Source: Bdellovibrionota bacterium (lineage in GTDB: Bacteria > Bdellovibrionota_C > UBA2361 > JAAYZI01). Taken from it: a stretch of DNA of 64,000 nt. The notes beneath the pieces were generated by a model. That model was given only the letters and a program-made list of their open reading frames with translations. It had not been told where the DNA came from and ran no database searches. Numbering within the stretch: position 1 is the first letter of the stretch; each line of letters opens with the position of its first letter. Shown here one piece after another: positions 1-64,000 of the stretch. The DNA lies in NCBI GenBank assembly GCA_050950765.1, contig JBMNIF010000001.1, forward strand, positions 140-64,139, read 5' to 3'. A program made the translations under genes and the position numbers.

Positions 1-22415: not shown

Positions 22416-22652
22416 AACAAAGTCCGATCTTATTTTTTATGTAAAACATTGATAAAAAGTTATGCGGTGATATCGCAAAAATTACTGAAATGTTGTGTGT
22501 TTTTTCTTGGAAAACAGAAAATAGATAAAAAAAGGGAGACTTACGTCTCCCCATAAAACCTAAATAAATCCTAAAAAATCCTTTATCACTGAAGATATAA
22601 CTCTTAGAGAGTGTCTTGCAATATTAAGGGAGAAAAAATTTTATTAAAAAGT

Positions 22653-23327
22653 TTAAATTTCATTTGCAGCATTCAATGTGTGCTCTGTTGTCCTTGTCAT
22701 AGGTGTTTTTCCTTGATAGTCATCCCAGTAGCGCGCTAGCCTTTTGCGTAGCATCATTCTAGAACGGTGTAACCTTGATTTAACTGCGGGAACCGAGAGC
22801 TTTAAAATTTCGCTGACCTCTTGATTTCCCAAACTATCGATGTCGCGTAAGATAAATACGGCACGATATTGTTTCGGTAACTTGTTGATAGCTGCCTCAA
22901 GTACTTCACGTAATTCACGATTCATGCTGATAGTATCAGAACGGGATAGAAATGAGCTTTCCTGTTCCATATAATGTTGACGCATAAACGGGGAAAGATC
23001 TTCTATCGAAATGTTCGGATGTTGTTTGCGTTTACGTAATTTCATAAATGCAGCATTCGCAATAATTCTGTATAACCAACTTGAAAAAGCTGATTTGCCC
23101 TGAAAGCCGCTGAGCTTTTTATAGAGAGTTGTAAAAACATCTTGTAAAACCTCTTCTGCGTCTTCTTGGTTTCTAGTAAAGCGTAATGCTAAGTTAAAAA
23201 CTTTTGATTCATAACGAGTTACTAATTCTTCGAAAGCTTCGATTGAACCTTGATTGAATTTTTCAATCAATTCATTATCAGAGATCTTTTTTACTTTGTT
23301 TGTGTTTTCTTTTAATTGCATAACCAT
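22653..23327 (-). CDS. ECF (sigma-70 family) RNA polymerase sigma factor
   Basis: Region 2 (FEELVTRYESKVFNLALRFTRNQEDAEEVLQDVFT) and region 4 (QYRAVFILRDIDSLGNQEVSEILKLSVPAVKSRLHRSR). Confidence 0.8.
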   Translation of the reverse strand: MVMQLKENTNKVKKISDNELIEKFNQGSIEAFEELVTRYESKVFNLALRFTRNQEDAEEVLQDVFTTLYKKLSGFQGKSAFSSWLYRIIANAAFMKLRKRKQHPNISIEDLSPFMRQHYMEQESSFLSRSDTISMNRELREVLEAAINKLPKQYRAVFILRDIDSLGNQEVSEILKLSVPAVKSRLHRSRMMLRKRLARYWDDYQGKTPMTRTTEHTLNAANEI

Positions 23328-23754
23328 TTTTTTCTAGCCCTTATCATCCTTAAAATTTTTGCAAGAAAATGTGCTGCGATATCTTCTCCCTCAGCACGCA
23401 AACGATTCTGCACTATTCAAAAAGGGCAGTTGTCATGAGTTCGTCAAAAGGTTGTACTTTTTATGTATTTTGTTTGTAACGATTTTGTAAAAAACAGCCA
23501 CTTGTTGCGTTCTTGCAGCACCGTTTTGTGGCAAAAACGCAGCAGAGCCCTCCGATAATCTTAATATATTCAATAAGTTATTTCGCTAAAAAGGTTGGTA
23601 CAGAAGTTCCATTAGAACCCTTTCAAATGTTGCTGCGGGTATTCTACGTGTAAAGAAGTTATGTGCGGCCACACCGCTTTCCATTTGGAAAAGTAGTCTT
23701 GCTGGAGTCTAAAACTCAATACCTGCGGCATTTTTGTGTTGAAAGGAGTTGTAA

Positions 23755-24375
23755 ATGTTAAACACAATTTGTGTCGAGTCGGAGAGGAATAGATTAGTTG
23801 TTGAACATATGAGTTATGCCAGAAAAGTGGCTTGGTATTTAGTAAAAAAATACAATTTGCCAGAATCTTGGGTGGAAGATTGTTTTGCTGAGGCTGTTTT
23901 AGCTTTAGTGGAGATAGCAGGGCGTTTTGATGAAAAACGCGATATAGACTTCAGTGCCTTCTGTTATGCACGTGTTAGAGGTGCAATTATCGATCATATT
24001 AGACGAACATTTTCACCTTCAGGGAAAAGAACAAGACGCTCAAATGATGGGGTTAATTTTGCAACAGATAAAGATTATTTTGAATACGAAGATCAACAAG
24101 GGAATGTCGATTTTTATAGTTTGGAAGGATCGCCTGAATCTTTTATGTCGTTAAAGGAAACAGGTTCTGAAATAAAGAAGATGATGAAAAAGTTAACGGA
24201 GCAGGAGCGTTTTGTAATATATCATCATTATATGCTTGGAAAAAAATTTGTAGAGATATCAAGAGAGTTGAAGTTGGGAGCTAGTTGGATAAGCCGTATT
24301 CATAGTAGTGCGATTAAAAAAATGAGGGTAGCACACCCCTGCTATAACAATGCAGCAAGCGTTCAAGCCTCTTAA
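23755..24375 (+). CDS. second sigma-28/FliA-like sigma factor paralog
   Basis: Region 2 (YARKVAWYLVKKY...AVLALVEIAGRFDEKRDIDFSAFCYARVRGAIIDHIRR) and a region-4 HTH (LTEQERFVIYHHYMLGKKFVEISRELKLGASWISRIHSSAIKKMR). Confidence 0.65.
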   Translation: MLNTICVESERNRLVVEHMSYARKVAWYLVKKYNLPESWVEDCFAEAVLALVEIAGRFDEKRDIDFSAFCYARVRGAIIDHIRRTFSPSGKRTRRSNDGVNFATDKDYFEYEDQQGNVDFYSLEGSPESFMSLKETGSEIKKMMKKLTEQERFVIYHHYMLGKKFVEISRELKLGASWISRIHSSAIKKMRVAHPCYNNAASVQAS

Positions 24376-24594
24376 CATCCGATACGGCGATAGGTAGCAC
24401 ACCTCTATAACGTGTAGCGAGCTTTTTTCGCCGTAGAATTCCTATGCTGTGACGTGTAGTAGCTCCCAAGTATAACAGTATAGTGATGTTTAAAGCACAT
24501 GTTTTACATAAATTTAAGCTTGTGATAAGCGTTGAGGCGTTATGTCGCTCCCCTTTATATCGTTCAATCGGAAGGACCTTTTGTAGGAGCTTAA

Positions 24595-25443
24595 GTGATG
24601 CCTGTTCCTGATTATGCAGCTGATTATTTCGTGTGGGATGTTAGCCCTGAACTATTTTCAATAGGACCTATTGTGATCCGTTGGTACGGTTTGCTCTTTG
24701 CTTGCGGATTCCTCTTCGGTTTTCAATTGATGGGTTGGATTTATAAACGCGAAGGAAAGCCTGTGCAGGATCTGGATAGACTTTTCATTTATATGGTTTT
24801 AGGAACAGTTATTGGCGCACGTTTAGGACACTGTTTGTTCTATCATCCGAGCTATTACTTAACACATCCTCTTGAGATCTTGATGGTTTGGCACGGCGGG
24901 TTAGCAAGTCACGGCGCAACGATCGGAATCTTATTAGCGTTGTATTTATACTGTCGGAAAGCAAAAGATCAGCCGTATTTATGGTTAGTTTCGCGCATGA
25001 CATTGATTGTGGCGCTCGCTGCAATTTTCATCAGGATAGGTAATTTCTTTAATTCTGAGATAATAGGCATCCCTTCAGATCTACCGTGGGCAGTCCTGTT
25101 TGTTAGGAATCATGAGTTCGGTGCAATTGTGCCGAGACATCCAGCGCAGCTATATGAATCTTTCGCCTACTTCTGGATCTTTATTATCCTTATGCTTACC
25201 TATATTAAGTGCGGAAAGGATACTCAGCCGGAGCTATTGTTAGGGCTTTTCTTTACATTGGTTTTTAGTGCGCGTTACTTGATAGAGTTTGTAAAAACAA
25301 TTCAGAGTGGCTTTGAAAATTCTATGACTTTGCACATGGGACAACTTTTAAGCTTACCACTTATTTTGTTTGGTCTATATATGTTGTTCTTAGCTTATCG
25401 AAATAGGAAAAAAAGTTCTCATGCGGCTGTTACTAAAAAATAG
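24595..25443 (+). CDS. lgt: prolipoprotein diacylglyceryl transferase
   Basis: Seven-TM Lgt pattern with the conserved MVWHGGLASHGATIG motif and a YGLLFACGF start. Confidence 0.85.
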   Translation: MMPVPDYAADYFVWDVSPELFSIGPIVIRWYGLLFACGFLFGFQLMGWIYKREGKPVQDLDRLFIYMVLGTVIGARLGHCLFYHPSYYLTHPLEILMVWHGGLASHGATIGILLALYLYCRKAKDQPYLWLVSRMTLIVALAAIFIRIGNFFNSEIIGIPSDLPWAVLFVRNHEFGAIVPRHPAQLYESFAYFWIFIILMLTYIKCGKDTQPELLLGLFFTLVFSARYLIEFVKTIQSGFENSMTLHMGQLLSLPLILFGLYMLFLAYRNRKKSSHAAVTKK

Positions 25444-25458
25444 TTCGGTAAGGGTAAG

Positions 25459-26076
25459 GTGATAATGGATCGAACCTTAATGTTGTACACACTTCCGTTT
25501 ATTGCGGCGCTAATTGGTTGGATCACCAATTATGTAGCTGTGCGGATGCTTTTTAGACCGAGAAAACCGTATAAGATCTTTTTTTATACTTTGCAGGGTG
25601 TCTTCCCAAAAAGGCAGAAAGAGCTAGCTAAACAGGTGGCGGATATCTTCGTAAGTGAGTTTTTAGATAGTAAAGATTTAAAGGAGAACTTAGGGCGTGT
25701 ACTCCGTTCCGCCGATCTAAAACGTATGATTGATCTGCACATACAAGGTGTAATTAAAAATAAAGTTGCTACTTTTTTACCGATATTGCCGAGACATTAT
25801 GCTAATTCTTTAGTGGATAAGATCGGTTTTGCTTATAAAGATGAGTTGGATCCTTTGATGGAGACGATTATACATCGGATCTTAGAAAGCCCTGATGTTG
25901 TTCCAGATATTCGGAATTTAATTGAGGATAGGATTGCAAACTTCTCTGTGGAAAAGTTGGAACTTCTCTGTGAAGGTGTTTTACACAAAGAGTTTCGCTT
26001 TATTGAGCTAGTCGGTGCAGTGCTAGGCTTTATTGTTGGCGTAATTCAGATGCTAATAGCCTACCTCTCATATTAG
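25459..26076 (+). CDS. DUF445-family membrane protein
   Basis: N-terminal TM followed by the WITNYVAVRMLFRP motif characteristic of DUF445. Confidence 0.5.
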   Translation: MIMDRTLMLYTLPFIAALIGWITNYVAVRMLFRPRKPYKIFFYTLQGVFPKRQKELAKQVADIFVSEFLDSKDLKENLGRVLRSADLKRMIDLHIQGVIKNKVATFLPILPRHYANSLVDKIGFAYKDELDPLMETIIHRILESPDVVPDIRNLIEDRIANFSVEKLELLCEGVLHKEFRFIELVGAVLGFIVGVIQMLIAYLSY

Positions 26077-26191
26077 TCTTTGCTACTTTCCCGATAACGT
26101 TGCCTTTTGCTATAATAATAACTTGTTAAATGAAGTTGCTTTGATTGTAGAGGCAGCTCTTAAGATAGTTAGCTTTGTTTATAAGGTCAAA

Positions 26192-26656
26192 ATGCTTAAG
26201 TATATCAACGTGGCTCAAGGACCGATGGGGCCGTATTCTCAAGCTGTAATAGTAGGGGAGTTGGCGTTTGTTTCAGGACAACTTCCGCAAGATCCGAAGA
26301 CAGGTTTAATCTGCGGTGAAAATATAGAGGAACAAACTGATCGAGCTATGAAAAACTTAGCTGCTATCCTTGGGCAGATGTGTTCTGATTTCTCACACGT
26401 TGTAAAAACAACGATCTATACGACTGATCTCTCGCAGATTCATGTTATTAACAGAGTTTATACTAAGTGGATGGGTGCTGTGCGTCCTGCTAGAACTGTA
26501 TTACAGGTAGCAGCTCTACCGCTGGGAGCTTTTATCGAGATTGAGATGATTATTAAGCTCGGATCTAATGAAGAGTTGATGTTGTTTCAACCGGCAGATG
26601 AAGAGGCTCTCCATGTTAAGAAAACAATGAGTACTCACGAGATGAAGCGATCTTAA
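26192..26656 (+). CDS. ridA: RidA/YjgF-family enamine/imine deaminase
   Basis: VAQGPMGPYSQAVIVGELAFVSGQLP ... ARTVLQVAALPLGAFIEIEMI; start placed at the internal MLKYIN. Confidence 0.7.
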   Translation: MLKYINVAQGPMGPYSQAVIVGELAFVSGQLPQDPKTGLICGENIEEQTDRAMKNLAAILGQMCSDFSHVVKTTIYTTDLSQIHVINRVYTKWMGAVRPARTVLQVAALPLGAFIEIEMIIKLGSNEELMLFQPADEEALHVKKTMSTHEMKRS

Positions 26657-26815
26657 AAAGTGTTTTTGACGTGCCGTTATAGCTATTTATCCAAAGTAAC
26701 AGTGATTGTCTTTAAATGAAATAAAAAAGGTTTTGAAAAACGTTTTTAACGTGCCGTTATAGTTACTTATCCAAAATAAAAGTGACTATTTTTAGACTAG
26801 ATAAAAAAAGGCGGC
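26655..26815. repeat. two tandem ~80-bp direct repeats (aaaargtttttracgtgccgttatag.ta.ttatccaaa..aa.agtga...)
   Basis: Direct repetition visible between ridA and ribH. Confidence 0.75.
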
Positions 26816-26907
26816 ACAGATAAAAAAATAGATGGCACTTGCAAATGTAAAAAAGATGGAGTTTTATAGTGGCGGTCACGGACTGCTTTTTATGGGGGAA
26901 GAGATAG

Positions 26908-27384
26908 ATGAGCGTTATTGAAGGACAACTTTCTGCAAAAGGGATAAAATTTGGTTTAGTTGCGGGACGTTTTAACAGTTTTATGACGGAAAAGCTGATT
27001 GATGGTGCTATGGATGCTATTGTAAGGCACGGCGGAAATAAGGATAACGTTACGTTGGTGTATGTTCCAGGCAGCTTTGAAATCCCGTTAATCTGTAAAA
27101 AAATGGCAAAAAGTGGCTCTGTTGATGCTGTGATCGCAGTTGGTGCAGTTATTAGAGGTAGTACTTATCACTATGAGTTAGTTGCAAATGAATTGGCAAA
27201 AGGGCTTGCGCACGCTTCTTTAGATACGGGGGTGCCCGTTACATTCGGAGTGATTACTGCTGATTCCATTGAACAGGCGATAGAGCGTTCCGGTTCTAAA
27301 GCAGGAAATAAGGGCGCAGAGGCTGCTCTAGCGGCTATTGAAATGGTCAATGTGATTCGAGCTTTAGATGCAGCTAAAAAGTAA
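26908..27384 (+). CDS. ribH: 6,7-dimethyl-8-ribityllumazine synthase
   Basis: [21 protein letters not shown] ... VPGSFEIPL ... [17 protein letters not shown], the classical RibH signature. Confidence 0.9.
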
Positions 27385-27511
27385 TACGCCTACTTAGGGC
27401 GTAACGCACTGTAAAAACAACTTATTAGCCAAAGATTGGAGTGTTGGCACTGTCGATTTATATTGAATTGTTATGACGCAAAAGCCGTGTCTTAGTTGAT
27501 TACTATTTGAT

Positions 27512-28006
27512 ATGAAAACAAGACGAAGAGCCAGAGAAGGTGTATTACAAGGGTTGTATCAGTGTGATGCGTTAGGGGACTGGTCTACTGAGTGCCTCGA
27601 TCTATATTTTTCAACCTTTCAGAAGGAAGCTTTAGCTTCTGAAGATTTAGCACTTCAAGATAACTTGCAATTTGCGCGTAAGTTGGCAGATGGCGTAGTG
27701 GCGTGTCTTGAATTTATTGATACACAGATCTCTTCTGCTTCTGAAAGATGGAGCATCTCAAAAATGAGTCTGGTTGATCGTAATATCTTAAGAATGGCGA
27801 CGTTTGAGATCTTCTTTTTAGATGAGATACCGACTAATGTTACCCTTAATGAAGCGATAGAGATCGCAAAACGTTTCGGCAGCGCAGATACCCCGAACTT
27901 TGTTAACGGTGTCTTAGATAAGATCGCAACTACTGTCGCACTTAATCCGCAACTTAAAGACTCTGATCTTTCGGAAGAGCATAAGTTTTACACCGGATCG
28001 TTTTAA
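27512..28006 (+). CDS. nusB: transcription antitermination factor NusB
   Basis: RRRAREGVLQGLYQ start and the FEIFFLDEIPTNVTLNEAIEIAKRFG core. Confidence 0.8.
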   Translation: MKTRRRAREGVLQGLYQCDALGDWSTECLDLYFSTFQKEALASEDLALQDNLQFARKLADGVVACLEFIDTQISSASERWSISKMSLVDRNILRMATFEIFFLDEIPTNVTLNEAIEIAKRFGSADTPNFVNGVLDKIATTVALNPQLKDSDLSEEHKFYTGSF

Positions 28007-28052
28007 TTAAATATTGATTAGATATTAAATATAGATCAGAGAGAGAGGCGCA

Positions 28053-29879
28053 CTAGCCGCGCACGTTAAACTCTAACTTCCATTTTTTATCACTTTGAGT
28101 GTGATACATCCAAAGCTCCAACATCCCCGTTTCCGTGACGGCTGTATGAATTTGAACGGGTACAACCTCACCCTCATAACCTTCAACTGATGGAAGTGTG
28201 ATCTGTAAGCCAGACAACTCTTCTAAAGATTGTGCAGCATCTTCTATCGTATCTCCGATGGCATCTCCTGCCCGCACTGAAGATGAAAAGAAACGAAACT
28301 CTACCGGTCTCCCTGTGACTAGGCCGAACTCTTTACCCTCAACGCAAAGCTCGCTACCCTCCTCCATGCCTTGTGGTACGATACAGAGACCGTTTAGGGG
28401 TGGCTCATAACTAGGGATAGCTGGCATCGTTGTTTCAACGCCGATATAATAAGAACGCGCTGTTCCAGCATGAATTTTTAAGCCTTTCTTTGAAGCTCTA
28501 ATTGCACCGTATAACGCTGCCCCACGCGCTACTGCCAGATCATAATCAGCACCAGGTAGCTCTTTAACACTGCCACTACTACTCCATGATGATAATAGAT
28601 CGACTACACGTTGTCTTAAAAGTGAAGATTTAAAAACACCACCATTAAAAAGTACCGCATTCGGGATTAAAATTTCATCTGCACTCTCTGCTTGCGGCAC
28701 AACAGCTAGTAGTGCTTCATCAGACCTGATGTTACTTAAACTACGAGAGAGAAAACGAGCCAGATGCTTACTTAGCGCTGGGTCTGCTGCATAACTTAAG
28801 CCGTGTTCTTGTAACCCTGCTGAAACCTTTTCTATTGGAAAATCATCAGCTGCTGTTAATGGAATAAACCCGTCAATTAGAACCTTTTCAATATCCTCTC
28901 TTGTTAAAGTTGTACTAAGCGCTTTTGCAAAGAGACTAGATCCACGTGCCGTAGCAGCAACCGGAATCTCCTGTAAGGAGTCGTCTGATAAGAGCTTTTC
29001 TTTACCCTGACGACAGGCGTGCACTAATGATAATAGCTGCCAGTGGTCAACGCTCTTTCCTTCTGCTTGCAGACGTGCGCGTAAAGTATAAGCCAGAGCT
29101 AGATCCATATTGTCGCCACCAAGCAAAATATGATCTCCGACACTAACACGGCGTAGTTCAAGGTCGCCGTTATTATCTGTGATAGCAATTAAACTAAAGT
29201 CGGCAGTACCACCACCAAGATCACAAACGAGGATGATGTCTCTAGGCTTGATCTGTTTACGCCAAGATCCATCATTTTGACCGATCCAAGCATAAAAAGC
29301 AGCTTGAGGTTCTTCCAAGAGGACAACGTCATCCAGACCTGCTTGTGCTGCAGCTTCATGCGTTAAGCTGCGCGCTACTTCATCAAAAGAAGCAGGCACG
29401 GTTACGATAACCTGACAATCAGAGATAGTTATATCTCTATTGTTGTGGTGCAGATTCATATCAAAAGAGGAGTGAATATGTTGCAGATAGATACGAGTTG
29501 TTTCAAACGGAGAGAGTTTATTCGTAACAGTTTCTGAATTCCACGGTAGAACGGCACCTTTTCGATCGATATGATGATTGGAAAGCCATGATTTCGCTGA
29601 AGCGATTAATCTATCAGGTACGAGAGCGCCGTGATTTCTAGCAAAGATCCCTGTTACATAATCAAAAGACCCCCACGGCAATCTAAAACTATCCTCAGCA
29701 AATTCATTCTTGTTTGGGATGTATAAAGAGGAGGGGAATAGATCGTTTTCACCGATAGTTCCAGGTGAAATTACCTGTGTAATCGGAATTACAGAGAGCG
29801 CATCTTTTTCTGTATCACTAAGCGCCGTAACGCAATTAGACGTGCCTAAATCAATGCCAAGGCAAAACCTCTTATCCAT
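28053..29879 (-). CDS. divergent Hsp70/actin-fold ATPase family protein
   Basis: GIDLGTSNC phosphate-1 motif, ILVCDLGGGTADFSLI phosphate-2/connect motif, 608 aa; lacks a canonical DnaK substrate-binding-domain signature. Confidence 0.55.
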   Translation of the reverse strand: MDKRFCLGIDLGTSNCVTALSDTEKDALSVIPITQVISPGTIGENDLFPSSLYIPNKNEFAEDSFRLPWGSFDYVTGIFARNHGALVPDRLIASAKSWLSNHHIDRKGAVLPWNSETVTNKLSPFETTRIYLQHIHSSFDMNLHHNNRDITISDCQVIVTVPASFDEVARSLTHEAAAQAGLDDVVLLEEPQAAFYAWIGQNDGSWRKQIKPRDIILVCDLGGGTADFSLIAITDNNGDLELRRVSVGDHILLGGDNMDLALAYTLRARLQAEGKSVDHWQLLSLVHACRQGKEKLLSDDSLQEIPVAATARGSSLFAKALSTTLTREDIEKVLIDGFIPLTAADDFPIEKVSAGLQEHGLSYAADPALSKHLARFLSRSLSNIRSDEALLAVVPQAESADEILIPNAVLFNGGVFKSSLLRQRVVDLLSSWSSSGSVKELPGADYDLAVARGAALYGAIRASKKGLKIHAGTARSYYIGVETTMPAIPSYEPPLNGLCIVPQGMEEGSELCVEGKEFGLVTGRPVEFRFFSSSVRAGDAIGDTIEDAAQSLEELSGLQITLPSVEGYEGEVVPVQIHTAVTETGMLELWMYHTQSDKKWKLEFNVRG

Positions 29880-30135
29880 ATTCCTATCTACCTTTCGTTT
29901 GAACCAACAACTGATCGTAACCTGTTATACGTTTTAAAGTAAAAAAAATATTAAAGACGAGCATTATATTACGTTACACATCCAAATAAAAAATTGCATT
30001 CACACTAAAGAGCCGTGCACTCTTTTCTAAAAACAGATCGATAACTTGAAAAAGCGTGTCCGTTATATGGAGCACGTTGTTTTAGCTATCTATCTCTGTC
30101 ATTGAGTATAGCGAGTGCGGATACTAAGCTATTTT

Positions 30136-30909
30136 TTAAGCTAGTTCAACTTCCGCAGGGGTAATAACACGGTGTTTTTTGAGCTCTTCTCCTGTTTTTA
30201 CAAGGCGTGGTAAAGTTATCTCTTCTACAATCCAGCCGTGATGTAAAAGGTTACCCTTAAAGGGCGGCTCTCCACCGACTTTGCCGACTAATCTGAATTT
30301 ATCCGTGTCATATCCTGCTTCTAATGAGACGGTGCTACCTTCCGCTGCATCATGGATTGCAGCTATTTTAAAATACTCTTTCAAAACATCAGCGCAACCG
30401 TTGTGCACAACTCTGGCAGCAGCGCCGACCTGTGCATCTGGATAAGTTGTAATATCGTCTTTAAGAAAATCAATTAAGCGACCCTTCCCTTGCAAAAGAG
30501 AGAGGAGGTTTACAAGCTCTGCATCGATCTGGGCATCACGCTCCATAGAGCTTGCCGCAGCGGATTTAGCTTCTTTAAGCTTTCCTAAAACTTCTTGAAG
30601 GGTTGCTTGCAAAGTTTCTTTGCCTTCGATTAAGACCTGATTATCACCACGCAGAGATTCGAACTCTGCAGCAAGACGGGTAGCCATGTCTTCATTTGGC
30701 TCTTCAGGGTACTTCCTAAACTCTGCAAAAAAATCTTGTGGACGGTTTCTGCGTGAGATAAGAGCACTTAGAAAAATAAAAAGAGCGAGAACTGGAATAG
30801 CTAGATCTTTCCAATAAAGCGCATCTTGAGGTAATGAAAAAACAGAAGCAGGGATAAACGGTACTAATCCTAAGATAAGGCACAAAAAAGCCGAAATGAT
30901 AATCTTCAT
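30136..30909 (-). CDS. hypothetical N-terminally anchored membrane protein
   Basis: Two N-terminal TM segments followed by a coiled-coil-like region; no recognisable motif. Confidence 0.35.
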   Translation of the reverse strand: MKIIISAFLCLILGLVPFIPASVFSLPQDALYWKDLAIPVLALFIFLSALISRRNRPQDFFAEFRKYPEEPNEDMATRLAAEFESLRGDNQVLIEGKETLQATLQEVLGKLKEAKSAAASSMERDAQIDAELVNLLSLLQGKGRLIDFLKDDITTYPDAQVGAAARVVHNGCADVLKEYFKIAAIHDAAEGSTVSLEAGYDTDKFRLVGKVGGEPPFKGNLLHHGWIVEEITLPRLVKTGEELKKHRVITPAEVELA

Positions 30910-31379
30910 AAAAAGCCTTTTAGAAAAGAATTTACACGAGGTGTTTTTTAGTAAATAGATCGAAGCGGTGCAAGCAAAACTTCGAATATATGCAAGTATT
31001 TATCAAAAATACATAAAAATCAAATATTTATCTTGGTGGATCACAATCTTTTTAAATGTTGATTAGGGGGAGTGGTTATTAGAGTAGGGAGCCCTTAATT
31101 ATTTAAAGAAAAATTAAGGCATACGGTTTTTTAAAGGAAGTTGTAAAAATGATCGATGCGGAAAAAGATCTTGCAAAGATAAGGTCTGAAAAGTGCCAGC
31201 TAATCGTAGCAAAACTTCCGTTGCTGCTGATTATCACTTTAACAATGTGTTGCTTGATCGGTGTTTGTGGAAACTTGTTGTATACAGGAAAACTTTCAGA
31301 TCTAAACGCTTCATTTTTTATCACGGATGAGTCATATCACAACGTTGCTACTACCCTTTCCCGTATCAGATACTCCAAG

Positions 31380-31612
31380 TAATTTTTTCTACTACCACTC
31401 TTTTCTGTATCAGATACCCCAGATGTTTTTTTCTCACTAACTTTTTACGACAACAAAGTTGTTATTCAAATTTTTTCCTCACCGACTTTTTATGACAAAA
31501 AAATTGTCATCCCTTTTTTCCTCACCGACTTTTTCTGTATCAGATGCTTTAGGCGTTTTTTTCCACACCACATCTTTTCTGTATCAGATGTTTTTGTGTT
31601 GCTCTCTTTTCT
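31380..31612. repeat. tandem array (5 x ~43-45 bp) of the ACAAC/GTTGT repeat family, in reverse orientation relative to 7125-7345
   Basis: Units such as tttttacgacaacaaagttgttattcaaa are the reverse complement of the 7.2-kb units. Confidence 0.8.
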
Positions 31613-31666
31613 TATAACATAAGCCAGTATTAAAAAAATAATGCGACTGGTGTTTTCTTAGCCGTT

Positions 31667-33010
31667 ATGTATGATGCGGGTATGATTATACTTGGACTTG
31701 GTAGCAATTTAGGAAAAAGAGAGGCGTTACTTAGAGAGGCGATTCGAAAAATCAATCACCTTAATGGCGTGCAGGTAAAAAGTGTTTCATTTTTATATGA
31801 ATCTGAAGCTATGTTACTGCCGGATGCTGATCCGTCGTGGAATAAGCCGTTTTTAAATTGTGCACTTTCGATAACTACAAAACTAACACCGCATGAACTT
31901 TTAAAAGGTGTTAAGGAGATTGAGTCTGAATTAGGTAGAGCTTTTAAAGTGGGGCAACGGTGGGCACCACGTCCGATAGATATCGATCTCTTACAGTGGG
32001 ATGATCTGCAGATAAATACGCCTGAATTAACGATTCCGCATATAGGTTTGTTAGAACGTCCCTTTGCGTTGTTACCGCTAGCAGATCTTTATGAGGGTGC
32101 AGGTGCTGTGACACCTCTCGGGAAAGAGCAGATTGAAAGGTGGAGAGGTGCTAAAGATGTGCCGTTTTCAACTGTGCGCAGAGGTTATCTTTATCCGTCG
32201 TGGGTTGGTATCTTAAATCTTACCCCTGATTCTTTTTCTGATGGTGGAGTGTGGCAAGATAGTGCTCTTGAACACGCTGAAGATCTTATTGCAGCGGGGG
32301 CTGATGTAATTGACATCGGTGCTGAATCAACTAGACCTAAGGCGAAGTTGATAACACCTGCTGAGGAGTGGAAGCGTTTAGAAAAGATCTTGCCCTTGCT
32401 GAATGAAAAGATACATAAAAAGGGCGCTATTGTTAGTATTGATACTTATCATCCAGAGACAGCAGAGCGGGCGATAGCGCTTGGTGTAGATTGGATCAAT
32501 GATGTTTCAGGACTTGTATCTGAAAAGATGTTGCAAGTTATTGCAGCAAGTGCTGACGTTAAGTATGTTTTGATGCACGCTCTTTCTGTGCCGCCCAGCT
32601 CGGATATAGTGCTAGCTGATGATGTAGATCTCTTCTCTGAAATATCTACTTTTTTTGAGGGAAAAATTGAAGCGCTGGAGAGGTGTGGCGTTTCGCGGGA
32701 GCGAGTTATCCTTGATCCAGGTTTGGGGTTTGGGAAAAGTGTTGCTCAAAATATGGATCTCGTCAGGCACGCTGAAAGATTACATCAATCTGGGCTTGGA
32801 TTGCCGCTTTTATATGGGCATTCAAGAAAACTATTTATTAAAGATGGTTTAAAATGTGCTACGAGAAATGAACTCGATATAGAGACTGCGGCGATCTCCT
32901 GTGAATTAGCTTTAAAAGGGATCGATTATATAAGGGTGCACGATGTGGCGTTAAATGCAGAAACGCTCCATCACTTCAGTGCTTGCAATAAAATTTGTCG
33001 TTATACCTAA
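31667..33010 (+). CDS. folKP: bifunctional HPPK (FolK) / dihydropteroate synthase (FolP)
   Basis: N-terminal HPPK motifs (LGLGSNLG, RWAPRPIDIDLL) fused to a DHPS pterin-binding domain (GILNLTPDSFSDGG, DIGAESTRP, LDPGLGFGK). Confidence 0.85.
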   Translation: MYDAGMIILGLGSNLGKREALLREAIRKINHLNGVQVKSVSFLYESEAMLLPDADPSWNKPFLNCALSITTKLTPHELLKGVKEIESELGRAFKVGQRWAPRPIDIDLLQWDDLQINTPELTIPHIGLLERPFALLPLADLYEGAGAVTPLGKEQIERWRGAKDVPFSTVRRGYLYPSWVGILNLTPDSFSDGGVWQDSALEHAEDLIAAGADVIDIGAESTRPKAKLITPAEEWKRLEKILPLLNEKIHKKGAIVSIDTYHPETAERAIALGVDWINDVSGLVSEKMLQVIAASADVKYVLMHALSVPPSSDIVLADDVDLFSEISTFFEGKIEALERCGVSRERVILDPGLGFGKSVAQNMDLVRHAERLHQSGLGLPLLYGHSRKLFIKDGLKCATRNELDIETAAISCELALKGIDYIRVHDVALNAETLHHFSACNKICRYT

Positions 33011-33039
33011 ATTTTAAGCACACTTTTTAAAAGCTTTTA

Positions 33040-33235
33040 GCTGAAGGTGGTGTCGTAGATATTTCTAAGAGCGCTTTTAAAAAACTTCTTCTTCTACACA
33101 GTGAAGAGAGATTATAATTTTGATTTTTTAGCGCAGACAGTTTTTTAAAAGCTTTTAGCTGGAGGTGGTGTCGTAGATATTTCTAAGAACGCTTTTAAAA
33201 AACTTCTTCTTATATTTCAAAGCCAAAAACTTCAA
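33040..33235. repeat. two ~70-bp direct repeats separated by ~45 bp
   Basis: Visible duplication downstream of folKP; the unit ttttaaaagcttttagctgaaggtggtgtcgtagatatttctaagagcgcttttaaaaaacttcttctt contains the TAAAAGCTTTTA palindrome. Confidence 0.75.
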
Positions 33236-33415
33236 AAAGTTCGGAAGTTAAGAATGGTGTGCTCTGTTTTAATATAGGTTTTGATATAGGTTTTTAATAT
33301 GGAAGGAGAGGAGGTTCACTTTAAATGGAGCCGACCTGTCTATTTTAACAATAGAACAAAGTCGGCTCCACGTAACGTCCTTTCCCGCTAGGTCCGTTAC
33401 TGTGTACGAATAACC

Positions 33416-33892
33416 TTAATTACGCACCGTGTCGCGCAGGACATATCCTTTGTAGTGCCGCTCGAAATCGGGGTCTCCGATACTTGTAATGATCGTAGCT
33501 TCTACTGTCGGATCGTCAAAGAGCGCAGCAAGTTTGCGCGGTAACTCCATCAGAGGCTTCGCTTGGAAATGGCGATACTCCTCATTAGAGTTGTAATCTT
33601 TCCACTCTCCTACGATAGAGTGCAACTTTGCGTACGCCGATTTCAGATCTTCAAGTGAAGAGCTTTCGATCAATTTAACCGCTTCTTCGAACAATGAAGG
33701 CTCTTCTTTTCCTCTGCCGTATATAACTAACGCTATTGCCAGAGGATCTAGAGGCTCTTTGCCTTCATAGTTTTGATGGATCGTTTCGAGTTTATAGTCG
33801 CCTTTTAAACGATTTGTCAGAAGATTTTTGGTAGGAAAGGGCCCCATGGACCAAGTCTTCTTGCCCTGCGGTCCTTCTGTGTCTTTGCTCAT
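33416..33892 (-). CDS. small hypothetical protein, paralog family member C
   Basis: 158 aa; shares blocks with the 34974-35453 ORF (LAIAL..GR..EEP; RKLAALFDDP vs HKLAAFYKDP; ERHY vs ERYRY). Confidence 0.55.
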   Translation of the reverse strand: MSKDTEGPQGKKTWSMGPFPTKNLLTNRLKGDYKLETIHQNYEGKEPLDPLAIALVIYGRGKEEPSLFEEAVKLIESSSLEDLKSAYAKLHSIVGEWKDYNSNEEYRHFQAKPLMELPRKLAALFDDPTVEATIITSIGDPDFERHYKGYVLRDTVRN

Positions 33893-33939
33893 ATCTGTTC
33901 TCCTATATGGCGAGGTGAAAATAAAAGCCGGAGAATACC

Positions 33940-34377
33940 TTAAGAGGTATTCTTCACATTAAGAGCCGCATTAAGACGGCGTCGAATGGTAACACCCTTT
34001 TGCAGCCAGCGGTAATGAGCAACTAGTGCTTGGTAGCACCTTGCCTGCTCTTCTTCCGATAATTCTGCAAGAATTTGAGCCGCTTCGGCTCTTAATTTGC
34101 GTAATTGAGAGTTAGAGAACTCTTTTGTTATGCAAATAATAGCCATCGCCAGTAGCGAAGAGTCAATTTCAGACGGTAAGATACCGTCTTCTACATATCT
34201 CCTTACGCTTTCCGGCAGGGGATATTTTCTCCGTAGTCGAGCGTAATACTCTGCGGTTCTTAAATCGTCTTCTAAGCGATCGCCTCTTGTCTTTCTAGGG
34301 ACGACAAGCCTCAACAGGATAATGTAAGACCCCCGTATAAGCAAATACCATACAGTGGGTTGCCTTTTTTTGCGCAT
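33940..34377 (-). CDS. basic hypothetical protein
   Basis: 145-aa ORF, Arg/Lys-rich, lying between the paralog cassettes. Confidence 0.4.
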   Translation of the reverse strand: MRKKRQPTVWYLLIRGSYIILLRLVVPRKTRGDRLEDDLRTAEYYARLRRKYPLPESVRRYVEDGILPSEIDSSLLAMAIICITKEFSNSQLRKLRAEAAQILAELSEEEQARCYQALVAHYRWLQKGVTIRRRLNAALNVKNTS

Positions 34378-34479
34378 ACTTAATTCCTCATTATATGCGA
34401 TGTTAATAAAACGGATAATTGGAAAAAAAGCCTAAACGGCATTCTCTCCAAACTAAAACCTCATAATGATATCGTCCTC

Positions 34480-34660
34480 TCGGATGGTATCGCGAGGAGA
34501 ACAGAGAAAAACCTTTATATTAAAGTGAACTTCCCCGTCCTGATCAGTTTTACTCATCAGGACAGGTAAGTTATCTCTTCTTCTGATAAAAAATATTTTT
34601 AAAGATCGGTCTAATTGTATACAACGATTGTACACGATAACTTTTGTGTTAATCAAATTG
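34480..34660 (-). promoter_or_regulatory. conserved structured 5' leader element (copy 2) with a promoter-like TTGATT-N18-TACAAT and a 10-bp stem hairpin
   Basis: About 85% identical to 35560-35724; hairpin ctgtcctgat/atcaggacgg. Confidence 0.45.
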
Positions 34661-34973
34661 TGTATTTTAGTCCTTATAACCGTAGCTTTTACTGTCCGCA
34701 ATCGCTTCAAGTAAAAACAGTAAAATATTACACTTATTTTGATTGTTTCCCTTAGAGGTGATGATTTAAGCGCGATACTTTTTTGCGTCTTCTTTTTTTT
34801 GAAATGGATGGGAGGGAGGTTCGCTTTAAATTAAGCGCCGATTCTGCTTTGGAAAACAGAGTCGGCGCTTATTAAACCGTATTACACCAAAAGCATTGCG
34901 CTAATAGTGTGCAACCTCAATCTCCCTAGCGAATCCCGCAAAGCCTGCAAAGGAATCTCCAAAGTCTCACTGT

Positions 34974-35453
34974 TCAAGGCGTCTTAGGCTTAGGGATATA
35001 CCTATACCGTTCAACCCTTTCCGTAAAATATTGATCGTCGACACCATTGACGATCTCATTTATCAGTTGCGGATCTTTGTAGAACGCGGCAAGTTTGTGT
35101 GGCATTAGCACCAGATTCTTCGAGTATGCATGATATGGGTTTTGCGGGTTATAAGCGCTCCAATTTGTGACACAACCCACAATTATAGCCACGCACGTCG
35201 ACACCGCCTCTTCTTTCGAGTGACGTTCGAGCATACTACACGCTTGTTTGTGCAGTGGATCATCGTGTTCTGCCATGACAAGCGCAGCTAACGCCAGTCC
35301 TAGAGAGTCGATTTTTTCCGGTCTAGAGTTGCGTTTGAGAAATCCCACAGCAGGATCCTCTGAGTTACCAGTGGGATAGTGTCCTATGGTTTTCCACGCC
35401 TGGTATCCGGTGTTGGCGTTCGTGGGCGTTTCGCCCGTTTTTCCCGTGTCCAT
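34974..35453 (-). CDS. small hypothetical protein, paralog family member A
   Basis: 159 aa; paralogous to 33416-33892; an aggag RBS lies upstream. Confidence 0.55.
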   Translation of the reverse strand: MDTGKTGETPTNANTGYQAWKTIGHYPTGNSEDPAVGFLKRNSRPEKIDSLGLALAALVMAEHDDPLHKQACSMLERHSKEEAVSTCVAIIVGCVTNWSAYNPQNPYHAYSKNLVLMPHKLAAFYKDPQLINEIVNGVDDQYFTERVERYRYIPKPKTP

Positions 35454-35559
35454 ATTATAGTCTCCTATATGGCATTGTGAAAATGAAGTAGAAACTAGAG
35501 AAAAACCTAATAGGCATCCTCTAAACTAAAAACCTCACAAAAATATTGCGAGGGGGGAT

Positions 35560-35724
35560 AGAGGACACTTTGATAAAAGAAACCCTTATATTTAAAGTGA
35601 ACTTCCCTGTCCCGATCAGCTTTACTCATCAGGGCAGGTAAGTTATCTCTTCTTCCGATTAAGTAATATTTTTAAAGATCGATACCATTCTATTAATTGT
35701 ATACTATTACTTTTGTTATTCAAA
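35560..35724 (-). promoter_or_regulatory. conserved structured 5' leader element (copy 1) with a near-consensus sigma-70 promoter TTGAAT-N16-TACAAT and a hairpin (ctgccctgat/atcgggacag)
   Basis: Minus-strand reading of 35697-35724 gives ttgaataacaaaagtaatagtatacaat; the hairpin and ~150 nt of flanking sequence are conserved with copy 2. Confidence 0.45.
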
Positions 35725-35805
35725 TTAAAAACGGCGCTCACCTACTTTTTTACATAAAAACGGAAAGGAGTTCCAAAAAAGAGCTTTTTATGAGATGCTT
35801 GGAGG

Positions 35806-37158
35806 ATGGAAAATATTAGAAATAAAAAGAATATTAGTATATTAGCCCTCTTTCTAGTCTCTATAAGTGTAGCTCTAGCTGCCTGCAATCTTTTTAAGCA
35901 AAAACAACGAAATGTTATAGTTATCTTAATTGATACCCTTAGAGCTGATCATTTGAGCATGAACGGCTACCAAAGAGAGACCTCTCCTGTAATTGATAAT
36001 TTTGCTGCGGAAAATCTGAATTTTAAGTGGGCGCTAGCACCTGCACCGTGGACACCTGCTTCGGTTGCCTCTCTCTTTACGGGGCTTTACCCTTCAGCGC
36101 ACGGGATGGTTCCACCTAATAGCCGCGATACTGCTATAAAACACTCGGTCAGGTTGCCATCTAAGTGGCAAACTATGGCGGAAACCTTTAAAAATAACGG
36201 TTATTATACAGCGGCGTTCTCTTCAAATCCGTGGATTCAAGAACTATTCGGTTTTACACAAGGCTTTGATCTCTTCGGCTATAAGGAGCGTGCAGAAGCT
36301 GCGGTATTGACGGCTAAGGCTAAAGAGATCGTTCAGAAATGGCGTGAGACAGAAAAAGAAAAACCACTTTTTATGTATCTGCACTATCTAGATCCGCACA
36401 ATCCGTACTCTCCGCCTGCTCCTTATAATACTAAGTTTTCCGGCACCGTAGAGGGACGGGTATATCCTAAAAAACAGCAGGAGTTTATCAATCAGTACGA
36501 TGGAGAAATTCTCTATACAGATACTGAAATAGGAAAACTTTTCTCGTTTTTGAAGGAAGAGGGCATATACGATGATGCCGTTATTATACTGCTCTCAGAT
36601 CACGGGGAACAATTTATGGAGCGAGGTCATCAGGGGCACGGTTTTGATCTCTATAATGAAGAGGTGCATGTGCCGCTAATCGTAAAAGCTAACGGTAAAA
36701 AGGGGACTGTCTCCGATTTTGTTAGTGCAATTGATATTTTTCCGACCATCATAGAGCTTCTTAAATTAAAAGATCCGCCTCCGTTTTTACAAGGCATCTC
36801 TCTTTTTAATTCAAAAGAGCTTTCAAAACGTGCAGGTGTTCTGTCTGAAATAAAACGTTTAAAAAATCAGAAAAGTCTAACCTTTAAAGATGGGAAAAAG
36901 GCTATCTTTGAATTTTCGATTGATGAGCCTTATCGAATGGATCTGCCACTACCGCACTCAAAGCAATTGATGTTTGATATATTTAATGATCCTATGGAAA
37001 GTTCTCCTTTATCAGATCCTACTTTAGCAGAAGAGAGAAAGGGGTCGTTCCTTGAAATTTATAAAGGTGTGCTTTCCTCTAAAGCTGATGAGAAGGATAG
37101 TCAGATTAAGATGGATGATAAAACAATTAAAGAGCTTAAGACTTTGGGGTATATGTAA
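35806..37158 (+). CDS. sulfatase (alkaline-phosphatase superfamily)
   Basis: VIVILIDTLRADHL metal-binding start, a signal peptide, and the LLSDHGEQFMERGHQGHG segment typical of sulfatase and phosphoglycerol-transferase-like enzymes. Confidence 0.75.
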   Translation: MENIRNKKNISILALFLVSISVALAACNLFKQKQRNVIVILIDTLRADHLSMNGYQRETSPVIDNFAAENLNFKWALAPAPWTPASVASLFTGLYPSAHGMVPPNSRDTAIKHSVRLPSKWQTMAETFKNNGYYTAAFSSNPWIQELFGFTQGFDLFGYKERAEAAVLTAKAKEIVQKWRETEKEKPLFMYLHYLDPHNPYSPPAPYNTKFSGTVEGRVYPKKQQEFINQYDGEILYTDTEIGKLFSFLKEEGIYDDAVIILLSDHGEQFMERGHQGHGFDLYNEEVHVPLIVKANGKKGTVSDFVSAIDIFPTIIELLKLKDPPPFLQGISLFNSKELSKRAGVLSEIKRLKNQKSLTFKDGKKAIFEFSIDEPYRMDLPLPHSKQLMFDIFNDPMESSPLSDPTLAEERKGSFLEIYKGVLSSKADEKDSQIKMDDKTIKELKTLGYM

Positions 37159-37278
37159 AGGACACATTGAAAGGGTGTCTTTATTTAATGTTAGAAGTAT
37201 TCTTTAGTTACGGCGTGGGCGCAGCAAAAGGTATAGTATCAAAATCATAAAGAGAAGAATCGACTAAGATAAAAGATT

Positions 37279-37986
37279 ATGGATCAGATCCCTTTAAAGA
37301 TAATTCCGCGTCTACCGTACTCGGCAGATGCTTTTATCGTACATCAAGGCGTGCGTGAGATTTATGATTTCTGTTGTAGTCAGATGCTAACGGAGTCTTT
37401 TAGAATCTGCGTAGCGTATGGTGCAGCGCAGAGCGGAAAAACGCACCTATCTATTAAATTGGCTACCGATCTTGAACGTAAAGGAGCGCTCGTGCGCTTG
37501 GTTGATGGCGATTCATTACAGGACTTTTTAGTGAAACAGGGAGTTGGTGCGAAGTATCGTTCAGAAACTGTGATTATTGTTGATGATGCTGATAAATATC
37601 TGGCAACGTTAAGTTCTGATAGGTCAGGTGAGTTTGTAAATCTGGTCGAGGCGTTACGTCGTTCGCAGGCGGGGCTATTACTACTAACGGGGCAGCAGGT
37701 TTCTGATTTTGCAATAGATGATCATGTGCGTAGTCGTTTACGACCAGGTGAGGGATTTCTACTCTCAAGCCCTGATGATGCACAGTTAAATGAATTGATT
37801 TTTACAATGGCAAAGCAGCGTGGGATAATCTTAACTCCGAAAAAGGTGGCATACCTTGCAAAACGTCTCGGACGTGAGGTGCCGAGTCTAGCAAAAGCCC
37901 TTAATGCGCTTCTTGTAAAAAGTAGAGAAGGTGCAGATGTTGATTCCTTTGAGGTTTTAGCTTCAATTTCATCCGCCGATTATTAA
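37279..37986 (+). CDS. Hda/DnaA-related AAA+ protein
   Basis: Walker A GAAQSGKTHL, Walker B IIVDDAD, size (235 aa) and arrangement like Hda. Confidence 0.5.
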   Translation: MDQIPLKIIPRLPYSADAFIVHQGVREIYDFCCSQMLTESFRICVAYGAAQSGKTHLSIKLATDLERKGALVRLVDGDSLQDFLVKQGVGAKYRSETVIIVDDADKYLATLSSDRSGEFVNLVEALRRSQAGLLLLTGQQVSDFAIDDHVRSRLRPGEGFLLSSPDDAQLNELIFTMAKQRGIILTPKKVAYLAKRLGREVPSLAKALNALLVKSREGADVDSFEVLASISSADY

Positions 37987-38115
37987 ATTAAATTTTATCG
38001 TAAGAAGATCATTACTAATCTTTTAAGTACATTCCGAGAAAAAACACTTAGGGCATCTTCTTTATTATAAATATATAGCCGTATCGATTATAAGGGGAAA
38101 CGAATAATCAATCTT

Positions 38116-38880
38116 CTAAAGGATATCAATTAAACACCTCTCCGCATAAAGAATAGTTGGAGATCCTAGTAGGTCTGTTAAGCCGATAATTCCAAAGAAC
38201 CCTTCTAAACATCTTGAAAGTCGAGCACAACGAATCATGCGGTGAAACGCCATCGGCAGGAAGAACTGCTTTTTTTCTGCTATGACTTCGAAGTGAGTCG
38301 ATTTGAGACAGTCCTGTATCTCTGATGGAGAAAAGCGCAGGAAAGTTCTGGTTCCCTCTCCCTCTACTGTTTTCTTCAGTGAAAAAAGGATCGGATAAAA
38401 GATGTTAAAACTTGATTTCGGCGGATAGTCAATGACGATAGATTGCTTGGAGACACGACACATCTCAAGTAGTAACTTCTGCCAATCTTGAATGTGTGAA
38501 ATTAAACGGATCGCTACCACAGAATCGAAACTCTTATCTTCAAACGGTAGATCAAACATCGAAGAATCAAAGAGGTGTAAGGTATCGGGGTATTCTTTTT
38601 TTAATCCGTTAAGTCTGGTCAAGCTGATAGGATCAGTAGCATGAACCCAAACATCGCAACCAGCTTTAAGAAAAATGCGTGTTAACTGCGCATGCGCTCC
38701 ACCGATCTCTAAGATGCGTTTCCCTTTAAGGTCTTTTAATAGAGAGAGGATGGTTTTTTCCTGTACGTCGAGAAAAAATTTTCCAGTCTCTCCAGAGAAA
38801 CGGGCTGCGTAAGTGTCTGAGGCGGTAAATGTATCAGGCGCAGACGGATCAAAAAACGGTTCTTCTTTCTTTTTTGTCAT
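38116..38880 (-). CDS. class I SAM-dependent methyltransferase
   Basis: Motif I ILEIGGAHAQLT and the FDSVVAIRLISHIQDW post-I/II motifs. Confidence 0.65.
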   Translation of the reverse strand: MTKKKEEPFFDPSAPDTFTASDTYAARFSGETGKFFLDVQEKTILSLLKDLKGKRILEIGGAHAQLTRIFLKAGCDVWVHATDPISLTRLNGLKKEYPDTLHLFDSSMFDLPFEDKSFDSVVAIRLISHIQDWQKLLLEMCRVSKQSIVIDYPPKSSFNIFYPILFSLKKTVEGEGTRTFLRFSPSEIQDCLKSTHFEVIAEKKQFFLPMAFHRMIRCARLSRCLEGFFGIIGLTDLLGSPTILYAERCLIDIL

Positions 38881-39154
38881 GGGGCAGACCTTTTAAATAC
38901 TTAAACTTAAAATAATACCTCAGACTCCTGCTAAAGGGATATGCCTTTAAACTTAAACAGCAAAGGATATGCTATGTTTAACTTTCATTCAAGCTTACGC
39001 CGCAAGTCTTGTTGTTTCTAAAAAATGGTTGTATCGTTTGCTCAATATGTAGCTAATGTGATGTTAATTGTTTAATATAAACAATAAGTTACCAATCAGC
39101 ACAAATTTCCTATGAGTAATCCTGAGTGCATAAAAATTTAAGAGGAAGGTCTAT

Positions 39155-40672
39155 ATGAAGCTATCTCGTTTTATATTTACGTGTGTTTTGGTGTCTTCTT
39201 TTGCCGGTTGTTCAATGGGGCCGGATTATCAAAGGAAAGAATTAAATTTACCAGAGGTTTATAACTCTAAAACAGCGCAGGACGATGCTTCCATTGCAAA
39301 TATTAAGTGGTGGGAGCTTTTTGAAGATAAAAAACTCGTTGAGTTGATTAATATCGCTCTGAAAGAGAATAAAGATGCAGAGATGGCGTTAGCTGCTATC
39401 TCAGAGGCGCGCGCGCTACTCGGTGTCACCAGAGCTAATCAGTTTCCGCAGCTCGGATATTCCGGCGGTTTTAATCGTTACGGATTAAGTGAAAAAACAT
39501 TTTCATACATGGCGCCGTATAATGATTTTGGTGCTTTTACAAACCTGATCTTTGAAGTTGATCTGTGGGGGAGGTTGCGTCGTGCTACGGAAGCTCAAAG
39601 AGCACAGCTCTTAGCAACGGAGTATAGCTATCAAGCGTTAACTATTACATTAGTTGCGGAAGTGGCAAAAACTTATATGTCGTTAGTTGATCTCGATAGC
39701 CGTGTAAAAATTGCGGAACGCACATTAAAGAATAGGCGTGATGCCACTAAGTTAATCCGTTCTCGTTTTCAAGGTGGTGTCGTACCTGAACTCGATGTCA
39801 ATCAAGCTGAAATTGAGGAAGGTGATGCTGAAGTGATGTTAGCAGGGTTGAAGATGCAGAGAGGCCTCGTTCAGAATGCGTTAAGTGTATTACTCGGGCG
39901 CTTCCCATATCAGATAGATCGCAGCACTTCGTTAGATAAAAGTGTCTCAGTTGAAAACATCCCTTCTGGAGTACCGGCGGATCTCTTGTGGCGTCGTCCG
40001 GATATTTTAGCGTCTGAACAGGCGTTGCACGCACAAACCGCTTTAATCGGGGTTGCAAAAGCTAGCCGTTTGCCTGTAATCGGGCTTAACGGAATTATCG
40101 GTTTGCAGGCTAATAAGGGCGATAAATGGCTTAATAAAAATGCAAGGATGTGGAATATAGCGGCTAACTTTAGTGGCCCGTTATTTGATTTTGGGAAGAG
40201 TAGATCTCAAGTAGAAGCAGCAGAAGCACGTACAGAGCAGGCCTTGAAGAGCTTCGAACAAACAGTCTTACTGGCGGTGCAAGAGGTTGATGATGCACTT
40301 GTTTCAATTGTTGGATATAAAGCCGAGTATGAAGCGTGGAAGAGACAACTTAAGGCGGCACGTAATGCGTCACGTCTAGCACGTGCACGTTATAATGATG
40401 GTGTTACACCGTATCTGGAAGTTCTGGATGTTGAACGCTCTCTCTTTCAAGCTGAGTTGGGAGGGTCTTATGCAAGGAGATCTTATCTGAATGCTATCAT
40501 TCAACTTTATAAAGCCCTAGGTGGTGGTTGGTCCGTAGAGCAAGAGGGTGTCGTTGAAAAAAACGATCAAGCAGAAAAAATTGTTCAAGGTGATCAAGGA
40601 GAGGGTAAAGAAGTTAAAGCCTCCTCCGTTGATAAAGAGCAAGGAGAGGCTAAAGAAGAAACTAAAGAGTAA
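39155..40672 (+). CDS. outer-membrane efflux lipoprotein (TolC / NodT family OMF)
   Basis: Lipobox FAGCS, PDYQRKELNLPEVY right after the Cys (NodT hallmark), two tandem OEP repeats, Gln/Glu-rich C-terminal tail. Confidence 0.75.
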   Translation: MKLSRFIFTCVLVSSFAGCSMGPDYQRKELNLPEVYNSKTAQDDASIANIKWWELFEDKKLVELINIALKENKDAEMALAAISEARALLGVTRANQFPQLGYSGGFNRYGLSEKTFSYMAPYNDFGAFTNLIFEVDLWGRLRRATEAQRAQLLATEYSYQALTITLVAEVAKTYMSLVDLDSRVKIAERTLKNRRDATKLIRSRFQGGVVPELDVNQAEIEEGDAEVMLAGLKMQRGLVQNALSVLLGRFPYQIDRSTSLDKSVSVENIPSGVPADLLWRRPDILASEQALHAQTALIGVAKASRLPVIGLNGIIGLQANKGDKWLNKNARMWNIAANFSGPLFDFGKSRSQVEAAEARTEQALKSFEQTVLLAVQEVDDALVSIVGYKAEYEAWKRQLKAARNASRLARARYNDGVTPYLEVLDVERSLFQAELGGSYARRSYLNAIIQLYKALGGGWSVEQEGVVEKNDQAEKIVQGDQGEGKEVKASSVDKEQGEAKEETKE

Positions 40673-40689
40673 TTAAACCCTTTACGAAA

Positions 40690-40880
40690 AGATTTACGAA
40701 AAGAGGTTTAAAGCGATAAGGGGAGAGGTGAGCACAATCGGACTGTGCATGTTTGGAAAAATGGCTAAAACCTTTTTTACGAAAAGAGGTTTAAAGAAAG
40801 AAGGGGAGAGGTGAGCGCGGTTGAACTGTGCATGTTTGGAAAAATGGTTAAAACCCTTTTACGAAAAGAGGTTTAAAGCC
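40690..40880. repeat. about 2.5 tandem copies of a ~75-bp unit (ttttacgaaaagaggtttaaag...ggggagaggtgagcrc.rtyg.actgtgcatgtttggaaaaatggytaaaacc)
   Basis: Direct repetition visible between two convergent genes. Confidence 0.8.
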
Positions 40881-41814
40881 CAAATATATCACGTGTGGCG
40901 TTGTAGTCAGGACGTGGTAGATGCCACATCCAATGGGATCCTTTTTGTCTAACTCGCACGACATCAACGTAAAGTGTTTCAAGTGCGATATTCTTTTTTG
41001 TATTATCTTGTGGTGGTTTTAAAGCAGGGAAGGCGTGTCTAGCAGTGAGTTCAGCTGGATAATCCTTACCCTCTCTTAAAGCATCAATCCACTGAAAAGC
41101 AGCGCGCCACTTTGTAGCTGTATAATTTAATTCGATCTGATCGGTGTTAAGTTTACTTAAGCCGCAGGCAGCGCCAACAGCAGCGTGAACTCCAAACCCA
41201 AGAGATTGTAAAAGCATGGCGGAGACCTGATAAGGTTCACAACCAAAAAGTTCAAGCATCCCCTCGCTCGAGATCTTAATTGATTGACGTTGTAGTGCTA
41301 CATAATCTCTATAAGATTTAGGATCGTGTGCCATCAAGATCCCTAATCCCGCCATCTTCGAAAAGCCGACTAATGCGCCCCCTTCTGTTCCAAGCTCGTT
41401 GGAACGATTCCCGAAACAGTATCCGATGTGGATATCCGTCATCATATCTTCCAGTAATTTGCGCCACCCCGTTGGTGGTTTTGTAATAAGAATAGCTCTG
41501 ACTGTGGCGTTGATGGCTAGAACCAATCCGCTGAAGCGGATCCCGAGTAGGTCGATAGCTTTTTCAAGAAGTGGCAATGGAGGTGTCTCGCCACTTGTTC
41601 TAAGCTCTGCTGCCGTCAGGAGACAGGAGGCGTTAAGACCGGAGAAAGCCACCAATCTGATAAACTCGGTTATATCGATATTTCCGTTCCAAGCGCTACG
41701 AATAAGGTATAGTAGGCTGTTAGGCATCACCATCCTTTCTGCTACGATCTCTCGTGCCACATCCCACGTTGGGTCTTTTTGAGCGCTATCTTTTAATAAA
41801 GACTGTAAATCCAT
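40873..41814 (-). CDS. HDOD-like signalling domain protein
   Basis: 313 aa; helical pattern and placement of His/Asp residues resemble HDOD; weak. Confidence 0.35.
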   Translation of the reverse strand: MDLQSLLKDSAQKDPTWDVAREIVAERMVMPNSLLYLIRSAWNGNIDITEFIRLVAFSGLNASCLLTAAELRTSGETPPLPLLEKAIDLLGIRFSGLVLAINATVRAILITKPPTGWRKLLEDMMTDIHIGYCFGNRSNELGTEGGALVGFSKMAGLGILMAHDPKSYRDYVALQRQSIKISSEGMLELFGCEPYQVSAMLLQSLGFGVHAAVGAACGLSKLNTDQIELNYTATKWRAAFQWIDALREGKDYPAELTARHAFPALKPPQDNTKKNIALETLYVDVVRVRQKGSHWMWHLPRPDYNATRDIFGL

Positions 41815-42314
41815 AGGAAAAATTTATAAATCAGATGTTTAACAACGTCTCCGCATAACCGTTATGCAAAAAGCTTACTACCTAAAAGCACTACCTAAAA
41901 GAGCCTATGTGTCTTAGCGACACTTCTTCCATATTTCTTAACAGTTATTTTTATTCCTTGAAAAGGAGTAGTTTGACTTTTCTTGCCTAAATTGCTAATT
42001 TTCCGCATCGCCGTAATAGGCTGAAAATTTTTTGTTTATTTAATTATTTGAATATACAAAGAATTTTAAGAATGTAAGGGGGGTGGTTCTTATAGTGATC
42101 TGCGAAAAAAGCGGATGATTATAAGAACTGGTGTCCCTCTTGTGAAGAATGTAGGTTTTTTACCTTAGTTTGAGGTTGTGTTATAAGTATGCAGTTGAGT
42201 GGACGAGATTATGGCTGCATAATTTTCGGTTATATTTACTGAAGAGCCGCTAAGAAGAGGTGTTGATTAATCGGAAAGTAAATAATTAGTAAATAATTAG
42301 GAGAGCAATAGCAA

Positions 42315-42587
42315 ATGGCTTCTGGAGAGTTCGTTGGAAAACAAGAGTTGATAGCAAAACACGGTCGTAGTGAGGGTGATACAGGTTCACCTGAAGTTCA
42401 GATTGGTCTTTTGACAAAGCGTCTTGAGATATTGAGCGAGCATTTTAAAAAACATCCGCAAGATGTTCATAGTAGACGTGGCTTGTTAAAGATCGTTTCT
42501 CGCCGCAAAAAATTACTGACATATCTTAAAAATGAAGATATTGCACGTTATCGTGCGGCATTAGCAGAGTTTGGTTTGAGAAAGTAA
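42315..42587 (+). CDS. rpsO: 30S ribosomal protein S15
   Basis: GDTGSPEVQIGLLTKRLEILSEHFKKHPQDVHSRRGLLKIVSRRKKLLTYL, near-consensus S15. Confidence 0.95.
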   Translation: MASGEFVGKQELIAKHGRSEGDTGSPEVQIGLLTKRLEILSEHFKKHPQDVHSRRGLLKIVSRRKKLLTYLKNEDIARYRAALAEFGLRK

Positions 42588-42679
42588 GCGAATAACATAG
42601 CGCGTCCGTAAATCAATCGGATCGGGGTTATTGTGCGTAAAATGTAAGACCAATAGGCTCGATTCATTAGGAGAAAAAT

Positions 42680-44776
42680 ATGGTACTAGTAGAAAGGGAG
42701 ATCTTTGGTCGTAAAATTTCATTTGAAACTGGAAAAGTCGCCAAACAGGCGAACGGTGCAGTTATTGTTCGCAGTGGTGATTCTGTTGTTTTGGTTACCG
42801 CTGTAATGGGTGGGGAGAAGGATTCTGACTTTCTTCCGCTATCTATTGATTATGTTGAAAAAACGTATGCCGCTGGAAAAATTCCAGGAGGCTTCTTTAA
42901 ACGTGAAGGGCGGCAGAGCGAGAGAGAAACGTTAACTTCTCGTTTGATGGATCGTCCGTGTCGTCCTCTTTTCCCAAAAGGGTTTAATAGAGAAATTCAA
43001 GTTATCGCCACAGTGCTTTCTGCTTCTGAGGAGTCTGATACTGATGTGCTTGCGCTTTGTGGTGCGTCCGCAGCTTTAAGTGTTTCGGATATTCCGTTCG
43101 AAGGACCTATCGCAGGTGTTAGGGTTGTACGTATCAACGGAAAGTTGTGTATCAATCCGTCCATAGCAGATCAAGAGAAAGGTGATATCAATTTTATCCT
43201 TGCTGGTTCAAAAGATGCTATCGTTATGGTTGAGGGTGGTGCTAAAGAGGTTCCTGAGTCCGAAGTGTTGGACGCTCTTTTCTATGCACATCAAGAGCTG
43301 CAAGTTTTGATTGAGATGCAAGAAGAGCTTGTTCAGAAAGCTGGTAAGGAAAAGGTTGCTTTTTCTAAACGTGAGATGGATGCAGCCTTTGTTGCAAACG
43401 TTAAAAAATTCCTTGAACCACGCGTAGCAGAAGCGATGGTTGTTAAAGATAAATTACAGAGACGTGATGCTGTTAAAGTTATTAAAGACGCTCTTGCTGC
43501 TGAATTTATCAAAGAAGAAACTGAAGATCCCGATAGAGTTGCTAGAGATTTGGAAGCTCTTTATGAAGATGTTGTTTACGATGTTGTGCGTGGGATGGCA
43601 TTTACTAAAGGGGTGCGTATTGATGGGCGTGATTGTAAAACAGTTCGTCCGATCTCTATTGAAGTTGGTGTACTTCCGCGAGCTCACGGCTCAGCTCTTT
43701 TCACACGTGGAGAGACACAAGGGTTGGTCGTTGCAACCTTAGGTGTAGCGCAAGAAGCTCAGATAGTTGACACTTTATTCGGCGAAGAGCGGAATTGGTT
43801 TATGTTGCATTACAACTTCCCTCCGTTCTCAGTTGGTGAAGTAAAGATGTTGCGTGGTCCAGGACGACGCGAGATCGGGCACGGTGCATTAGCTGAAAGA
43901 GCTATCCGTGCAGTTCTTCCTGATAAAGAAGACTTCCCTTATGTTTTAAGGGTTGTTTCTGAAATTACGGAATCAAATGGATCAAGTTCAATGGCGACCG
44001 TTTGCGGTGCAACCCTCTCTTTGATGGATGCGGGTGTGCCGATTAAAGCTCCTGTGGCGGGTGTAGCGATGGGGCTGATGAAGCAAGGTGATCACTCCAT
44101 TATTTTAACCGATATCTTAGGTGATGAAGATCACCTTGGTGATATGGACTTTAAGGTCTGCGGTACGAGAACTGGTGTGACAGCTCTGCAGATGGATATT
44201 AAGATCTCGGGGCTTGATAAAGATACCTTTACAAAAGCTTTAGCGCAGGCGCGTGAAGGTAGGATCTCGATCTTGGATAAGATAGAGGCTGCTATTTCAG
44301 AACCGAGACAAGATCTAAGTAGACATGCACCGAGGATCGTTACGATGAAGGTCAAATCCGATAAGGTTAAGGATGTGATCGGACCAGGGGGCAAAACAAT
44401 TAGATCGATCGTTGAATCGCATCAAGTTAAAGTTGATGTCTCTGATGATGGAACCGTGACGGTTTCTGGTAATGATGCTGAACAGATTAAAGCAGCTGTT
44501 ACTATTATTGAGAGTTTGACGGCTGAAGCTGAAGTCGGAAAGATCTATCACGGCCTCGTAAAGAGGGTTGCTGATTTCGGTGCTTTTGTAGAGATCCTTC
44601 CAGGGGTTGACGGTTTAGTTCATATCTCTCAGTTAGCTGATGAGAGAGTCAATCGTGTTGAGGATATCTTAAGAGAAGGTGATGAAGTGATGGTTAAAGT
44701 TCTTGAAGTTGATCGTCAAGGAAAGATCAGACTTTCTCGTAAAGAGGCTTTGGCTGAATTAGAGCAACAAGGATAG
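42680..44776 (+). CDS. pnp: polynucleotide phosphorylase
   Basis: Two RNase PH domains, then KH (VIGPGGKTIRSI) and S1 (GKIYHGLVKRVADFGAFVEI) domains; 698 aa; the rpsO-pnp synteny is conserved. Confidence 0.95.
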   Translation: MVLVEREIFGRKISFETGKVAKQANGAVIVRSGDSVVLVTAVMGGEKDSDFLPLSIDYVEKTYAAGKIPGGFFKREGRQSERETLTSRLMDRPCRPLFPKGFNREIQVIATVLSASEESDTDVLALCGASAALSVSDIPFEGPIAGVRVVRINGKLCINPSIADQEKGDINFILAGSKDAIVMVEGGAKEVPESEVLDALFYAHQELQVLIEMQEELVQKAGKEKVAFSKREMDAAFVANVKKFLEPRVAEAMVVKDKLQRRDAVKVIKDALAAEFIKEETEDPDRVARDLEALYEDVVYDVVRGMAFTKGVRIDGRDCKTVRPISIEVGVLPRAHGSALFTRGETQGLVVATLGVAQEAQIVDTLFGEERNWFMLHYNFPPFSVGEVKMLRGPGRREIGHGALAERAIRAVLPDKEDFPYVLRVVSEITESNGSSSMATVCGATLSLMDAGVPIKAPVAGVAMGLMKQGDHSIILTDILGDEDHLGDMDFKVCGTRTGVTALQMDIKISGLDKDTFTKALAQAREGRISILDKIEAAISEPRQDLSRHAPRIVTMKVKSDKVKDVIGPGGKTIRSIVESHQVKVDVSDDGTVTVSGNDAEQIKAAVTIIESLTAEAEVGKIYHGLVKRVADFGAFVEILPGVDGLVHISQLADERVNRVEDILREGDEVMVKVLEVDRQGKIRLSRKEALAELEQQG

Positions 44777-44794
44777 AACGACCTGTTTTTGATC

Positions 44795-44842
44795 GCTTTT
44801 TAGAGGGGGGTAAGGATCTTAAACGGTTCTTCCCCCCTTAAG
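44795..44842. terminator. terminator hairpin with a G6/C6 stem downstream of pnp
   Basis: gagggggg...cccccctt inverted repeat immediately after the stop codon. Confidence 0.55.
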
Positions 44843-44884
44843 TTTTTTCTTTTGAGTTATTTGGATTTTTAAAAGGAGTTCATT

Positions 44885-45346
44885 ATGTCTGAAGATCATG
44901 AGTGTTGTTATTGTTGTGATGATCCTGATCTGCAAGTGCACTTAAGTGCAGGAGCTGATTTTCAAGCACCACGTTCGGGAGACGCTGGATTTGATCTAAG
45001 AGCTCTTGAGGATGCAGTTATTAATCCGAATGAACAACTTCTTGTAGCAACTGGTGTGCGTGTAGCAATACCGCAGGGGTGGGTTGGAATTGTGAAGGAC
45101 CGTAGTAGTATGGCGTTGAAGCAGATCTATACGCATGCTGGTGTAATTGATGCGGCTTATCGTGGAGAGGTTAAGATAGTTCTTTCAAATGCCGGAGCAA
45201 CGCCGTATGTTATAGAAAAAGGCGCAAAGATTGCGCAGATGGTAGTTGTGCCGTGTCTTACAAAATGTGTCACCGTTGAAAATATTGAGGACTTAGGAGA
45301 AACAGAAAGAGGCGCAGGCGGCTTCGGCTCCACAGGAGTAAATTAA
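44885..45346 (+). CDS. dut: dUTP pyrophosphatase with an unusual Cys-rich N-terminal extension
   Basis: Five dUTPase motifs (AGFDLRA, GLVKDRSS-like, GVIDAAYRGE, RIAQMV, RGAGGFGSTG), preceded by MSEDHECCYCCDDPDL. Confidence 0.85.
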   Translation: MSEDHECCYCCDDPDLQVHLSAGADFQAPRSGDAGFDLRALEDAVINPNEQLLVATGVRVAIPQGWVGIVKDRSSMALKQIYTHAGVIDAAYRGEVKIVLSNAGATPYVIEKGAKIAQMVVVPCLTKCVTVENIEDLGETERGAGGFGSTGVN

Positions 45347-45474
45347 ATAGGTGCTGCTTCAGCTTTTCTCTTAAAACATAAAAATATGAAATAAGATATT
45401 TGCGAATCAAAGGAGAAAGGTGTTTATTTAGCTTAAACGGAAGGTATGCAACAACTTTAATTGGACTAAGCAAA

Positions 45475-46368
45475 ATGAAGTTTGATAAGAATTATATTAA
45501 CTTATTTTTTTCAGCCATCTGTTTTGGTCTCATCATCTTTGGTGGTGATGTTATGAAAAGAAACGGATTCTCGCTTTTTGAGGTCCTAGCTGTTCCAGTT
45601 ATTATTATCTCTCTTTTTACTTTCCCCGTTGCCAGAAAAGATTTTGGAAAAATTTTAAGGTGCAATCCTATTATCTGTATTTTTTATTGTCTCTGTTCGA
45701 CAGTAGCTTGTTTTGGGCAATTTGCCGCTATATTTAGTGGCTTATCAGTTTCTCTTACAGCATTCCTACTTTATACACAGCCTCTTTGGACGATCATGCT
45801 TGGTGTGTTATTTTTTCATGAACGGTTAAAAAAAATAGATGTTTTAATCGTTACTATTATGATTCTTGGATTAGTGTTCTTAATCCAACCGTGGAAGGAT
45901 TTCTCATATTCAATAGCAGGTGTGCTGTGGGGGTTGTCATCTGGTATCTTAATGTCGGTATGGATCATTTTAAGTGCATATTTTTCTAAGAGAGATGTTC
46001 ATCCGATCTCGTTAGTATTTTTTTCCTATTCATGTATGCTTATACCATTATTGATAGTAGTTCTTTTCTTCTCTTCCCAATTGGAGCCCCATCCGGAACT
46101 TTATAAATTTACGTTTTTTACAATGGGTTGGAAAAAAATTACTTGTGTCGTCTTATATGCCATCTTCGCATATGTGCTGGGTAATTATTTATTTTTTAAG
46201 GCATCCAAAACAATCCCGAGCATTCATTTAGGGCTTTTTGTTTTGATGGAGCCCATAGTTGCAACAATGCTTGATGTTATTTTTCTAGGTACATCTTTAA
46301 CCTTAAATGCAATCGTTGGAAGTTCACTTATTTTATTGGGAAATATCTTAATAGTGTTGAAAGAATAG
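45475..46368 (+). CDS. EamA/DMT-family transporter, tandem copy 1
   Basis: Ten hydrophobic segments; start set at MKFDKNY by homology with copy 2. Confidence 0.6.
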   Translation: MKFDKNYINLFFSAICFGLIIFGGDVMKRNGFSLFEVLAVPVIIISLFTFPVARKDFGKILRCNPIICIFYCLCSTVACFGQFAAIFSGLSVSLTAFLLYTQPLWTIMLGVLFFHERLKKIDVLIVTIMILGLVFLIQPWKDFSYSIAGVLWGLSSGILMSVWIILSAYFSKRDVHPISLVFFSYSCMLIPLLIVVLFFSSQLEPHPELYKFTFFTMGWKKITCVVLYAIFAYVLGNYLFFKASKTIPSIHLGLFVLMEPIVATMLDVIFLGTSLTLNAIVGSSLILLGNILIVLKE

Positions 46369-46582
46369 GGCGGTGTAGCAATCTAGTGCTCCTCTGGCAA
46401 TCAGTTGAAATAAAATTTATTGCCAATTATGGAACGAAGCGTTATTACACACAAAAAATAGAATAAAAAATTGTGTCAAAACGTAAAAATATGAAATAAG
46501 ATATCTGCGAATAAAAGGAGAAAGGTGTTTATTTAGTTAGGTAAAACAAAAGCATACAGCAGCTTTAATTGGACTAAGCAAG

Positions 46583-47473
46583 ATGAAGTTTGATAAGAAT
46601 TATATTATTTTAATTTTATCAGCTATCTGTTATGGCCTCATCACTTTTGGTGGCGGTGTTATGAGGCAAAATGGATTTTCACTTTTTGAAGTATTGGCTT
46701 CTGCAATTGTTATCGTGCCTCTTCTTACTTTTTCAGTTGCTAGAAAAGGTTTTAAAAATTTTTTTAAGTGTAATATTTTTATCTGTATTTTATTTTGCCT
46801 CTCTTCAACATTATCTTTTATAGGAGAGCTCGCCCCTCTGTTTTGTGGCTTATCAGTTTCTCTTACAGCATTTTTACTTTATACACAGCCTCTTTGGACG
46901 ATCATGCTTGGAGTGTTGTTTTTTCATGAACGGTTAAAAAAAATAGATGTTTTAATCGTTACTATTATGATTCTTGGATTAGTACTCTTAATCCAACCGT
47001 GGAAGGATTTCTCATATTCAATAATAGGTATATTTTTAGGGCTATTGGGAGGTATTTCACTGTCAGGATGGGTCATTTTAAGCGCGTATTTTTCTAAGAG
47101 AGATGTTCATCCGATGACGCTAGTATTTTTTACATATGCCTGCATGATACCGCTATTATTTATTGTTTTTCTCCCCCCCCCCCAATTAGGATCATATCCA
47201 GAACTCTTTAAGCTTACATTTTTCACAATGGGTTGGAAAAAAAATACCTATGTCATCTTATATGTCATCGTTGCATATGTGCTGGGTAATTATTTATTTT
47301 TTAAGGCATCCAAAACAATCCCGAGTATTCATTTAGGGTTTTTTATTTTGATGGAGCCCATAGTTGCAACAATGCTTGATGTTATTTTTCTAGGTACATC
47401 TTTAACCTTAAATGCAATCGTTGGAAGTTCACTTATTTTATTGGGAAATATCTTAATAGTGCTGAAAGAATAG
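46583..47473 (+). CDS. EamA/DMT-family transporter, tandem copy 2 (carries an in-frame C11 tract)
   Basis: Roughly 75% identical to copy 1 including ~60 bp of upstream sequence; homopolymer C11 at 47173-47183 encoding PPPQ. Confidence 0.6.
   Translation: MKFDKNYIILILSAICYGLITFGGGVMRQNGFSLFEVLASAIVIVPLLTFSVARKGFKNFFKCNIFICILFCLSSTLSFIGELAPLFCGLSVSLTAFLLYTQPLWTIMLGVLFFHERLKKIDVLIVTIMILGLVLLIQPWKDFSYSIIGIFLGLLGGISLSGWVILSAYFSKRDVHPMTLVFFTYACMIPLLFIVFLPPPQLGSYPELFKLTFFTMGWKKNTYVILYVIVAYVLGNYLFFKASKTIPSIHLGFFILMEPIVATMLDVIFLGTSLTLNAIVGSSLILLGNILIVLKE
47173..47183 (+). repeat. homopolymeric C11 tract within the EamA copy-2 coding sequence
   Basis: Counted directly in the sequence (ctcccccccccccaatt). 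Confidence 0.9.
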
Positions 47474-47584
47474 CTGGTGCTACCCATCAACAGAGGCTAA
47501 GATCATGCTACTGGACAGCTCTATAATGATGCTGCTATGAATTACAACATTAAATATTAGAAGGGTGGCACCAGATTACGGGAA

Positions 47585-48583
47585 ATGAAAAATTTTTTTG
47601 AACATCAAGAAAAAGCCAAAAACTATACGTTCTATCTATTGTTGTGTTGTCTTGTTACAACAATAATCACAGCTCTTACCGTATCTCACGGAGTGTTGGG
47701 TCTTTTTTTATGCCTCGATAATAGTGAAGATATCAATTTATATTCGCAAGATTATCATCAGGCGATAGTTTTAATAAGTTGCATAGTAGTATTTATAATC
47801 TGTTGTGGTTCTCTTTATAAGATCTTTCAACTGTCAAAAGGTGGAAAAGTTGTCGCTAAATTATTGGGTGGTACTTTAATTCCGACAGACACGCAGGATC
47901 CAAAGTTAAAAATGGTTTTAAATGTTGTGGAAGAGATGGCTATCGCTTCCAGTATTCAAACCCCTCCCGTTTATTACCTTCCGAAAGAAGCTGGAATAAA
48001 TGCCTTTGCCGCTGGATTTTCTACTGAAGATGCCATTGTTGCAGTAACTCAAGGTTGTATCGATAATCTATCTCGTGATGAGTTGCAGGGGGTGATCGCA
48101 CACGAGTTTAGCCATATCTTTAATGGTGATATGCGTTTGAATATCCGATTGATGGGGCTTGTTCATGGGTTTTTGCTACTGTATTTAATCGGATGGTCAA
48201 TATTAAGATTTATGCCACGCACAAGAAAGCGTGATAGTGATAGTAAAAGTGGTGCGCTTGTTTTTATTGTAGCTGTTGCGCTGCTTTTAATCGTTCTGGG
48301 CTCTATAAGCGCCTTTTTGGGGAATATAATCAAAGCCTCTATCTCTAGGCAGAGGGAGTTTTTAGCAGATGCGACTGCCGTGCAGTATACCAGAAACCCC
48401 GAAGGGATAGGAGGTGCCTTGAAAAAAATTCAGCTTTTAGCTGAAGGGTCTGAAATTAAAGCGCCTCATGCAAAAGAGGCAAGCCATATGTTCTTCTCGA
48501 ATAATTTTAATGGTCTCTGCAAACGGCTATTAGCTACGCATCCGCCATTAGAGGAGCGTATTCAAAGAATACTTACGCGCTAA
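47585..48583 (+). CDS. HtpX-like M48 family zinc metallopeptidase, paralog 1
   Basis: HEFSHIFNGD (HExxH), TM helices flanking it, C-terminal HPPLEERI; the M48/HtpX layout. Confidence 0.75.
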   Translation: MKNFFEHQEKAKNYTFYLLLCCLVTTIITALTVSHGVLGLFLCLDNSEDINLYSQDYHQAIVLISCIVVFIICCGSLYKIFQLSKGGKVVAKLLGGTLIPTDTQDPKLKMVLNVVEEMAIASSIQTPPVYYLPKEAGINAFAAGFSTEDAIVAVTQGCIDNLSRDELQGVIAHEFSHIFNGDMRLNIRLMGLVHGFLLLYLIGWSILRFMPRTRKRDSDSKSGALVFIVAVALLLIVLGSISAFLGNIIKASISRQREFLADATAVQYTRNPEGIGGALKKIQLLAEGSEIKAPHAKEASHMFFSNNFNGLCKRLLATHPPLEERIQRILTR

Positions 48584-48841
48584 AATTTAGGATGAGGTTT
48601 TGGATAAAATTTTGCTATCATCTACTGATTTAATAAAACCGCCAAAGATGAGTAATAAGCTTTTTTGTAAGTAAGAGTTAGAGTTGTGGCTAGTTTTAAA
48701 GAAGCTTATGAGGCGCTTTTAGGTATGGGATATGGAGAGGTGAATTATTTTATTGAAAGGAAAGGGCATAGTTATAAGATTAAAGATGTGCTAAAGCTTT
48801 TGTGATATATTTTTCATTTTTTAAATAGGGGAGAATGTAAA

Positions 48842-49405
48842 ATGAAAAAAGTTGTTGTTGTTTCTGGAAGCAAACGAAAAGGGAATACACTTGGTCTCGC
48901 TAACATTTATATCTCTGAGTTTGATAAAAGAGGTTATGAAACAAAGTTAATTGATCTGAGTTCTTTGACACTTAATTTTTGCGATGGTTGTTTAGAATGT
49001 GAAAAGCCTGAACATTTATGTAAAATAGATGATGGTTTTGAAAAAATAATCTCTGATCTAAAGGCTGCTGATTTAGTAATATTTGGAACGCCAACAAGAT
49101 GGAATTTACTTAGTGGAGAATTAAAGTGTTTCATCGAGCGCCTTAATCCCTGTGCAGCAATAGACGGGTACGCAGATAAGAATGTTTTTATATATGCACT
49201 TGGTATGTGTGGTGAAGAAGATAAAGAGTCTATCGATTATGCCATTAATAGCGTACGCATTTTTGCAGAACAAGCTCAGATGAACGTACTTGGAACTCAA
49301 GCTTTCTTAAATCTTTGTGGGGCTGAAGATTATCTTGATAATGCTGATGCTCTTAGAGAGATATGTGCAGATAATGTTGAGATGCTTTGTGAGAAAATTA
49401 AATAA
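48842..49405 (+). CDS. flavodoxin-fold NADPH-dependent FMN reductase / iron-sulfur-flavoprotein-like protein
   Basis: VVVSGSKRKGNT phosphate-binding loop plus a compact CDGCLEC...C cysteine cluster (Isf-like). Confidence 0.5.
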   Translation: MKKVVVVSGSKRKGNTLGLANIYISEFDKRGYETKLIDLSSLTLNFCDGCLECEKPEHLCKIDDGFEKIISDLKAADLVIFGTPTRWNLLSGELKCFIERLNPCAAIDGYADKNVFIYALGMCGEEDKESIDYAINSVRIFAEQAQMNVLGTQAFLNLCGAEDYLDNADALREICADNVEMLCEKIK

Positions 49406-49554
49406 GAAAATCTAGTATTAAAATGAGTTAAGATAAATACGCGCAGTTTTCTCTTCCTTATAGCATATAAGTTTGACTTAGATAGTGAGGCATCCTTTTA
49501 TAAAGTTAAGAACATAATTATTGCATTAAAAATACCTAAAATAGTTAAGCAAGT

Positions 49555-50277
49555 ATGTATTATACAATATATGATAAATGGGCAAAGTGCTACGACCCTA
49601 AAAACAAGGAGATGCAAGTTTTAGCTGAGCTTGGGATAGACTTTCATGATAAAAAGGTGCTTGAAGTTGGAGCTGGAACTGGGAGATTTACACAAAGGAT
49701 TTTACCATTTTGTAAAGAAATAGTTTGTGTTGACCCAGATGACGAAGCGCTTTTAGTTTTGAGAGATAATATAAGCGATAAGAGAGTAAGTGTTTTGAAG
49801 GGGACGATTGAAACGGTACCTTTGAAAAAAGAGTATTTTGATTACGCAGTTTATTTATGGTCGATGCATTTAATAGACGAAAAAGAAAAGGTTCTTCAAA
49901 TCTGTTATGATTCTCTAATCAGGGGAGGTTGTGTCGTTATTTTACAAGCGATTTCTGGAGATTATGAAAAAGAAAAAAATAGATTATATAGCAAGTATGA
50001 TATGATGGATGTGTATGACACGACGTGTGAGGATTTGATTAAAGTGCTTGAAAAAGTGTTTGGAAGAGTAACTTGTGACACATTAAATACTTTTTTTTTC
50101 TTTTGATAGCATTGACCAAGTCGTTGAACCCACCGTTTCTTTTGTTGCGGACGAGGACGGAGAGCCACCTAGTGAAATTGCGATAAATTCCTTAAGGGAT
50201 AGACTCTCTTCATACGTAACCCCTGAAGGCAATATAAAAATGTCGGATACCGTGTCGATTTTTATAGCTTATAAGTA
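49555..50277 (+). pseudogene. class I SAM methyltransferase interrupted by a frameshift at a T9 homopolymer (50091-50099)
   Basis: The ORF ends ...TLNTFFFF* at 50106. The +1 frame continues ...SFDSIDQVVEPTVSFVADEDGEPPSEIAINSLRDRLSSYVTPEGNIKMSDTVSIFIAYK* to ~50277. A T10 tract would fuse the two parts. Motif I VLEVGAGTGRFT. Confidence 0.55.
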
Positions 50278-50645
50278 AAAAGCTTTCTTTTTAAATCAGA
50301 TTTCTATCTCGTTTAAAGGACAAATGTTAACCTACAATTTTTTGAAACTTTGGTATAATTAAGTGGGCTTTGCTAGAAAAGCTGGCGATCTGTTTTTGAT
50401 GGCTAAACACTTTTTTGCTTATCAATTTTTAACTAAGACTGTTGAAAATAGGGGAAAGCAACGGAGAATATCTTTCTTAATAATTATGTGCTCTGTTTTA
50501 CCTGTGTGCCTAAAACTGCAAGGTGGTATCAGATTATGACACGTCAGATCTTAAATATCTTGAAGATTTTTATTCTAAATTAAAAATTAAGATGTAATTC
50601 TTTGGAGAAAAGCACGCAGCTCATAGATAATAAATATAAGATTAA

Positions 50646-50730
50646 AAAGGTTAGAGAGCCACACGACAAACACTTGAAACCATCAAGCGAGTCATGGAGT
50701 TGTGAATAACTCTGTGACTCTCTAACCTTT
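50646..50730. other. long nested hairpin (13-bp perfect outer stem aaaggttagagag/ctctctaaccttt plus an inner gagtca/tgactc stem)
   Basis: Inverted repeats read directly; lies just 3' of the minus-strand gene 50771-51511. Confidence 0.5.
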
Positions 50731-50770
50731 ATTCTAAGTTTCTACTGGGAATCCACCACCGTTCGATGGT

Positions 50771-51511
50771 CTACGCGGCGAGAGTAGTGTCAGCGGGAGT
50801 AGTGTTAGTCGGTTCTCGCTCTTCGTCGTCTTGTAGAGGGCAGCAAAAAGCTTCAACGCACAGCGCGAAAAACTCAAGTATCGCAAGCGCTTCTTCCAGT
50901 GTAAGCTTTTTGGCGACAGAAAGAAGGTCTCGCAGGCATTGATTGAGAGATTTGCTGGAATCCTTATTGTGGGACCCTTCACTGAGGGAGTGCATCATTG
51001 CCAGCACAGTGAGGGAGTCCATTATTGCCAGCAACATCATTGGCTCAATCTCCAGCACGTACTTAAGCGTAGCAGGCGAGAATGTAATTTTGGTCAATAG
51101 GTCTCTAAGGCGTTTAAGCATTTCTGGATCGCTTATTGGTACACGAGGCGCTAGTTCGACTTCGTCACCCTTTAAGAGTGTCCCATACCCCCCATTGTTA
51201 TACCGCTCAAGGGGGCACTCTTTGTTACCAGTATATTCGCTAGTTTTAATAGCGAGTATAACGGCCGCCAAGGGAGGAAGTGTGGATGCGCCGTACTGTT
51301 TCACCGTCTGCTTCAGCCACTCCACTACCCGTTTCTGCACCATTGACACTTTTAGTGCCATTGACGCTGCTGTAATCTTATCGACGTTACTTTTCGACAG
51401 CGGAAGCGAAGCGGCACTCTCCAGAGCTTTTAGCCACTTTTCCACCTGTCGTTCTGCGTTTTCCAACGCCCTTTCCAGCAATTCCATTGCTTTTTTTCCT
51501 TGATCTTGCAT
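50771..51511 (-). CDS. hypothetical protein; gene is locally GC-rich
   Basis: 246-aa ORF; GC visibly above the flanks; a long antisense ORF (50943-51503) is also open, consistent with atypical composition. Confidence 0.4.
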   Translation of the reverse strand: MQDQGKKAMELLERALENAERQVEKWLKALESAASLPLSKSNVDKITAASMALKVSMVQKRVVEWLKQTVKQYGASTLPPLAAVILAIKTSEYTGNKECPLERYNNGGYGTLLKGDEVELAPRVPISDPEMLKRLRDLLTKITFSPATLKYVLEIEPMMLLAIMDSLTVLAMMHSLSEGSHNKDSSKSLNQCLRDLLSVAKKLTLEEALAILEFFALCVEAFCCPLQDDEEREPTNTTPADTTLAA

Positions 51512-52032
51512 TGCTGCAATCTCCTTTTACTAGAGGTTAACGAAATAGCTCCCGTGGTATTAACTCCACAGGGGCTGTCATAAGGACAAAAGAGATGCAC
51601 GCAAGCATTAAAAACCTTTTCTAAAAATTACCTTTATTTTTGCCGTGTGCTCTCTCATCACAGAAATATAAATAACTGTCATGCGAGAGCACTTCGATTT
51701 TTCTCTTCTACTTAACCAAATTTTTTTAATCTTCAGAAAGAAGATCTCCAGTAAGATTTTATTCCATTCCCTTTTCTTAGTCTAATTTTAATTCTCCCCA
51801 AAATAACACCCACTTCTAAGCAAGCCCTAAAAACCGTTAATGACCTTAAATTATTATATTAATTTAATTACGAAGTTTTGCTGTTTTAATTGGAGAGGCG
51901 CATTAGAGAGCAGGAAGTACTAACCCCTTTTGCAAGACAACTATCGTTTAGATTGGGCGTTTAGATTGGGGCTTTGGTTGTTAAGAAGTTGTTAAGAGGA
52001 ATTGAAAAAAGAAAATATTTAAAGAGAGAAAA

Positions 52033-52072
52033 AATTAGGAGGCTGGTAGTAAATCCCAGCCTCTAGCCGTCA
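52033..52072 (-). terminator. rho-independent terminator for lemA (minus strand): gaggctgg-N9-ccagcctc followed by a T-run
   Basis: Minus-strand reading gives GAGGCTGGgatttactaCCAGCCTCctaatttttt. Confidence 0.65.
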
Positions 52073-52103
52073 AGGAGGGTGAGTAGTACCAGACTCCCTC
52101 TGC

Positions 52104-52676
52104 CTAAAACTGCACCTTTGGTGCTTGATAAACCTCTTTTTCCTCTGCTTGATCTAACTCAAACAGATCTTGTTCCCTAAAGTTAAATAAATTAGCTATA
52201 AGAACATCAGGAAATTGTTGAATGGCGGTGTTGTATATCACAACTTGATTATTGTACTGCCGCCTACTCAAGCTTATTTTATCTTCGGTATCACGCAGCT
52301 CTTCCTGCAATTGTAAAAAAACAGTATTTGCTTTTAAATCGGGATAACTTTCAGAGAGTGCGAAGAGTTGTCTTAACGCTCCGGATAGGGCGTTTTCAGC
52401 CTGAATTTGCTGTCCGATATTTTGAGAATTGGTCACAGTTGTTGCAGCGTTTCTTGCAGCAATAACGGCTTCGAACGTTTCTTTTTCATGAGAGGCGTAA
52501 CCTTTGGCAACTTCAATAACGTTTGGAATTAAATCGTGCCGTCTCTTCAGCTGAACTTTAATTTGCGACCACGATCCCACGCAGAGATTTCGTTTTCTTA
52601 TCAAGCTGTTATAAATCCATATGATATATAACAAAATTATAACGATAGCGATGACTATTCCAGCAGTTAAAGACAT
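52104..52676 (-). CDS. lemA: LemA-family protein, copy 1
   Basis: N-terminal TM plus the conserved QLKRRHDLIPNVIEVAKGYASHEKETFEAV and QLFALSESYPDLKAN blocks. Confidence 0.8.
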   Translation of the reverse strand: MSLTAGIVIAIVIILLYIIWIYNSLIRKRNLCVGSWSQIKVQLKRRHDLIPNVIEVAKGYASHEKETFEAVIAARNAATTVTNSQNIGQQIQAENALSGALRQLFALSESYPDLKANTVFLQLQEELRDTEDKISLSRRQYNNQVVIYNTAIQQFPDVLIANLFNFREQDLFELDQAEEKEVYQAPKVQF

Positions 52677-52714
52677 TAGAATCTCCTTTGCAAAAAAAGG
52701 AATTATAAACCGGT

Positions 52715-52815
52715 AGTATCAACAAGTTAGCGCACGGTTATGCCGATAATACTCCCTTTTATGTTCTATATTATTTAGCAGAGATGCGCCAGCCGCTATT
52801 ATAAGTTACTGTGCG
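52715..52815. repeat. direct repeat T1, left copy (~110 bp); pairs with 58670-58795
   Basis: The shared core aagttagcgcacggtt...atgccgataatac.c.tttatgttctatattatt.agcagagatgc is in the same orientation on the + strand in both copies. Confidence 0.75.
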
Positions 52816-52948
52816 AGTAGATAAAAAACAAACTTCCGAAGGCAAGCCTTGCCAAAGACTGGAACAAAAACCTCACAAAGACTGGAATGAAAAGTCTACA
52901 AAGACTGGAATGAAAACTCCACAAACACTGGAATGAAGATTGCGCTAA
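52816..52948 (+). promoter_or_regulatory. conserved upstream element T2, copy 1 (13-bp palindrome ggcaagccttgcc plus 3-4 x 21-bp subrepeats acaaagactggaatgaaaa)
   Basis: About 90% identical to 54438-54570; lies immediately 5' of the DUF4143 ATPase gene. Confidence 0.6.
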
Positions 52949-53009
52949 TACTTGAAAATACGATATACCTTCTTTAGGCTTCTTCGTTTTGAAAGTGAGA
53001 TGTGGTTTA

Positions 53010-54280
53010 TGAAAAAGTATTTGCCGAGAATTATAGATAAATTATTGCGTGAAAGATTAGAAGCTAAAGGGGCAGTTTTATTAGAAGGTCCTAAATGGTG
53101 CGGAAAGACTACGAGTGCTAAAGAGATAGCGGGTAGTTTTATATCAATGGATCAACCTGAAATGAGTGGGCAGTATCAATCTATGGCTGAACTCTCTCCA
53201 CTAACACTATTAGAAGGCAAGCCTCCGAGATTAATAGACGAGTGGCAGATAGCTCCAAACTTATGGAATGCCGTTAGATATGCTGTCGATGAAAGAGATG
53301 AATTTGGTCAATTCATTTTAACAGGCTCTGCCGTCCCTGCACAAATAGATGAGTCCATGCATACTGGCACGGGGAGAATTTCAAGACTTTATATGAGACC
53401 TATGAGCTTGTATGAGTCTAAGGATTCAAATGGCAAAGTTTCAATCGGAAACTTGTTTGCAAATAAGAAAATATCTACTAAAAGCGATACCGACTTAGAA
53501 GAAATAGCATTCCTAATTTGCAGGGGAGGCTGGCCAAAAGCGGTTGGTTTAGCCGAAAAGCAGGCTCTTTTTCAGGCAATAGATTATTTTGATGCCATCA
53601 TATCGACCGATATAAGTAGGGTAGATTCTGTGAAAAGAGATAAGGAAAAAGCAAAAAGATTTCTAAAATCTTATGCAAGAAATGTCGGAACTAGAGCTAC
53701 CCTAGAGACTATTAGACAAGATGTATTGTCTAATCATGCAGACACTTTCGACTCTGCTACGCTCTATTCATATAGAGATGCACTAACTAAAATCTTTGTT
53801 ATTGAAGATGCGCCAGCTTGGAATCCGAACTTGAGATCAAAGGTTGCTATTAGAACGACGGATGCAAGATATTTTGTTGACCCTTCAATCGCTGCAGCCG
53901 CTTTACAACTTGGTCCAAAAGATCTGTTAAACGATTTAAACACTTTTGGGCTTATCTTTGAAAATTTGTGTTTCCGTGATTTAAGAATATACGCAGACTA
54001 TCTAGATGGCGATGTCTATCAGTATAGAGATAGTAGTGGATTAGAATGCGATGCGGTAATTCACTTAAGAGACGGCTCTTATGGTCTAATTGAAATAAAA
54101 TTAGGAGGCGACACCTTAATTGAAGAAGGAGCAAAAAACTTACTAGACCTAGCCTCAAGGATAGATACAAACAAAATGAAAGAGCCTGCTTTTATGCTTA
54201 TTTTATGCGCCAAAGCTCCCTTTGCATATCAGAGAAAAGACGGGATTTGTGTGGTTCCTATAACTAGTTTAAAACCATAA
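53010..54280 (+). CDS. AAA+ ATPase with a DUF4143 C-terminal domain (COG1373-like), copy 1
   Basis: Walker A GPKWCGKTT and Walker B LIDEWQ; family-typical start MKKYLPRIIDKLL; start chosen at the internal Met at 53010. Confidence 0.7.
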
Positions 54281-54437
54281 ACCCCCCAAAAAAACTCCTC
54301 CTTAGTTTTAAGTGTAAAATTTCAATTATATAACTTATTGAAATAATTTATAAAAAGTTAAAAATCGATCCTTTAAGGTGATTGTAGCCCTTAAAAAACA
54401 TAGCATACGTAAAATAAGAAAAAAGTCTTAGAATTAG

Positions 54438-54570
54438 ATAAAAAATAAACTTCCGAAGGCAAGCCTTGCCAAAGACTGGAACAAAAACCTCACAAATACA
54501 GGAATGAAAAGTTCACAAAGACTGGAATGAAAACTCTACAAAGACTGGAATGAAAGCCCGTCAAACACTG
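54438..54570 (+). promoter_or_regulatory. conserved upstream element T2, copy 2
   Basis: Same palindrome and subrepeats as 52816-52948. Confidence 0.6.
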
Positions 54571-54804
54571 AAAGTTTCTAAAAAATTCTCTAAGCTTAAG
54601 CTTTGAAGCGATATCTCCCTTTTCATCATTTTAGGTTTTTTCTAAATATTTTTATATCAATCCCAGCTAGGTTCCTAACATACTGAAAAGATTAGATTGT
54701 TTTCTTTTGAAATTATAAAAAGACACTATCAAGTATCTTGCTTGCTACTACATTAGGTATATTTTAAGTAAAAATTACATAAACTTAGATAAAAAACTAA
54801 AATC

Positions 54805-54905
54805 TAACGGGATATAAATTAGAAATTTGACCGAATGAGAATTGGAAATTTGACCGATTATAAATTAAAAATTTGACCGAATAGGAATTGAAAATTTGAC
54901 CGATT
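54805..54905 (+). repeat. four iteron-like ~22-bp direct repeats (aaatttgaccgawt...)
   Basis: agaaatttgaccgaatg / gaaatttgaccgatta / aaaatttgaccgaatag / aaaatttgaccgattt, immediately upstream of the second DUF4143 ATPase. Confidence 0.7.
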
Positions 54906-54935
54906 TATGTTGTCTTTCTTTTTGGGAGATAAGTT

Positions 54936-56207
54936 ATGGATAGTCGATACTTGCCAAGATTAGTAGATAAATTAGTTGAGCTTAATTTAAAAGCCTTTGG
55001 GGCAATTTGTATTGAAGGTGCTAAATGGTGCGGGAAAACTTGGACATCAAGGTACCATTCTAAAAGTGCTATATATTTAGGAGACCCGAGCGAGAATTTT
55101 CAAAATAAAGAACTGATGCAATTAGCACCTAAAATAGCTTTAGATGGAGAAACTCCAAGATTAATAGACGAGTGGCAGGAACTCCCTTCTGTTTGGGATA
55201 CGGTAAGGCATGAAGTCGACAAGAGGGGGAAAAAAGGACAATTTATTTTAACAGGTTCATCAACACCAGTGCAAAAAGGTGTACTACATAGTGGAGCTGG
55301 AAGAATTTCTACTATTAGAATGAGACCCATGTCTTTATTTGAATCAAACGATTCATCTGGGCAAGTTTCTTTGCAGTCAATTTTTGATGGAACATTTGAA
55401 GCGGTAGCTCCCCCTAAAATCAATTTGCGGACGCTTATAGAGCTAACCGTTCGAGGTGGTTGGCCAGGTAGTTTAGGTTTGAGTTATGAAGAGTATAGTA
55501 TAATCCCTAAAGAATATATAAGTTCGATAATAAACCATGATATTTATAGATTAGAAGGAATCAATAGAAATTCAAAGAAGATGCATCGCTTATTAAAATC
55601 TCTTGCGAGAAATGAGTCGACAGTGGCTTCAATATCTACTTTAAGAGAGGATGTTAAAGAATATGAGAACGATGCTCTCGATAATGATACGATCTCGGCA
55701 TATTTAACTATATTTGAAAGATTGTTTTTAATCGATAATCAGAAAGCTTTTTCAAGTAATATAAGATCTGCAACTCGTATTAAGCAGGCAGATAAGAGAC
55801 ATTTTGTAGACCCCTCTTTAGCTATCGCCTTATTAGATGCAAGTTATGAAGACTTGTTAAACAATTTAAACGGATTTAGTTTTATGTTTGAGGCTCTTTG
55901 TGAGAGAGATTTAAGGATATATGCAGAAAGTTTAGGAGGTAAATTATATCATTATCAAGATTATAAGAACAGGGAAATCGATGCGATTGTAGAGTTAAAA
56001 GATGGTAGGCTTGGAGCTTTTGAAATTAAATTAGGGGTGGAGGCTGTTGATAATGCAGCAAAGTCGTTAATAGAAATAAGGGATGCTCTAAAAGCCGAAG
56101 GCTCTAACAGGCTAGATGTTTTAGTTGTAATCTCTGGTCTAAGTAATTTTGCCTATCGCAGGGAAGATGGGGTCTATGTCGTGCCGATTACAACGTTAAG
56201 ACCTTAA
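54936..56207 (+). CDS. AAA+ ATPase with a DUF4143 C-terminal domain, copy 2
   Basis: GAKWCGKTW Walker A and LIDEWQ Walker B; collinear with copy 1 but only moderately similar. Confidence 0.7.
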   Translation: MDSRYLPRLVDKLVELNLKAFGAICIEGAKWCGKTWTSRYHSKSAIYLGDPSENFQNKELMQLAPKIALDGETPRLIDEWQELPSVWDTVRHEVDKRGKKGQFILTGSSTPVQKGVLHSGAGRISTIRMRPMSLFESNDSSGQVSLQSIFDGTFEAVAPPKINLRTLIELTVRGGWPGSLGLSYEEYSIIPKEYISSIINHDIYRLEGINRNSKKMHRLLKSLARNESTVASISTLREDVKEYENDALDNDTISAYLTIFERLFLIDNQKAFSSNIRSATRIKQADKRHFVDPSLAIALLDASYEDLLNNLNGFSFMFEALCERDLRIYAESLGGKLYHYQDYKNREIDAIVELKDGRLGAFEIKLGVEAVDNAAKSLIEIRDALKAEGSNRLDVLVVISGLSNFAYRREDGVYVVPITTLRP

Positions 56208-56330
56208 AAGTAAAGTTTTTAATTTTTAAACTTTTTAGGTTATTGTGCTGCTTTAGCGTAAATTGGATATTTGAGGAGCTAAAAAACTACTCTAATAACT
56301 TGAGTGATATTAACTGATGGGGGTGAATAG

Positions 56331-56636
56331 ATGGAAAAATATTTTAGTGCAGAAGATAAAGTCAAGATACTCAAGGAGCATATGCTAGGTGAAGTGCCAG
56401 TATCGAACTTATGTGAAAAATACGGAATAAACGCTGATACATTTTATGAATGGCAAAATTTATTATTTGAAGGAGCCATTCAAAACTTTAAGCATAAAAA
56501 GCGAGGTTCAAAAAAAGCTAAGAAGCAAATTGAACGGATAGATACTTTGGAGAAGAAAATAGCGAAGAAAGATTCCGCGCTAAAGGAGCTGTTGAAACTT
56601 CACATAGATCTAAAGAAAAAGCTCGGAGAGTTCTAA
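56331..56636 (+). mobile_element. IS3-family transposase OrfA (HTH) remnant; no OrfB follows
   Basis: VKILKEHMLGEVPVSNLCEKYGINADTFYEWQ HTH and a leucine-zipper tail typical of IS3/IS911 OrfA; the next ORF is unrelated. Confidence 0.6.
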
Positions 56637-56793
56637 CAGATCATGAAGCTAAGCTGCAAATACGAGATAAGAGGTGATAGACTTTGTAGGTAAATGATAT
56701 AAGAGATCTGGTCAGAAGCAGGCTAAATGTGCTTTGCTTTTATTAAAGTGCAAATATAAACAAAAAGATGTTTTTATAAGAAAGGGAAGATCT

Positions 56794-58482
56794 ATGAAAA
56801 TTGCTTCGGTTAAAATAAAGAATTTTAGAAGCTATAAAGATGAGGTAACCGTTGATTTTGAAAATTTAACGGTATTTGTAGGGAAAAATGATTCTGGAAA
56901 ATCAACGATTTTAGAAGCACTAGATATATTTTTTAACGACGGAAAAGGGCTAGGCGTAACGAAGCTAGATGAAAACGATATAAATGTTGAGAACAAAAAA
57001 GCTGAAGATGGAGATAATGAGATCGAAATAACGGTCGTGTTTAAAGATTTGCCAGAAAAATTAATAATTGATGCCACCGTTGAAACTACTTTAGAAAAAG
57101 AGCATTTGTTAAATGGCGATAAATTAGAAATAATTAAAAGATATAAAAACGCAGGTACTCCGAAAATTTGGATTAGAGCTAATCACCCTACTAATCCTAA
57201 TTGTTCAGACTTATTATTAAAAAAACAAAATGAGTTAAAAAAAATTATTGAAGATAACAATATTGATTGCTCAGATCGGTCAGTTAACTCCGTGATGCGT
57301 GAAGCCATTTGGAAGCATTATGAAGATGATCTTAAATTAGATATTAAAGAAATAGATGTATCTAAGGAAGACGCAAAACAGATATGGGAAAAAATAAATG
57401 CTTGCTTACCAGCTTATTCATTATTTAAATCTGATAGACAAAATACCGATAGCGATTCTGAAGTGCAAGATCCGTTAAAAAATGCGGTAAATATGATTTT
57501 TAAAGAAGATAATATTATAAATAAATTAGATGAGATTGCTAAAGAAGTTAAAGAGCGATTAGAAGATGTATCTAGTAGGACATCAAAAAAGTTAGAAGAT
57601 TTTGATAAAAAAATAGCTGAAGAATTAAAGCCTGTGATACCACCAACAGACAAACTTGCTTGGAGTAGTGTATTTAAATCAGTTTCTATTTTTGGAGATA
57701 ATATTCCAATTAATAAAAGGGGAAGTGGTGTAAAAAGACTTATTTTATTAAGTTTCTTTAGAGCAGAGGCAGAAAGGCAAGCACAAGAAAATAAAAAAAC
57801 AAAAAATGGCGTTATATATGCCATAGAAGAACCTGAAACATCACAACATACAAATAATCAAAAAATTTTAATAGAAGCTTTAAAGAGTTTATCAGACAAA
57901 GAAAATATTCAAGTGATATTAACTACTCATAGTGCTTTTATAGTAAAACAGCTAGATAAACTAGATAGAGAAAAAGCCGCTAAAGATGGTGCAAAACAGC
58001 CAGATTTTTCAAATATAAGGATCGTAAATAAAAAAGAAGACAATAAAGGGAGAATTTCAAAAGTTGAAAAAAGTAGTCTTACATATCCATCATTAAACGA
58101 AGTTAATTTTTTGGCTTATGATGAGACTAGTATTGAATATCATAATGAGCTGTACGGGGCGTTGGAGTCTATGTATAGAGAATATAAGGAAAAGAAGGAA
58201 GATGAGAAAGAAAGAAGTTCCTTTAATAGTTGGTTAAAAAATGAATTAGAAGAGGCAAAGGTAAATGATGTTGAATTGGATAAGGATTACTTTAACGATT
58301 TGTGGAAAAAGCAGGAGAAGACTACTTTACCTACTTATATTAGACATATGATTCATCATCCTGAAAATAAAAAAAATGAAGAGTATACCCCAAATGAATT
58401 AAAAAGGTCGATTGAATTACTAAGAGAAGTTCTTAATATGCAGAAATTAAAAAACGATAAGGAAAGGAGGATCTGTAAATAA
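56794..58482 (+). CDS. stand-alone OLD / ABC-type (AAA_15/AAA_21-like) ATPase with an uncharacterised C-terminal domain
   Basis: N-terminal IKNFRSYKD...VFVGKNDSGKSTILEALD (Walker A), Walker B/D-loop IYAIEEPETSQH, H-loop LTTHSAFIV. The ~185-aa Lys/Glu-rich C-terminus has no Toprim motif that I can recognise. aagggaag RBS before the chosen start. Confidence 0.65.
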   Translation: MKIASVKIKNFRSYKDEVTVDFENLTVFVGKNDSGKSTILEALDIFFNDGKGLGVTKLDENDINVENKKAEDGDNEIEITVVFKDLPEKLIIDATVETTLEKEHLLNGDKLEIIKRYKNAGTPKIWIRANHPTNPNCSDLLLKKQNELKKIIEDNNIDCSDRSVNSVMREAIWKHYEDDLKLDIKEIDVSKEDAKQIWEKINACLPAYSLFKSDRQNTDSDSEVQDPLKNAVNMIFKEDNIINKLDEIAKEVKERLEDVSSRTSKKLEDFDKKIAEELKPVIPPTDKLAWSSVFKSVSIFGDNIPINKRGSGVKRLILLSFFRAEAERQAQENKKTKNGVIYAIEEPETSQHTNNQKILIEALKSLSDKENIQVILTTHSAFIVKQLDKLDREKAAKDGAKQPDFSNIRIVNKKEDNKGRISKVEKSSLTYPSLNEVNFLAYDETSIEYHNELYGALESMYREYKEKKEDEKERSSFNSWLKNELEEAKVNDVELDKDYFNDLWKKQEKTTLPTYIRHMIHHPENKKNEEYTPNELKRSIELLREVLNMQKLKNDKERRICK

Positions 58483-58669
58483 TTTTGTGTATTTTGCTAT
58501 TTCAGGACTGTGTTAACAGCTAAATTATATTTCTAAAGTAGTGATGTAGCTGAATCAAGTATCCACTAACATCAACCCTCCCCTCTAGGTTGATACCAAA
58601 AGCCCCTCTCTTCTTTATAGCTTATCATGTGGGGGCGTATTTGCCCCAGAAAATGGATTATAAGCCGCT

Positions 58670-58795
58670 GGAATCAATAAGTTAGCGCACGGTTTAGTTT
58701 ACGTACTGGTATGCCGATAATACCTCTTTTATGTTCTATATTATTCAGCAGAGATGCCTAGCCGGTATTATAAAACCGCACCTCTTCAGGTTGCT
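58670..58795. repeat. direct repeat T1, right copy
   Basis: See 52715-52815. Confidence 0.75.
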
Positions 58796-58888
58796 TTTTT
58801 AAGCGTTGAGAGATAGCGGCGGGGAATATTTAGTATGGCATGAGAAGTCTCTCTGAATATACAATCAACCTATTGTAAAAGGGAGGGT

Positions 58889-59479
58889 TTGGTGGACATT
58901 ACTCTGACTTTATGTCTCATTATTGTAATTTTGTTGGTAATTAAAATTTACAACAAACTTATACGTCTTCGGAATATTTGTAGAAATTCATTTTCACAAA
59001 TAGATGTACAACTAAAGAGGCGACACGATTTAATCCCTAATTTAGTTGAAGTTACAAAAGGCTACATGAAATATGAAAGAGAAACGTTCGAAGCCGTTAT
59101 TAAAGCACGGAATGAAGCAACTTCAGCTATAAAAGAGCTAAATTCAAAGCGGTTACTGAGTGCAAATGCTATGGCAGGGGTGGCAGGAGCTGAAAGCAAT
59201 TTAAACAACGCTTTATCGCAGCTGTTTGCGTTAGTAGAGGGGTATCCCGAACTTAAAGCAAATGAGGCGATGCAAAATTTAATGGAGGATCTACGCTCCA
59301 CCGAAAATAGAATCGCTTTTGCCAGACAGGTTTATAATGATGCTGTTATGAATTACAACACTAGGTGCGAACTCTTCCCTCATTTTTTTGTGGCGAAGCT
59401 ATTTAATTTTTCAACGGCTCCTCTCTTTGAATTAGATAATGAAAGTGAACGAGCAGCGATTAATCTTACCTTTTCATAA
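58889..59479 (+). CDS. lemA: LemA-family protein, copy 2
   Basis: Same conserved blocks as copy 1 (QLKRRHDLIPNLVEVTKGY, QLFALVEGYPELKAN); opposite orientation. Confidence 0.8.
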   Translation: MVDITLTLCLIIVILLVIKIYNKLIRLRNICRNSFSQIDVQLKRRHDLIPNLVEVTKGYMKYERETFEAVIKARNEATSAIKELNSKRLLSANAMAGVAGAESNLNNALSQLFALVEGYPELKANEAMQNLMEDLRSTENRIAFARQVYNDAVMNYNTRCELFPHFFVAKLFNFSTAPLFELDNESERAAINLTFS

Positions 59480-59621
59480 ATAATCTTTTTCTGATGATAT
59501 ACTAAAAAATGGATAAGCTTTTAAAATATCAAAAAAGAGTTAAAGGAGAGACTCTCGGCGCACTGCTCTTCTACATTATTGTAATAATAATCACGGCTTT
59601 TTGCTTACCTTTCTTCACCAT

Positions 59622-61466
59622 CCTAAATTCCCGTTTTTTTATAGTCTACACCTTAGTATTTAATATTTTATCGACAAAAATCTTCTGGTCAATTTCTAAT
59701 GCTTCTAAAATATCTTTTTGTTTTTTTGTTAATGGCTGTAGTAGCATGCTCAGATTTTCATTATCTATGCGTCTTATCATTTTAAGCGCTTCTAAAACTC
59801 TCTGAATGGTTTTTTCTACTTTTTTGTTATTATTATTTATAGTTCTTTGTAAGTCTGACCACATAATTAAGCTAAGAAAGGAGACGAAGCTTTTGCCGTC
59901 AGTAGTTTTTTCATTATGTGTTAGCATACGGTCATTATCCAATTCATTTTTTAAATTATCGAAAGCTTTCTCAATAAAGTCTCGTCGTGAATAGATATGA
60001 AGTGCTTCTTGTGGTGTCATTGTTGAGTGGTTACTCAAAAAAGCAAAAACTCCTAGCATAGATAAGATATCGGTAATTTTTTCATGATCCCTTTCAAAAC
60101 TTTCTAACTGCACTTCTTTCTTAGTTTTTATTTTGTAGTATTTAGAGTAGCGACTCATACTCATAGGCTTTTTCATTTCTTTTAGTTCATCTTCTAATCT
60201 GTCAATATGAGAGTAAAGAGTGCTCTCTTCCTCAGATGCACTTTTTGTATTTAAGTAAACGTAGAGAGAAAATTTTTCTCCATTTATCACAATATCTTTT
60301 CTTACCCCATAACAATTTGTCCCAGATATGTGATTCCTAGAAGAGCGAAGAGTAACAGATGCTTCCCTCATAGTATCGTTGTAATTTTTCTGAGATTTAG
60401 GAACAGCTACGAGAAATTCTATTTGCTCTTTTTTTATATATTCTAAATTTTCTTTTGTAATAAAACCTCTATCCAGAACATAAAATATATCATCAATACC
60501 TAAGCTTTTAGAGTATTCCATCATTGTTGTAAGAAAAACTTTATCAACAACACTTCCACTGTAAAGAAAAAAACTTATTGGTAAATTGCTGTCGGTAGCG
60601 TATAAAAGTCCGACATTTAGTTGTGGTAAATATTCTTTGTCTCTATTGTATCCATTCTCGGCAAGTGGCAAGTCTGCATAAGTAGAAAGGCTCGTAACAT
60701 CATAAGCTACAGTCTCATTGTTTTTCATAGCATGGTTTTTCCACACAGAAAAAAACTTCATTTGATCTTGTTTGGTAATCGATGAAAAAAGCTCACTTGT
60801 CTTTTGCGAGGATAGAGATATGTTTTTAGGGGTAAGAGTATTTTGCAAAAAATTATCTATATTCATCATTACATTGCCTTCGCAAGCCATGTATAACGCA
60901 GTATAAAAGATATCTTCGTATTTATCGGGAAAGATTGTTTTTAAGCATTTTAATAACCCTATAGCCTCAGCTCTCATTTTTAATGCGACTACGTGACCTG
61001 CGTCCCAAACAAAGCGAGAAGAAGCTAGATCAATAACGTCAGATGGCATTGGATAATATTTTCTAAAGTTCTCATTAGGAATCATTCTTCCTTGTCTATC
61101 AGGGTCTATCTTTCCCACAATCACTTCATCACAAGTAGGTGTGCCGTTCTTATTACGACGATGACCAAGTACGTGATACACATACTTTACGTTCCCTTTG
61201 TTATCTTTTTTATACGAAATCTTTTTTTCTGGAATTGGAATTGAAATATTTATTAAAGCCATTTTGCCTCCTATTTTTTACTGTCTCGTAGACTACGGAA
61301 GTATAGTCTACAAAGCAAAAGATGTCAATAGTTTTTTTAAAAAAATTAAAAAAACTTTTATAAAAAAACTTAATTAAATAAGTATGTTGGAGGAAATATA
61401 ATATTAGAAAATCTAAATATGAAATTAAATTATTGATATGGACTACATAAAAAACGGGAATTTAGG
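59622..61466 (-). mobile_element. insertion sequence (1845 bp) with 18-bp terminal inverted repeats (cctaaattcccgtttttt) and a 7-bp target-site duplication TCACCAT
   Basis: The left IR at 59622-59639 is the exact reverse complement of 61449-61466; tcaccat at 59615-59621 and 61467-61473; a single transposase ORF inside. Confidence 0.8.
59646..61262 (-). CDS. DDE transposase (IS4-superfamily-like, possibly IS1634-type)
   Basis: 538-aa ORF filling the IS; family assigned from general resemblance only. Confidence 0.55.
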   Translation of the reverse strand: MALINISIPIPEKKISYKKDNKGNVKYVYHVLGHRRNKNGTPTCDEVIVGKIDPDRQGRMIPNENFRKYYPMPSDVIDLASSRFVWDAGHVVALKMRAEAIGLLKCLKTIFPDKYEDIFYTALYMACEGNVMMNIDNFLQNTLTPKNISLSSQKTSELFSSITKQDQMKFFSVWKNHAMKNNETVAYDVTSLSTYADLPLAENGYNRDKEYLPQLNVGLLYATDSNLPISFFLYSGSVVDKVFLTTMMEYSKSLGIDDIFYVLDRGFITKENLEYIKKEQIEFLVAVPKSQKNYNDTMREASVTLRSSRNHISGTNCYGVRKDIVINGEKFSLYVYLNTKSASEEESTLYSHIDRLEDELKEMKKPMSMSRYSKYYKIKTKKEVQLESFERDHEKITDILSMLGVFAFLSNHSTMTPQEALHIYSRRDFIEKAFDNLKNELDNDRMLTHNEKTTDGKSFVSFLSLIMWSDLQRTINNNNKKVEKTIQRVLEALKMIRRIDNENLSMLLQPLTKKQKDILEALEIDQKIFVDKILNTKV

Positions 61467-62595
61467 TCACCATATTCCCCTGCATACAAATCTATAATGA
61501 GGTGTACCTACGGAATAGCGAAGCTAGTACTGACATACTTATGGACTATTTCGATCCAGTAATGGCTCCATTAAGTTGGATAGTGGCATTATTAATCTGC
61601 GGCAGCACCCTTTATAAAATCTTTCAATTATCAAAAGGCGAAAACGTTGCTAAATTATTAGGTGGCGTTTTAATTCCGACAGATACGCAGGAACCGAAGT
61701 TTAAAATGATCTTGAATGTTGTAGAAGAGATCTCCGTTGTTTCAGGTATTAAGCCACTTCCTGTTTATTACCTTCCAGAAGAAAAGGGGATAAATACATT
61801 TTCTGCCGGATCCTCTACTGAAAATGGTGTCATTACAGTAACGCAAGGGTGTATCGATAATCTATCTCGTGATGAGTTACAGGGGGTGATCGCACATGAA
61901 TTTTGCCATATCTTTAATGGTGATATGCGCTTAAATGTTCTGTTGATAGGGCTTATTTATGGACTTTCCCTGCCAATGTCTATGGGAAAGGGGATATTTG
62001 AATTTCTAAAGAATTTTAATAAGCGTATTAACAAAAAAGAAAACATAGTGATTACTTTAATTATAATCGGTATCACAGGTGGCATCTTAGGGAGTACGTT
62101 GGCGTTATTCTTTTGTGGTGCTATGAGCTACTTTTGCAGTATGCAAGCTAAAGCTTCTGTCACTAGGCATAAGGAGTTTTTAGCAGATGCTACCGCTGTG
62201 CAGTATACCAGAAACCCTGAAGGGATAGGGGGTGCCTTAAGAAAAATTATGGTTCTACCTGAAGGATCTGAAATTAAATCGCCTCATGTAAAAGAGATAA
62301 ACCACATGCTCTTTGCAAACTATTCTAACGACCCTCACAAAGGGGATAGGGATTTAGCTACGCATCCACCATTAGAAGAACGGATTAAAAGAATATTTGA
62401 GGTAGAGTATTAAAACCTAAGATGATCTTAGTGTGAGAGAAGTGGTGTTGTTTGGGAGTAGATTAGGTGTTTTTAATATTGCAGACACCTTTTTGTGGCT
62501 GCTATCAAAGTGCGGAATAAAGTAACTTCAACCATAAAGGAACTAATTCAGCGCTTACTCTTTGATAGATAATTTTCTTCGATGATACACGTGAG

Positions 62596-63648
62596 ATGGC
62601 AAGTTTTTTAAAATATCAAAAAAGAGTTAAGGAAGAAACTGTCGGCGCATTGTTGTTCTACGTTGCTGTAATAATGTTTACGGCTTTTCCTCTGCCTGGT
62701 TTAACCGTGTATTTCTTTGTAAGTTTTTATAATGAGGTCTACTTACGGAATGATAAAGCTAGCACTTCCGCACTTATGGATTATGTTGATCCAATAATGG
62801 TTCCTCTAGCTTGCATAATGGTACTATTAATCTGCGGCAGCACCCTTTATAAAATTTTTCAATTATCAAAAGGCGAGAGCATTGCTAAATTATTAGGTGG
62901 TGTTTTAATTCCGACAGATACGCAGGAACCGAAGTTTAAAAAGATTTTGAATATTGTAGAAGAGATCTCCGTTGTTTCAGGTATTAAGCCACTTCCTGTT
63001 TATTACCTTCCGAAAGAAGCTGGGATAAATACATTTTCTGCGGGATCCTCTATTGAAAATGGTGTCATTACAGTAACACAAGGGTGTATCGATAATCTAT
63101 CTCGTGATGAGTTGCAGGGGGTGATCGCACATGAATTCAGTCATATCTTTAATGGTGATATGCGTTTAAATGTTCTGTTGATAGGACTTGTTCACGGACT
63201 TGAGCTACCATTATATATGGGAGCGACATTACTTAAATCCGTGTGGAATCTAAATAAGCGCGTCAATAAAAAAGGAAGTATCGTAGTTGCTTTAATTATA
63301 ATCGTTGTTACAGGCGGCATCTTAGCGACAGGGGGAGCGTTAATCTATATTGGTCTTGGGAGCTACTTTTGTAGTTTACAAGCTAAAGCCGTTGTCACTA
63401 GGCATAAGGAGTTTTTAGCAGATGCTACCGCTGTGCAGTATACCAGAAACCCTGAAGGGATAGGGGGTGCCTTAAGAAAGATTATGCTTTCACCCGACGG
63501 ATCTAGAATTGAATCGCCTCACGCAAAGGAGATAAACCACATGTTCTTTGCAAACTATTCTAACGACCCTTACATAAGACATCGAGATTTTGCTACGCAT
63601 CCACCATTAAGAAAACGGCTTAAGAGGATATTTGAGGTAAGGTATTAA
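62596..63648 (+). CDS. HtpX-like M48 family zinc metallopeptidase, paralog 3 (intact)
   Basis: HEFSHIFNGD HExxH motif; closely similar to the disrupted paralog and to 47585-48583. Confidence 0.75.
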   Translation: MASFLKYQKRVKEETVGALLFYVAVIMFTAFPLPGLTVYFFVSFYNEVYLRNDKASTSALMDYVDPIMVPLACIMVLLICGSTLYKIFQLSKGESIAKLLGGVLIPTDTQEPKFKKILNIVEEISVVSGIKPLPVYYLPKEAGINTFSAGSSIENGVITVTQGCIDNLSRDELQGVIAHEFSHIFNGDMRLNVLLIGLVHGLELPLYMGATLLKSVWNLNKRVNKKGSIVVALIIIVVTGGILATGGALIYIGLGSYFCSLQAKAVVTRHKEFLADATAVQYTRNPEGIGGALRKIMLSPDGSRIESPHAKEINHMFFANYSNDPYIRHRDFATHPPLRKRLKRIFEVRY

Positions 63649-63769
63649 AACTTAAGATGACTCGTCACCATCCACCTATAAAGGTTCTATCTCAAGAAGA
63701 AACAGAAAACATTCAAGCTAAGAGAGAGCAAAAAAAAATTAAGTTGCAAAAGCCGAGTAAGCGGATGCG

Positions 63770-64000
63770 TTACTTCCAATAGTAGCGGTCTTCTTTTAAG
63801 CGAGATATCAACTTTTGCATTAATATATCCTCATCTTGTTCAGTTGGTGCTTGATACGTTACGGAGAACCTTAAATAAGCACCTGCATCATCCCAAGGCA
63901 CGGTACAGATAGATTTCTCTTTAATCCAATATTGAGAGAACTCTTCAGCAGAATTAAATACGCTACCACCTTCTATCCCTGACGGAGCTTTGCAATATAA
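63770..64000 (-). CDS. C-terminal fragment of a probable class I/II aminotransferase; the gene continues beyond the window edge
   Basis: Reverse translation ends ...AYLRFSVTYQAPTEQDEDILMQKLISRLKEDRYYWK*, resembling an aminotransferase C-terminus; weak. Confidence 0.3.
   Translation of the reverse strand, partial: LYCKAPSGIEGGSVFNSAEEFSQYWIKEKSICTVPWDDAGAYLRFSVTYQAPTEQDEDILMQKLISRLKEDRYYWK

Follow-up and report, generated by a model that had tools for sequence, protein, structure and literature searches.

The locus comprises two cassettes on the minus strand of the analysed 64,000-nt stretch (here referred to as the window), each consisting of a promoter, a leader of ~240 nt, one or two small ORFs and a hairpin terminator. 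Cassette A contains a single small ORF, ORF159 (34974-35453), and cassette B two, ORF145 (33940-34377) and then ORF158 (33416-33892). An earlier note on this DNA had described ORF159 and ORF158 as distant paralogs, each preceded by a conserved leader. The paralogy is clearly borne out (26% identity, E 6e-13). ORF158 indeed belongs to cassette B, but leader B is located directly in front of the 145-aa ORF145 (34377-33940 in reading direction), which is present in cassette B only and had been missed, and not in front of the paralog. Promoter plus leader, proximal UTR and terminator are homologous in both cassettes. A duplicated proximal UTR with its RBS (TTTTCAC..GCCATATAGGAGA; 33893-33939, minus strand) lies before ORF158, matches the stretch preceding ORF159 and is 100% identical between strains; leader B has GAGGA as its RBS instead of the AGGAG previously claimed. 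The matching hairpins reported to follow each cassette were recovered as well (34796-34866 versus 33291-33366, 68% identity, E 0.001). They overlap the terminator-like hairpins A (34835-34868, minus strand; 11/12-bp GC-rich stem) and B (33327-33369, minus strand; perfect 9-bp GC-rich outer stem), which are homologous to each other and combine the appearance of terminators with weak U-tails.

Upstream, the duplicated unit also took in the 5′ end of the adjacent gene for a sulfatase, of which a decayed copy (34665-34771, plus strand; 75% identity to 35852-35958, E 4.5e-16) has been left as a duplication scar upstream of promoter B. Judged from these alignments, the two cassettes are the products of an old tandem duplication. 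Because copy B retains the leader element despite the decay of the adjacent sulfatase copy, the constraint on the leader belongs to the minus-strand genes. A type-III-export gene cluster is found ~12 kb from the cassettes; a search for published work on type III secretion in Bdellovibrionota yielded nothing pertinent.

The small proteins lack a signal peptide or lipobox and are predicted to be cytoplasmic and all-alpha. The AF2 model of ORF159 (pLDDT 70) is entirely helical and has no match in PDB or BFVD. The identification of a protein family, as proposed in the earlier note, failed for the downstream proteins in Pfam, NCBIfam, PHROG and PADLOC, and only three clusters were found among 1.84 billion representatives. 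The fast-evolving ORF145 is not linked to the ORF159/ORF158 family by BLASTP, while hhalign reports a probability of 67% (E 5e-5) over 57 columns; it is possibly a third, very diverged paralog.

Promoter A (TTGAAT-N16-TACAAT; 35696-35723, minus strand) corresponds to the good sigma-70 promoter ascribed earlier to each cassette, whereas promoter B (34627-34656, minus strand) deviates from that description in both the −35 hexamer and the spacer (TTGATT-N18-TACAAT). Both match the consensus at just 9 of 12 positions, and a consensus match alone is not significant, as the scan detected nine sites compared with 5.9 ± 2.5 in shuffled sequences. The two sites are nevertheless credible because both hexamers have been kept within otherwise diverged sequence. 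A reading of the CGAT block as a sigma-28 promoter was discarded upon sequence inspection, since the −35 element misfits copy B. From the promoter positions we infer the transcription starts and, with them, transcribed 5′ UTRs of ~236 nt for leader A (35454-35689, minus strand) and ~244 nt for leader B (34378-34621, minus strand), whose predicted minimum free energies of −65 and −69 kcal/mol correspond to z-scores of −3.19 and −4.79 relative to shuffled sequences.

The reported similarity of the upstream regions is substantiated by an alignment of 35466-35726 with 34392-34659 (73% identity over 274 nt, E 5e-38), in which the identity amounts to ~80% from the −35 box to the end of the hairpin and to 93-94% in the core. 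Conservation between the alignable leaders A and B is patchy. A 17-nt block and the hairpin P1 (see below) are 93-94% identical, the adjacent spacers merely 42-44%; in counts, 70 of 75 positions match in the block plus P1 and 41 of 96 in the spacers (Fisher p = 6e-13). The 17-nt block, the linker and P1 form one contiguous core of ~90 nt, while the 3′ strand of helix P0, hairpin P3 and the proximal UTR constitute conserved islands apart from it. Exactly two occurrences of a 35-nt core motif were counted in the 64 kb, against an expectation of zero, and an (A/G)UGAGGUU(U/C)U block is kept in all leader variants. Blocks of such identity beside saturated spacers, together with the folding propensity of the leaders (z −3.2 and −4.8), agree with the earlier suggestion of more than a simple promoter and support selection on the leader beyond a bare promoter.

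The 17-nt block CGATCTTTAAAAATATT (copy A, 35665-35681, minus strand) is identical in all four leader sequences, and the alignment block containing it is 94% identical between A and B. It forms the 5′ strand of P0, located in leader B at 34592-34608 (minus strand), and is paired by RNAalifold in copy A with a 3′ strand at 35531-35547 (34457-34473 in copy B; both minus strand). P1 is a 57-nt interrupted hairpin (copy A, 35594-35650; copy B, 34522-34578 within leader B; both minus strand) with 21 pairs in RNAalifold and 93% identity between the copies. The 10-bp stems noticed previously are real and represent the apical part of this longer hairpin, for which −24 to −32 kcal/mol were calculated. 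Further downstream follow P2, as P2A (35523-35553, minus strand) a terminator-like hairpin CCTCGCAA/TTGTGAGG with a U-run detected by terminator scan and local folding and overlapping the P0 3′ strand, and as P2B (34474-34502, minus strand) a counterpart inside leader B, and P3 (copy A, 35496-35523; copy B, 34420-34450 within leader B; both minus strand). In all eight variants tested, P1 and P3 reach lower folding energies on the sense than on the antisense strand, e.g. with −24 versus −20.4 kcal/mol for P1 and −10.4 versus −4.9 kcal/mol for P3 of copy A.

The four differences between copies A and B in P1 are all compatible with pairing (three U:G↔U:A exchanges and one C·A→U:A), and in strain L001 a G→C change together with a 1-nt insertion generates a perfect 10-bp apical stem. 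The view that changes in the hairpin keep or restore pairing thus holds insofar as every substitution and indel in P1 preserves or improves it, but true compensatory covariation is absent from P1 and P0. The changes in P1 and P0 are one-sided only, whereas two pairs in minor helices change on both sides; the shuffle control (125/500) is uninformative, and four sequences, from two paralogous copies and two or three strain variants, are too few for covariation. In P3 (RNAalifold helix 5) three pairs show a one-sided and one pair a two-sided change, and one pair is broken in strain L005. Paired cells in the four sequences amount to 99.5%, compared with 43-61% upon sliding the partners, albeit for a structure derived from the same sequences. 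The loops and bulges of P1 are as conserved as its stems. The P0 duplexes are weak, ranging from −4.9 to −9.1 kcal/mol (−9.1 in A), and face competing pairings; a second, proximal partner of the invariant 5′ block, UAA(A/G)GGUU, exists in three of four variants with a pairing-neutral A/G variation and is shortened in leader B of strain L003. An open reading frame inside the hairpin (MSKADRD...) was considered as a leader peptide and rejected. One inserted nucleotide in L001 and one deleted nucleotide in L003 shift its frame in two of four variants, and the constraint is therefore not on a peptide. Likewise, a hammerhead ribozyme, which has CUGANGA and GAAA core elements on either side of stem II in a three-way junction, was suggested by CUGAUGAG in P1 but dismissed on account of GAUC instead of GAAA after stem II and the lack of an Rfam hammerhead match.

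Comparison with Rfam, recommended in the earlier note, assigned the leader to no family. At gathering thresholds the whole window returned tRNA only, and in E-value mode the segment 32500-36500 gave hits attributable to chance, which were miRNA-like at the terminator hairpins or concerned the pan motif with 19.4 bits versus a gathering score of 36.2 (E 6.1). An exact-pattern scan with the P1 core gave no match in GTDB representative genomes, JGI metagenome contigs and IMG/VR, and one with the proximal UTR none in JGI metagenomes and IMG/VR; the short contig of strain L005, which carries the proximal-UTR pattern, is evidently absent from the JGI collection scanned. The proposed covariance-model scan, performed with the P0 5′ block plus P1, recovered from the window the two copies plus the antisense image of each and no others, and had no hit among 27 Bdellovibrionota sulfatase loci. 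The best sulfatase homologs in relatives are 41-48% identical, and their loci have neither folKP nor Hda nor any of the small cassette ORFs nearby. The leader element is confined to one species-level lineage.

Between strains of this lineage, the non-coding frame of the cassettes is 97-100% identical (0-2.8% divergence), whereas ORF159 diverges by 7.3% and ORF145 by 18%. The organism occurs in the JGI samples 3300062814 and 3300049695 and in SRR31066156, SRR27710307, SRR24902087, SRR25844767 and SRR24902083. The coding differences are predominantly nonsynonymous: ORF159 differs from its counterpart in L001 by 28 nonsynonymous and three synonymous codons (dN/dS 3.07), ORF145 from that in L003 by 47 nonsynonymous and two synonymous codons plus in-frame indels (dN/dS 5.65), and ORF158 from that in L003 by 19 nonsynonymous codons and one synonymous codon. 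Together with the ratio of 1.41 for the third ORF these values compare with 0.19 for the sulfatase, and dN/dS is significantly above 1 for two of the three ORFs and for the pool (pooled binomial p 7e-5). Moreover, the ORF158 allele of L005 (P0004) shares only 35% protein identity and ~50% nucleotide identity within sharp boundaries, while its flanks are 97-100% identical; the breakpoints of this replaced allele reside inside the ORF and not in the leader. The variation is spread across the whole ORF, including indels and the one saturated allele, and alternative alleles are present together in one sample. By these substitution patterns, strong diversifying selection acts on the coding sequences, complemented by allele replacement. 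Much of the contrast between leader and coding sequence consequently arises because the coding sequences evolve abnormally fast (dN/dS >1, allele replacement).

The explanation we consider best, with about even confidence, is a lineage-specific, cis-acting structured 5′ UTR common to fast-evolving orphan genes. Each cassette copy would represent a complete lineage-specific expression unit from a sigma-70-type promoter to a terminator, the non-coding frame of which would be held by purifying selection. The 17-nt block, P1 and P3 most likely exert a cis effect on the mRNA and form a common module of post-transcriptional control or stability, which is presumably recognised by a protein or small RNA and is unlikely to sense a metabolite. 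Paralogous genes might thereby be subjected to the same regulation regardless of the encoded protein. A regulatory role of the leader is likewise an inference. The cis-regulatory RNA envisaged in the earlier note hence persists as a structured leader; its riboswitch variant appears unlikely, and its attenuator and small-RNA variants, like a DNA operator, are possible at lower probability.

The leaders might also have no dedicated role other than as promoter and ordinary UTR, and would then look conserved only owing to the fast coding divergence and to a recent ~90-nt gene-conversion tract homogenising the core. Coding evolution does exceed the neutral rate, the core is contiguous and a single conversion tract of its length could mimic its conservation, and one linker position of leader B in L003 carries an A-type base. 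Nevertheless, we regard this scenario as unlikely. The core is bordered on both sides by sequence of 42-44% identity, which offers little homology to start conversion, and the A- and B-type diagnostic bases of P1 are kept in both strains, which indicates no recent conversion; the separate conserved islands and the pairing-preserving nature of every change in P1 point in the same direction. A small probability is also attributed to an element acting at the DNA level, with the P1 palindrome and the invariant block serving as a transcription-factor roadblock or operator or as recombinase sites instead of RNA structures. Consistent with it, the apex of P1, read as DNA, forms a perfect palindrome both in B (TCCTGAT/ATCAGGA) and in L001 (CCCTGATGAG/CTCATCAGGG), and the equal conservation of loops, bulges and stems would fit sequence-specific recognition. 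However, the G↔A changes opposite U between A and B maintain a pair only in the sense RNA and create A·C mismatches on the other strand, and the antisense folds are consistently weaker. A position of ~+40 to +100 from the inferred start would, in addition, be unusual for an operator, the scanned window ORFs of at least 150 aa include no recombinase, integrase or reverse transcriptase, and the breakpoints of the replaced allele are not situated in the leader.

Alternatively, each promoter might produce an independent small RNA of ~165-170 nt (P0/P1/P2) ending at the U-rich tract after GAGG, with the ORFs expressed only by read-through at a level set by P0 versus P2 pairing in the manner of an attenuator. 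In leader A the hairpin CCUCGCAA/UUGUGAGG is followed by UUUUUAGUUU, and the overlap of the P0 3′ strand with P2A renders the two structures mutually exclusive; the conserved (A/G)UGAGGUU(U/C)U block and the second proximal partner of the invariant 5′ block could be accommodated too. The arrangement is not maintained in leader B, where the P2 hairpin and the U-run lie 15 nt apart, in contrast to the direct succession in leader A, so that no canonical terminator results, and where the P2 and overall MFE structures differ from those of A. As the terminator-like hairpin with its U-run exists in leader A only, the attenuator does not appear to be conserved; furthermore, the U-run is weakened to UUCUU in L001 and the P0 duplexes are of low stability. 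This alternative is accordingly rated as improbable. A metabolite-sensing riboswitch controlling the downstream genes is very improbable, although the leader is long, structured and conserved and copy A might provide an expression platform. Apart from chance hits no Rfam match was obtained at E ≤10, what is conserved amounts in essence to a single long hairpin plus the 17-nt block with no multi-helix junction, and a single species-level lineage harbours the element, with no matches in GTDB genomes, JGI metagenomes, IMG/VR and the 27 related loci. A riboswitch is also unlikely because the downstream genes are orphan and not metabolic, being hypervariable and non-enzymatic.

The locus is probably an arms-race interface (effector, immunity or self/non-self) of an uncultured predator-like bacterium, because of the high dN/dS ratios, the saturated allele within near-identical flanks and the co-existing alleles. 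A bolder and rather doubtful scenario combines a constant frame with a variable payload: the conserved modules would not only provide shared regulation but also serve as homology arms for the exchange of diverged effector- or immunity-like alleles in an arms race between co-existing strains, and P1 might be the docking site of a dedicated regulator that couples translation to a cellular state such as prey or host contact or type-III export. If true, this uncultured Bdellovibrionota lineage would possess a novel type of cassette for variation at the population level. If the structured 5′ UTR favoured above is a working regulatory RNA, it would extend the cis-elements known from a little-investigated phylum by a lineage-specific one and illustrate how duplicated genes keep identical regulation while their proteins diverge past easy recognition. 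The general importance of a two-copy element of one species is modest for now; the locus offers a compact target for experiments and population metagenomics.

Several known systems share parts of this organization. Diversity-generating retroelements rely on a template repeat ~90% identical to the variable region and on a reverse transcriptase, and integron arrays combine a neighbouring integrase of the tyrosine-recombinase type with cassettes that lack promoters and terminate in attC sites. Targets of the former and arrays of the integron or rAID type resemble the cassettes described here in that constant flanks enclose hypervariable coding sequence, a hairpin comes after every cassette and repeated intergenic sequence lies between small orphan genes. 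A DGR target was rejected, as no second copy of any ORF segment is present in the 64 kb and no RT domain among the scanned window ORFs; the variation also differs from that of DGRs in covering the whole ORF with indels and a saturated allele. An integron-type array was rejected in view of the absence of an integrase among the scanned window ORFs of at least 150 aa and of the individual promoter of each cassette. In type III toxin-antitoxin systems of the ToxIN type, tandem antitoxin-RNA repeats are located upstream of the toxin gene, and the order of promoter, non-coding RNA, terminator-like hairpin and an ORF of ~160 aa is reminiscent of them. However, neither leader contains a tandem repeat (TRF and repeat search), and the proteins are all-alpha with no PADLOC or Pfam match, on which grounds this candidate was set aside as well.

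With riboswitches and attenuators the leaders have in common their length, stably folding helices, the potential for alternative pairing and, as far as A is concerned, a terminator-like hairpin ahead of the ORF; they differ in that a conserved multi-stem aptamer is missing, the terminator is not conserved in B and the genes are not metabolic. Protein-bound structured 5′ UTR leaders are exemplified by the CsrA-bound leader of the flagellin gene hag and by the YopD/LcrH-bound leaders of yop mRNAs. In analogy, the leaders described here are long, carry hairpins and GGA motifs, one of them at the Shine-Dalgarno sequence, and are common to several genes, but they show no homology to any described leader, the GGA positions are not conserved between A and B, and protein binding is conjecture. 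Regulation by CsrA itself was discarded, with no csrA-like ORF in the window and GGA motifs that are not positionally conserved. A conserved 5′ non-coding region joined to a divergent coding body is, finally, characteristic of the vlp/vsp surface-antigen families of Mycoplasma. Despite the presence of two cassettes only, the lack of a promoter homopolymer or phase-variation tract and the lack of a signal peptide or lipobox, the present locus resembles these families in its paralogs with near-identical promoter and leader, its diversifying coding sequence and its strain-divergent alleles.

The locus lies entirely on the minus strand, framed by two plus-strand genes, a folK-folP fusion gene (31667-33010) and a sulfatase gene (35806-37158). 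Cassette A consists of a promoter-like element (TTGAAT-N16-TACAAT, 35723-35696), a leader of ~236 nt, ORF159 (35453-34974) and a GC-rich hairpin (34868-34835). In cassette B, a promoter-like element (TTGATT-N18-TACAAT, 34656-34627) and a leader of ~244 nt directly precede ORF145 (34377-33940), which is followed by a 47-nt spacer carrying a separate RBS, by ORF158 (33892-33416) and by a hairpin (33369-33327). Of the duplicated cassette claimed in the earlier note the duplication stands; the layout needs correcting, as ORF145 between leader B and ORF158 had been missed. For ORF159 (34974-35453) the NCBI annotation lists a 100-residue protein starting from an internal Met (P0002, ACOX2O_00195). 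The 159-residue reading is better supported, on the basis of an AGGAG RBS, an N-terminus homologous to that of ORF158 and an agreeing JGI gene call. The best sigma-70 consensus match of the region (TTCACA-N16-TATAAT, 11/12, 35454-35481) overlaps the RBS and finishes 1 base short of the ORF159 start codon; it cannot serve ORF159 and is probably a coincidence, although transcription of an internal or leaderless RNA from it is conceivable.

ORF159 and ORF158 are paralogs (26% identity, E 6e-13), the promoter and leader of A and B align with 73% identity across 274 nt (E 5e-38), the proximal UTR/RBS of ORF159 resembles the spacer preceding ORF158 (69% identity, 77 nt) and the terminator regions are 68% identical over 76 nt. 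The paralogy of the genes at 34974-35453 and 33416-33892, the similar 5′ regions and the matching hairpins behind each cassette, as noticed earlier, are thereby borne out. Moreover, 107 nt upstream of promoter B resemble the first codons of the sulfatase gene (75% identity, E 4.5e-16). The locus is therefore an old tandem duplication of a ~1.2-kb unit that began within the 5′ part of the sulfatase gene and included the terminator; ORF145 was a later gain in B or a loss from A. Between the stop codon of folKP and terminator B (33024-33214) lies a 73-nt AT-rich element in two copies, 96% identical and separated by 118 nt, which are the only ones in the window (fold z -1.2, not unusual), a short tandem repeat (GTTTTAATATAG x 2.8, 33266-33300) lies immediately downstream of terminator B, and dense direct repeats of 24-59 nt (TTTTCTGTATCAGAT..., TTTTTTCCTCACCGACTTTTT...) are located upstream of folKP (31357-31610).

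Compared segment by segment between A and B, leader identity is sharply block-wise. It amounts to 69% from -35 to -10, 44% in the start region, 94% in the invariant block CGATCTTTAAAAATATT, 77% in the linker, 93% in the 57-nt hairpin P1, 42% in the 48 nt after P1, 68% in the (A/G)AUAU..UGAGGUU block with its U-run, 70% in hairpin P3 and 44% from P3 to the RBS. The leader core matches at 70/75 positions compared to 41/96 in the spacers (Fisher's test, p = 6e-13), in keeping with the earlier view of the leader as more than a simple promoter. As the spacers are near saturation, the duplication is old and the core is under purifying selection. The sulfatase fragment of copy B is decayed, yet the leader element is retained there, so that the constraint belongs to the minus-strand genes and not to sulfatase regulation. 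A short ORF (MSKADRD...) starting inside the hairpin, a candidate leader peptide, loses its frame in two contigs from other samples that carry strain variants of the locus, through an inserted nucleotide in L001 and a deleted one in L003; the constraint is therefore not on a peptide.

The predicted folds of leaders A and B, at -65 kcal/mol (z -3.2) and -69 kcal/mol (z -4.8), respectively, are more stable than those of dinucleotide shuffles. RNAalifold on four sequences (window A and B, L001 A, L003 B) yielded P1 as an interrupted 21-pair hairpin (AGAG/AACU/CCUG/CCUGAU/AGU ...), P0 as a weak helix that pairs the invariant 5′ block with the distant, conserved GAGGUU block, and P3 as a third element. 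The earlier note had described hairpin changes that keep or restore pairing. This applies to the four A/B differences in P1 (three U:G<->U:A switches and one C.A->U:A) and to L001, where a G->C exchange plus a 1-nt insertion creates a perfect 10-bp apical stem (-24 to -32 kcal/mol); two-sided compensatory changes are absent from P1 and P0 in this few-sequence alignment. In P3, three pairs are altered on one strand and one on both, and one pair is broken in the contig L005. A column-shuffle control (125/500) was uninformative, and the structure was derived from the sequences on which it was assessed. The P0 duplexes are weak (-4.9 to -9.1 kcal/mol), and a second, proximal partner is available to the 5′ block. 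Sense folds are stabler than antisense folds in 8/8 variants tested, as expected if the structure acts in the sense transcript. An orientation-specific RNA structure of the leaders is plausible, not proven.

With about even odds, we propose that both cassettes share a structured 5′ UTR acting in cis and built from the conserved blocks, of which P1, the 17-nt block and P3 would either be recognition sites for a trans-acting protein or for a small RNA, or stabilize the mRNA, placing both cassettes under common post-transcriptional control. The sequences show the duplication, the block-wise constraint, variation compatible with pairing, the sense-strand bias, a leader free of coding constraint and hypervariable ORFs; where transcription starts, that the leader is a 5′ UTR and that it has a regulatory effect are what we infer here. 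A small RNA or attenuator ending at the U-run would agree with the terminator-like hairpin of leader A, which is immediately followed by a U-run (35553-35523); however, the hairpin of leader B ends 15 nt ahead of the U-run, and we consider this reading unlikely. A DNA operator or palindrome, against which the stabler sense folds speak, appears similarly improbable, and the same low likelihood is given to a leader devoid of dedicated function whose core was homogenized through gene conversion. A metabolite riboswitch is the least probable.

The comparison with Rfam suggested earlier gave no matching family. The 35-nt core occurs twice in the 64-kb window. A covariance model built on the P0 5′ block and P1, as also suggested for finding additional copies, recovered these two copies alone in the 64 kb (filters off) and had no hit across 27 related loci of Bdellovibrionota. 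Scanned for exact patterns, the GTDB representative genomes, the JGI metagenome contigs and IMG/VR yielded no match. In the closest GTDB genomes the sulfatase is 41-48% identical and synteny is absent. By these searches the element is confined to one species-level lineage, and its source carries the NCBI label of a Bdellovibrionota MAG.

The small proteins are orphans, forming only three family clusters (5.8 billion proteins; 1.84 billion representatives searched). Compared to the strain variants, nucleotide divergence from the window is 0.9% in the sulfatase, 1.8-2.2% in the leaders and 0% in the ORF145-ORF158 spacer, and rises to 7.3% in ORF159, 4.6% in ORF158 and 18% in ORF145. Nonsynonymous and synonymous codon changes number 28 : 3 in ORF159 (against L001; dN/dS 3.07), 19 : 1 in ORF158 (against L003; 1.41), 47 : 2 in ORF145 (against L003; 5.65) and 2 : 3 in the sulfatase (0.19). 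The dS of the small ORFs (0.03-0.05) is of the same order as the sulfatase background (0.024), and synonymous changes are in deficit (pooled, p = 7e-5). In L005, a JGI contig, the leader, the spacer and the 3′ UTR share 97-100% identity with the window; its ORF158 retains only ~50% nucleotide and 35% protein identity (dS 0.87), with sharp boundaries ~40 nt inside either ORF end. As a 100% identical window-type cassette B (L065) stems from the same JGI sample (3300049695), deeply diverged ORF158 alleles co-exist in one community. ORF145 is a mosaic across three strains. The contrast between conserved leader and diverged coding sequence described earlier is therefore real and has two causes, constraint on the leader core and diversifying selection plus allele replacement in the hypervariable ORFs. 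The small proteins are predicted to be all-alpha (pLDDT 70) with disordered N-termini and a TPR-like hairpin; matches to TPR-repeat proteins are weak and no structural neighbour was found. ORF145 may itself belong to the ORF159/ORF158 family as a third, strongly diverged member (hhalign against that family, probability 67%, E 5e-5). The selection pattern suggests an arms-race role, e.g. as effector, immunity or recognition proteins.

Elsewhere, a type-III-export-like cluster (16113-21501), which may be flagellar or injectisome-like, encodes a FliA/WhiG-like sigma factor, an SctJ/YscJ-like lipoprotein, a TPR protein and an FHIPEP protein whose SctV and FlhA scores are nearly the same and both under the cutoff; next to these genes lie those for an FHA protein and two ECF-type sigma factors, and FliG is encoded at 5070-6071. 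A further group at 52952-61262, comprising two paralogous AAA_14/DUF4143 ATPases, an AAA_15 (AbiEii-like/OLD-type) ATPase and a DDE transposase, may constitute a small island of defence or mobile genes that has no connection with the cassettes. No integrase or recombinase was found near the locus among the scanned ORFs of 150 aa or more. A diversity-generating retroelement is not supported: the 64 kb contain no template repeat, the scanned ORFs no reverse transcriptase, and the changes, including indels, are scattered along the whole ORF.

The locus is best described, from sequence, as a lineage-specific structured leader ahead of an orphan, fast-evolving gene family; its proposed RNA function is plausible if thinly supported, and of the two results the selection signature of the ORFs stands out more. 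The locus lacks what defines type III TA loci, DGR targets, integron cassettes, hammerheads and riboswitches. The leader, which belongs to no described family, resembles the protein- or sRNA-controlled structured leaders of many bacterial mRNAs, a function proposed here from sequence, and the overall layout is reminiscent of gene families in which a conserved 5′ region precedes a variable body.

Follow-up and report, generated by a model that had tools for sequence, protein, structure and literature searches.

Gene content and setting of the islet

Within the window, by which we mean the whole 64-kb stretch of DNA analysed, a 6-kb islet lies between two divergently transcribed lemA paralogues and is bracketed by two direct copies of a repeat, T1 (Table 1). 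Its genes are those listed in the earlier note: two DUF4143 AAA+ ATPases, an IS3 OrfA-like gene and an OLD-like ATPase. The two flanking genes are old paralogues, on opposite strands, whose products share 51% identity. On the left, lemA-L is identical or 97–98% identical across conspecific contigs, the closest non-self homologue of its product has ~62% identity, and the genome contig collection searched gave a best LemA identity of 58%, with no close relative of the lineage. The inverted LemA-HtpX modules described earlier are real in the opposite strands of the LemA genes, but the module exists on the right side only, where two M48 genes come after lemA-R, the first of them an M48/HtpX gene interrupted by an IS (Pfam M48, DDE_Tnp_1). 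No M48 gene lies downstream of the left LemA; the one at 47585–48583 (+) is convergent with it and separated.

Table 1. Features of the islet and its flanks (window coordinates)
Feature	Position	Strand	Description
lemA-L	52104–52676	-	Pfam LemA 3e-56; left conserved flank; transcribed away from the islet
T1L	52692–52806	+	Left copy of the ~115-bp direct repeat; 15 nt from the lemA-L start codon
Block A	52818–52937	+	35-nt leader and four 23-bp units (CAAAGACTGGAATGAAAACnnCA); iteron-like array of DUF4143-1
DUF4143-1	53009–54280	+	PADLOC PDC-S01; AAA_14/DUF4143; alternative ATG at 53000
Block A'	54435–54554	+	Second 120-nt copy of leader and array, downstream of DUF4143-1
Array B	54813–54914	+	Four to five 23-bp units (AAATTTGACCGAATnnGAATTGn); ends ~30 nt before DUF4143-2
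DUF4143-2	54936–56207	+	Pfam; PDC-S01 (PDLC04790, 3e-61)
HTH ORF, 101 aa	56331–56636	+	HTH_Tnp_1 1e-6; like the N terminus of an IS3 transposase (orphan, OrfA-like)
AAA_15 ABC-type ATPase	56794–58482	+	OLD/AriA/GajA kind; Pfam AAA_15 6e-86
Right junction	58570–58645		Inter-strain homology resumes: partial from ~58570, full from 58608
T1R	58646–58778	+	Right copy, with a 16-nt insertion; 113 nt upstream of lemA-R
lemA-R	58892–59479	+	Pfam LemA 4e-53; right conserved flank; start codon per JGI/NCBI

As both junctions of the islet recur in independent assemblies (a JGI contig and Logan contigs L088 and L002), the arrangement is not an assembly artefact. The composition check proposed earlier gives a GC content of 33.9% for the islet, lower than the 39.1% of the window, with the minimum in the AAA_15 gene (29.7%). 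The HTH ORF matches positions 1–76 of the 369 of NF033516 transpos_IS3 at 2.6e-7, far under the family cut-off, and no OrfB follows it.

The two DUF4143 proteins are 41% identical to each other, and a PADLOC profile search, also proposed in the earlier note, assigns both to PDC-S01 (E = 1e-59 and 3e-61), an unvalidated phage defence candidate (PMC12988326). We model the protein as an Orc1/Cdc6- or STAND-like AAA+ ATPase with a winged helix and a PD-(D/E)xK nuclease. Homologues of DUF4143-1 with 84–90% identity are found in MAGs assigned to Clostridia, Myxococcota, Christensenellales and Thermoguttaceae, against ~62% at most for LemA-L, an orthologue of DUF4143-2 in locus L101 is 88% identical, and the pair occurs together in another genome with neither T1 nor lemA. 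At least the DUF4143 genes are thus horizontally mobile across phyla. The AAA_15 ATPase matches the AriA model (2e-73) and Old (2e-29), while its C-terminal ~180 aa have no Pfam match at E<=10; full-length homologues of ~520 aa (52–57% identity) are found in Gardnerella and Dialister. No partner nuclease or helicase gene for it is present, nor is there a complete validated defence system in the islet, AriB of PARIS and GajB of Gabija both being absent.

Variation between conspecific strains

The cargo differs between conspecific strains, and its genes are defence candidates: PDC-S01 twice, the OLD/AriA-like ATPase and, elsewhere, PDC-S46. In one strain (L089, flank 98% identical), a PDC-S46 gene (2e-51) ends to the left of T1R, in the place taken in the window by the final part of the AAA_15 gene and the spacer downstream of it. 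The breakpoint on this side is 40–75 nt left of T1R and not at its edge, in a junction that also holds a GGGGC-N6-GCCCC hairpin (58632–58647). The other breakpoint is internal, lying between the two 120-nt array blocks and not at T1L: strain L099 is without DUF4143-1 and has one block, with the left-hand flank of A on one side and the right-hand flank of A' on the other. The islet is thus a patch of candidate anti-phage genes that varies between strains. The defence or mobile island envisaged in the earlier note is partly supported: the segment is accessory cargo made of defence candidates, but an att-like role of T1 is not supported.

The T1 direct repeat

The two T1 copies are direct (+/+), as first described, with slightly shifted limits (Table 1). 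They are identical in 97 of 126 alignment columns (blastn within the window, E = 4e-24), or ~88% identical once the insertion in T1R is left aside, and T1R is 98–99% conserved in four strains (L089, L091, L093 and L095). No third copy exists in the 64-kb window. For a 49-nt core pattern 0 chance occurrences are expected, and exact T1 patterns are absent from viral collections and from metagenome collections that do not include the source samples.

That T1L and T1R are the attL and attR of an integrated 6-kb mobile unit, its integrase lost or supplied in trans, would agree with direct copies that bracket accessory genes, with a right variation border so close to T1R, with the low GC of the islet and with the IS3-OrfA-like remnant inside it. 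We nevertheless consider this quite improbable. No integrase or recombinase lies within the islet, as had been remarked before; att cores are as a rule identical, yet the two copies differ by ~12% plus the 16-nt indel; about 20 conspecific contigs include no empty site (LemA-L, single T1, LemA-R); the cargo changes in pieces, breaking at the array blocks and to the left of T1R; the DUF4143 pair is found elsewhere without T1; and the exact patterns are missing from the collections searched. An att-like boundary is not supported.

It is likewise rather unlikely that T1 is a dispersed, genome-specific repeat (REP- or MITE-like, or a mobile promoter) that flanks the islet by coincidence. Intergenic repeats abound in this genome, both strands of T1 bear promoter-like hexamers, and the search covered 64 kb of a contig that measures 544 kb or more. 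On the other hand, those 64 kb hold two copies only, both adjoining lemA paralogues; T1 has neither terminal inverted repeats nor a stable fold; and other collections gave no match.

A conserved non-coding sequence upstream of genes could also be a small structured RNA, or a riboswitch-like leader, in two copies, but this can be very nearly dismissed. Neither strand folds better than its shuffles do (z = +0.4 to +1.2; +1.0 to +1.2 for T1L), Rfam gives no match even at E<=1, the copies are oppositely oriented relative to their own lemA genes, and a 1-nt indel keeps the short ORFs within T1 from sharing a frame.

T1 is most simply seen as ~115 bp of lemA intergenic or promoter DNA, present today to the left and to the right of the cargo. 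T1L bears promoter-like hexamers in both directions, TTAGCA-16-TATTAT at 52775–52802 on the plus strand and, as read from the sequence, TATAAT ~25 nt before the lemA-L ATG on the minus strand. The earlier argument that T1 is no one-directional lemA promoter was correct, but a bidirectional intergenic or promoter segment is compatible with it. The ancestor may have had lemA-L and lemA-R head to head on either side of a single T1, into which cargo could have entered by a Campbell-type or duplication-plus-insertion event, as one route; T1L would then keep the leftward promoter of lemA-L, and T1R the rightward promoter of lemA-R.

Arrays of 23-bp units upstream of DUF4143 genes

More notable than the flanking repeat are the 23-bp arrays of the islet. 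Block A (TRF period 23, 3.7 copies; PWM matches at 52851, 52874, 52897 and 52920) is 94% identical to block A', an orphan array with no gene directly after it. Array B (TRF period 23, 3.8 copies) has an orthologous counterpart ahead of the orthologous DUF4143-2 gene in L101 and L214. Tandem DUF4143 paralogues, two in the window and four in L214, each have a different array.

Such an array recurs before DUF4143 genes across the whole gene family, and apparently it is undescribed. A lag of 23 nt is the best upstream periodicity in 90 of 93 related loci, as against 1.8 of 90 controls, and relatives at 36–37% protein identity have units likewise spaced 23 nt. TRF reports 66 period-23 rows in ~35 kb of upstream windows versus 5 in ~477 kb elsewhere, with a background of 4 rows in 1.12 Mb of unrelated loci, two of which are one Collinsella DUF4143 array. 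Orientation relative to the gene is uniform in 62 of 63 arrays, and in 51% of loci a promoter match (>=9/12) overlaps the last unit or comes after it, compared with 17% of shuffles.

Within the unit, the CAA...GAA frame is common to the family and the centre is specific to the locus; the remainder is a free, A-rich spacer of 9 bp. Positions 1–14 are strongly conserved within arrays, and at the central positions 6–12 identity is 0.79–0.97 within arrays versus 0.25–0.56 between them, whereas spacer positions 15–23 reach only 0.49–0.69 even within arrays. Slippage alone would not give such a contrast between conserved core and drifting spacer. Among unrelated genomes, nucleotide homology runs from the first array units to the stop codon: the DUF4143-1 cassette is 81–83% homologous, from 52875 to 54280, between the window and two loci in other contexts (L217, acetyltransferase/MarR; L214, PrmA), neither with T1 or lemA.

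Each DUF4143 ORF travels with three to five direct repeats and a sigma70-like promoter as a cassette of about 1.4 kb. We infer from these patterns that the arrays are cognate binding sites of the encoded DUF4143 proteins, each of which would bind its own array cooperatively in an iteron- or ORB-like manner. The last unit overlaps or abuts the -35 element, which could allow autoregulation of a potentially toxic ATPase-nuclease, and recombination between homologous arrays such as A and A' adds or removes a cassette, as the strains show. Covariation of core and protein is not independent proof of cognate recognition, since the locus-specific core and the protein diverge together through common descent. 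A host factor may act on the arrays in place of the DUF4143 protein, or the arrays may act at the RNA level if transcribed, for example from the rightward promoter-like site of T1L.

That the arrays are neutral or phase-variable slippage minisatellites, or A-tract bending or UP-like elements, and not sites for the ATPase, appears unlikely. Copy number does vary from 2 to 10 among loci, the units are A-rich, and the BrickBuilt elements of P. gingivalis show that a 23-nt minisatellite can have promoter activity where no ATPase is linked to it (PMC4596501). Against this stand the exact period kept across phyla and down to 36% identity, the fixed orientation, the pattern of conservation along the unit, and the inheritance of array and ORF as one block. 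For the model as a whole, a hotspot with separately acquired cassettes, T1 as duplicated lemA DNA and the arrays as cognate sites, we put the probability at about 0.6.

Comparison with known systems

The AAA_15 domain matches the AriA, GajA and Old models, which relates it to PARIS (AriA/AriB), Gabija (GajA/GajB) and class 1 OLD; however, the islet is without AriB/DUF4435 and the GajB helicase, the C-terminal 180 aa hold no recognisable Toprim, and the gene is one of a stand-alone family of ~520 aa. With PADLOC PDC-S01 (AAA_14 + DUF4143; COG1373) the window proteins share full-length HMM matches, an equal domain architecture and intact Walker and PD-(D/E)xK motifs, so that nothing differs in the protein; what is added here is the upstream array and the sharp cassette limits, of which we found no report in the searchable literature. 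Compared with STAND/Avs-type proteins and archaeal Arch_ATPase (SSO1545, PABY2304), the DUF4143 protein is small (423 aa), lacks a repeat-type sensor domain and has its nuclease at the C terminus. To our knowledge no dedicated cis array has been described for STAND defence proteins, whose winged-helix domains often make intramolecular contacts instead of binding DNA.

The BrickBuilt MITE of Porphyromonas gingivalis, an intergenic minisatellite with promoter activity, shares with the arrays a period of exactly 23 nt, conserved and variable unit halves and copy-number variation between strains, but it is dispersed, has leader and tail segments and terminal inverted repeats, and adjoins no ATPase genes (PMC4596501). 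This comparison is by description, the BrickBuilt unit sequence not being printed; the array motif is GCCAA..GAA.

The layout resembles that of iteron-regulated replication initiator genes (RepA of P1, F and pPS10) and of archaeal orc1/cdc6 genes beside ORB repeats: just ahead of a gene for a winged-helix protein, here AAA+ and Orc1/Cdc6-like, come tandem direct repeats, each about two helical turns long, that overlap its promoter, and every paralogue has its own repeat sequence. The likeness is one of layout rather than of any evident replication function: the DUF4143 genes are chromosomal tandem paralogues, their product bears a PD-(D/E)xK nuclease, and their repeats are strictly direct, whereas ORB elements are usually inverted around a DUE.

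Set beside defence islands and variable hotspots, the islet measures a mere 6 kb. Every gene in it is a candidate or an orphan component, none a complete validated system, and the islet has two old lemA paralogues and a duplicated 115-bp segment on its flanks. It resembles them in carrying strain-variable, defence-type genes at one position between conserved flanks, with IS scars and lowered GC.

Organization of the islet and its flanking genes

Between the two direct copies of a ~115-bp repeat at its edges (T1L and T1R), the islet carries the genes claimed for it in the earlier note: Pfam, NCBIfam and PADLOC searches return two DUF4143 ATPases (DUF4143-1 and DUF4143-2), an ORF resembling IS3 OrfA, and an OLD/ABC-like ATPase, here called the AAA_15 gene. 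The description of the surroundings as inverted LemA-HtpX modules holds for the right side, which is a lemA-M48 module, but fails on the left, where the M48 gene lies on the plus strand and is not downstream of lemA-L. In the right-hand module the M48 gene is split by a DDE insertion sequence (IS), and a second M48 gene comes after it. The insert encodes a 538-aa DDE_Tnp_1 transposase, the pieces of the M48/HtpX gene on either side correspond to a 38-aa N-terminal fragment and a 303-aa remainder, and the end of the JGI contig falls inside the IS. Both junctions of the islet itself are reproduced in independent JGI and Logan assemblies. Elsewhere in the window, two neighbouring EamA transporter genes share 84% DNA identity over ~1 kb and are a recent tandem duplication.

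Features of the islet, its neighbourhood and the DUF4143 protein model
Feature	Position	Strand	Basis or remark
EamA transporter gene pair	45373-47473		tandem duplication
Left M48 gene	47585-48583	plus	
Segment missing in some strains	49438-51789		2.35 kb
SAM methyltransferase gene	49555-50106		within the preceding segment
lemA-L	52104-52676	minus	ORF map; Pfam, NCBIfam and PADLOC scans
T1L	52692-52806		repeat finder, MAFFT
Array A	52851-52942		before DUF4143-1; period 23
DUF4143-1 (DUF4143/AAA_14 ATPase)	53009-54280		ORF map; Pfam, NCBIfam and PADLOC scans
Array A'	54468-54570		in a 120-nt block 94% identical to the block holding A; period 23
Array B	54813-54914		before DUF4143-2; period 23, unit differs from A
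DUF4143-2 (DUF4143/AAA_14 ATPase)	54936-56207		ORF map; Pfam, NCBIfam and PADLOC scans
101-aa HTH ORF	56331-56636		resembles IS3 transposase N-terminus; Pfam, NCBIfam
AAA_15 ATPase gene	56794-58482		Pfam, PADLOC
Hairpin GGGGC-N6-GCCCC	58632-58647		directly left of T1R
T1R	58646-58778		repeat finder, MAFFT
lemA-R	58892-59479	plus	ORF map; domain scans
Split M48/HtpX gene	59509-62413		follows lemA-R
DDE IS	59646-61262	minus (transposase)	inside the split M48/HtpX gene
DUF4143 protein, AAA+ domain	residues ~1-180		Walker A G27/G32/K33, Walker B D77-E78
DUF4143 protein, helical + winged-helix domain	residues ~183-300		
DUF4143 protein, PD-(D/E)xK domain	residues 310-420		D348, E362-x-K364

Identity is only 51% between the LemA-L and LemA-R proteins and 41% between the two DUF4143 proteins. 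Among the 5.8 billion clusters searched, nothing exceeds ~62% identity to LemA-L, and its matches in species-representative genomes (at most 58%, scattered across phyla) carry no synteny information; the strain comparison is one of conspecific strains, recovered as short metagenome contigs. The possibility that lemA pairs mark a general hotspot was rejected, as two lemA hits within 10 kb turn up at a single one of 80 unrelated LemA loci. That pair is adjacent, shares a strand and could be one gene that binning has split.

Variation among conspecific strains

The proposal that the islet is a candidate defence or accessory patch is borne out by the clustering of defence-candidate genes and by differing content at the same locus in close strains, whose flanks are 97-99% identical. 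In three contigs (L089, L091 and L093) whose lemA-R is exact or near-exact (98-99% identical), the match to the window begins only at 58608 and runs rightwards, preceded by patchy similarity from ~58570. Upstream of the match, L089 has the C-terminus of a different AT-rich gene, which hits the PADLOC candidate PDC-S46 (2e-51), in the position where the window has the end of the AAA_15 gene and a 125-nt spacer. On the left side all variants retain lemA-L, T1L and the first array. Another contig, L099, has a single 120-nt block that is flanked as A is on its left and as A' is on its right; 54555-54961 follows directly, so that DUF4143-1 is missing. This state fits either a deletion by recombination between A and A' or a pre-insertion state. 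GC content is 33.9% across the islet and 39.1% across the window, and the lowest value in the islet is that of the AAA_15 gene (29.7%).

Read from these data, the islet is a small variable hotspot of defence candidates. As first described it is an ordinary patch of this kind, and that finding alone is modest; the interest is added by the conserved array in front of its DUF4143 genes. Beside it lies a second indel, a segment missing in two conspecific contigs (L096 and L098), where lemA-L stands directly before an FMN reductase gene. In addition to the methyltransferase gene, this segment contains a 246-aa ORF that has no match in Pfam, NCBIfam or PADLOC and an unusually high GC content (49%, GC3 51%).

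The T1 repeats

The T1 copies exist as direct repeats, within limits shifted slightly from those first proposed. Blastn within the window aligns them with 97 identities in 126 columns (E = 4e-24); their chief difference is a 16-nt insertion in T1R, outside which identity is ~88%, and the longest exact runs that they have in common are 14-20 nt. A 49-nt degenerate T1 core is expected 0 times in shuffles. Since the flanking LemA and DUF4143 paralogues are so much more diverged, T1 must be either much younger or more constrained than the genes beside it.

The suggestion that T1 is an att-like boundary is not supported by the islet and its variants. Among all ORFs of at least 60 aa in 52.7-58.8 kb there is no tyrosine or serine recombinase, and the sole transposase nearby belongs to the DDE IS outside the islet. 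The empty site, in which lemA-L, a T1 copy and lemA-R would be adjacent, does not occur among the conspecific contigs (L002-L006 and L088-L100). The observed breakpoints of variation fall 40-75 nt left of T1R and, within the islet, at the array blocks; none falls at a T1 edge. An att role of the two copies is an unsupported possibility, and there is a simpler reading. T1L adjoins the start of lemA-L, and its minus strand carries a TATAAT ~25 nt before the lemA-L ATG (read from the sequence), while its right end has TTAGCA-16-TATTAT on the plus strand; both motifs are kept in T1R. On this reading, T1 would derive from a bidirectional lemA intergenic region, a piece of which was duplicated and now lies on either side of inserted cargo.

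Membership of T1 in a dispersed repeat family is likewise an unsupported possibility. There is no third copy in the 64-kb window, T1 is absent at foreign loci bearing orthologues of the same DUF4143 pair, and exact T1 patterns have 0 matches in the viral contig collection; their 0 matches in the metagenome collection, which is evidently without the source samples, have little bearing on dispersal. Other identities for T1 were rejected. As RNA, it has no Rfam match at gathering or at E<=1 and folds no better than shuffles on either strand; as coding sequence, its short ORFs are not frame-conserved between T1L and T1R. That T1R is a decayed leader of a DUF4143 cassette was ruled out by a PWM scan, which found no array remnants near it. 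The hairpin directly left of T1R lies within the stretch kept across strains of differing cargo; because a U-run is missing from both strands, it does not qualify as a canonical terminator.

A conserved 23-bp array precedes DUF4143 genes

To place the arrays of the window (A and B before the two DUF4143 genes, and A' in the second copy of the block holding A) in a wider context, we compared 80 metagenome loci with DUF4143-1 relatives (56-87% identity) and 33 IMG/VR loci. TRF gave 66 rows of period 23 in ~35 kb of upstream windows, versus 5 in the other ~477 kb; some of these 5 (e.g. those of L101 and L174) sit directly behind the matched gene, ahead of an actual or possible further tandem DUF4143 paralogue. 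In a threshold-free analysis of the 220 nt before the ATG (lags 12-40), the best lag was 23 nt in 90 of 93 non-redundant loci, which belong to many phyla, compared with 1.8 of 90 control regions. The loci missed by TRF have mostly two to four degenerate units at 23-nt spacing. Unrelated genomic loci totalling 1.12 Mb gave four period-23 rows, two of which are themselves the array before a Collinsella DUF4143 gene (42% identity), and in three relatives at 36-37% identity the units are likewise 23 nt apart.

The consensus unit is GCCAA(A/C)-N5-6-(C/G)GAA-A-rich. Array orientation relative to the gene is constant in 62 of 63 cases, and the array ends 20-96 nt before the ATG. In 51% of loci, versus 17% of shuffles, there is a sigma70-like promoter (>=9/12) that overlaps the last unit or comes after it; its -10 ends ~30 nt before the ATG.

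Across 48 non-redundant arrays, conservation differs along the unit. At positions 3-5 and 13-14 it is high whether units are compared within an array or between arrays; positions 6-12 have a pairwise identity of 0.79-0.97 within an array versus 0.25-0.56 between arrays; and positions 15-23 drift even within an array (0.49-0.69). As slippage or gene conversion would homogenize all positions alike, this pattern indicates that a ~14-bp site whose centre is locus-specific is under selection, while the spacer is free. Every tandem paralogue comes with a unit of its own, in the window (two) as in the Myxococcota-labelled locus L101/L214 (four).

The fourth tandem AAA_14-DUF4143 paralogue of L101/L214 (8140-8300) has three repeats in front of it that recur every ~32 nt, GAATAATTnnnnnATAATTGCAAAAAnCATAG, and more distant DUF4143 subfamilies may use a different repeat spacing. 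As protein queries, paralogues 3 and 4 of L214 have no match in the viral contig collection; an alignment that took in paralogue 4, which is truncated, was of too low quality and was left out. Four other minisatellites of the window, intergenic at 2418-2695, 7151-7342, 31348-31534 and 40693-40879 (periods 61/123, 43, 44-45 and 83 nt), were rejected as relatives of the arrays; they lie beside unrelated genes, namely those for an NPCBM-domain protein, holin-like/rsgA, DUF2760/folKP and an outer-membrane efflux protein. The literature on DUF4143, COG1373, PDC-S01 (the PADLOC name of these ATPase-nucleases) and 23-bp repeats does not describe the arrays as far as a limited library shows, which is no proof of novelty.

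Limits and mobility of the cassette

Comparison of the window with loci in foreign contexts delimits the unit that is inherited. With L217 (Clostridia-labelled; acetyltransferase/MarR/NUDIX context) and L214/L101 (PrmA context), nucleotide homology of 81-83% to DUF4143-1 extends from the first or second array unit (52875) to the exact stop codon (54280), and there is no similarity beyond 52875-54280 between the window and these loci. The homology of DUF4143-2 is bounded likewise, spanning 54823-56214. By this comparison the inherited unit is array plus promoter plus ORF, ~1.4 kb in length.

DUF4143-1 has homologues 84-90% identical in MAGs labelled Clostridia, Myxococcota, Christensenellales and Thermoguttaceae, and 76-77% identical in Levyella and Finegoldia. 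Such close relatives across phyla, in contrast to the isolated lemA, indicate that DUF4143-1 is horizontally mobile.

Protein model and possible role of the array

An AF2 model of the DUF4143 protein, built from a diverse alignment of 133 sequences (representatives of 50% clusters), reached pLDDT 96.4 and pTM 0.94; a first model from 62 close homologues was poor (pLDDT 52.8) and was discarded. The Walker A residues are invariant, D77-E78 and D348 are kept in at least 90% of the 133 aligned sequences, and E362-x-K364 is invariant in close relatives and the consensus in the broad alignment. The confident model joins two parts, an AAA+/winged-helix module like that of Orc1/Cdc6 or STAND proteins and a nuclease, whose motif is intact.

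The array itself is shown by these comparisons to be a conserved, oriented and position-specifically constrained part of the cassette. We propose that each DUF4143 protein binds its own array cooperatively, as initiators do on iterons or ORB elements. As the last unit overlaps or abuts the -35, a DUF4143 protein bound there would set its own expression. Cassettes might be gained and lost with homologous arrays such as A and A' as substrates, and it is also possible that a host factor binds the arrays, that they act as RNA, or that they serve cassette mobility or self-recognition.

Taken further, PDC-S01 genes would be self-contained "iteron-initiator-nuclease" cassettes, in which the array is the cis element that defines the cassette and, beyond being an operator, acts as a docking or licensing site and/or a recombination substrate. 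The AAA+ winged-helix nuclease would oligomerize on its private 23-bp array, and docking or licensing there would keep it inactive on self DNA. This reading, if true, would explain the sharp array-to-stop limits and the A/A' duplication around DUF4143-1; as a joint proposal it is tentative, and we give it a probability of roughly one in five.

The array provides a concrete, testable handle on the uncharacterized and extremely abundant AAA_14-DUF4143 (PDC-S01) family, and a sequence signature for annotating its cassettes. The arrays also explain assembly breaks at PDC-S01 loci. What DUF4143 proteins recognize and how they are controlled are now open to simple experiments.

Comparison with known systems

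Searches against defence profiles, raised earlier as a check on the three ATPases, returned PDC-S01 twice and an AriA/Old/GajA-like ATPase. The DUF4143 genes match PDLC04790 at 1e-59 and 3e-61 over model positions 8-417 of 422, and both Pfam domains, PF13173 and PF13635, exceed their gathering scores. A published listing places DUF4143 (COG1373) in the PD-(D/E)XK superfamily, with function unknown (PMC3424549). As a defence candidate, PDC-S01 is a computational one; among such candidates in prokaryotes it is reported to rank fourth by frequency, and one survey counted ~39,000 occurrences.

Defining partners are missing for PARIS, Gabija, OLD and IS3 alike, so the islet is none of these units. 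With PARIS the AAA_15 protein shares an AriA-type ATPase (PDLC02979, 2e-73, residues 21-404), but the islet is without AriB (DUF4435/Toprim): the AAA_15 gene lies between the HTH ORF and lemA-R, and the C-terminal 182 aa of its product match nothing in Pfam at E<=10 and show no fused AriB/Toprim domain. The Old and GajA models cover only the ATPase part of the protein, no Toprim domain is detected in it, and the islet has no helicase gene (GajB). The protein instead belongs to a stand-alone family of ~520 aa found in Gardnerella, Dialister and others. A 530-aa protein (P0399) of another Bdellovibrionota MAG is 81% identical to it over 81% of its length, and its annotation lists methyltransferase domains (PF13649, PF08241). 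P0399 is a fusion or else the product of merged gene calls; the neighbouring indel of the window, too, contains a methyltransferase gene. As for IS3, the 101-aa ORF is only an OrfA-like HTH with a weak NCBIfam match (30 bits versus a cut-off of 160), and it is followed by the AAA_15 gene and not by OrfB (DDE).

For the arrays, the published 23-nt minisatellite that we found is BrickBuilt of P. gingivalis (PMC4596501), and no other. It has the same period; unlike the DUF4143 arrays, it is a dispersed MITE that is not linked to ATPases, and it has a leader and tail with terminal inverted repeats, whereas the arrays here are without flanking inverted repeats. With iteron/initiator and ORB/Orc1 systems the likeness is one of arrangement, tandem direct repeats of ~17-23 bp beside a gene whose product, in the case of DUF4143, would be the binding protein. 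The chromosomal tandem DUF4143 paralogues argue against an origin function.

What the first reader, a model, noticed from the sequence alone, without database searches (positions are those of the whole stretch)
52816..54570. Upstream elements of two DUF4143 ATPase paralogs are far better conserved than the genes themselves
The ~130-bp elements at 52816-52948 and 54438-54570 are roughly 90% identical. Each contains a perfect 13-bp palindrome (ggcaagccttgcc) and three to four 21-bp direct subrepeats (acaaagactggaatgaaaa[g/c]t). The two ATPase ORFs behind them are only moderately similar. Non-coding DNA that outlasts divergence of its coding paralogs implies purifying selection, for example an operator array for a shared regulator. 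Alternatively the elements move or recombine independently of the genes, as cassette-associated sites like attC would. Either explanation is unusual for a family annotated only as AAA+ ATPase of unknown function.
Basis: seen in the sequence. Interest (0 to 1): 0.6.

Follow-up and report, generated by a model that had tools for sequence, protein, structure and literature searches.

The report
Iteron-like repeat arrays of DUF4143 ATPases
The two near-identical 120-base elements are two copies of a 23-base-period repeat array that belongs to the first ATPase gene only, and nearly every DUF4143/PDC-S01 ATPase gene I examined carries its own version of such an array in front of its promoter, most likely as the docking and self-regulation site for the protein it encodes.

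Summary
The sequence observation is real. 52818-52937 and 54435-54554 are 113/120 identical. Each holds the palindrome GGCAAG-C-CTTGCC and 4-5 direct repeats, with a period of 23 bp, not 21. The two ATPases are 41% identical.

The framing is wrong. Element B lies 158 nt downstream of ATPase1 and 366 nt upstream of ATPase2. ATPase2 has its own, different 23-bp x4 array (AAATTTGACCGA, 54823-54914) in the position that element A holds for ATPase1.

In 42 non-redundant DUF4143 loci the best upstream self-similarity period is exactly 23 in 35. It is 23 in 0 of 138 control upstreams. Each lineage has its own repeat sequence, array similarity tracks protein identity, and the arrays abut the core promoter.

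Element B is followed by a decayed leader and TTG-AAG-CGA-TAT-CTC-CCT (MKRYLP, the family's N-terminus). It is therefore the stump of a third, truncated cassette, recently copied from or homogenised with A.

Best explanation: these are iteron-like operator arrays bound by the gene's own AAA+/winged-helix/PD-(D/E)XK product. That step is inferred, not shown. No paper found by the six searches made in the held library mentions the array.

The parts
52818..52852 (+). Left part of element A: TAGATAAAAAA (52818-52828), then CTTCCGAAG and the palindrome GGCAAG-C-CTTGCC (52841-52853).
   Evidence: This block is shared with B (one mismatch). It is absent from the orthologous cassettes L026 and L028.
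52853..52967 (+). Array A: five 23-bp direct repeats starting at 52853, 52876, 52899, 52922 and 52945. The core is CAAAGACTGGAAT. The fifth unit (CTAATACTTGAAAA) is embedded in the putative promoter.
   Evidence: The array is homologous to those before ATPase1 orthologues in L026, L028, L043 and L051.
52940..52969 (+). Putative promoter of ATPase1: TTGCGC, 18 nt, TATACC (read by eye). The orthologue L028 has TTGCGC-18-TATAAT at the same place.
   Evidence: Inferred; the consensus scan did not list it.
53009..54280 (+). ATPase1, 423 aa. Domains: AAA_14 plus DUF4143, read as AAA+ / winged helix / PD-(D/E)XK. It matches the PADLOC candidate PDC-S01.
54435..54469 (+). Left part of element B: TAGATAAAAAA (54435-54445) and the palindrome (54458-54470).
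54470..54584 (+). Array B: five 23-bp repeats starting at 54470, 54493, 54516, 54539 and 54562. Units 1-4 fall within the 94% copy of A. Unit 2 has a degenerate core. Unit 5 (CAAACACTGAAAG) has diverged, and the TTGCGC -35 box is absent.
54603..54620 (+). Relic of an ATPase start: TTG AAG CGA TAT CTC CCT = MKRYLP. Compare ATPase1 MKKYLPR and ATPase2 MDSRYLPR. It opens a 27-codon dead-end ORF (54603-54686).
   Evidence: [KR]YLP occurs 6 times in the six-frame translation of the 64 kb, so the chance of one falling at this spot is about 1e-3. No further ATPase coding remnant was found.
54786..54914 (+). Element C, the cognate array of ATPase2. It starts with TAGATAAAAAA (54786-54796). One degenerate unit (54800) is followed by four good 23-bp units of AAATTTGACCGA at 54823, 54846, 54869 and 54892.
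   Evidence: The array is homologous to the one before the ATPase2 orthologue L026b.
54936..56207 (+). ATPase2, 423 aa, AAA_14 plus DUF4143 (PDC-S01). It is 41% identical to ATPase1.
52695..52804 (+). X1, the left copy of a roughly 110-125-nt direct repeat that brackets the whole ATPase/AAA_15 block (context).
58650..58773 (+). X2, the right copy of the bracketing repeat (context).

Best explanation
Elements A and B are two copies of the cis-element of one gene, ATPase1. That gene belongs to the DUF4143/AAA_14 family (COG1373, PADLOC candidate PDC-S01), whose proteins combine an AAA+ ATPase, a winged helix and a PD-(D/E)XK nuclease.

Shown:
- Genes of this family form self-contained cassettes. 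Each has 3-6 direct repeats with a strict 23-bp period, starting about 130 nt before the ATG and abutting or overlapping the -35 region of the gene's own promoter.
- The repeat sequence is specific to each protein lineage and diverges in step with the protein.
- A is this array for ATPase1, and C (54823-54914) is the one for ATPase2.
- B is the 5' stump of a third, truncated ATPase1-like cassette: array, decayed leader and the first six codons (MKRYLP).

Inferred:
- B's first 120 nt were recently copied from A or homogenised with A by gene conversion.
- Each repeat is bound by the winged helix of one protomer of the encoded ATPase, so a head-to-tail oligomer assembles along the array and controls (most likely represses) its own promoter, as Rep proteins do on iterons.
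- The invariant 23-bp spacing is about 2.2 helical turns, or roughly 60-75 degrees of rotation per site. This would fit a helical AAA+ assembly.
- B may still bind ATPase1 protein and so act as a titrating site, but it is not a standard part of the system.
For: Anatomy.

Cognate arrays in orthologues:
- ATPase1-type arrays sit at fixed offsets (first repeat at -122, last at -53) in L026, L028, L043 and L051.
- The C-type array precedes the ATPase2 orthologue L026b.

Family-wide signature:
- The best period among 8-45 bp is exactly 23 in 35 of 42 non-redundant DUF4143 upstreams. These come from metagenome contigs, plasmids of Bacteroides, Collinsella, Prosthecochloris, Lentilactobacillus, Thioclava, Spartinivicinus, Azotobacter and Mycobacterium, and IMG/VR contigs.
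- Mean self-identity is 0.72 at period 23, against 0.43 at 22 and at 24.
- Controls: 0 of 84 and 0 of 54 other gene upstreams have best period 23.

Arrays are homologous and co-diverge with the protein:
- The phased family profile is gCCAAAt..CCGAAT plus an A/T spacer. Its information content is 7.7 bits, against 4.06 +/- 0.27 in permuted controls.
- Array similarity against protein identity gives Spearman 0.53, reached by 0 of 1000 permutations.
- Repeat cores are better conserved than spacers (0.85 against 0.65 identity; 1.53 against 0.64 bits).
- The change is concerted. All four upstream repeats of the window read CTGGAAT, while all orthologues read CTTGAAy.

Promoter placement: the Bacteroidota TAnnTTTG box or a TATAAT-like box lies just 3' of the last repeat.

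DNA-binding capacity: the AF2 model (pLDDT about 90 for residues 130-423) has a three-helix, two-strand winged helix at 212-289, followed by a nuclease core with invariant D348, E362 and K364. Foldseek hits include Fur/MarR winged helices, Card1/NucS/restriction enzymes, archaeal AAA+ ATPases and Cdc6/Orc1.

The specificity factor must lie in the cassette: co-resident arrays in one genome differ (window A against C; L026 a, b and c), and the only gene in each cassette is the ATPase.

B as a stump:
- MKRYLP relic.
- The right flank is weakly similar to A's leader (0.57 against 0.49 +/- 0.03).
- Precedent: in L051 the same array, promoter and MKTYLPK are fused to a GNAT gene.
- Extra arrays are rare, found in 2 of about 38 loci.
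Against: - No binding or expression data exist. Protein-array recognition is inferred from co-variation and co-location, which shared ancestry alone would partly produce.
- The winged-helix assignment rests on a predicted model with modest Foldseek probabilities. The AAA+ part of the model has low confidence.
- The A/B mismatches do not avoid the repeat core, so there is no sign that B is under selection.
- The relic reading of B depends on six codons and a borderline flank similarity.
- Five of the 7 loci that the automatic test missed show weaker 23-bp arrays by eye, one (L059) was not resolved, and one (L057/58) shows none.
- Archaeal members were not sampled.
- The palindrome shared by A and B is unexplained and is absent from orthologous cassettes.
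Confidence: 0.6

Rival explanations
1. A and B are operators for one shared regulator of both paralogs, kept nearly identical by purifying selection while the genes diverged.
For: - The identity is high and confined to the 120-nt core, with unrelated flanks.
- Both elements lie on the coding strand, 5' of an ATPase gene.
Against: - ATPase2 has its own, different array at the canonical position. B lies 366 nt away.
- The ATPase2 orthologue in L026 has only the C-type array, and the ATPase1 orthologues have only A-type arrays.
- Mismatches hit the core as often as the spacer.
- B is followed by a relic ATPase start.
Confidence: 0.07
2. The arrays are recombination or mobility sites. The cassette, running from the array to the stop codon, moves or is shuffled as a unit, possibly through the encoded ATPase-nuclease. 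A/B and the L051 fusion would then be footprints of that activity.
For: - Homology between orthologous cassettes in four different genomic contexts starts at the first repeat and ends within 1 nt of the stop codon. The ATPase2 pair runs from -113 to +7.
- Proteins 76-90% identical are found in MAGs labelled as different phyla. COG1373 is listed among horizontally shared genes (PMC10782964).
- Two independent truncations or fusions break within one codon of each other, after YLP and after YLPK.
- The nuclease motif is intact.
Against: - There is only one array per cassette, and it is made of direct repeats. No second end or target duplication was seen.
- No recombinase or transposase is consistently linked.
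- The arrays overlap promoters, which a regulatory role explains more simply.
- Homology that ends at the stop codon is also what different contexts plus unconstrained flanks would give.
- Closer pairs share 200-290 nt upstream.
Confidence: 0.13
3. B is a functional second array rather than a relic. It would titrate or 'handcuff' ATPase1 protein, as incA does downstream of repA in plasmid P1. Alternatively it would place ATPase2 under the control of ATPase1.
For: - Three of B's units keep perfect cores, and they score like A's units with A's matrix.
- The core is 94% identical while the leader has decayed.
- The geometry, a gene flanked by like arrays, resembles P1 incC-repA-incA (my own knowledge).
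Against: - A second array is rare, found in 2 of about 38 loci.
- There is no selection signature in the mismatches.
- The relic start codon region behind B points to a decayed cassette.
Confidence: 0.15
4. The periodicity reflects something other than binding by the ATPase. Candidates are a host factor site, an UP-element or curved-DNA promoter architecture, or a structured RNA leader.
For: The spacers are A/T-rich and the arrays lie next to promoters.
Against: - Core sequences differ between co-resident cassettes and across phyla while the 23-bp period stays fixed.
- A period of 23 bp is out of phase with helical-repeat curvature (about 21 bp).
- There is no Rfam hit and no folding signal on either strand.
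Confidence: 0.05

Closest known systems
Iterons and Rep autoregulation in theta-replicating plasmids (R6K, RK2, pPS10; P1 incC-repA-incA). From my own knowledge.
   Same: - Three to seven direct repeats with a period of about 22-23 bp lie next to, and overlap the promoter of, the gene whose winged-helix product binds them.
- Repeat sequence is specific to each protein lineage.
- In P1 a second array lies downstream of the gene.
   Different: - The adjacent protein is an AAA+/winged-helix/PD-(D/E)XK protein, not a Rep (WH1-WH2) initiator.
- The cassettes are chromosomal, and several different ones can sit in tandem.
- No origin features were examined or are implied.
- Binding has not been shown.
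Archaeal Orc1/Cdc6 with ORB elements, and DnaA boxes at the dnaA promoter. From my own knowledge.
   Same: An AAA+ protein with a winged-helix (or HTH) DNA-binding domain has repeated recognition sites next to its own gene. It oligomerises on them and regulates itself.
   Different: - There is no Pfam Cdc6_C or Bac_DnaA match, and the Foldseek similarity to Cdc6/Orc1 is weak (E 0.46).
- These proteins carry a C-terminal nuclease.
- The repeats are strictly direct and evenly spaced at 23 bp.
PADLOC candidate defence system PDC-S01 (DUF4143/COG1373).
   Same: - Both ATPases match the PDC-S01 models over their full length (E 1e-60).
- The domain make-up, an ATPase plus PD-(D/E)XK, is as described in PMC12988326 and PMC3424549.
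- The locus sits beside an AriA/OLD/GajA-like ATPase and IS genes.
   Different: - Published descriptions concern the protein only. None of the papers found by my searches mentions an upstream repeat array.
- Defence activity is unproven. The one member tested gave no protection against T4, T5 or T7 (10.1101/2024.09.26.614923).
Integron attC sites
   Same: These are short non-coding elements associated with single-gene cassettes that occur in tandem and in different contexts.
   Different: - attC sites are imperfect inverted repeats located 3' of the ORF, and they act with an IntI integrase and an attI site.
- Here the elements are direct repeats located 5' of the ORF, inside the promoter region.
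- No integrase was found among the neighbours scanned.

Membership tests
DUF4143/AAA_14 ATPases (COG1373; PADLOC PDC-S01), applied to the two proteins | Pfam AAA_14 (PF13173) and DUF4143 (PF13635) both above their gathering scores. | tested here: met
   DUF4143 at 104 bits (cut-off 28.1) and AAA_14 at 52 bits (cut-off 27), for both proteins.
DUF4143/AAA_14 ATPases (COG1373; PADLOC PDC-S01), applied to the two proteins | Full-length match to a PDC-S01 profile. | tested here: met
   PDLC04790 at E 1.1e-59 and 3.4e-61, covering residues 1-421.
DUF4143/AAA_14 ATPases (COG1373; PADLOC PDC-S01), applied to the two proteins | PD-(D/E)XK catalytic motif in the C-terminal domain. | tested here: met
   - D348, E362 and K364 are invariant in 11 diverse and 48 closer sequences.
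- Foldseek hits include Card1, NucS and restriction enzymes.
- DUF4143 is listed in the PD-(D/E)XK superfamily (PMC3424549).
DUF4143/AAA_14 ATPases (COG1373; PADLOC PDC-S01), applied to the two proteins | Anti-phage activity. | not testable with these tools
   PDC-S01 has candidate status only. The single member tested was negative (10.1101/2024.09.26.614923).
Family-wide 23-bp upstream array (the signature proposed here), applied to elements A, B and C | At least three direct repeats with an exact 23-bp period, ending within about 10-90 nt of the start codon of a DUF4143 gene. | tested here: met
   A and C meet it. B meets the array part but is followed only by a 6-codon relic.
Family-wide 23-bp upstream array (the signature proposed here), applied to elements A, B and C | The repeat sequence matches that of orthologous cassettes elsewhere. 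| tested here: met
   A and B match L026a, L028, L043 and L051. C matches L026b.
Family-wide 23-bp upstream array (the signature proposed here), applied to elements A, B and C | Bound by the encoded ATPase. | not testable with these tools
   This needs EMSA, footprinting or ChIP. It is inferred.
Integron attC | Imperfect inverted repeats (R''-L'' / L'-R') that fold into a hairpin, located 3' of the cassette ORF. | tested here: not met
   The elements are direct repeats. The only palindrome is 13 bp. There is no folding signal on either strand. The canonical position is 5' of the ORF.
Integron attC | A linked IntI tyrosine recombinase and attI site. | tested here: not met
   No integrase among the ten neighbouring ORFs scanned across 48.8-61.3 kb. 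The rest of the window was not scanned.
Plasmid iterons | Direct repeats of 17-23 bp with a period of about 22 bp, next to the gene of the protein that binds them. | tested here: inconclusive
   The geometry is met. Binding is untested.
Plasmid iterons | The adjacent gene encodes a Rep initiator, and the array forms part of a replication origin. | tested here: not met
   The adjacent gene is AAA_14+DUF4143. Several cassettes lie in tandem on chromosomal contigs.
Structured RNA or riboswitch | A match to an Rfam family, or folding energy better than shuffled sequence. | tested here: not met
   Searches gave no match. In one search the z-scores ran from -0.9 to +0.8.

The most novel reading that the evidence does not exclude
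The 23-bp array is more than an operator. It would be the assembly track of a helical AAA+/winged-helix/nuclease oligomer that defines an autonomous, horizontally mobile cassette running from the first repeat to the stop codon. The junction just after the conserved YLP(R) codons would be a recurrent breakpoint. Through it the array-promoter module is captured by other genes (the GNAT fusion in L051) or left behind as stumps (element B). If so, one of the most abundant uncharacterised 'defence candidate' families would be a new kind of self-targeted, self-propagating gene cassette.
Probability: 0.13. Interest if true: 0.85.

Novelty: new variant of a known kind. Interest (0 to 1): 0.65.

Why it matters
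DUF4143/COG1373 (PDC-S01) is reported as the fourth most common candidate defence gene in prokaryotes, with tens of thousands of copies (PMC12988326), and it has no known mechanism.

A strictly spaced, lineage-specific repeat array in front of essentially every member examined gives the family three things:
- a predicted DNA ligand for each protein;
- a likely mode of self-regulation;
- a geometric constraint (23 bp per protomer) on how the protein assembles.

This makes the function directly testable with gel shifts, reporter fusions and cryo-EM on defined DNA. It also gives annotators a simple signature for finding intact, truncated and captured cassettes.

For this window in particular, it replaces an apparent paradox (non-coding DNA more conserved than its genes) with an ordinary explanation: a recent copy of one gene's array.

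Tried and rejected
- **DNA pattern scans for further copies.** The pattern AAGACTGGAA-N13-AAGACTGGAA was scanned in genome contigs and metagenome contigs, and the palindrome plus first repeat in viral contigs. They returned only unrelated tandem repeats or nothing. blastn of element A against plasmids and phages found nothing.
- **Structured RNA.** Rfam gave no match at the gathering or E<=1 thresholds, and RNA folding of both strands gave no signal.
- **Terminator reading of the palindrome.** The scan found no terminator, and the 1-nt centre leaves only a 5-bp stem.
- **Promoter scan.** The consensus scan was uninformative, so promoters were read by comparison across loci instead.
- **Coding remnant of an ATPase body between B and C.** tblastn found none beyond RYLP.
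- **Homology among the three post-stop 'tails'.** None was found, z about 0.
- **An 'empty site' or strain variants.** A look-up through LemA1 returned only contigs 100% identical to the window, several of them broken at the A/B repeat.
- **Sequence search of the PDB.** Only P-loop-level hits.
- **TAGATAAAAAA as a cassette boundary.** It precedes A, B and C, but it also occurs twice elsewhere in the window and is AT-rich. This is left as an observation.
Full report
**1. What is in the sequence**

- The two elements are real. 52818-52937 and 54435-54554 align without gaps at 113/120 (94%).
- The homology has a sharp left edge at TAGATAAAAAA. The 72 nt before it are no more alike than shuffled sequence (0.48 against 0.47).
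- Each element holds the palindrome GGCAAG-C-CTTGCC, which is found nowhere else in the 64 kb.
- Each also holds direct repeats with the core CAAAGACTGGAAT (8 matches, all in these two elements, 0.01 expected).
- The repeat period is 23 bp, not 21. Each element has four good units and a fifth degenerate one.
- The two ORFs, 53009-54280 and 54936-56207, are AAA_14+DUF4143 proteins and are 41% identical.

**2.

- Element A ends about 40 nt before the ATPase1 start.
- Element B starts 155 nt after the ATPase1 stop, and its last repeat ends 351 nt before the ATPase2 ATG.
- Directly before ATPase2 there is a third array, C (54823-54914). It has the same 23-bp period and four units, but a different sequence, AAATTTGACCGA.
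- The layout is therefore A - ATPase1 - B - C - ATPase2.

**3. Orthologous loci settle which array belongs to which gene**

- ATPase1 has homologues 76-90% identical in MAGs that their sources label as Clostridia, Myxococcota, Christensenellales, Thermoguttaceae, Levyella and Finegoldia. The 100% match is a MAG labelled Bdellovibrionota.
- I fetched contigs for several of these. In every one an A-type array (CAAAyACTTGAAy) precedes the gene at a fixed offset, with the first repeat at -122 and the last at -53.
- Locus L026 carries three DUF4143 genes in tandem.
  - The first is an ATPase1 orthologue with an A-type array.
  - The second is an ATPase2 orthologue with a C-type array.
  - The third has yet another 23-bp array.
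  - Only 145 bp separate the first two genes, and there is no B-like copy.
- Hence A and B are both ATPase1-type, and C is the ATPase2 element. The paralogs diverged long ago, each with its own array.
- The A/B identity is a young event laid over that history.
  - Between orthologues the array is not better conserved than the gene (76% against 80-83% DNA identity).
  - The seven A/B mismatches fall in repeat cores (3) about as often as elsewhere (4).
  - Neither fact suggests long-term purifying selection on B.

**4. What B is**

- B's fifth repeat (CAAACACTGAAAG) and the next ~70 nt lie outside the 94% block. They resemble A's fifth repeat and leader only weakly (0.57 identity against 0.49 +/- 0.03 for shuffles).
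- The -35-like TTGCGC of A, conserved in L028 as TTGCGC-18-TATAAT, is replaced in B.
- Forty-one nt after B's fifth repeat comes TTG AAG CGA TAT CTC CCT, which reads MKRYLP. This is the family's conserved N-terminus (ATPase1 MKKYLPR, ATPase2 MDSRYLPR).
  - The ORF dies after 27 codons.
  - [KR]YLP occurs six times in the whole six-frame translation (2.7 expected). Finding it at this spot by chance has a probability of about 1e-3.
  - No further ATPase coding remnant follows.
- B is therefore the 5' stump of a third, truncated ATPase1-like cassette. Its first 120 nt were later copied from A or homogenised with it.
- There is a precedent in L051-L053. There a second A-type array, promoter, ribosome-binding site and the codons MKTYLPK are fused to a GNAT acetyltransferase gene, 1 kb upstream of the intact cassette.
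- Such extra arrays are rare. Scanning each locus with a matrix of its own array found them only in the window and in L051.

**5. The array is a hallmark of the whole family**

- I collected 50 DUF4143 gene upstreams (42 non-redundant) from these sources:
  - the window;
  - metagenome contigs;
  - plasmids of Bacteroides, Collinsella, Prosthecochloris, Actinomyces, Lentilactobacillus, Thioclava, Spartinivicinus, Azotobacter and Mycobacterium, at 26-56% protein identity;
  - IMG/VR contigs.
- Over periods of 8-45 bp, the best three-copy self-similarity is at exactly 23 bp in 35 of 42.
- Mean self-identity is 0.72 at period 23, against 0.43 at 22 and at 24.
- Of the seven missed, five show weaker 23-bp arrays by eye, L059 was not resolved, and L057/58 shows none.
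- Controls never have a best period of 23. This holds for 0 of 54 other gene upstreams in the window and 0 of 84 in the fetched loci. The only random windows that reach the score are A, B and C.
- The arrays start about 130 nt before the ATG.
- A TATAAT-like box, or in Bacteroidota-type loci the TAnnTTTG box, follows the last repeat directly. The array therefore abuts or overlaps the -35 region.

**6. The arrays are homologous and diverge with the protein**

- Circular phasing of 31 distinct arrays gives a shared profile: an A/T-rich spacer, then gCCAAAt..CCGAAT. Its information content is 7.7 bits, against 4.06 +/- 0.27 (maximum 4.8) for column-permuted controls.
- Array similarity rises with protein identity (Spearman 0.53, reached by 0 of 1000 label permutations).
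- Within the ATPase1 clade, repeat cores are better conserved than spacers (1.53 against 0.64 bits; 0.85 against 0.65 identity between lineages).
- Changes are concerted. All four upstream repeats of the window read CTGGAAT where all orthologues read CTTGAAy. The promoter-embedded fifth unit keeps CTTGAA.
- Different arrays coexist in one genome, and the only gene each cassette carries is the ATPase. The factor that reads the repeats is therefore most simply the ATPase itself.

**7. The protein can plausibly do this**

- A 48-sequence AlphaFold2 model is confident from residue 130 onward (pLDDT about 90). It shows three helices and a two-strand wing (212-289), followed by a PD-(D/E)XK core. 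D348, E362 and K364 are invariant.
- The AAA+ part of the model is poor.
- Foldseek against the PDB returns Card1/Cdn1, NucS/EndoMS and restriction enzymes for the nuclease. It returns Fur and MarR regulators for the winged helix, and McrB, two archaeal AAA+ ATPases and Cdc6/Orc1 for the ATPase. All scores are modest.
- No solved structure is related at the sequence level.
- PADLOC classes both proteins as PDC-S01.
- Published work describes PDC-S01 as an ATPase fused to a PD-(D/E)XK domain. It ranks fourth among the most common defence candidates in prokaryotes and is unvalidated (PMC12988326). One member gave no protection against T4, T5 or T7 (10.1101/2024.09.26.614923).
- Searches for DUF4143, COG1373, PDC-S01, AAA_14 with 'direct repeats', the Pfam/InterPro accessions, and '23-bp repeats' found no paper that mentions an upstream repeat array.

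**8. Mechanism**

Shown:
- the cassette structure;
- the strict period;
- the lineage specificity;
- the promoter adjacency;
- B's nature as a stump.

Inferred:
- One protomer's winged helix binds each repeat, so a head-to-tail oligomer forms along the array and controls (probably represses) the promoter. This is how Rep proteins act on iterons, and how Orc1/Cdc6 or DnaA act on sites beside their own genes.
- An invariant 23 bp is about 2.2 helical turns. Successive sites are thus rotated by roughly 60-75 degrees, which would suit a helical AAA+ assembly. This is my own speculation.
- A self-contained regulatory module would also explain why the gene travels well between distant hosts.

**9. 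Rivals**

- The shared-regulator reading fails on array C and on L026.
- A mobility or recombination role for the array is not excluded.
  - Homology between orthologous cassettes in four contexts starts at the first repeat and ends within 1 nt of the stop codon.
  - Two independent truncations break within a codon of each other.
  - Against this, there is one array per cassette, no linked recombinase, and the array overlaps the promoter.
- B might act as a titrating or cross-regulating site, as incA does in P1. Its rarity and the relic behind it argue that it is mainly a remnant.
- RNA-level explanations are not supported.

**10. Context**

- The ATPase block, a 101-aa IS3-type HTH gene and an AriA/OLD/GajA-like AAA_15 ATPase are bracketed by a ~110-125-nt direct repeat (X1 and X2, ~77-80% identical in the two alignments, with a 16-nt indel). 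Two inverted LemA paralogs lie just outside, and a DDE transposase is nearby. This looks like a variable, defence-island-like insert.
- Sister-sample contigs are identical to the window, and several break at the A/B repeat.

**11. Verdict**

- The specific A/B puzzle has an ordinary answer: a recent copy of one gene's array on a truncated cassette.
- The general result is of real interest. A strict 23-bp, lineage-specific, promoter-abutting array precedes DUF4143/PDC-S01 genes across bacterial phyla, and no paper found by my searches describes it.

Noticed in passing
window 52695-52804 and 58650-58773: A ~110-125-nt direct repeat (X1 and X2, ~77-80% identical in the two alignments, with a 16-nt indel) brackets the whole block of two DUF4143 ATPases, an HTH gene and an AAA_15 ATPase. 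There are only two copies in the window. The block may be an inserted island.
   Followed up: partly
window 52104-52676 (-) and 58889-59479 (+): Two LemA-family paralogs in inverted orientation lie just outside the X1 and X2 repeats.
   Followed up: no
window 56331-56636 and 56734-58482: A 101-aa IS3-type HTH (orfA-like) gene sits directly upstream of an AAA_15 ATPase. The ATPase's best PADLOC matches are AriA (E 2e-73), Old and GajA. This may be a two-gene defence module beside the PDC-S01 genes.
   Followed up: partly
window 7151-7342 and 31348-31537: Tandem arrays with a 43-45-bp unit lie upstream of an RsgA-like GTPase gene and of a folK/folP fusion gene. The two arrays are inverted copies of each other (80-83% identity).
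   Followed up: partly
window 2418-2695 and 40693-40879: Two further tandem arrays, with a 61-bp unit x4.6 and an 83-bp unit x2.3. Their function is unknown.
   Followed up: no
window 45373-47473, 61493-63660 and 47775-48574: Tandem gene duplicates: 45373-46368 with 46478-47473 (84%), and 61493-62425 with 62728-63660 (85%). A more distant copy at 47775-48574 resembles 61572-62398 (73%).
   Followed up: no
window 33024-33096 / 33142-33214 and 34509-34659 / 35580-35726: Short dispersed direct repeats, 96% and 82% identical. Not examined.
   Followed up: no
window 52818, 54435 and 54786: The 11-mer TAGATAAAAAA stands at the left edge of all three arrays (A, B and C). Two other exact copies exist in the window, at 22522 and 26798.
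   Followed up: partly
L051 2780-3508 (also L052 and L053): A GNAT acetyltransferase gene carries an ATPase1-type array, promoter, ribosome-binding site and the first seven ATPase codons (MKTYLPK). The break point is within one codon of that of element B.
   Followed up: yes
L026 7188-7272: After the third tandem DUF4143 gene there is an array with a 32-bp period that runs off the end of the locus. Its downstream gene is unknown.
   Followed up: no
L090 about 880-900 and L091 about 800-840: G+C-rich hairpin-like inverted repeats (CCCTCT-N4-AGAGGG and GCCCTC-N10-GAGGGC) lie just upstream of the 23-bp arrays in two proteobacterial plasmids. They recall the palindrome before arrays A and B.
   Followed up: no
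L095 and L097 (end at window 52859), L098 (52950), L094 (54638): Contigs of the same strain from sister samples stop inside or just after the A and B arrays, as expected if the 120-nt duplicate breaks short-read assemblies.
   Followed up: yes

Follow-up and report, generated by a model that had tools for sequence, protein, structure and literature searches.

A stand-alone OLD-type ATPase gene of a Bdellovibrionota bacterium with a conserved, HEPN-like C-terminal domain

A complete gene for an OLD-type ABC ATPase that continues, in the same polypeptide, into a HEPN-like C-terminal domain was located at positions 56794..58482 (+ strand; 562 codons and a stop) of the window, the 64,000-nucleotide stretch of Bdellovibrionota DNA analyzed here. 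The domain occupies the place that a Toprim nuclease holds in related proteins, it carries an invariant Rx4H motif, and it belongs to a large family in which the same two parts occur together as one gene. We rate the chances as somewhat better than even that the gene is a self-contained, single-protein abortive-infection defense module, with the OLD ATPase as sensor and a putative HEPN-type RNase as effector.

The list of open reading frames gave an intact frame of 562 aa from an ATG at 56794 on the + strand, the strand of all features described below. This start was fixed by alignment to 27 homologs; it is preferred because the homolog N-termini, which read MKI..., agree with it. A preliminary description of the region, in which residues were numbered as far as 582, had chosen the same frame but counted from an upstream TTG at 56734. 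A protein 100% identical to that of the window is recorded in a Bdellovibrionota MAG; a sister MAG holds a truncated, chimeric copy of the gene. An Rfam scan of the window from 50 to 64 kb yielded no match, and a scan for promoters and terminators returned signals at background level only.

The ATPase domain (residues 1-387; 56794..57954), which includes a helical insert at about residues 227-332, matched Pfam AAA_15 end to end over residues 1-384 (E 5.6e-86) and also matched AAA_21 (7.6e-20). The Walker A motif, or P-loop, was read as GKNDSGKST at residues 30-38 (56881..56907), with G30, K31, N32, D33, G35, K36, and S37 at least 90% conserved in an alignment of 28 sequences. The same alignment placed an ABC-signature-like motif, NKRGSGVKR, at residues 307-315 (57712..57738; N307, K308, R309, G310, S311, G312, and R315 invariant), Walker B and the D-loop, IYAIEEPETSQH, at residues 341-352 (57814..57849; Y342, A343, E345, E346, P347, E348, T349, Q351, and H352 invariant), and the H-loop, TTHS, at residues 377-380 (57922..57933; T378, H379, and S380 invariant). 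The preliminary description had already recognized an OLD/ABC ATPase with Walker A, Q-loop, Walker B/D-loop, and H-loop; the AAA_15 match, together with the invariance or near-invariance of Walker A, the signature-like motif, Walker B/D-loop, and the H-loop in the 28 homologs, agrees with that assignment. The OLD nuclease 6p74 was the top PDB match by sequence, and the best PDB matches of the full-length AF2 model in Foldseek were OLD 6p74, GajA, and PtuA. The nearest relatives with a different tail were single-gene OLD nucleases of 608 aa, one of which, from an E. coli plasmid, scored OLD-like_TOPRIM. They shared 42% identity with the window protein over residues 1-387, and the similarity stopped exactly at 387. 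Because such identity gives way there to an OLD-like TOPRIM, the nuclease domain is, on sequence comparison, swapped at residue ~387 relative to these Toprim-bearing relatives.

Beyond this point lies a tail of 175 aa (residues 388-562) composed of 14.8% Lys and 14.2% Glu. Its first part, a linker at residues 388-430 (57955..58083), contains a 16-aa insertion, DKLDREKAAKDGAKQP, found in the 28-sequence alignment only in the window protein and P0002; a predicted beta-hairpin follows, the strands of which the full-length model puts at 408-413 and 419-423. The remainder (residues 431-562; 58084..58479) was delimited by the AF2 model and by conserved blocks as a HEPN-like, all-helical domain. In the AF2 model of the tail (pLDDT 81.7) only helices were predicted beyond the hairpin, at 434-442, 447-467, 512-521, and 533-561, with one more, 477-487, inside an insert. 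Across the family the domain is about 100-135 aa long and predicted to be all-helical, and its conserved blocks read YPSLNEVN, EYHNELY, and YIR[HND]xxHHPEN. The second of these (residues 448-454; 58135..58155) opens the long second core helix; E448, Y449, E452, L453, and Y454 were invariant in the 28-sequence alignment, and among 44 divergent representatives E452 and H450 were at least 90% conserved and L453 invariant. Core helices 2 and 3 are separated by a Lys/Glu-rich insert (residues 458-509; 58165..58320) that is variable in length, poorly conserved, longer in the window protein than in a typical family member, and modeled with low pLDDT around residues 490-500 of the full-length protein. 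The Rx4H motif, RHMIHH (R517...H522; 58342..58359), followed by PEN, lies where predicted helix 512-521 ends and the next loop begins. The pattern R[H/N/D]xxHHP was present in 87/87 loci and Rx4H in 116/116 representatives, and the R and the second H were invariant among the 44 divergent representatives.

HEPN domains are described as having an all-helical core of four helices and about 100-120 aa, an insert separating helix 2 from helix 3, a conserved acidic residue in helix 2, typically as Ex3[K/R], and an Rx4-6H motif where core helix 3 ends and the loop begins, the R being followed by a polar N, D, or H (PMC3710099). The tail has Rx4H in this position, N, D, or H again following the R, and it has, in predicted structure only, an all-helical, four-helix core of about 100 aa in which an insert parts helix 2 from helix 3. 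E448 and E452 are conserved in helix 2; the Ex3[K/R] form is absent. Database searches gave no counterpart. No Toprim, OLD-like_TOPRIM, HNH, or other nuclease was found by Pfam in four family tails at E<=10, in line with the preliminary description, which had seen no Toprim signature in the Lys/Glu-rich C-terminus. No PADLOC or NCBIfam model extended beyond residue ~426, the tail profile met only chance matches among PDB sequences (ArcMAP2 and a designed coiled coil), and Foldseek found no helical bundle similar to the tail model. The tail showed no significant similarity in sequence, profile, or structure to an established HEPN family: hhalign gave the tail profile a probability of 0.9% against the ABC-HEPN protein (PrrC/RloC-type) of the P2-like prophage of APEC O1 and of 0.15-0.19% against the RnlA HEPN, the profile of which was thin because the protein search gave only five RnlA relatives. 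A confident alignment to a known nuclease fold, which the preliminary description had expected to speak against its proposal, was obtained from none of Pfam, PADLOC, NCBIfam, PDB, Foldseek, and hhalign. The same description had called the domain unrecognizable; this holds for database matches, but not for the invariant Rx4H in its HEPN-like position and helical context. We interpret the tail as a putative, divergent HEPN-type metal-independent endoribonuclease, on the strength of a motif that matches the published description; no profile or fold comparison confirmed the assignment. Since an OLD-type ATPase here carries a HEPN catalytic signature in place of Toprim, the protein is probably a one-protein abortive-infection system.

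The architecture is widespread. The top 120 homologs were 51-57% identical to the window protein over 97-100% of its length, and a profile search with the tail returned 1,016 clusters at 50% identity and 612 clusters at 90% identity, and every match either followed an ABC ATPase on its C-terminal side or belonged to a fragment or chimera. Relatives were found in at least 331 species genomes, and the full-length architecture is kept in thousands of proteins from many phyla. Family members are about 510-560 aa long and encoded by one gene; their hosts include common human gut and oral bacteria. Conservation on this scale marks the tail as a genuine domain rather than junk. When all neighbors within 4 kb at 64 loci were clustered by all-against-all BLAST, no conserved partner emerged and no cluster was common to more than seven of the 64; Pfam annotation of the immediate upstream, downstream, and small neighbors at these loci likewise revealed none. 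The preliminary description had proposed such a survey and had offered a single-gene ATPase-effector fusion as one alternative, against which homologs always paired with a nuclease gene would speak. The fusion is what the conserved full-length architecture (1,016 clusters, at least 331 species, no conserved neighbor at 64 loci) supports, and constant pairing with a nuclease was not found at those loci.

On its 3' side the window gene is followed by 406 bp free of ORFs of at least 50 aa and then by a LemA gene, so that no partner gene follows, as had been noted. Upstream, a 101-aa ORF (56331-56636) ends 157 bp before the gene. It was described earlier as an IS3 OrfA remnant; a weak HTH_Tnp_1 / IS3-OrfA-like match stands (Pfam 29.2 bits vs a cut-off of 24.1), but the NCBIfam IS3 score was 30 bits against a cut-off of 160 and no OrfB follows, the 157-bp stretch being full of stops. 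The exact protein of this ORF was found only at the same locus in other samples. Elsewhere in the family, about one quarter of members lie directly beside or inside restriction-modification operons. The gene next to the family gene belongs to a restriction-modification system at 15 named loci, and the two are in many cases separated by only -20 to +4 bp. In Helicobacter pametensis the family gene (X) stands in the order hsdM-hsdS-X-hsdR, the prrC arrangement; hsdS lies directly 5' of the family gene at loci L018 and L070, and L032 reads hsdS...hsdR-X. Another member, P0040, is linked to BglII. The window copy has no restriction-modification linkage. Family members were also found on mobilizable and integrative elements, and no CRISPR arrays were detected in the 93 loci screened.

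Among known systems, class 1 OLD proteins (P2 Old; Thermus scotoductus OLD, PDB 6P74; the 608-aa plasmid-borne proteins) are likewise single-gene, use the same ATPase family, and place the effector domain at the same spot after the H-loop; there it is the C-terminal Toprim nuclease that defines these proteins, whereas the window protein has an unrelated all-helical Rx4H domain. PARIS AriA is an AAA_15-type ATPase and was the best PADLOC match (PDLC02979, 2e-73). This match was read as generic to AAA_15 because the 373-position model covers only residues 1-384; no AriB/DUF4435 was fused to or flanking the window gene or beside the genes at the 64 loci. PARIS arrests translation by RNA cleavage, the outcome also predicted for the window family, and both P2 OLD and PARIS AriB are tRNases. 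GajA models matched only the ATPase part of the window protein, which, unlike Gabija, has no Toprim and no adjacent GajB helicase. The NCBIfam PtuA model of Septu/PtuAB scored 29 bits against a cut-off of 500, and no HNH gene is adjacent. OLD-type ATPases are known to pair with alternative nucleases (PMC12839542), among them HNH (Septu/retron PtuAB) and, for HEC-02/03 and modules associated with BREX, PIN, NERD, and PD-(D/E)xK. The principle of an interchangeable effector is shared with these pairs, but their effectors are mostly separate genes of other folds, whereas that of the window protein is fused; an OLD-type ATPase to which a HEPN-like effector is fused was not mentioned in the papers surveyed.

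The ABC ATPase-HEPN fusions PrrC and RloC, which are anticodon nucleases (PMC3710099), follow the same logic of an ABC ATPase at the N-terminus joined to a HEPN RNase at the C-terminus in one polypeptide, and the hsdM-hsdS-X-hsdR placement of PrrC is matched by some family members, though not by the window copy. Their ATPase, however, is AAA_13 / Rad50-like, whereas the window protein is of AAA_15/OLD type with no AAA_13 match. The APEC O1 example of the PrrC/RloC type matched AAA_13 over its full length, was unlike the tail profile, and carries RYINRGSH, an Rx6H as read, plus Rx3E, in contrast to the Rx4H of the window tail; it was considered as a family member, in an attempt to equate the family with APECO1_4465 of PMC3710099, and rejected as belonging to a different family (AAA_13). 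No complete E. coli genome matched an Enterobacterales family member at the DNA level. ABC-HEPN proteins of the ERFG_01251 type (gi 422781011; Anantharaman et al. 2013) combine an N-terminal ABC ATPase with a 'classical' Rx4-6H HEPN and occur in bacterial defense contexts (PMC3710099); by this description, the window family may be identical with the group or a near relative of it. HEPN/Toprim-NTD1 fusions were absent from the 150 listed best matches. RnlA (RNase LS), a toxin and a typical HEPN RNase, shares in its catalytic loop the local pattern R-H-x3-H-x-E (ERHSLFHME in RnlA, IRHMIHHPE in the window protein), followed by an S..M.R-like helix, and hhalign set the two motifs in register, without significance (0.15-0.19%). 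RnlA lacks an ATPase and is kept in check by an antitoxin, whereas the window domain is fused to an ATPase.

A possible course of events is as follows. The OLD-family ABC ATPase (residues 1-387) would act as sensor and regulator, and the helical domain of about 100-135 aa, with its invariant R-[H/N/D]-x3-H, takes the place of the Toprim of OLD, GajA, or PARIS AriB. At rest, the ATPase may separate or shield the RNase domains. In response to a phage cue, the ATPase would then change its nucleotide or oligomeric state; such a cue may be DNA that is aberrant or being replicated, which is what has been reported for P2 OLD, or a neighboring restriction system that has been inactivated, which is the case with PrrC. 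Two of the C-terminal domains would next come together in a composite HEPN active site and cut RNA, most plausibly tRNA, so that translation would stop and the infection would abort.

Other explanations have to be set against this one. The tail may not be catalytic but instead a sensor, target-binding, or oligomerization module, with the ATPase acting alone or recruiting a separate effector. The absence of a fold or profile match to any nuclease would fit, as would the small, helical nature of the domain and the existence of HEPN-like domains without activity (PMC3710099). However, the invariance of R517 and H522 across about 1,000 divergent clusters, with E452, H450, E524, and N525 nearly so, is typical of an active site rather than a binding surface, no conserved partner was present at 64 loci, and the tail sits exactly where the nuclease domain lies in the 42%-identical relatives; a non-catalytic tail is therefore rather unlikely. 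A catalytic tail of non-HEPN fold, for example a new His/Glu-based nuclease sharing merely the short R..H pattern, would account for the statistical failure of every HEPN comparison, for the lack of a similar helical bundle in Foldseek, and for near-invariant residues in excess of the canonical HEPN motif (H450, H521, E524, N525, and N528). Yet the motif's location, where the third core helix ends, the polar residue next to the R, the acidic residue in the long helix that precedes, and the variable insert in between all match the HEPN description, and we hold this reading to be quite improbable.

That the gene is the relic of an OLD, PARIS, Gabija, or Septu system whose nuclease or partner was lost at an IS remnant, as the preliminary description had also suggested, is very improbable. 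An HTH_Tnp_1 ORF without OrfB does lie 157 bp away, PADLOC does name 'AriA' as best match, and the copy in the sister MAG is truncated and chimeric. The ORF, however, is upstream and not at the 3' end, where a partner or nuclease would be expected, and the 'AriA' model covers only the generic AAA_15 region. Decay finds no support because the family is stand-alone everywhere, with the same partnerless architecture in thousands of proteins, and because the window copy, by alignment and by reading of its sequence, keeps all ATPase and tail motifs intact. Finally, because no HMM, hhalign, or Foldseek search matched the tail to anything, it may represent a structurally unprecedented effector fold, diverged from HEPN or converged on Rx4H chemistry; we consider this a possibility, if a doubtful one.

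The present classification of OLD-family ATPases, into classes 1-3/4, goes by the Toprim nuclease and the gene context. Were the fold unprecedented, the family would form a fifth class of OLD proteins, a single-polypeptide abortive-infection system of ~1,000 clusters, and might guard restriction-modification systems as a back-up RNase, in the way of an OLD-based PrrC. A fused HEPN-like effector would be added to the HNH, PIN, and PD-(D/E)xK partners of these ATPases. Because the tail is absent from Pfam and the family from PADLOC and NCBIfam, defense finders miss its members or call them orphan AriA, Old, or GajA. The family is large and spread broadly over the phylogeny, it often shares operons with restriction-modification genes, and its members are small and easily tested. 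It would link OLD and PARIS, in which tRNA is cleaved by a Toprim, to PrrC and RloC, in which it is cleaved by a HEPN domain; if true, this link would argue for a sensor ATPase that is indifferent to the nature of its effector, with translation arrest as the common output.

The gene at window positions 56794-58482 (+) is an intact open reading frame of 562 codons, whose product combines an OLD-type ABC ATPase (residues 1-387) with a C-terminal tail (residues 388-562). The Met at 56794 was taken as the start, since the N-termini of all homologs in an alignment of 28 sequences coincide with that position; the length of 582 aa in the preliminary description results from counting an upstream in-frame TTG (56734) as the start. 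An identical protein, located by database search, is already recorded in a Bdellovibrionota metagenome-assembled genome. Alignment with typical members of the family (bacterial proteins of the same architecture) revealed two lineage-specific insertions, one of 16 aa in the linker and the other a lengthened Lys/Glu-rich stretch in the variable region of the tail; these explain the extra length and composition of the window protein, in which Lys and Glu make up 29% of the 175 tail residues.

Pfam AAA_15 aligned over its whole length to residues 1-384 (E 5.6e-86), with AAA_21 as a further match. Walker A (residues 30-38), a signature-like NKRGSGVKR (307-315), Walker B/D-loop (341-352) and H-loop (377-380), located by sequence and homolog alignment, vary little or not at all across 28 aligned homologs. 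The top PDB match, both by sequence and by fold of the full-length AlphaFold model (pLDDT 78), was the Thermus scotoductus OLD nuclease 6p74, followed by Gabija GajA and Septu/retron PtuA. When plasmids were searched by tblastn with a family member as query, 353 records were obtained, nearly all limited to residues 1-406 at 39-45% identity. The three records inspected encode single-gene proteins of exactly 608 aa; that of an E. coli IncHI2 plasmid carries Pfam OLD-like_TOPRIM at residues 423-494, and that of a Micrococcus plasmid is 42% identical to the window protein over residues 1-387 (E 3e-92), the similarity stopping exactly at residue 387. The window protein is thus closely related to class 1 OLD nucleases: the ATPase is shared, but at its end another domain has taken the place of Toprim.

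No Pfam family matched the tail even at E<=10, no PADLOC or NCBIfam model extended past about residue 426 of the protein, and no NCBIfam model reached its cut-off. The lack of a Toprim signature in the C-terminus was thus borne out by all three collections, and the profile searches suggested in the preliminary description identified the ATPase (AAA_15/AAA_21) but no known system beyond about residue 426. Structure prediction of the C-terminus, likewise suggested, yielded a helical domain but no similar known fold: a model of residues 404-562 (21-sequence alignment; pLDDT 81.7, pTM 0.73) consists of a beta-hairpin followed by helices only, in agreement with the full-length model, and Foldseek against PDB and BFVD returned no match below E 0.37. 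Alignment and model together place three conserved blocks: YPSLNEVN[Y/F] forms the short helix 1, EYHNELY opens the long helix 2, and YIR[H/N/D]xxHHPEN runs from the end of helix 3 into a loop; a final long helix with S..MR follows, and the insert between helices 2 and 3 is variable in length and poorly conserved. R-x3-H-H-P was present in 87 of 87 loci and Rx4H in all 116 divergent representatives, while the only invariant residues in a 44-sequence alignment of representatives were the Arg, the second His, one Leu and one Ser. Two members have Asp in place of the first His and retain the second; R517 and H522 (window protein numbering) are therefore the fixed pair and the candidate catalytic residues.

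By definition (PMC3710099), a HEPN domain spans about 100-120 aa in four helices, often with an insertion separating helices 2 and 3; helix 2 bears a conserved acidic residue, and an Rx4-6H motif, its Arg followed directly by N, D or H, sits where helix 3 passes into a loop. On its predicted structure the tail has each of these features, except that its helix-2 acidic residue lacks the usual Ex3[K/R] form. The window protein has IRHMIHHPE at the position of ERHSLFHME in the typical HEPN RNase RnlA of E. coli. In hhalign the Rx4H motifs of the tail and RnlA fell in register, yet the probability was below 0.2%; it was 0.9% against a PrrC/RloC-type ABC-HEPN protein of the APEC O1 P2-like prophage, which matches AAA_13 over its full length, in contrast to the AAA_15 ATPase of the window protein. 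Profile searches of PDB sequences with the tail matched nothing relevant. Because neither these comparisons nor Foldseek linked the tail statistically to any known HEPN family, we call the modelled domain HEPN-like rather than a proven HEPN member.

The whole-protein search gave 7,295 matches at E<=1e-5, of which the best 120 were 506-561 aa long, with 51-57% identity across 97-100% of the query. A tail-only profile recovered 612 clusters at 90% identity and 1,016 representatives at 50% identity (498 of these at E<=1e-10). In every full-length case examined, including those with more divergent AAA_15/AAA_21 ATPases, the tail lay C-terminal to an ABC ATPase; the exceptions were fragments and a few chimeras. 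Scanning one genome per species, we found relatives in 331 species, from phyla including Bacteroidota, Bacillota, Pseudomonadota, Campylobacterota, Actinomycetota, Planctomycetota, Chloroflexota and Patescibacteria. The window gene belongs to a conserved family and has not decayed.

Among the chimeras, database proteins P0243 and P0245 share a near-identical 3' portion of the family gene (Walker B or H-loop onward plus the HEPN-like domain) behind unrelated N-terminal sequences, and several other top matches cover the ATPase only in part, a pattern suggestive of repeated truncation or insertion within a single mobile element. P0002, the copy in a sister Bdellovibrionota genome (locus L014, 6819-8411), opens with the initial ~95 aa of a Methyltransf_11/25 protein (95% identity to window 49555-50103), joined in frame to the ATPase at LEKE[H/Y]LL with loss of Walker A; an N6_N4 DNA methylase gene is next. 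This protein is either a deletion/recombination product or an assembly chimera.

ORFs were called in 64 loci with a full-length member and all neighbours within 4 kb were clustered. The largest cluster was common to just 7 of the 64 loci, and no Pfam family recurred among immediate upstream (37 proteins), downstream (33) or small (42) neighbours; downstream of the window gene there is no ORF of at least 50 aa over 406 bp, and a LemA gene is next. The description of an ABC ATPase with full motifs, an unmatched Lys/Glu-rich tail and no partner gene therefore stands, while its suggestion of a decayed system that lost its partner at an IS scar is rejected, given no recurrent neighbour family in the 64 loci and a widely conserved full-length architecture. 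Of the supposed IS3 OrfA remnant, a weak HTH_Tnp_1 match in an upstream 101-aa ORF was recovered but no OrfB after it; this ORF was found only at the same locus in other samples.

In 15 named loci the family gene lies directly beside a gene for restriction or modification, in most cases with the same orientation and often with an overlap or a gap of a few bases: HsdS (L018, gap -20 bp; L029; L070, +4 bp), HsdS...HsdR (L032), a fused N6_Mtase-specificity protein (L066), type III-like Res (L026; L042, 0 bp), ResIII helicase (L058), AlwI (L027), GmrSD (L073, -4 bp), DUF2357/PDDEXK_7 (L024), N6_N4 methylase (L040, +1 bp; L014), and BglII plus MT-A70 on a mobilisable element (L008, L054). In Helicobacter pametensis the order is hsdM-hsdS-X-hsdR, X being the family gene, as for prrC in the prr locus. 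The embedding of prrC in an hsdMSR operon has been described (PMC3710099). Further neighbours were integrases, relaxases, TnsD, SocA/Panacea, Schlafen and HEPN_AbiV. In Dialister invisus (L001-L006) the gene lies among a long run of small genes without Pfam match, with DUF2262/DUF7021 and DUF6707 proteins, a setting that resembles the immunity-gene array of a polymorphic toxin locus.

Unlike those family members, the window copy has no linked restriction-modification system. It follows two tandem DUF4143/AAA_14 ATPase genes (52952-54280, 54936-56207), PADLOC candidate PDC-S01. An imperfect direct repeat of ~120 bp (52687-52805 and 58640-58775; blocks are about 85-97% identical and one 16-bp indel distinguishes the copies) encloses 5.95 kb with the ATPase-HEPN-like gene, the HTH_Tnp_1 ORF and the pair of DUF4143 ATPases, and two inverted LemA paralogs lie just beyond (52104-52676, -; 58889-59479, +); the segment resembles an inserted island that has att-like ends but no integrase. 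A 23-bp repeat (AAATTTGACCGAATGAGAATTGG and variants) recurs in tandem arrays (52795-52960, 54412-54577, 54800-54914) upstream of each DUF4143/AAA_14 gene; the arrays resemble iterons or operators. Between LemA and an M48 peptidase gene, 18-bp perfect terminal inverted repeats (CCTAAATTCCCGTTTTTT) surround a 538-aa DDE_Tnp_1 transposase (59646-61262, -) in what looks like an intact IS (59622-61466). There are three M48-family peptidase paralogs (47585-48583, 61502-62413, 62596-63648), two of them in tandem; these and the two LemA genes make up repeated LemA/M48 modules that surround the island.

The comparisons above establish the domain composition and swap, conservation as a stand-alone gene, the invariant candidate catalytic residues and the association of the family with restriction-modification genes and mobile elements. 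By analogy, the ATPase would serve as sensor and gate and the tail as effector. HEPN RNases generally require two domains for one active site; we therefore propose that a trigger would alter the ATPase dimer or tetramer and so bring two tails together, and that the paired tails would cut RNA, most plausibly tRNA, halting translation. OLD-type ATPases control their nucleases; for P2 OLD, the reported activity is that of an abortive tRNase, released when the inactive tetramer binds DNA structures and is destabilised (bioRxiv 10.64898/2026.07.10.737580). In PARIS, AriA meets the anti-restriction protein Ocr and the tRNase AriB is released (PMC12839542); PrrC and RloC are ABC ATPase-HEPN anticodon nucleases restrained by their own ATPase, PrrC additionally by the flanking type I restriction enzyme (PMC3710099). 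We lean modestly towards this reading of a trigger-driven HEPN-like RNase under an OLD-type sensor. The two main rivals seem unlikely: a non-catalytic tail, favoured by profile and fold searches that matched no nuclease but opposed by an Arg-His pair fixed across divergent representatives, and, slightly less probable, a catalytic tail whose fold has nothing to do with HEPN, favoured by the negligible hhalign probabilities and opposed by the predicted helices and motif.

Fusions of an ABC ATPase to a HEPN domain have been on record since 2013 (PrrC, RloC, APECO1_4465, ERFG_01251; PMC3710099), and pairings of OLD-type ATPases with HNH, PIN or PD-(D/E)xK nucleases are already described (PMC12839542). 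At the P2 'old' hotspot, the P2-like prophage of E. coli APEC O1 (L098, 45933-48149) encodes a 738-aa AAA_13 (RloC/PrrC-type) ABC ATPase with C-terminal MRNILE...RYINRGSH motifs, flanked by the replication endonuclease and portal genes; this protein probably corresponds to APECO1_4465, an ABC-HEPN protein of Anantharaman et al. 2013. In the literature we searched, no OLD/AAA_15 ATPase with a fused HEPN-like domain is described, and the tail has no Pfam family and the family no PADLOC model; the family may be the ERFG_01251 group. It is conceptually incremental, and a good, cheap candidate for experimental testing.
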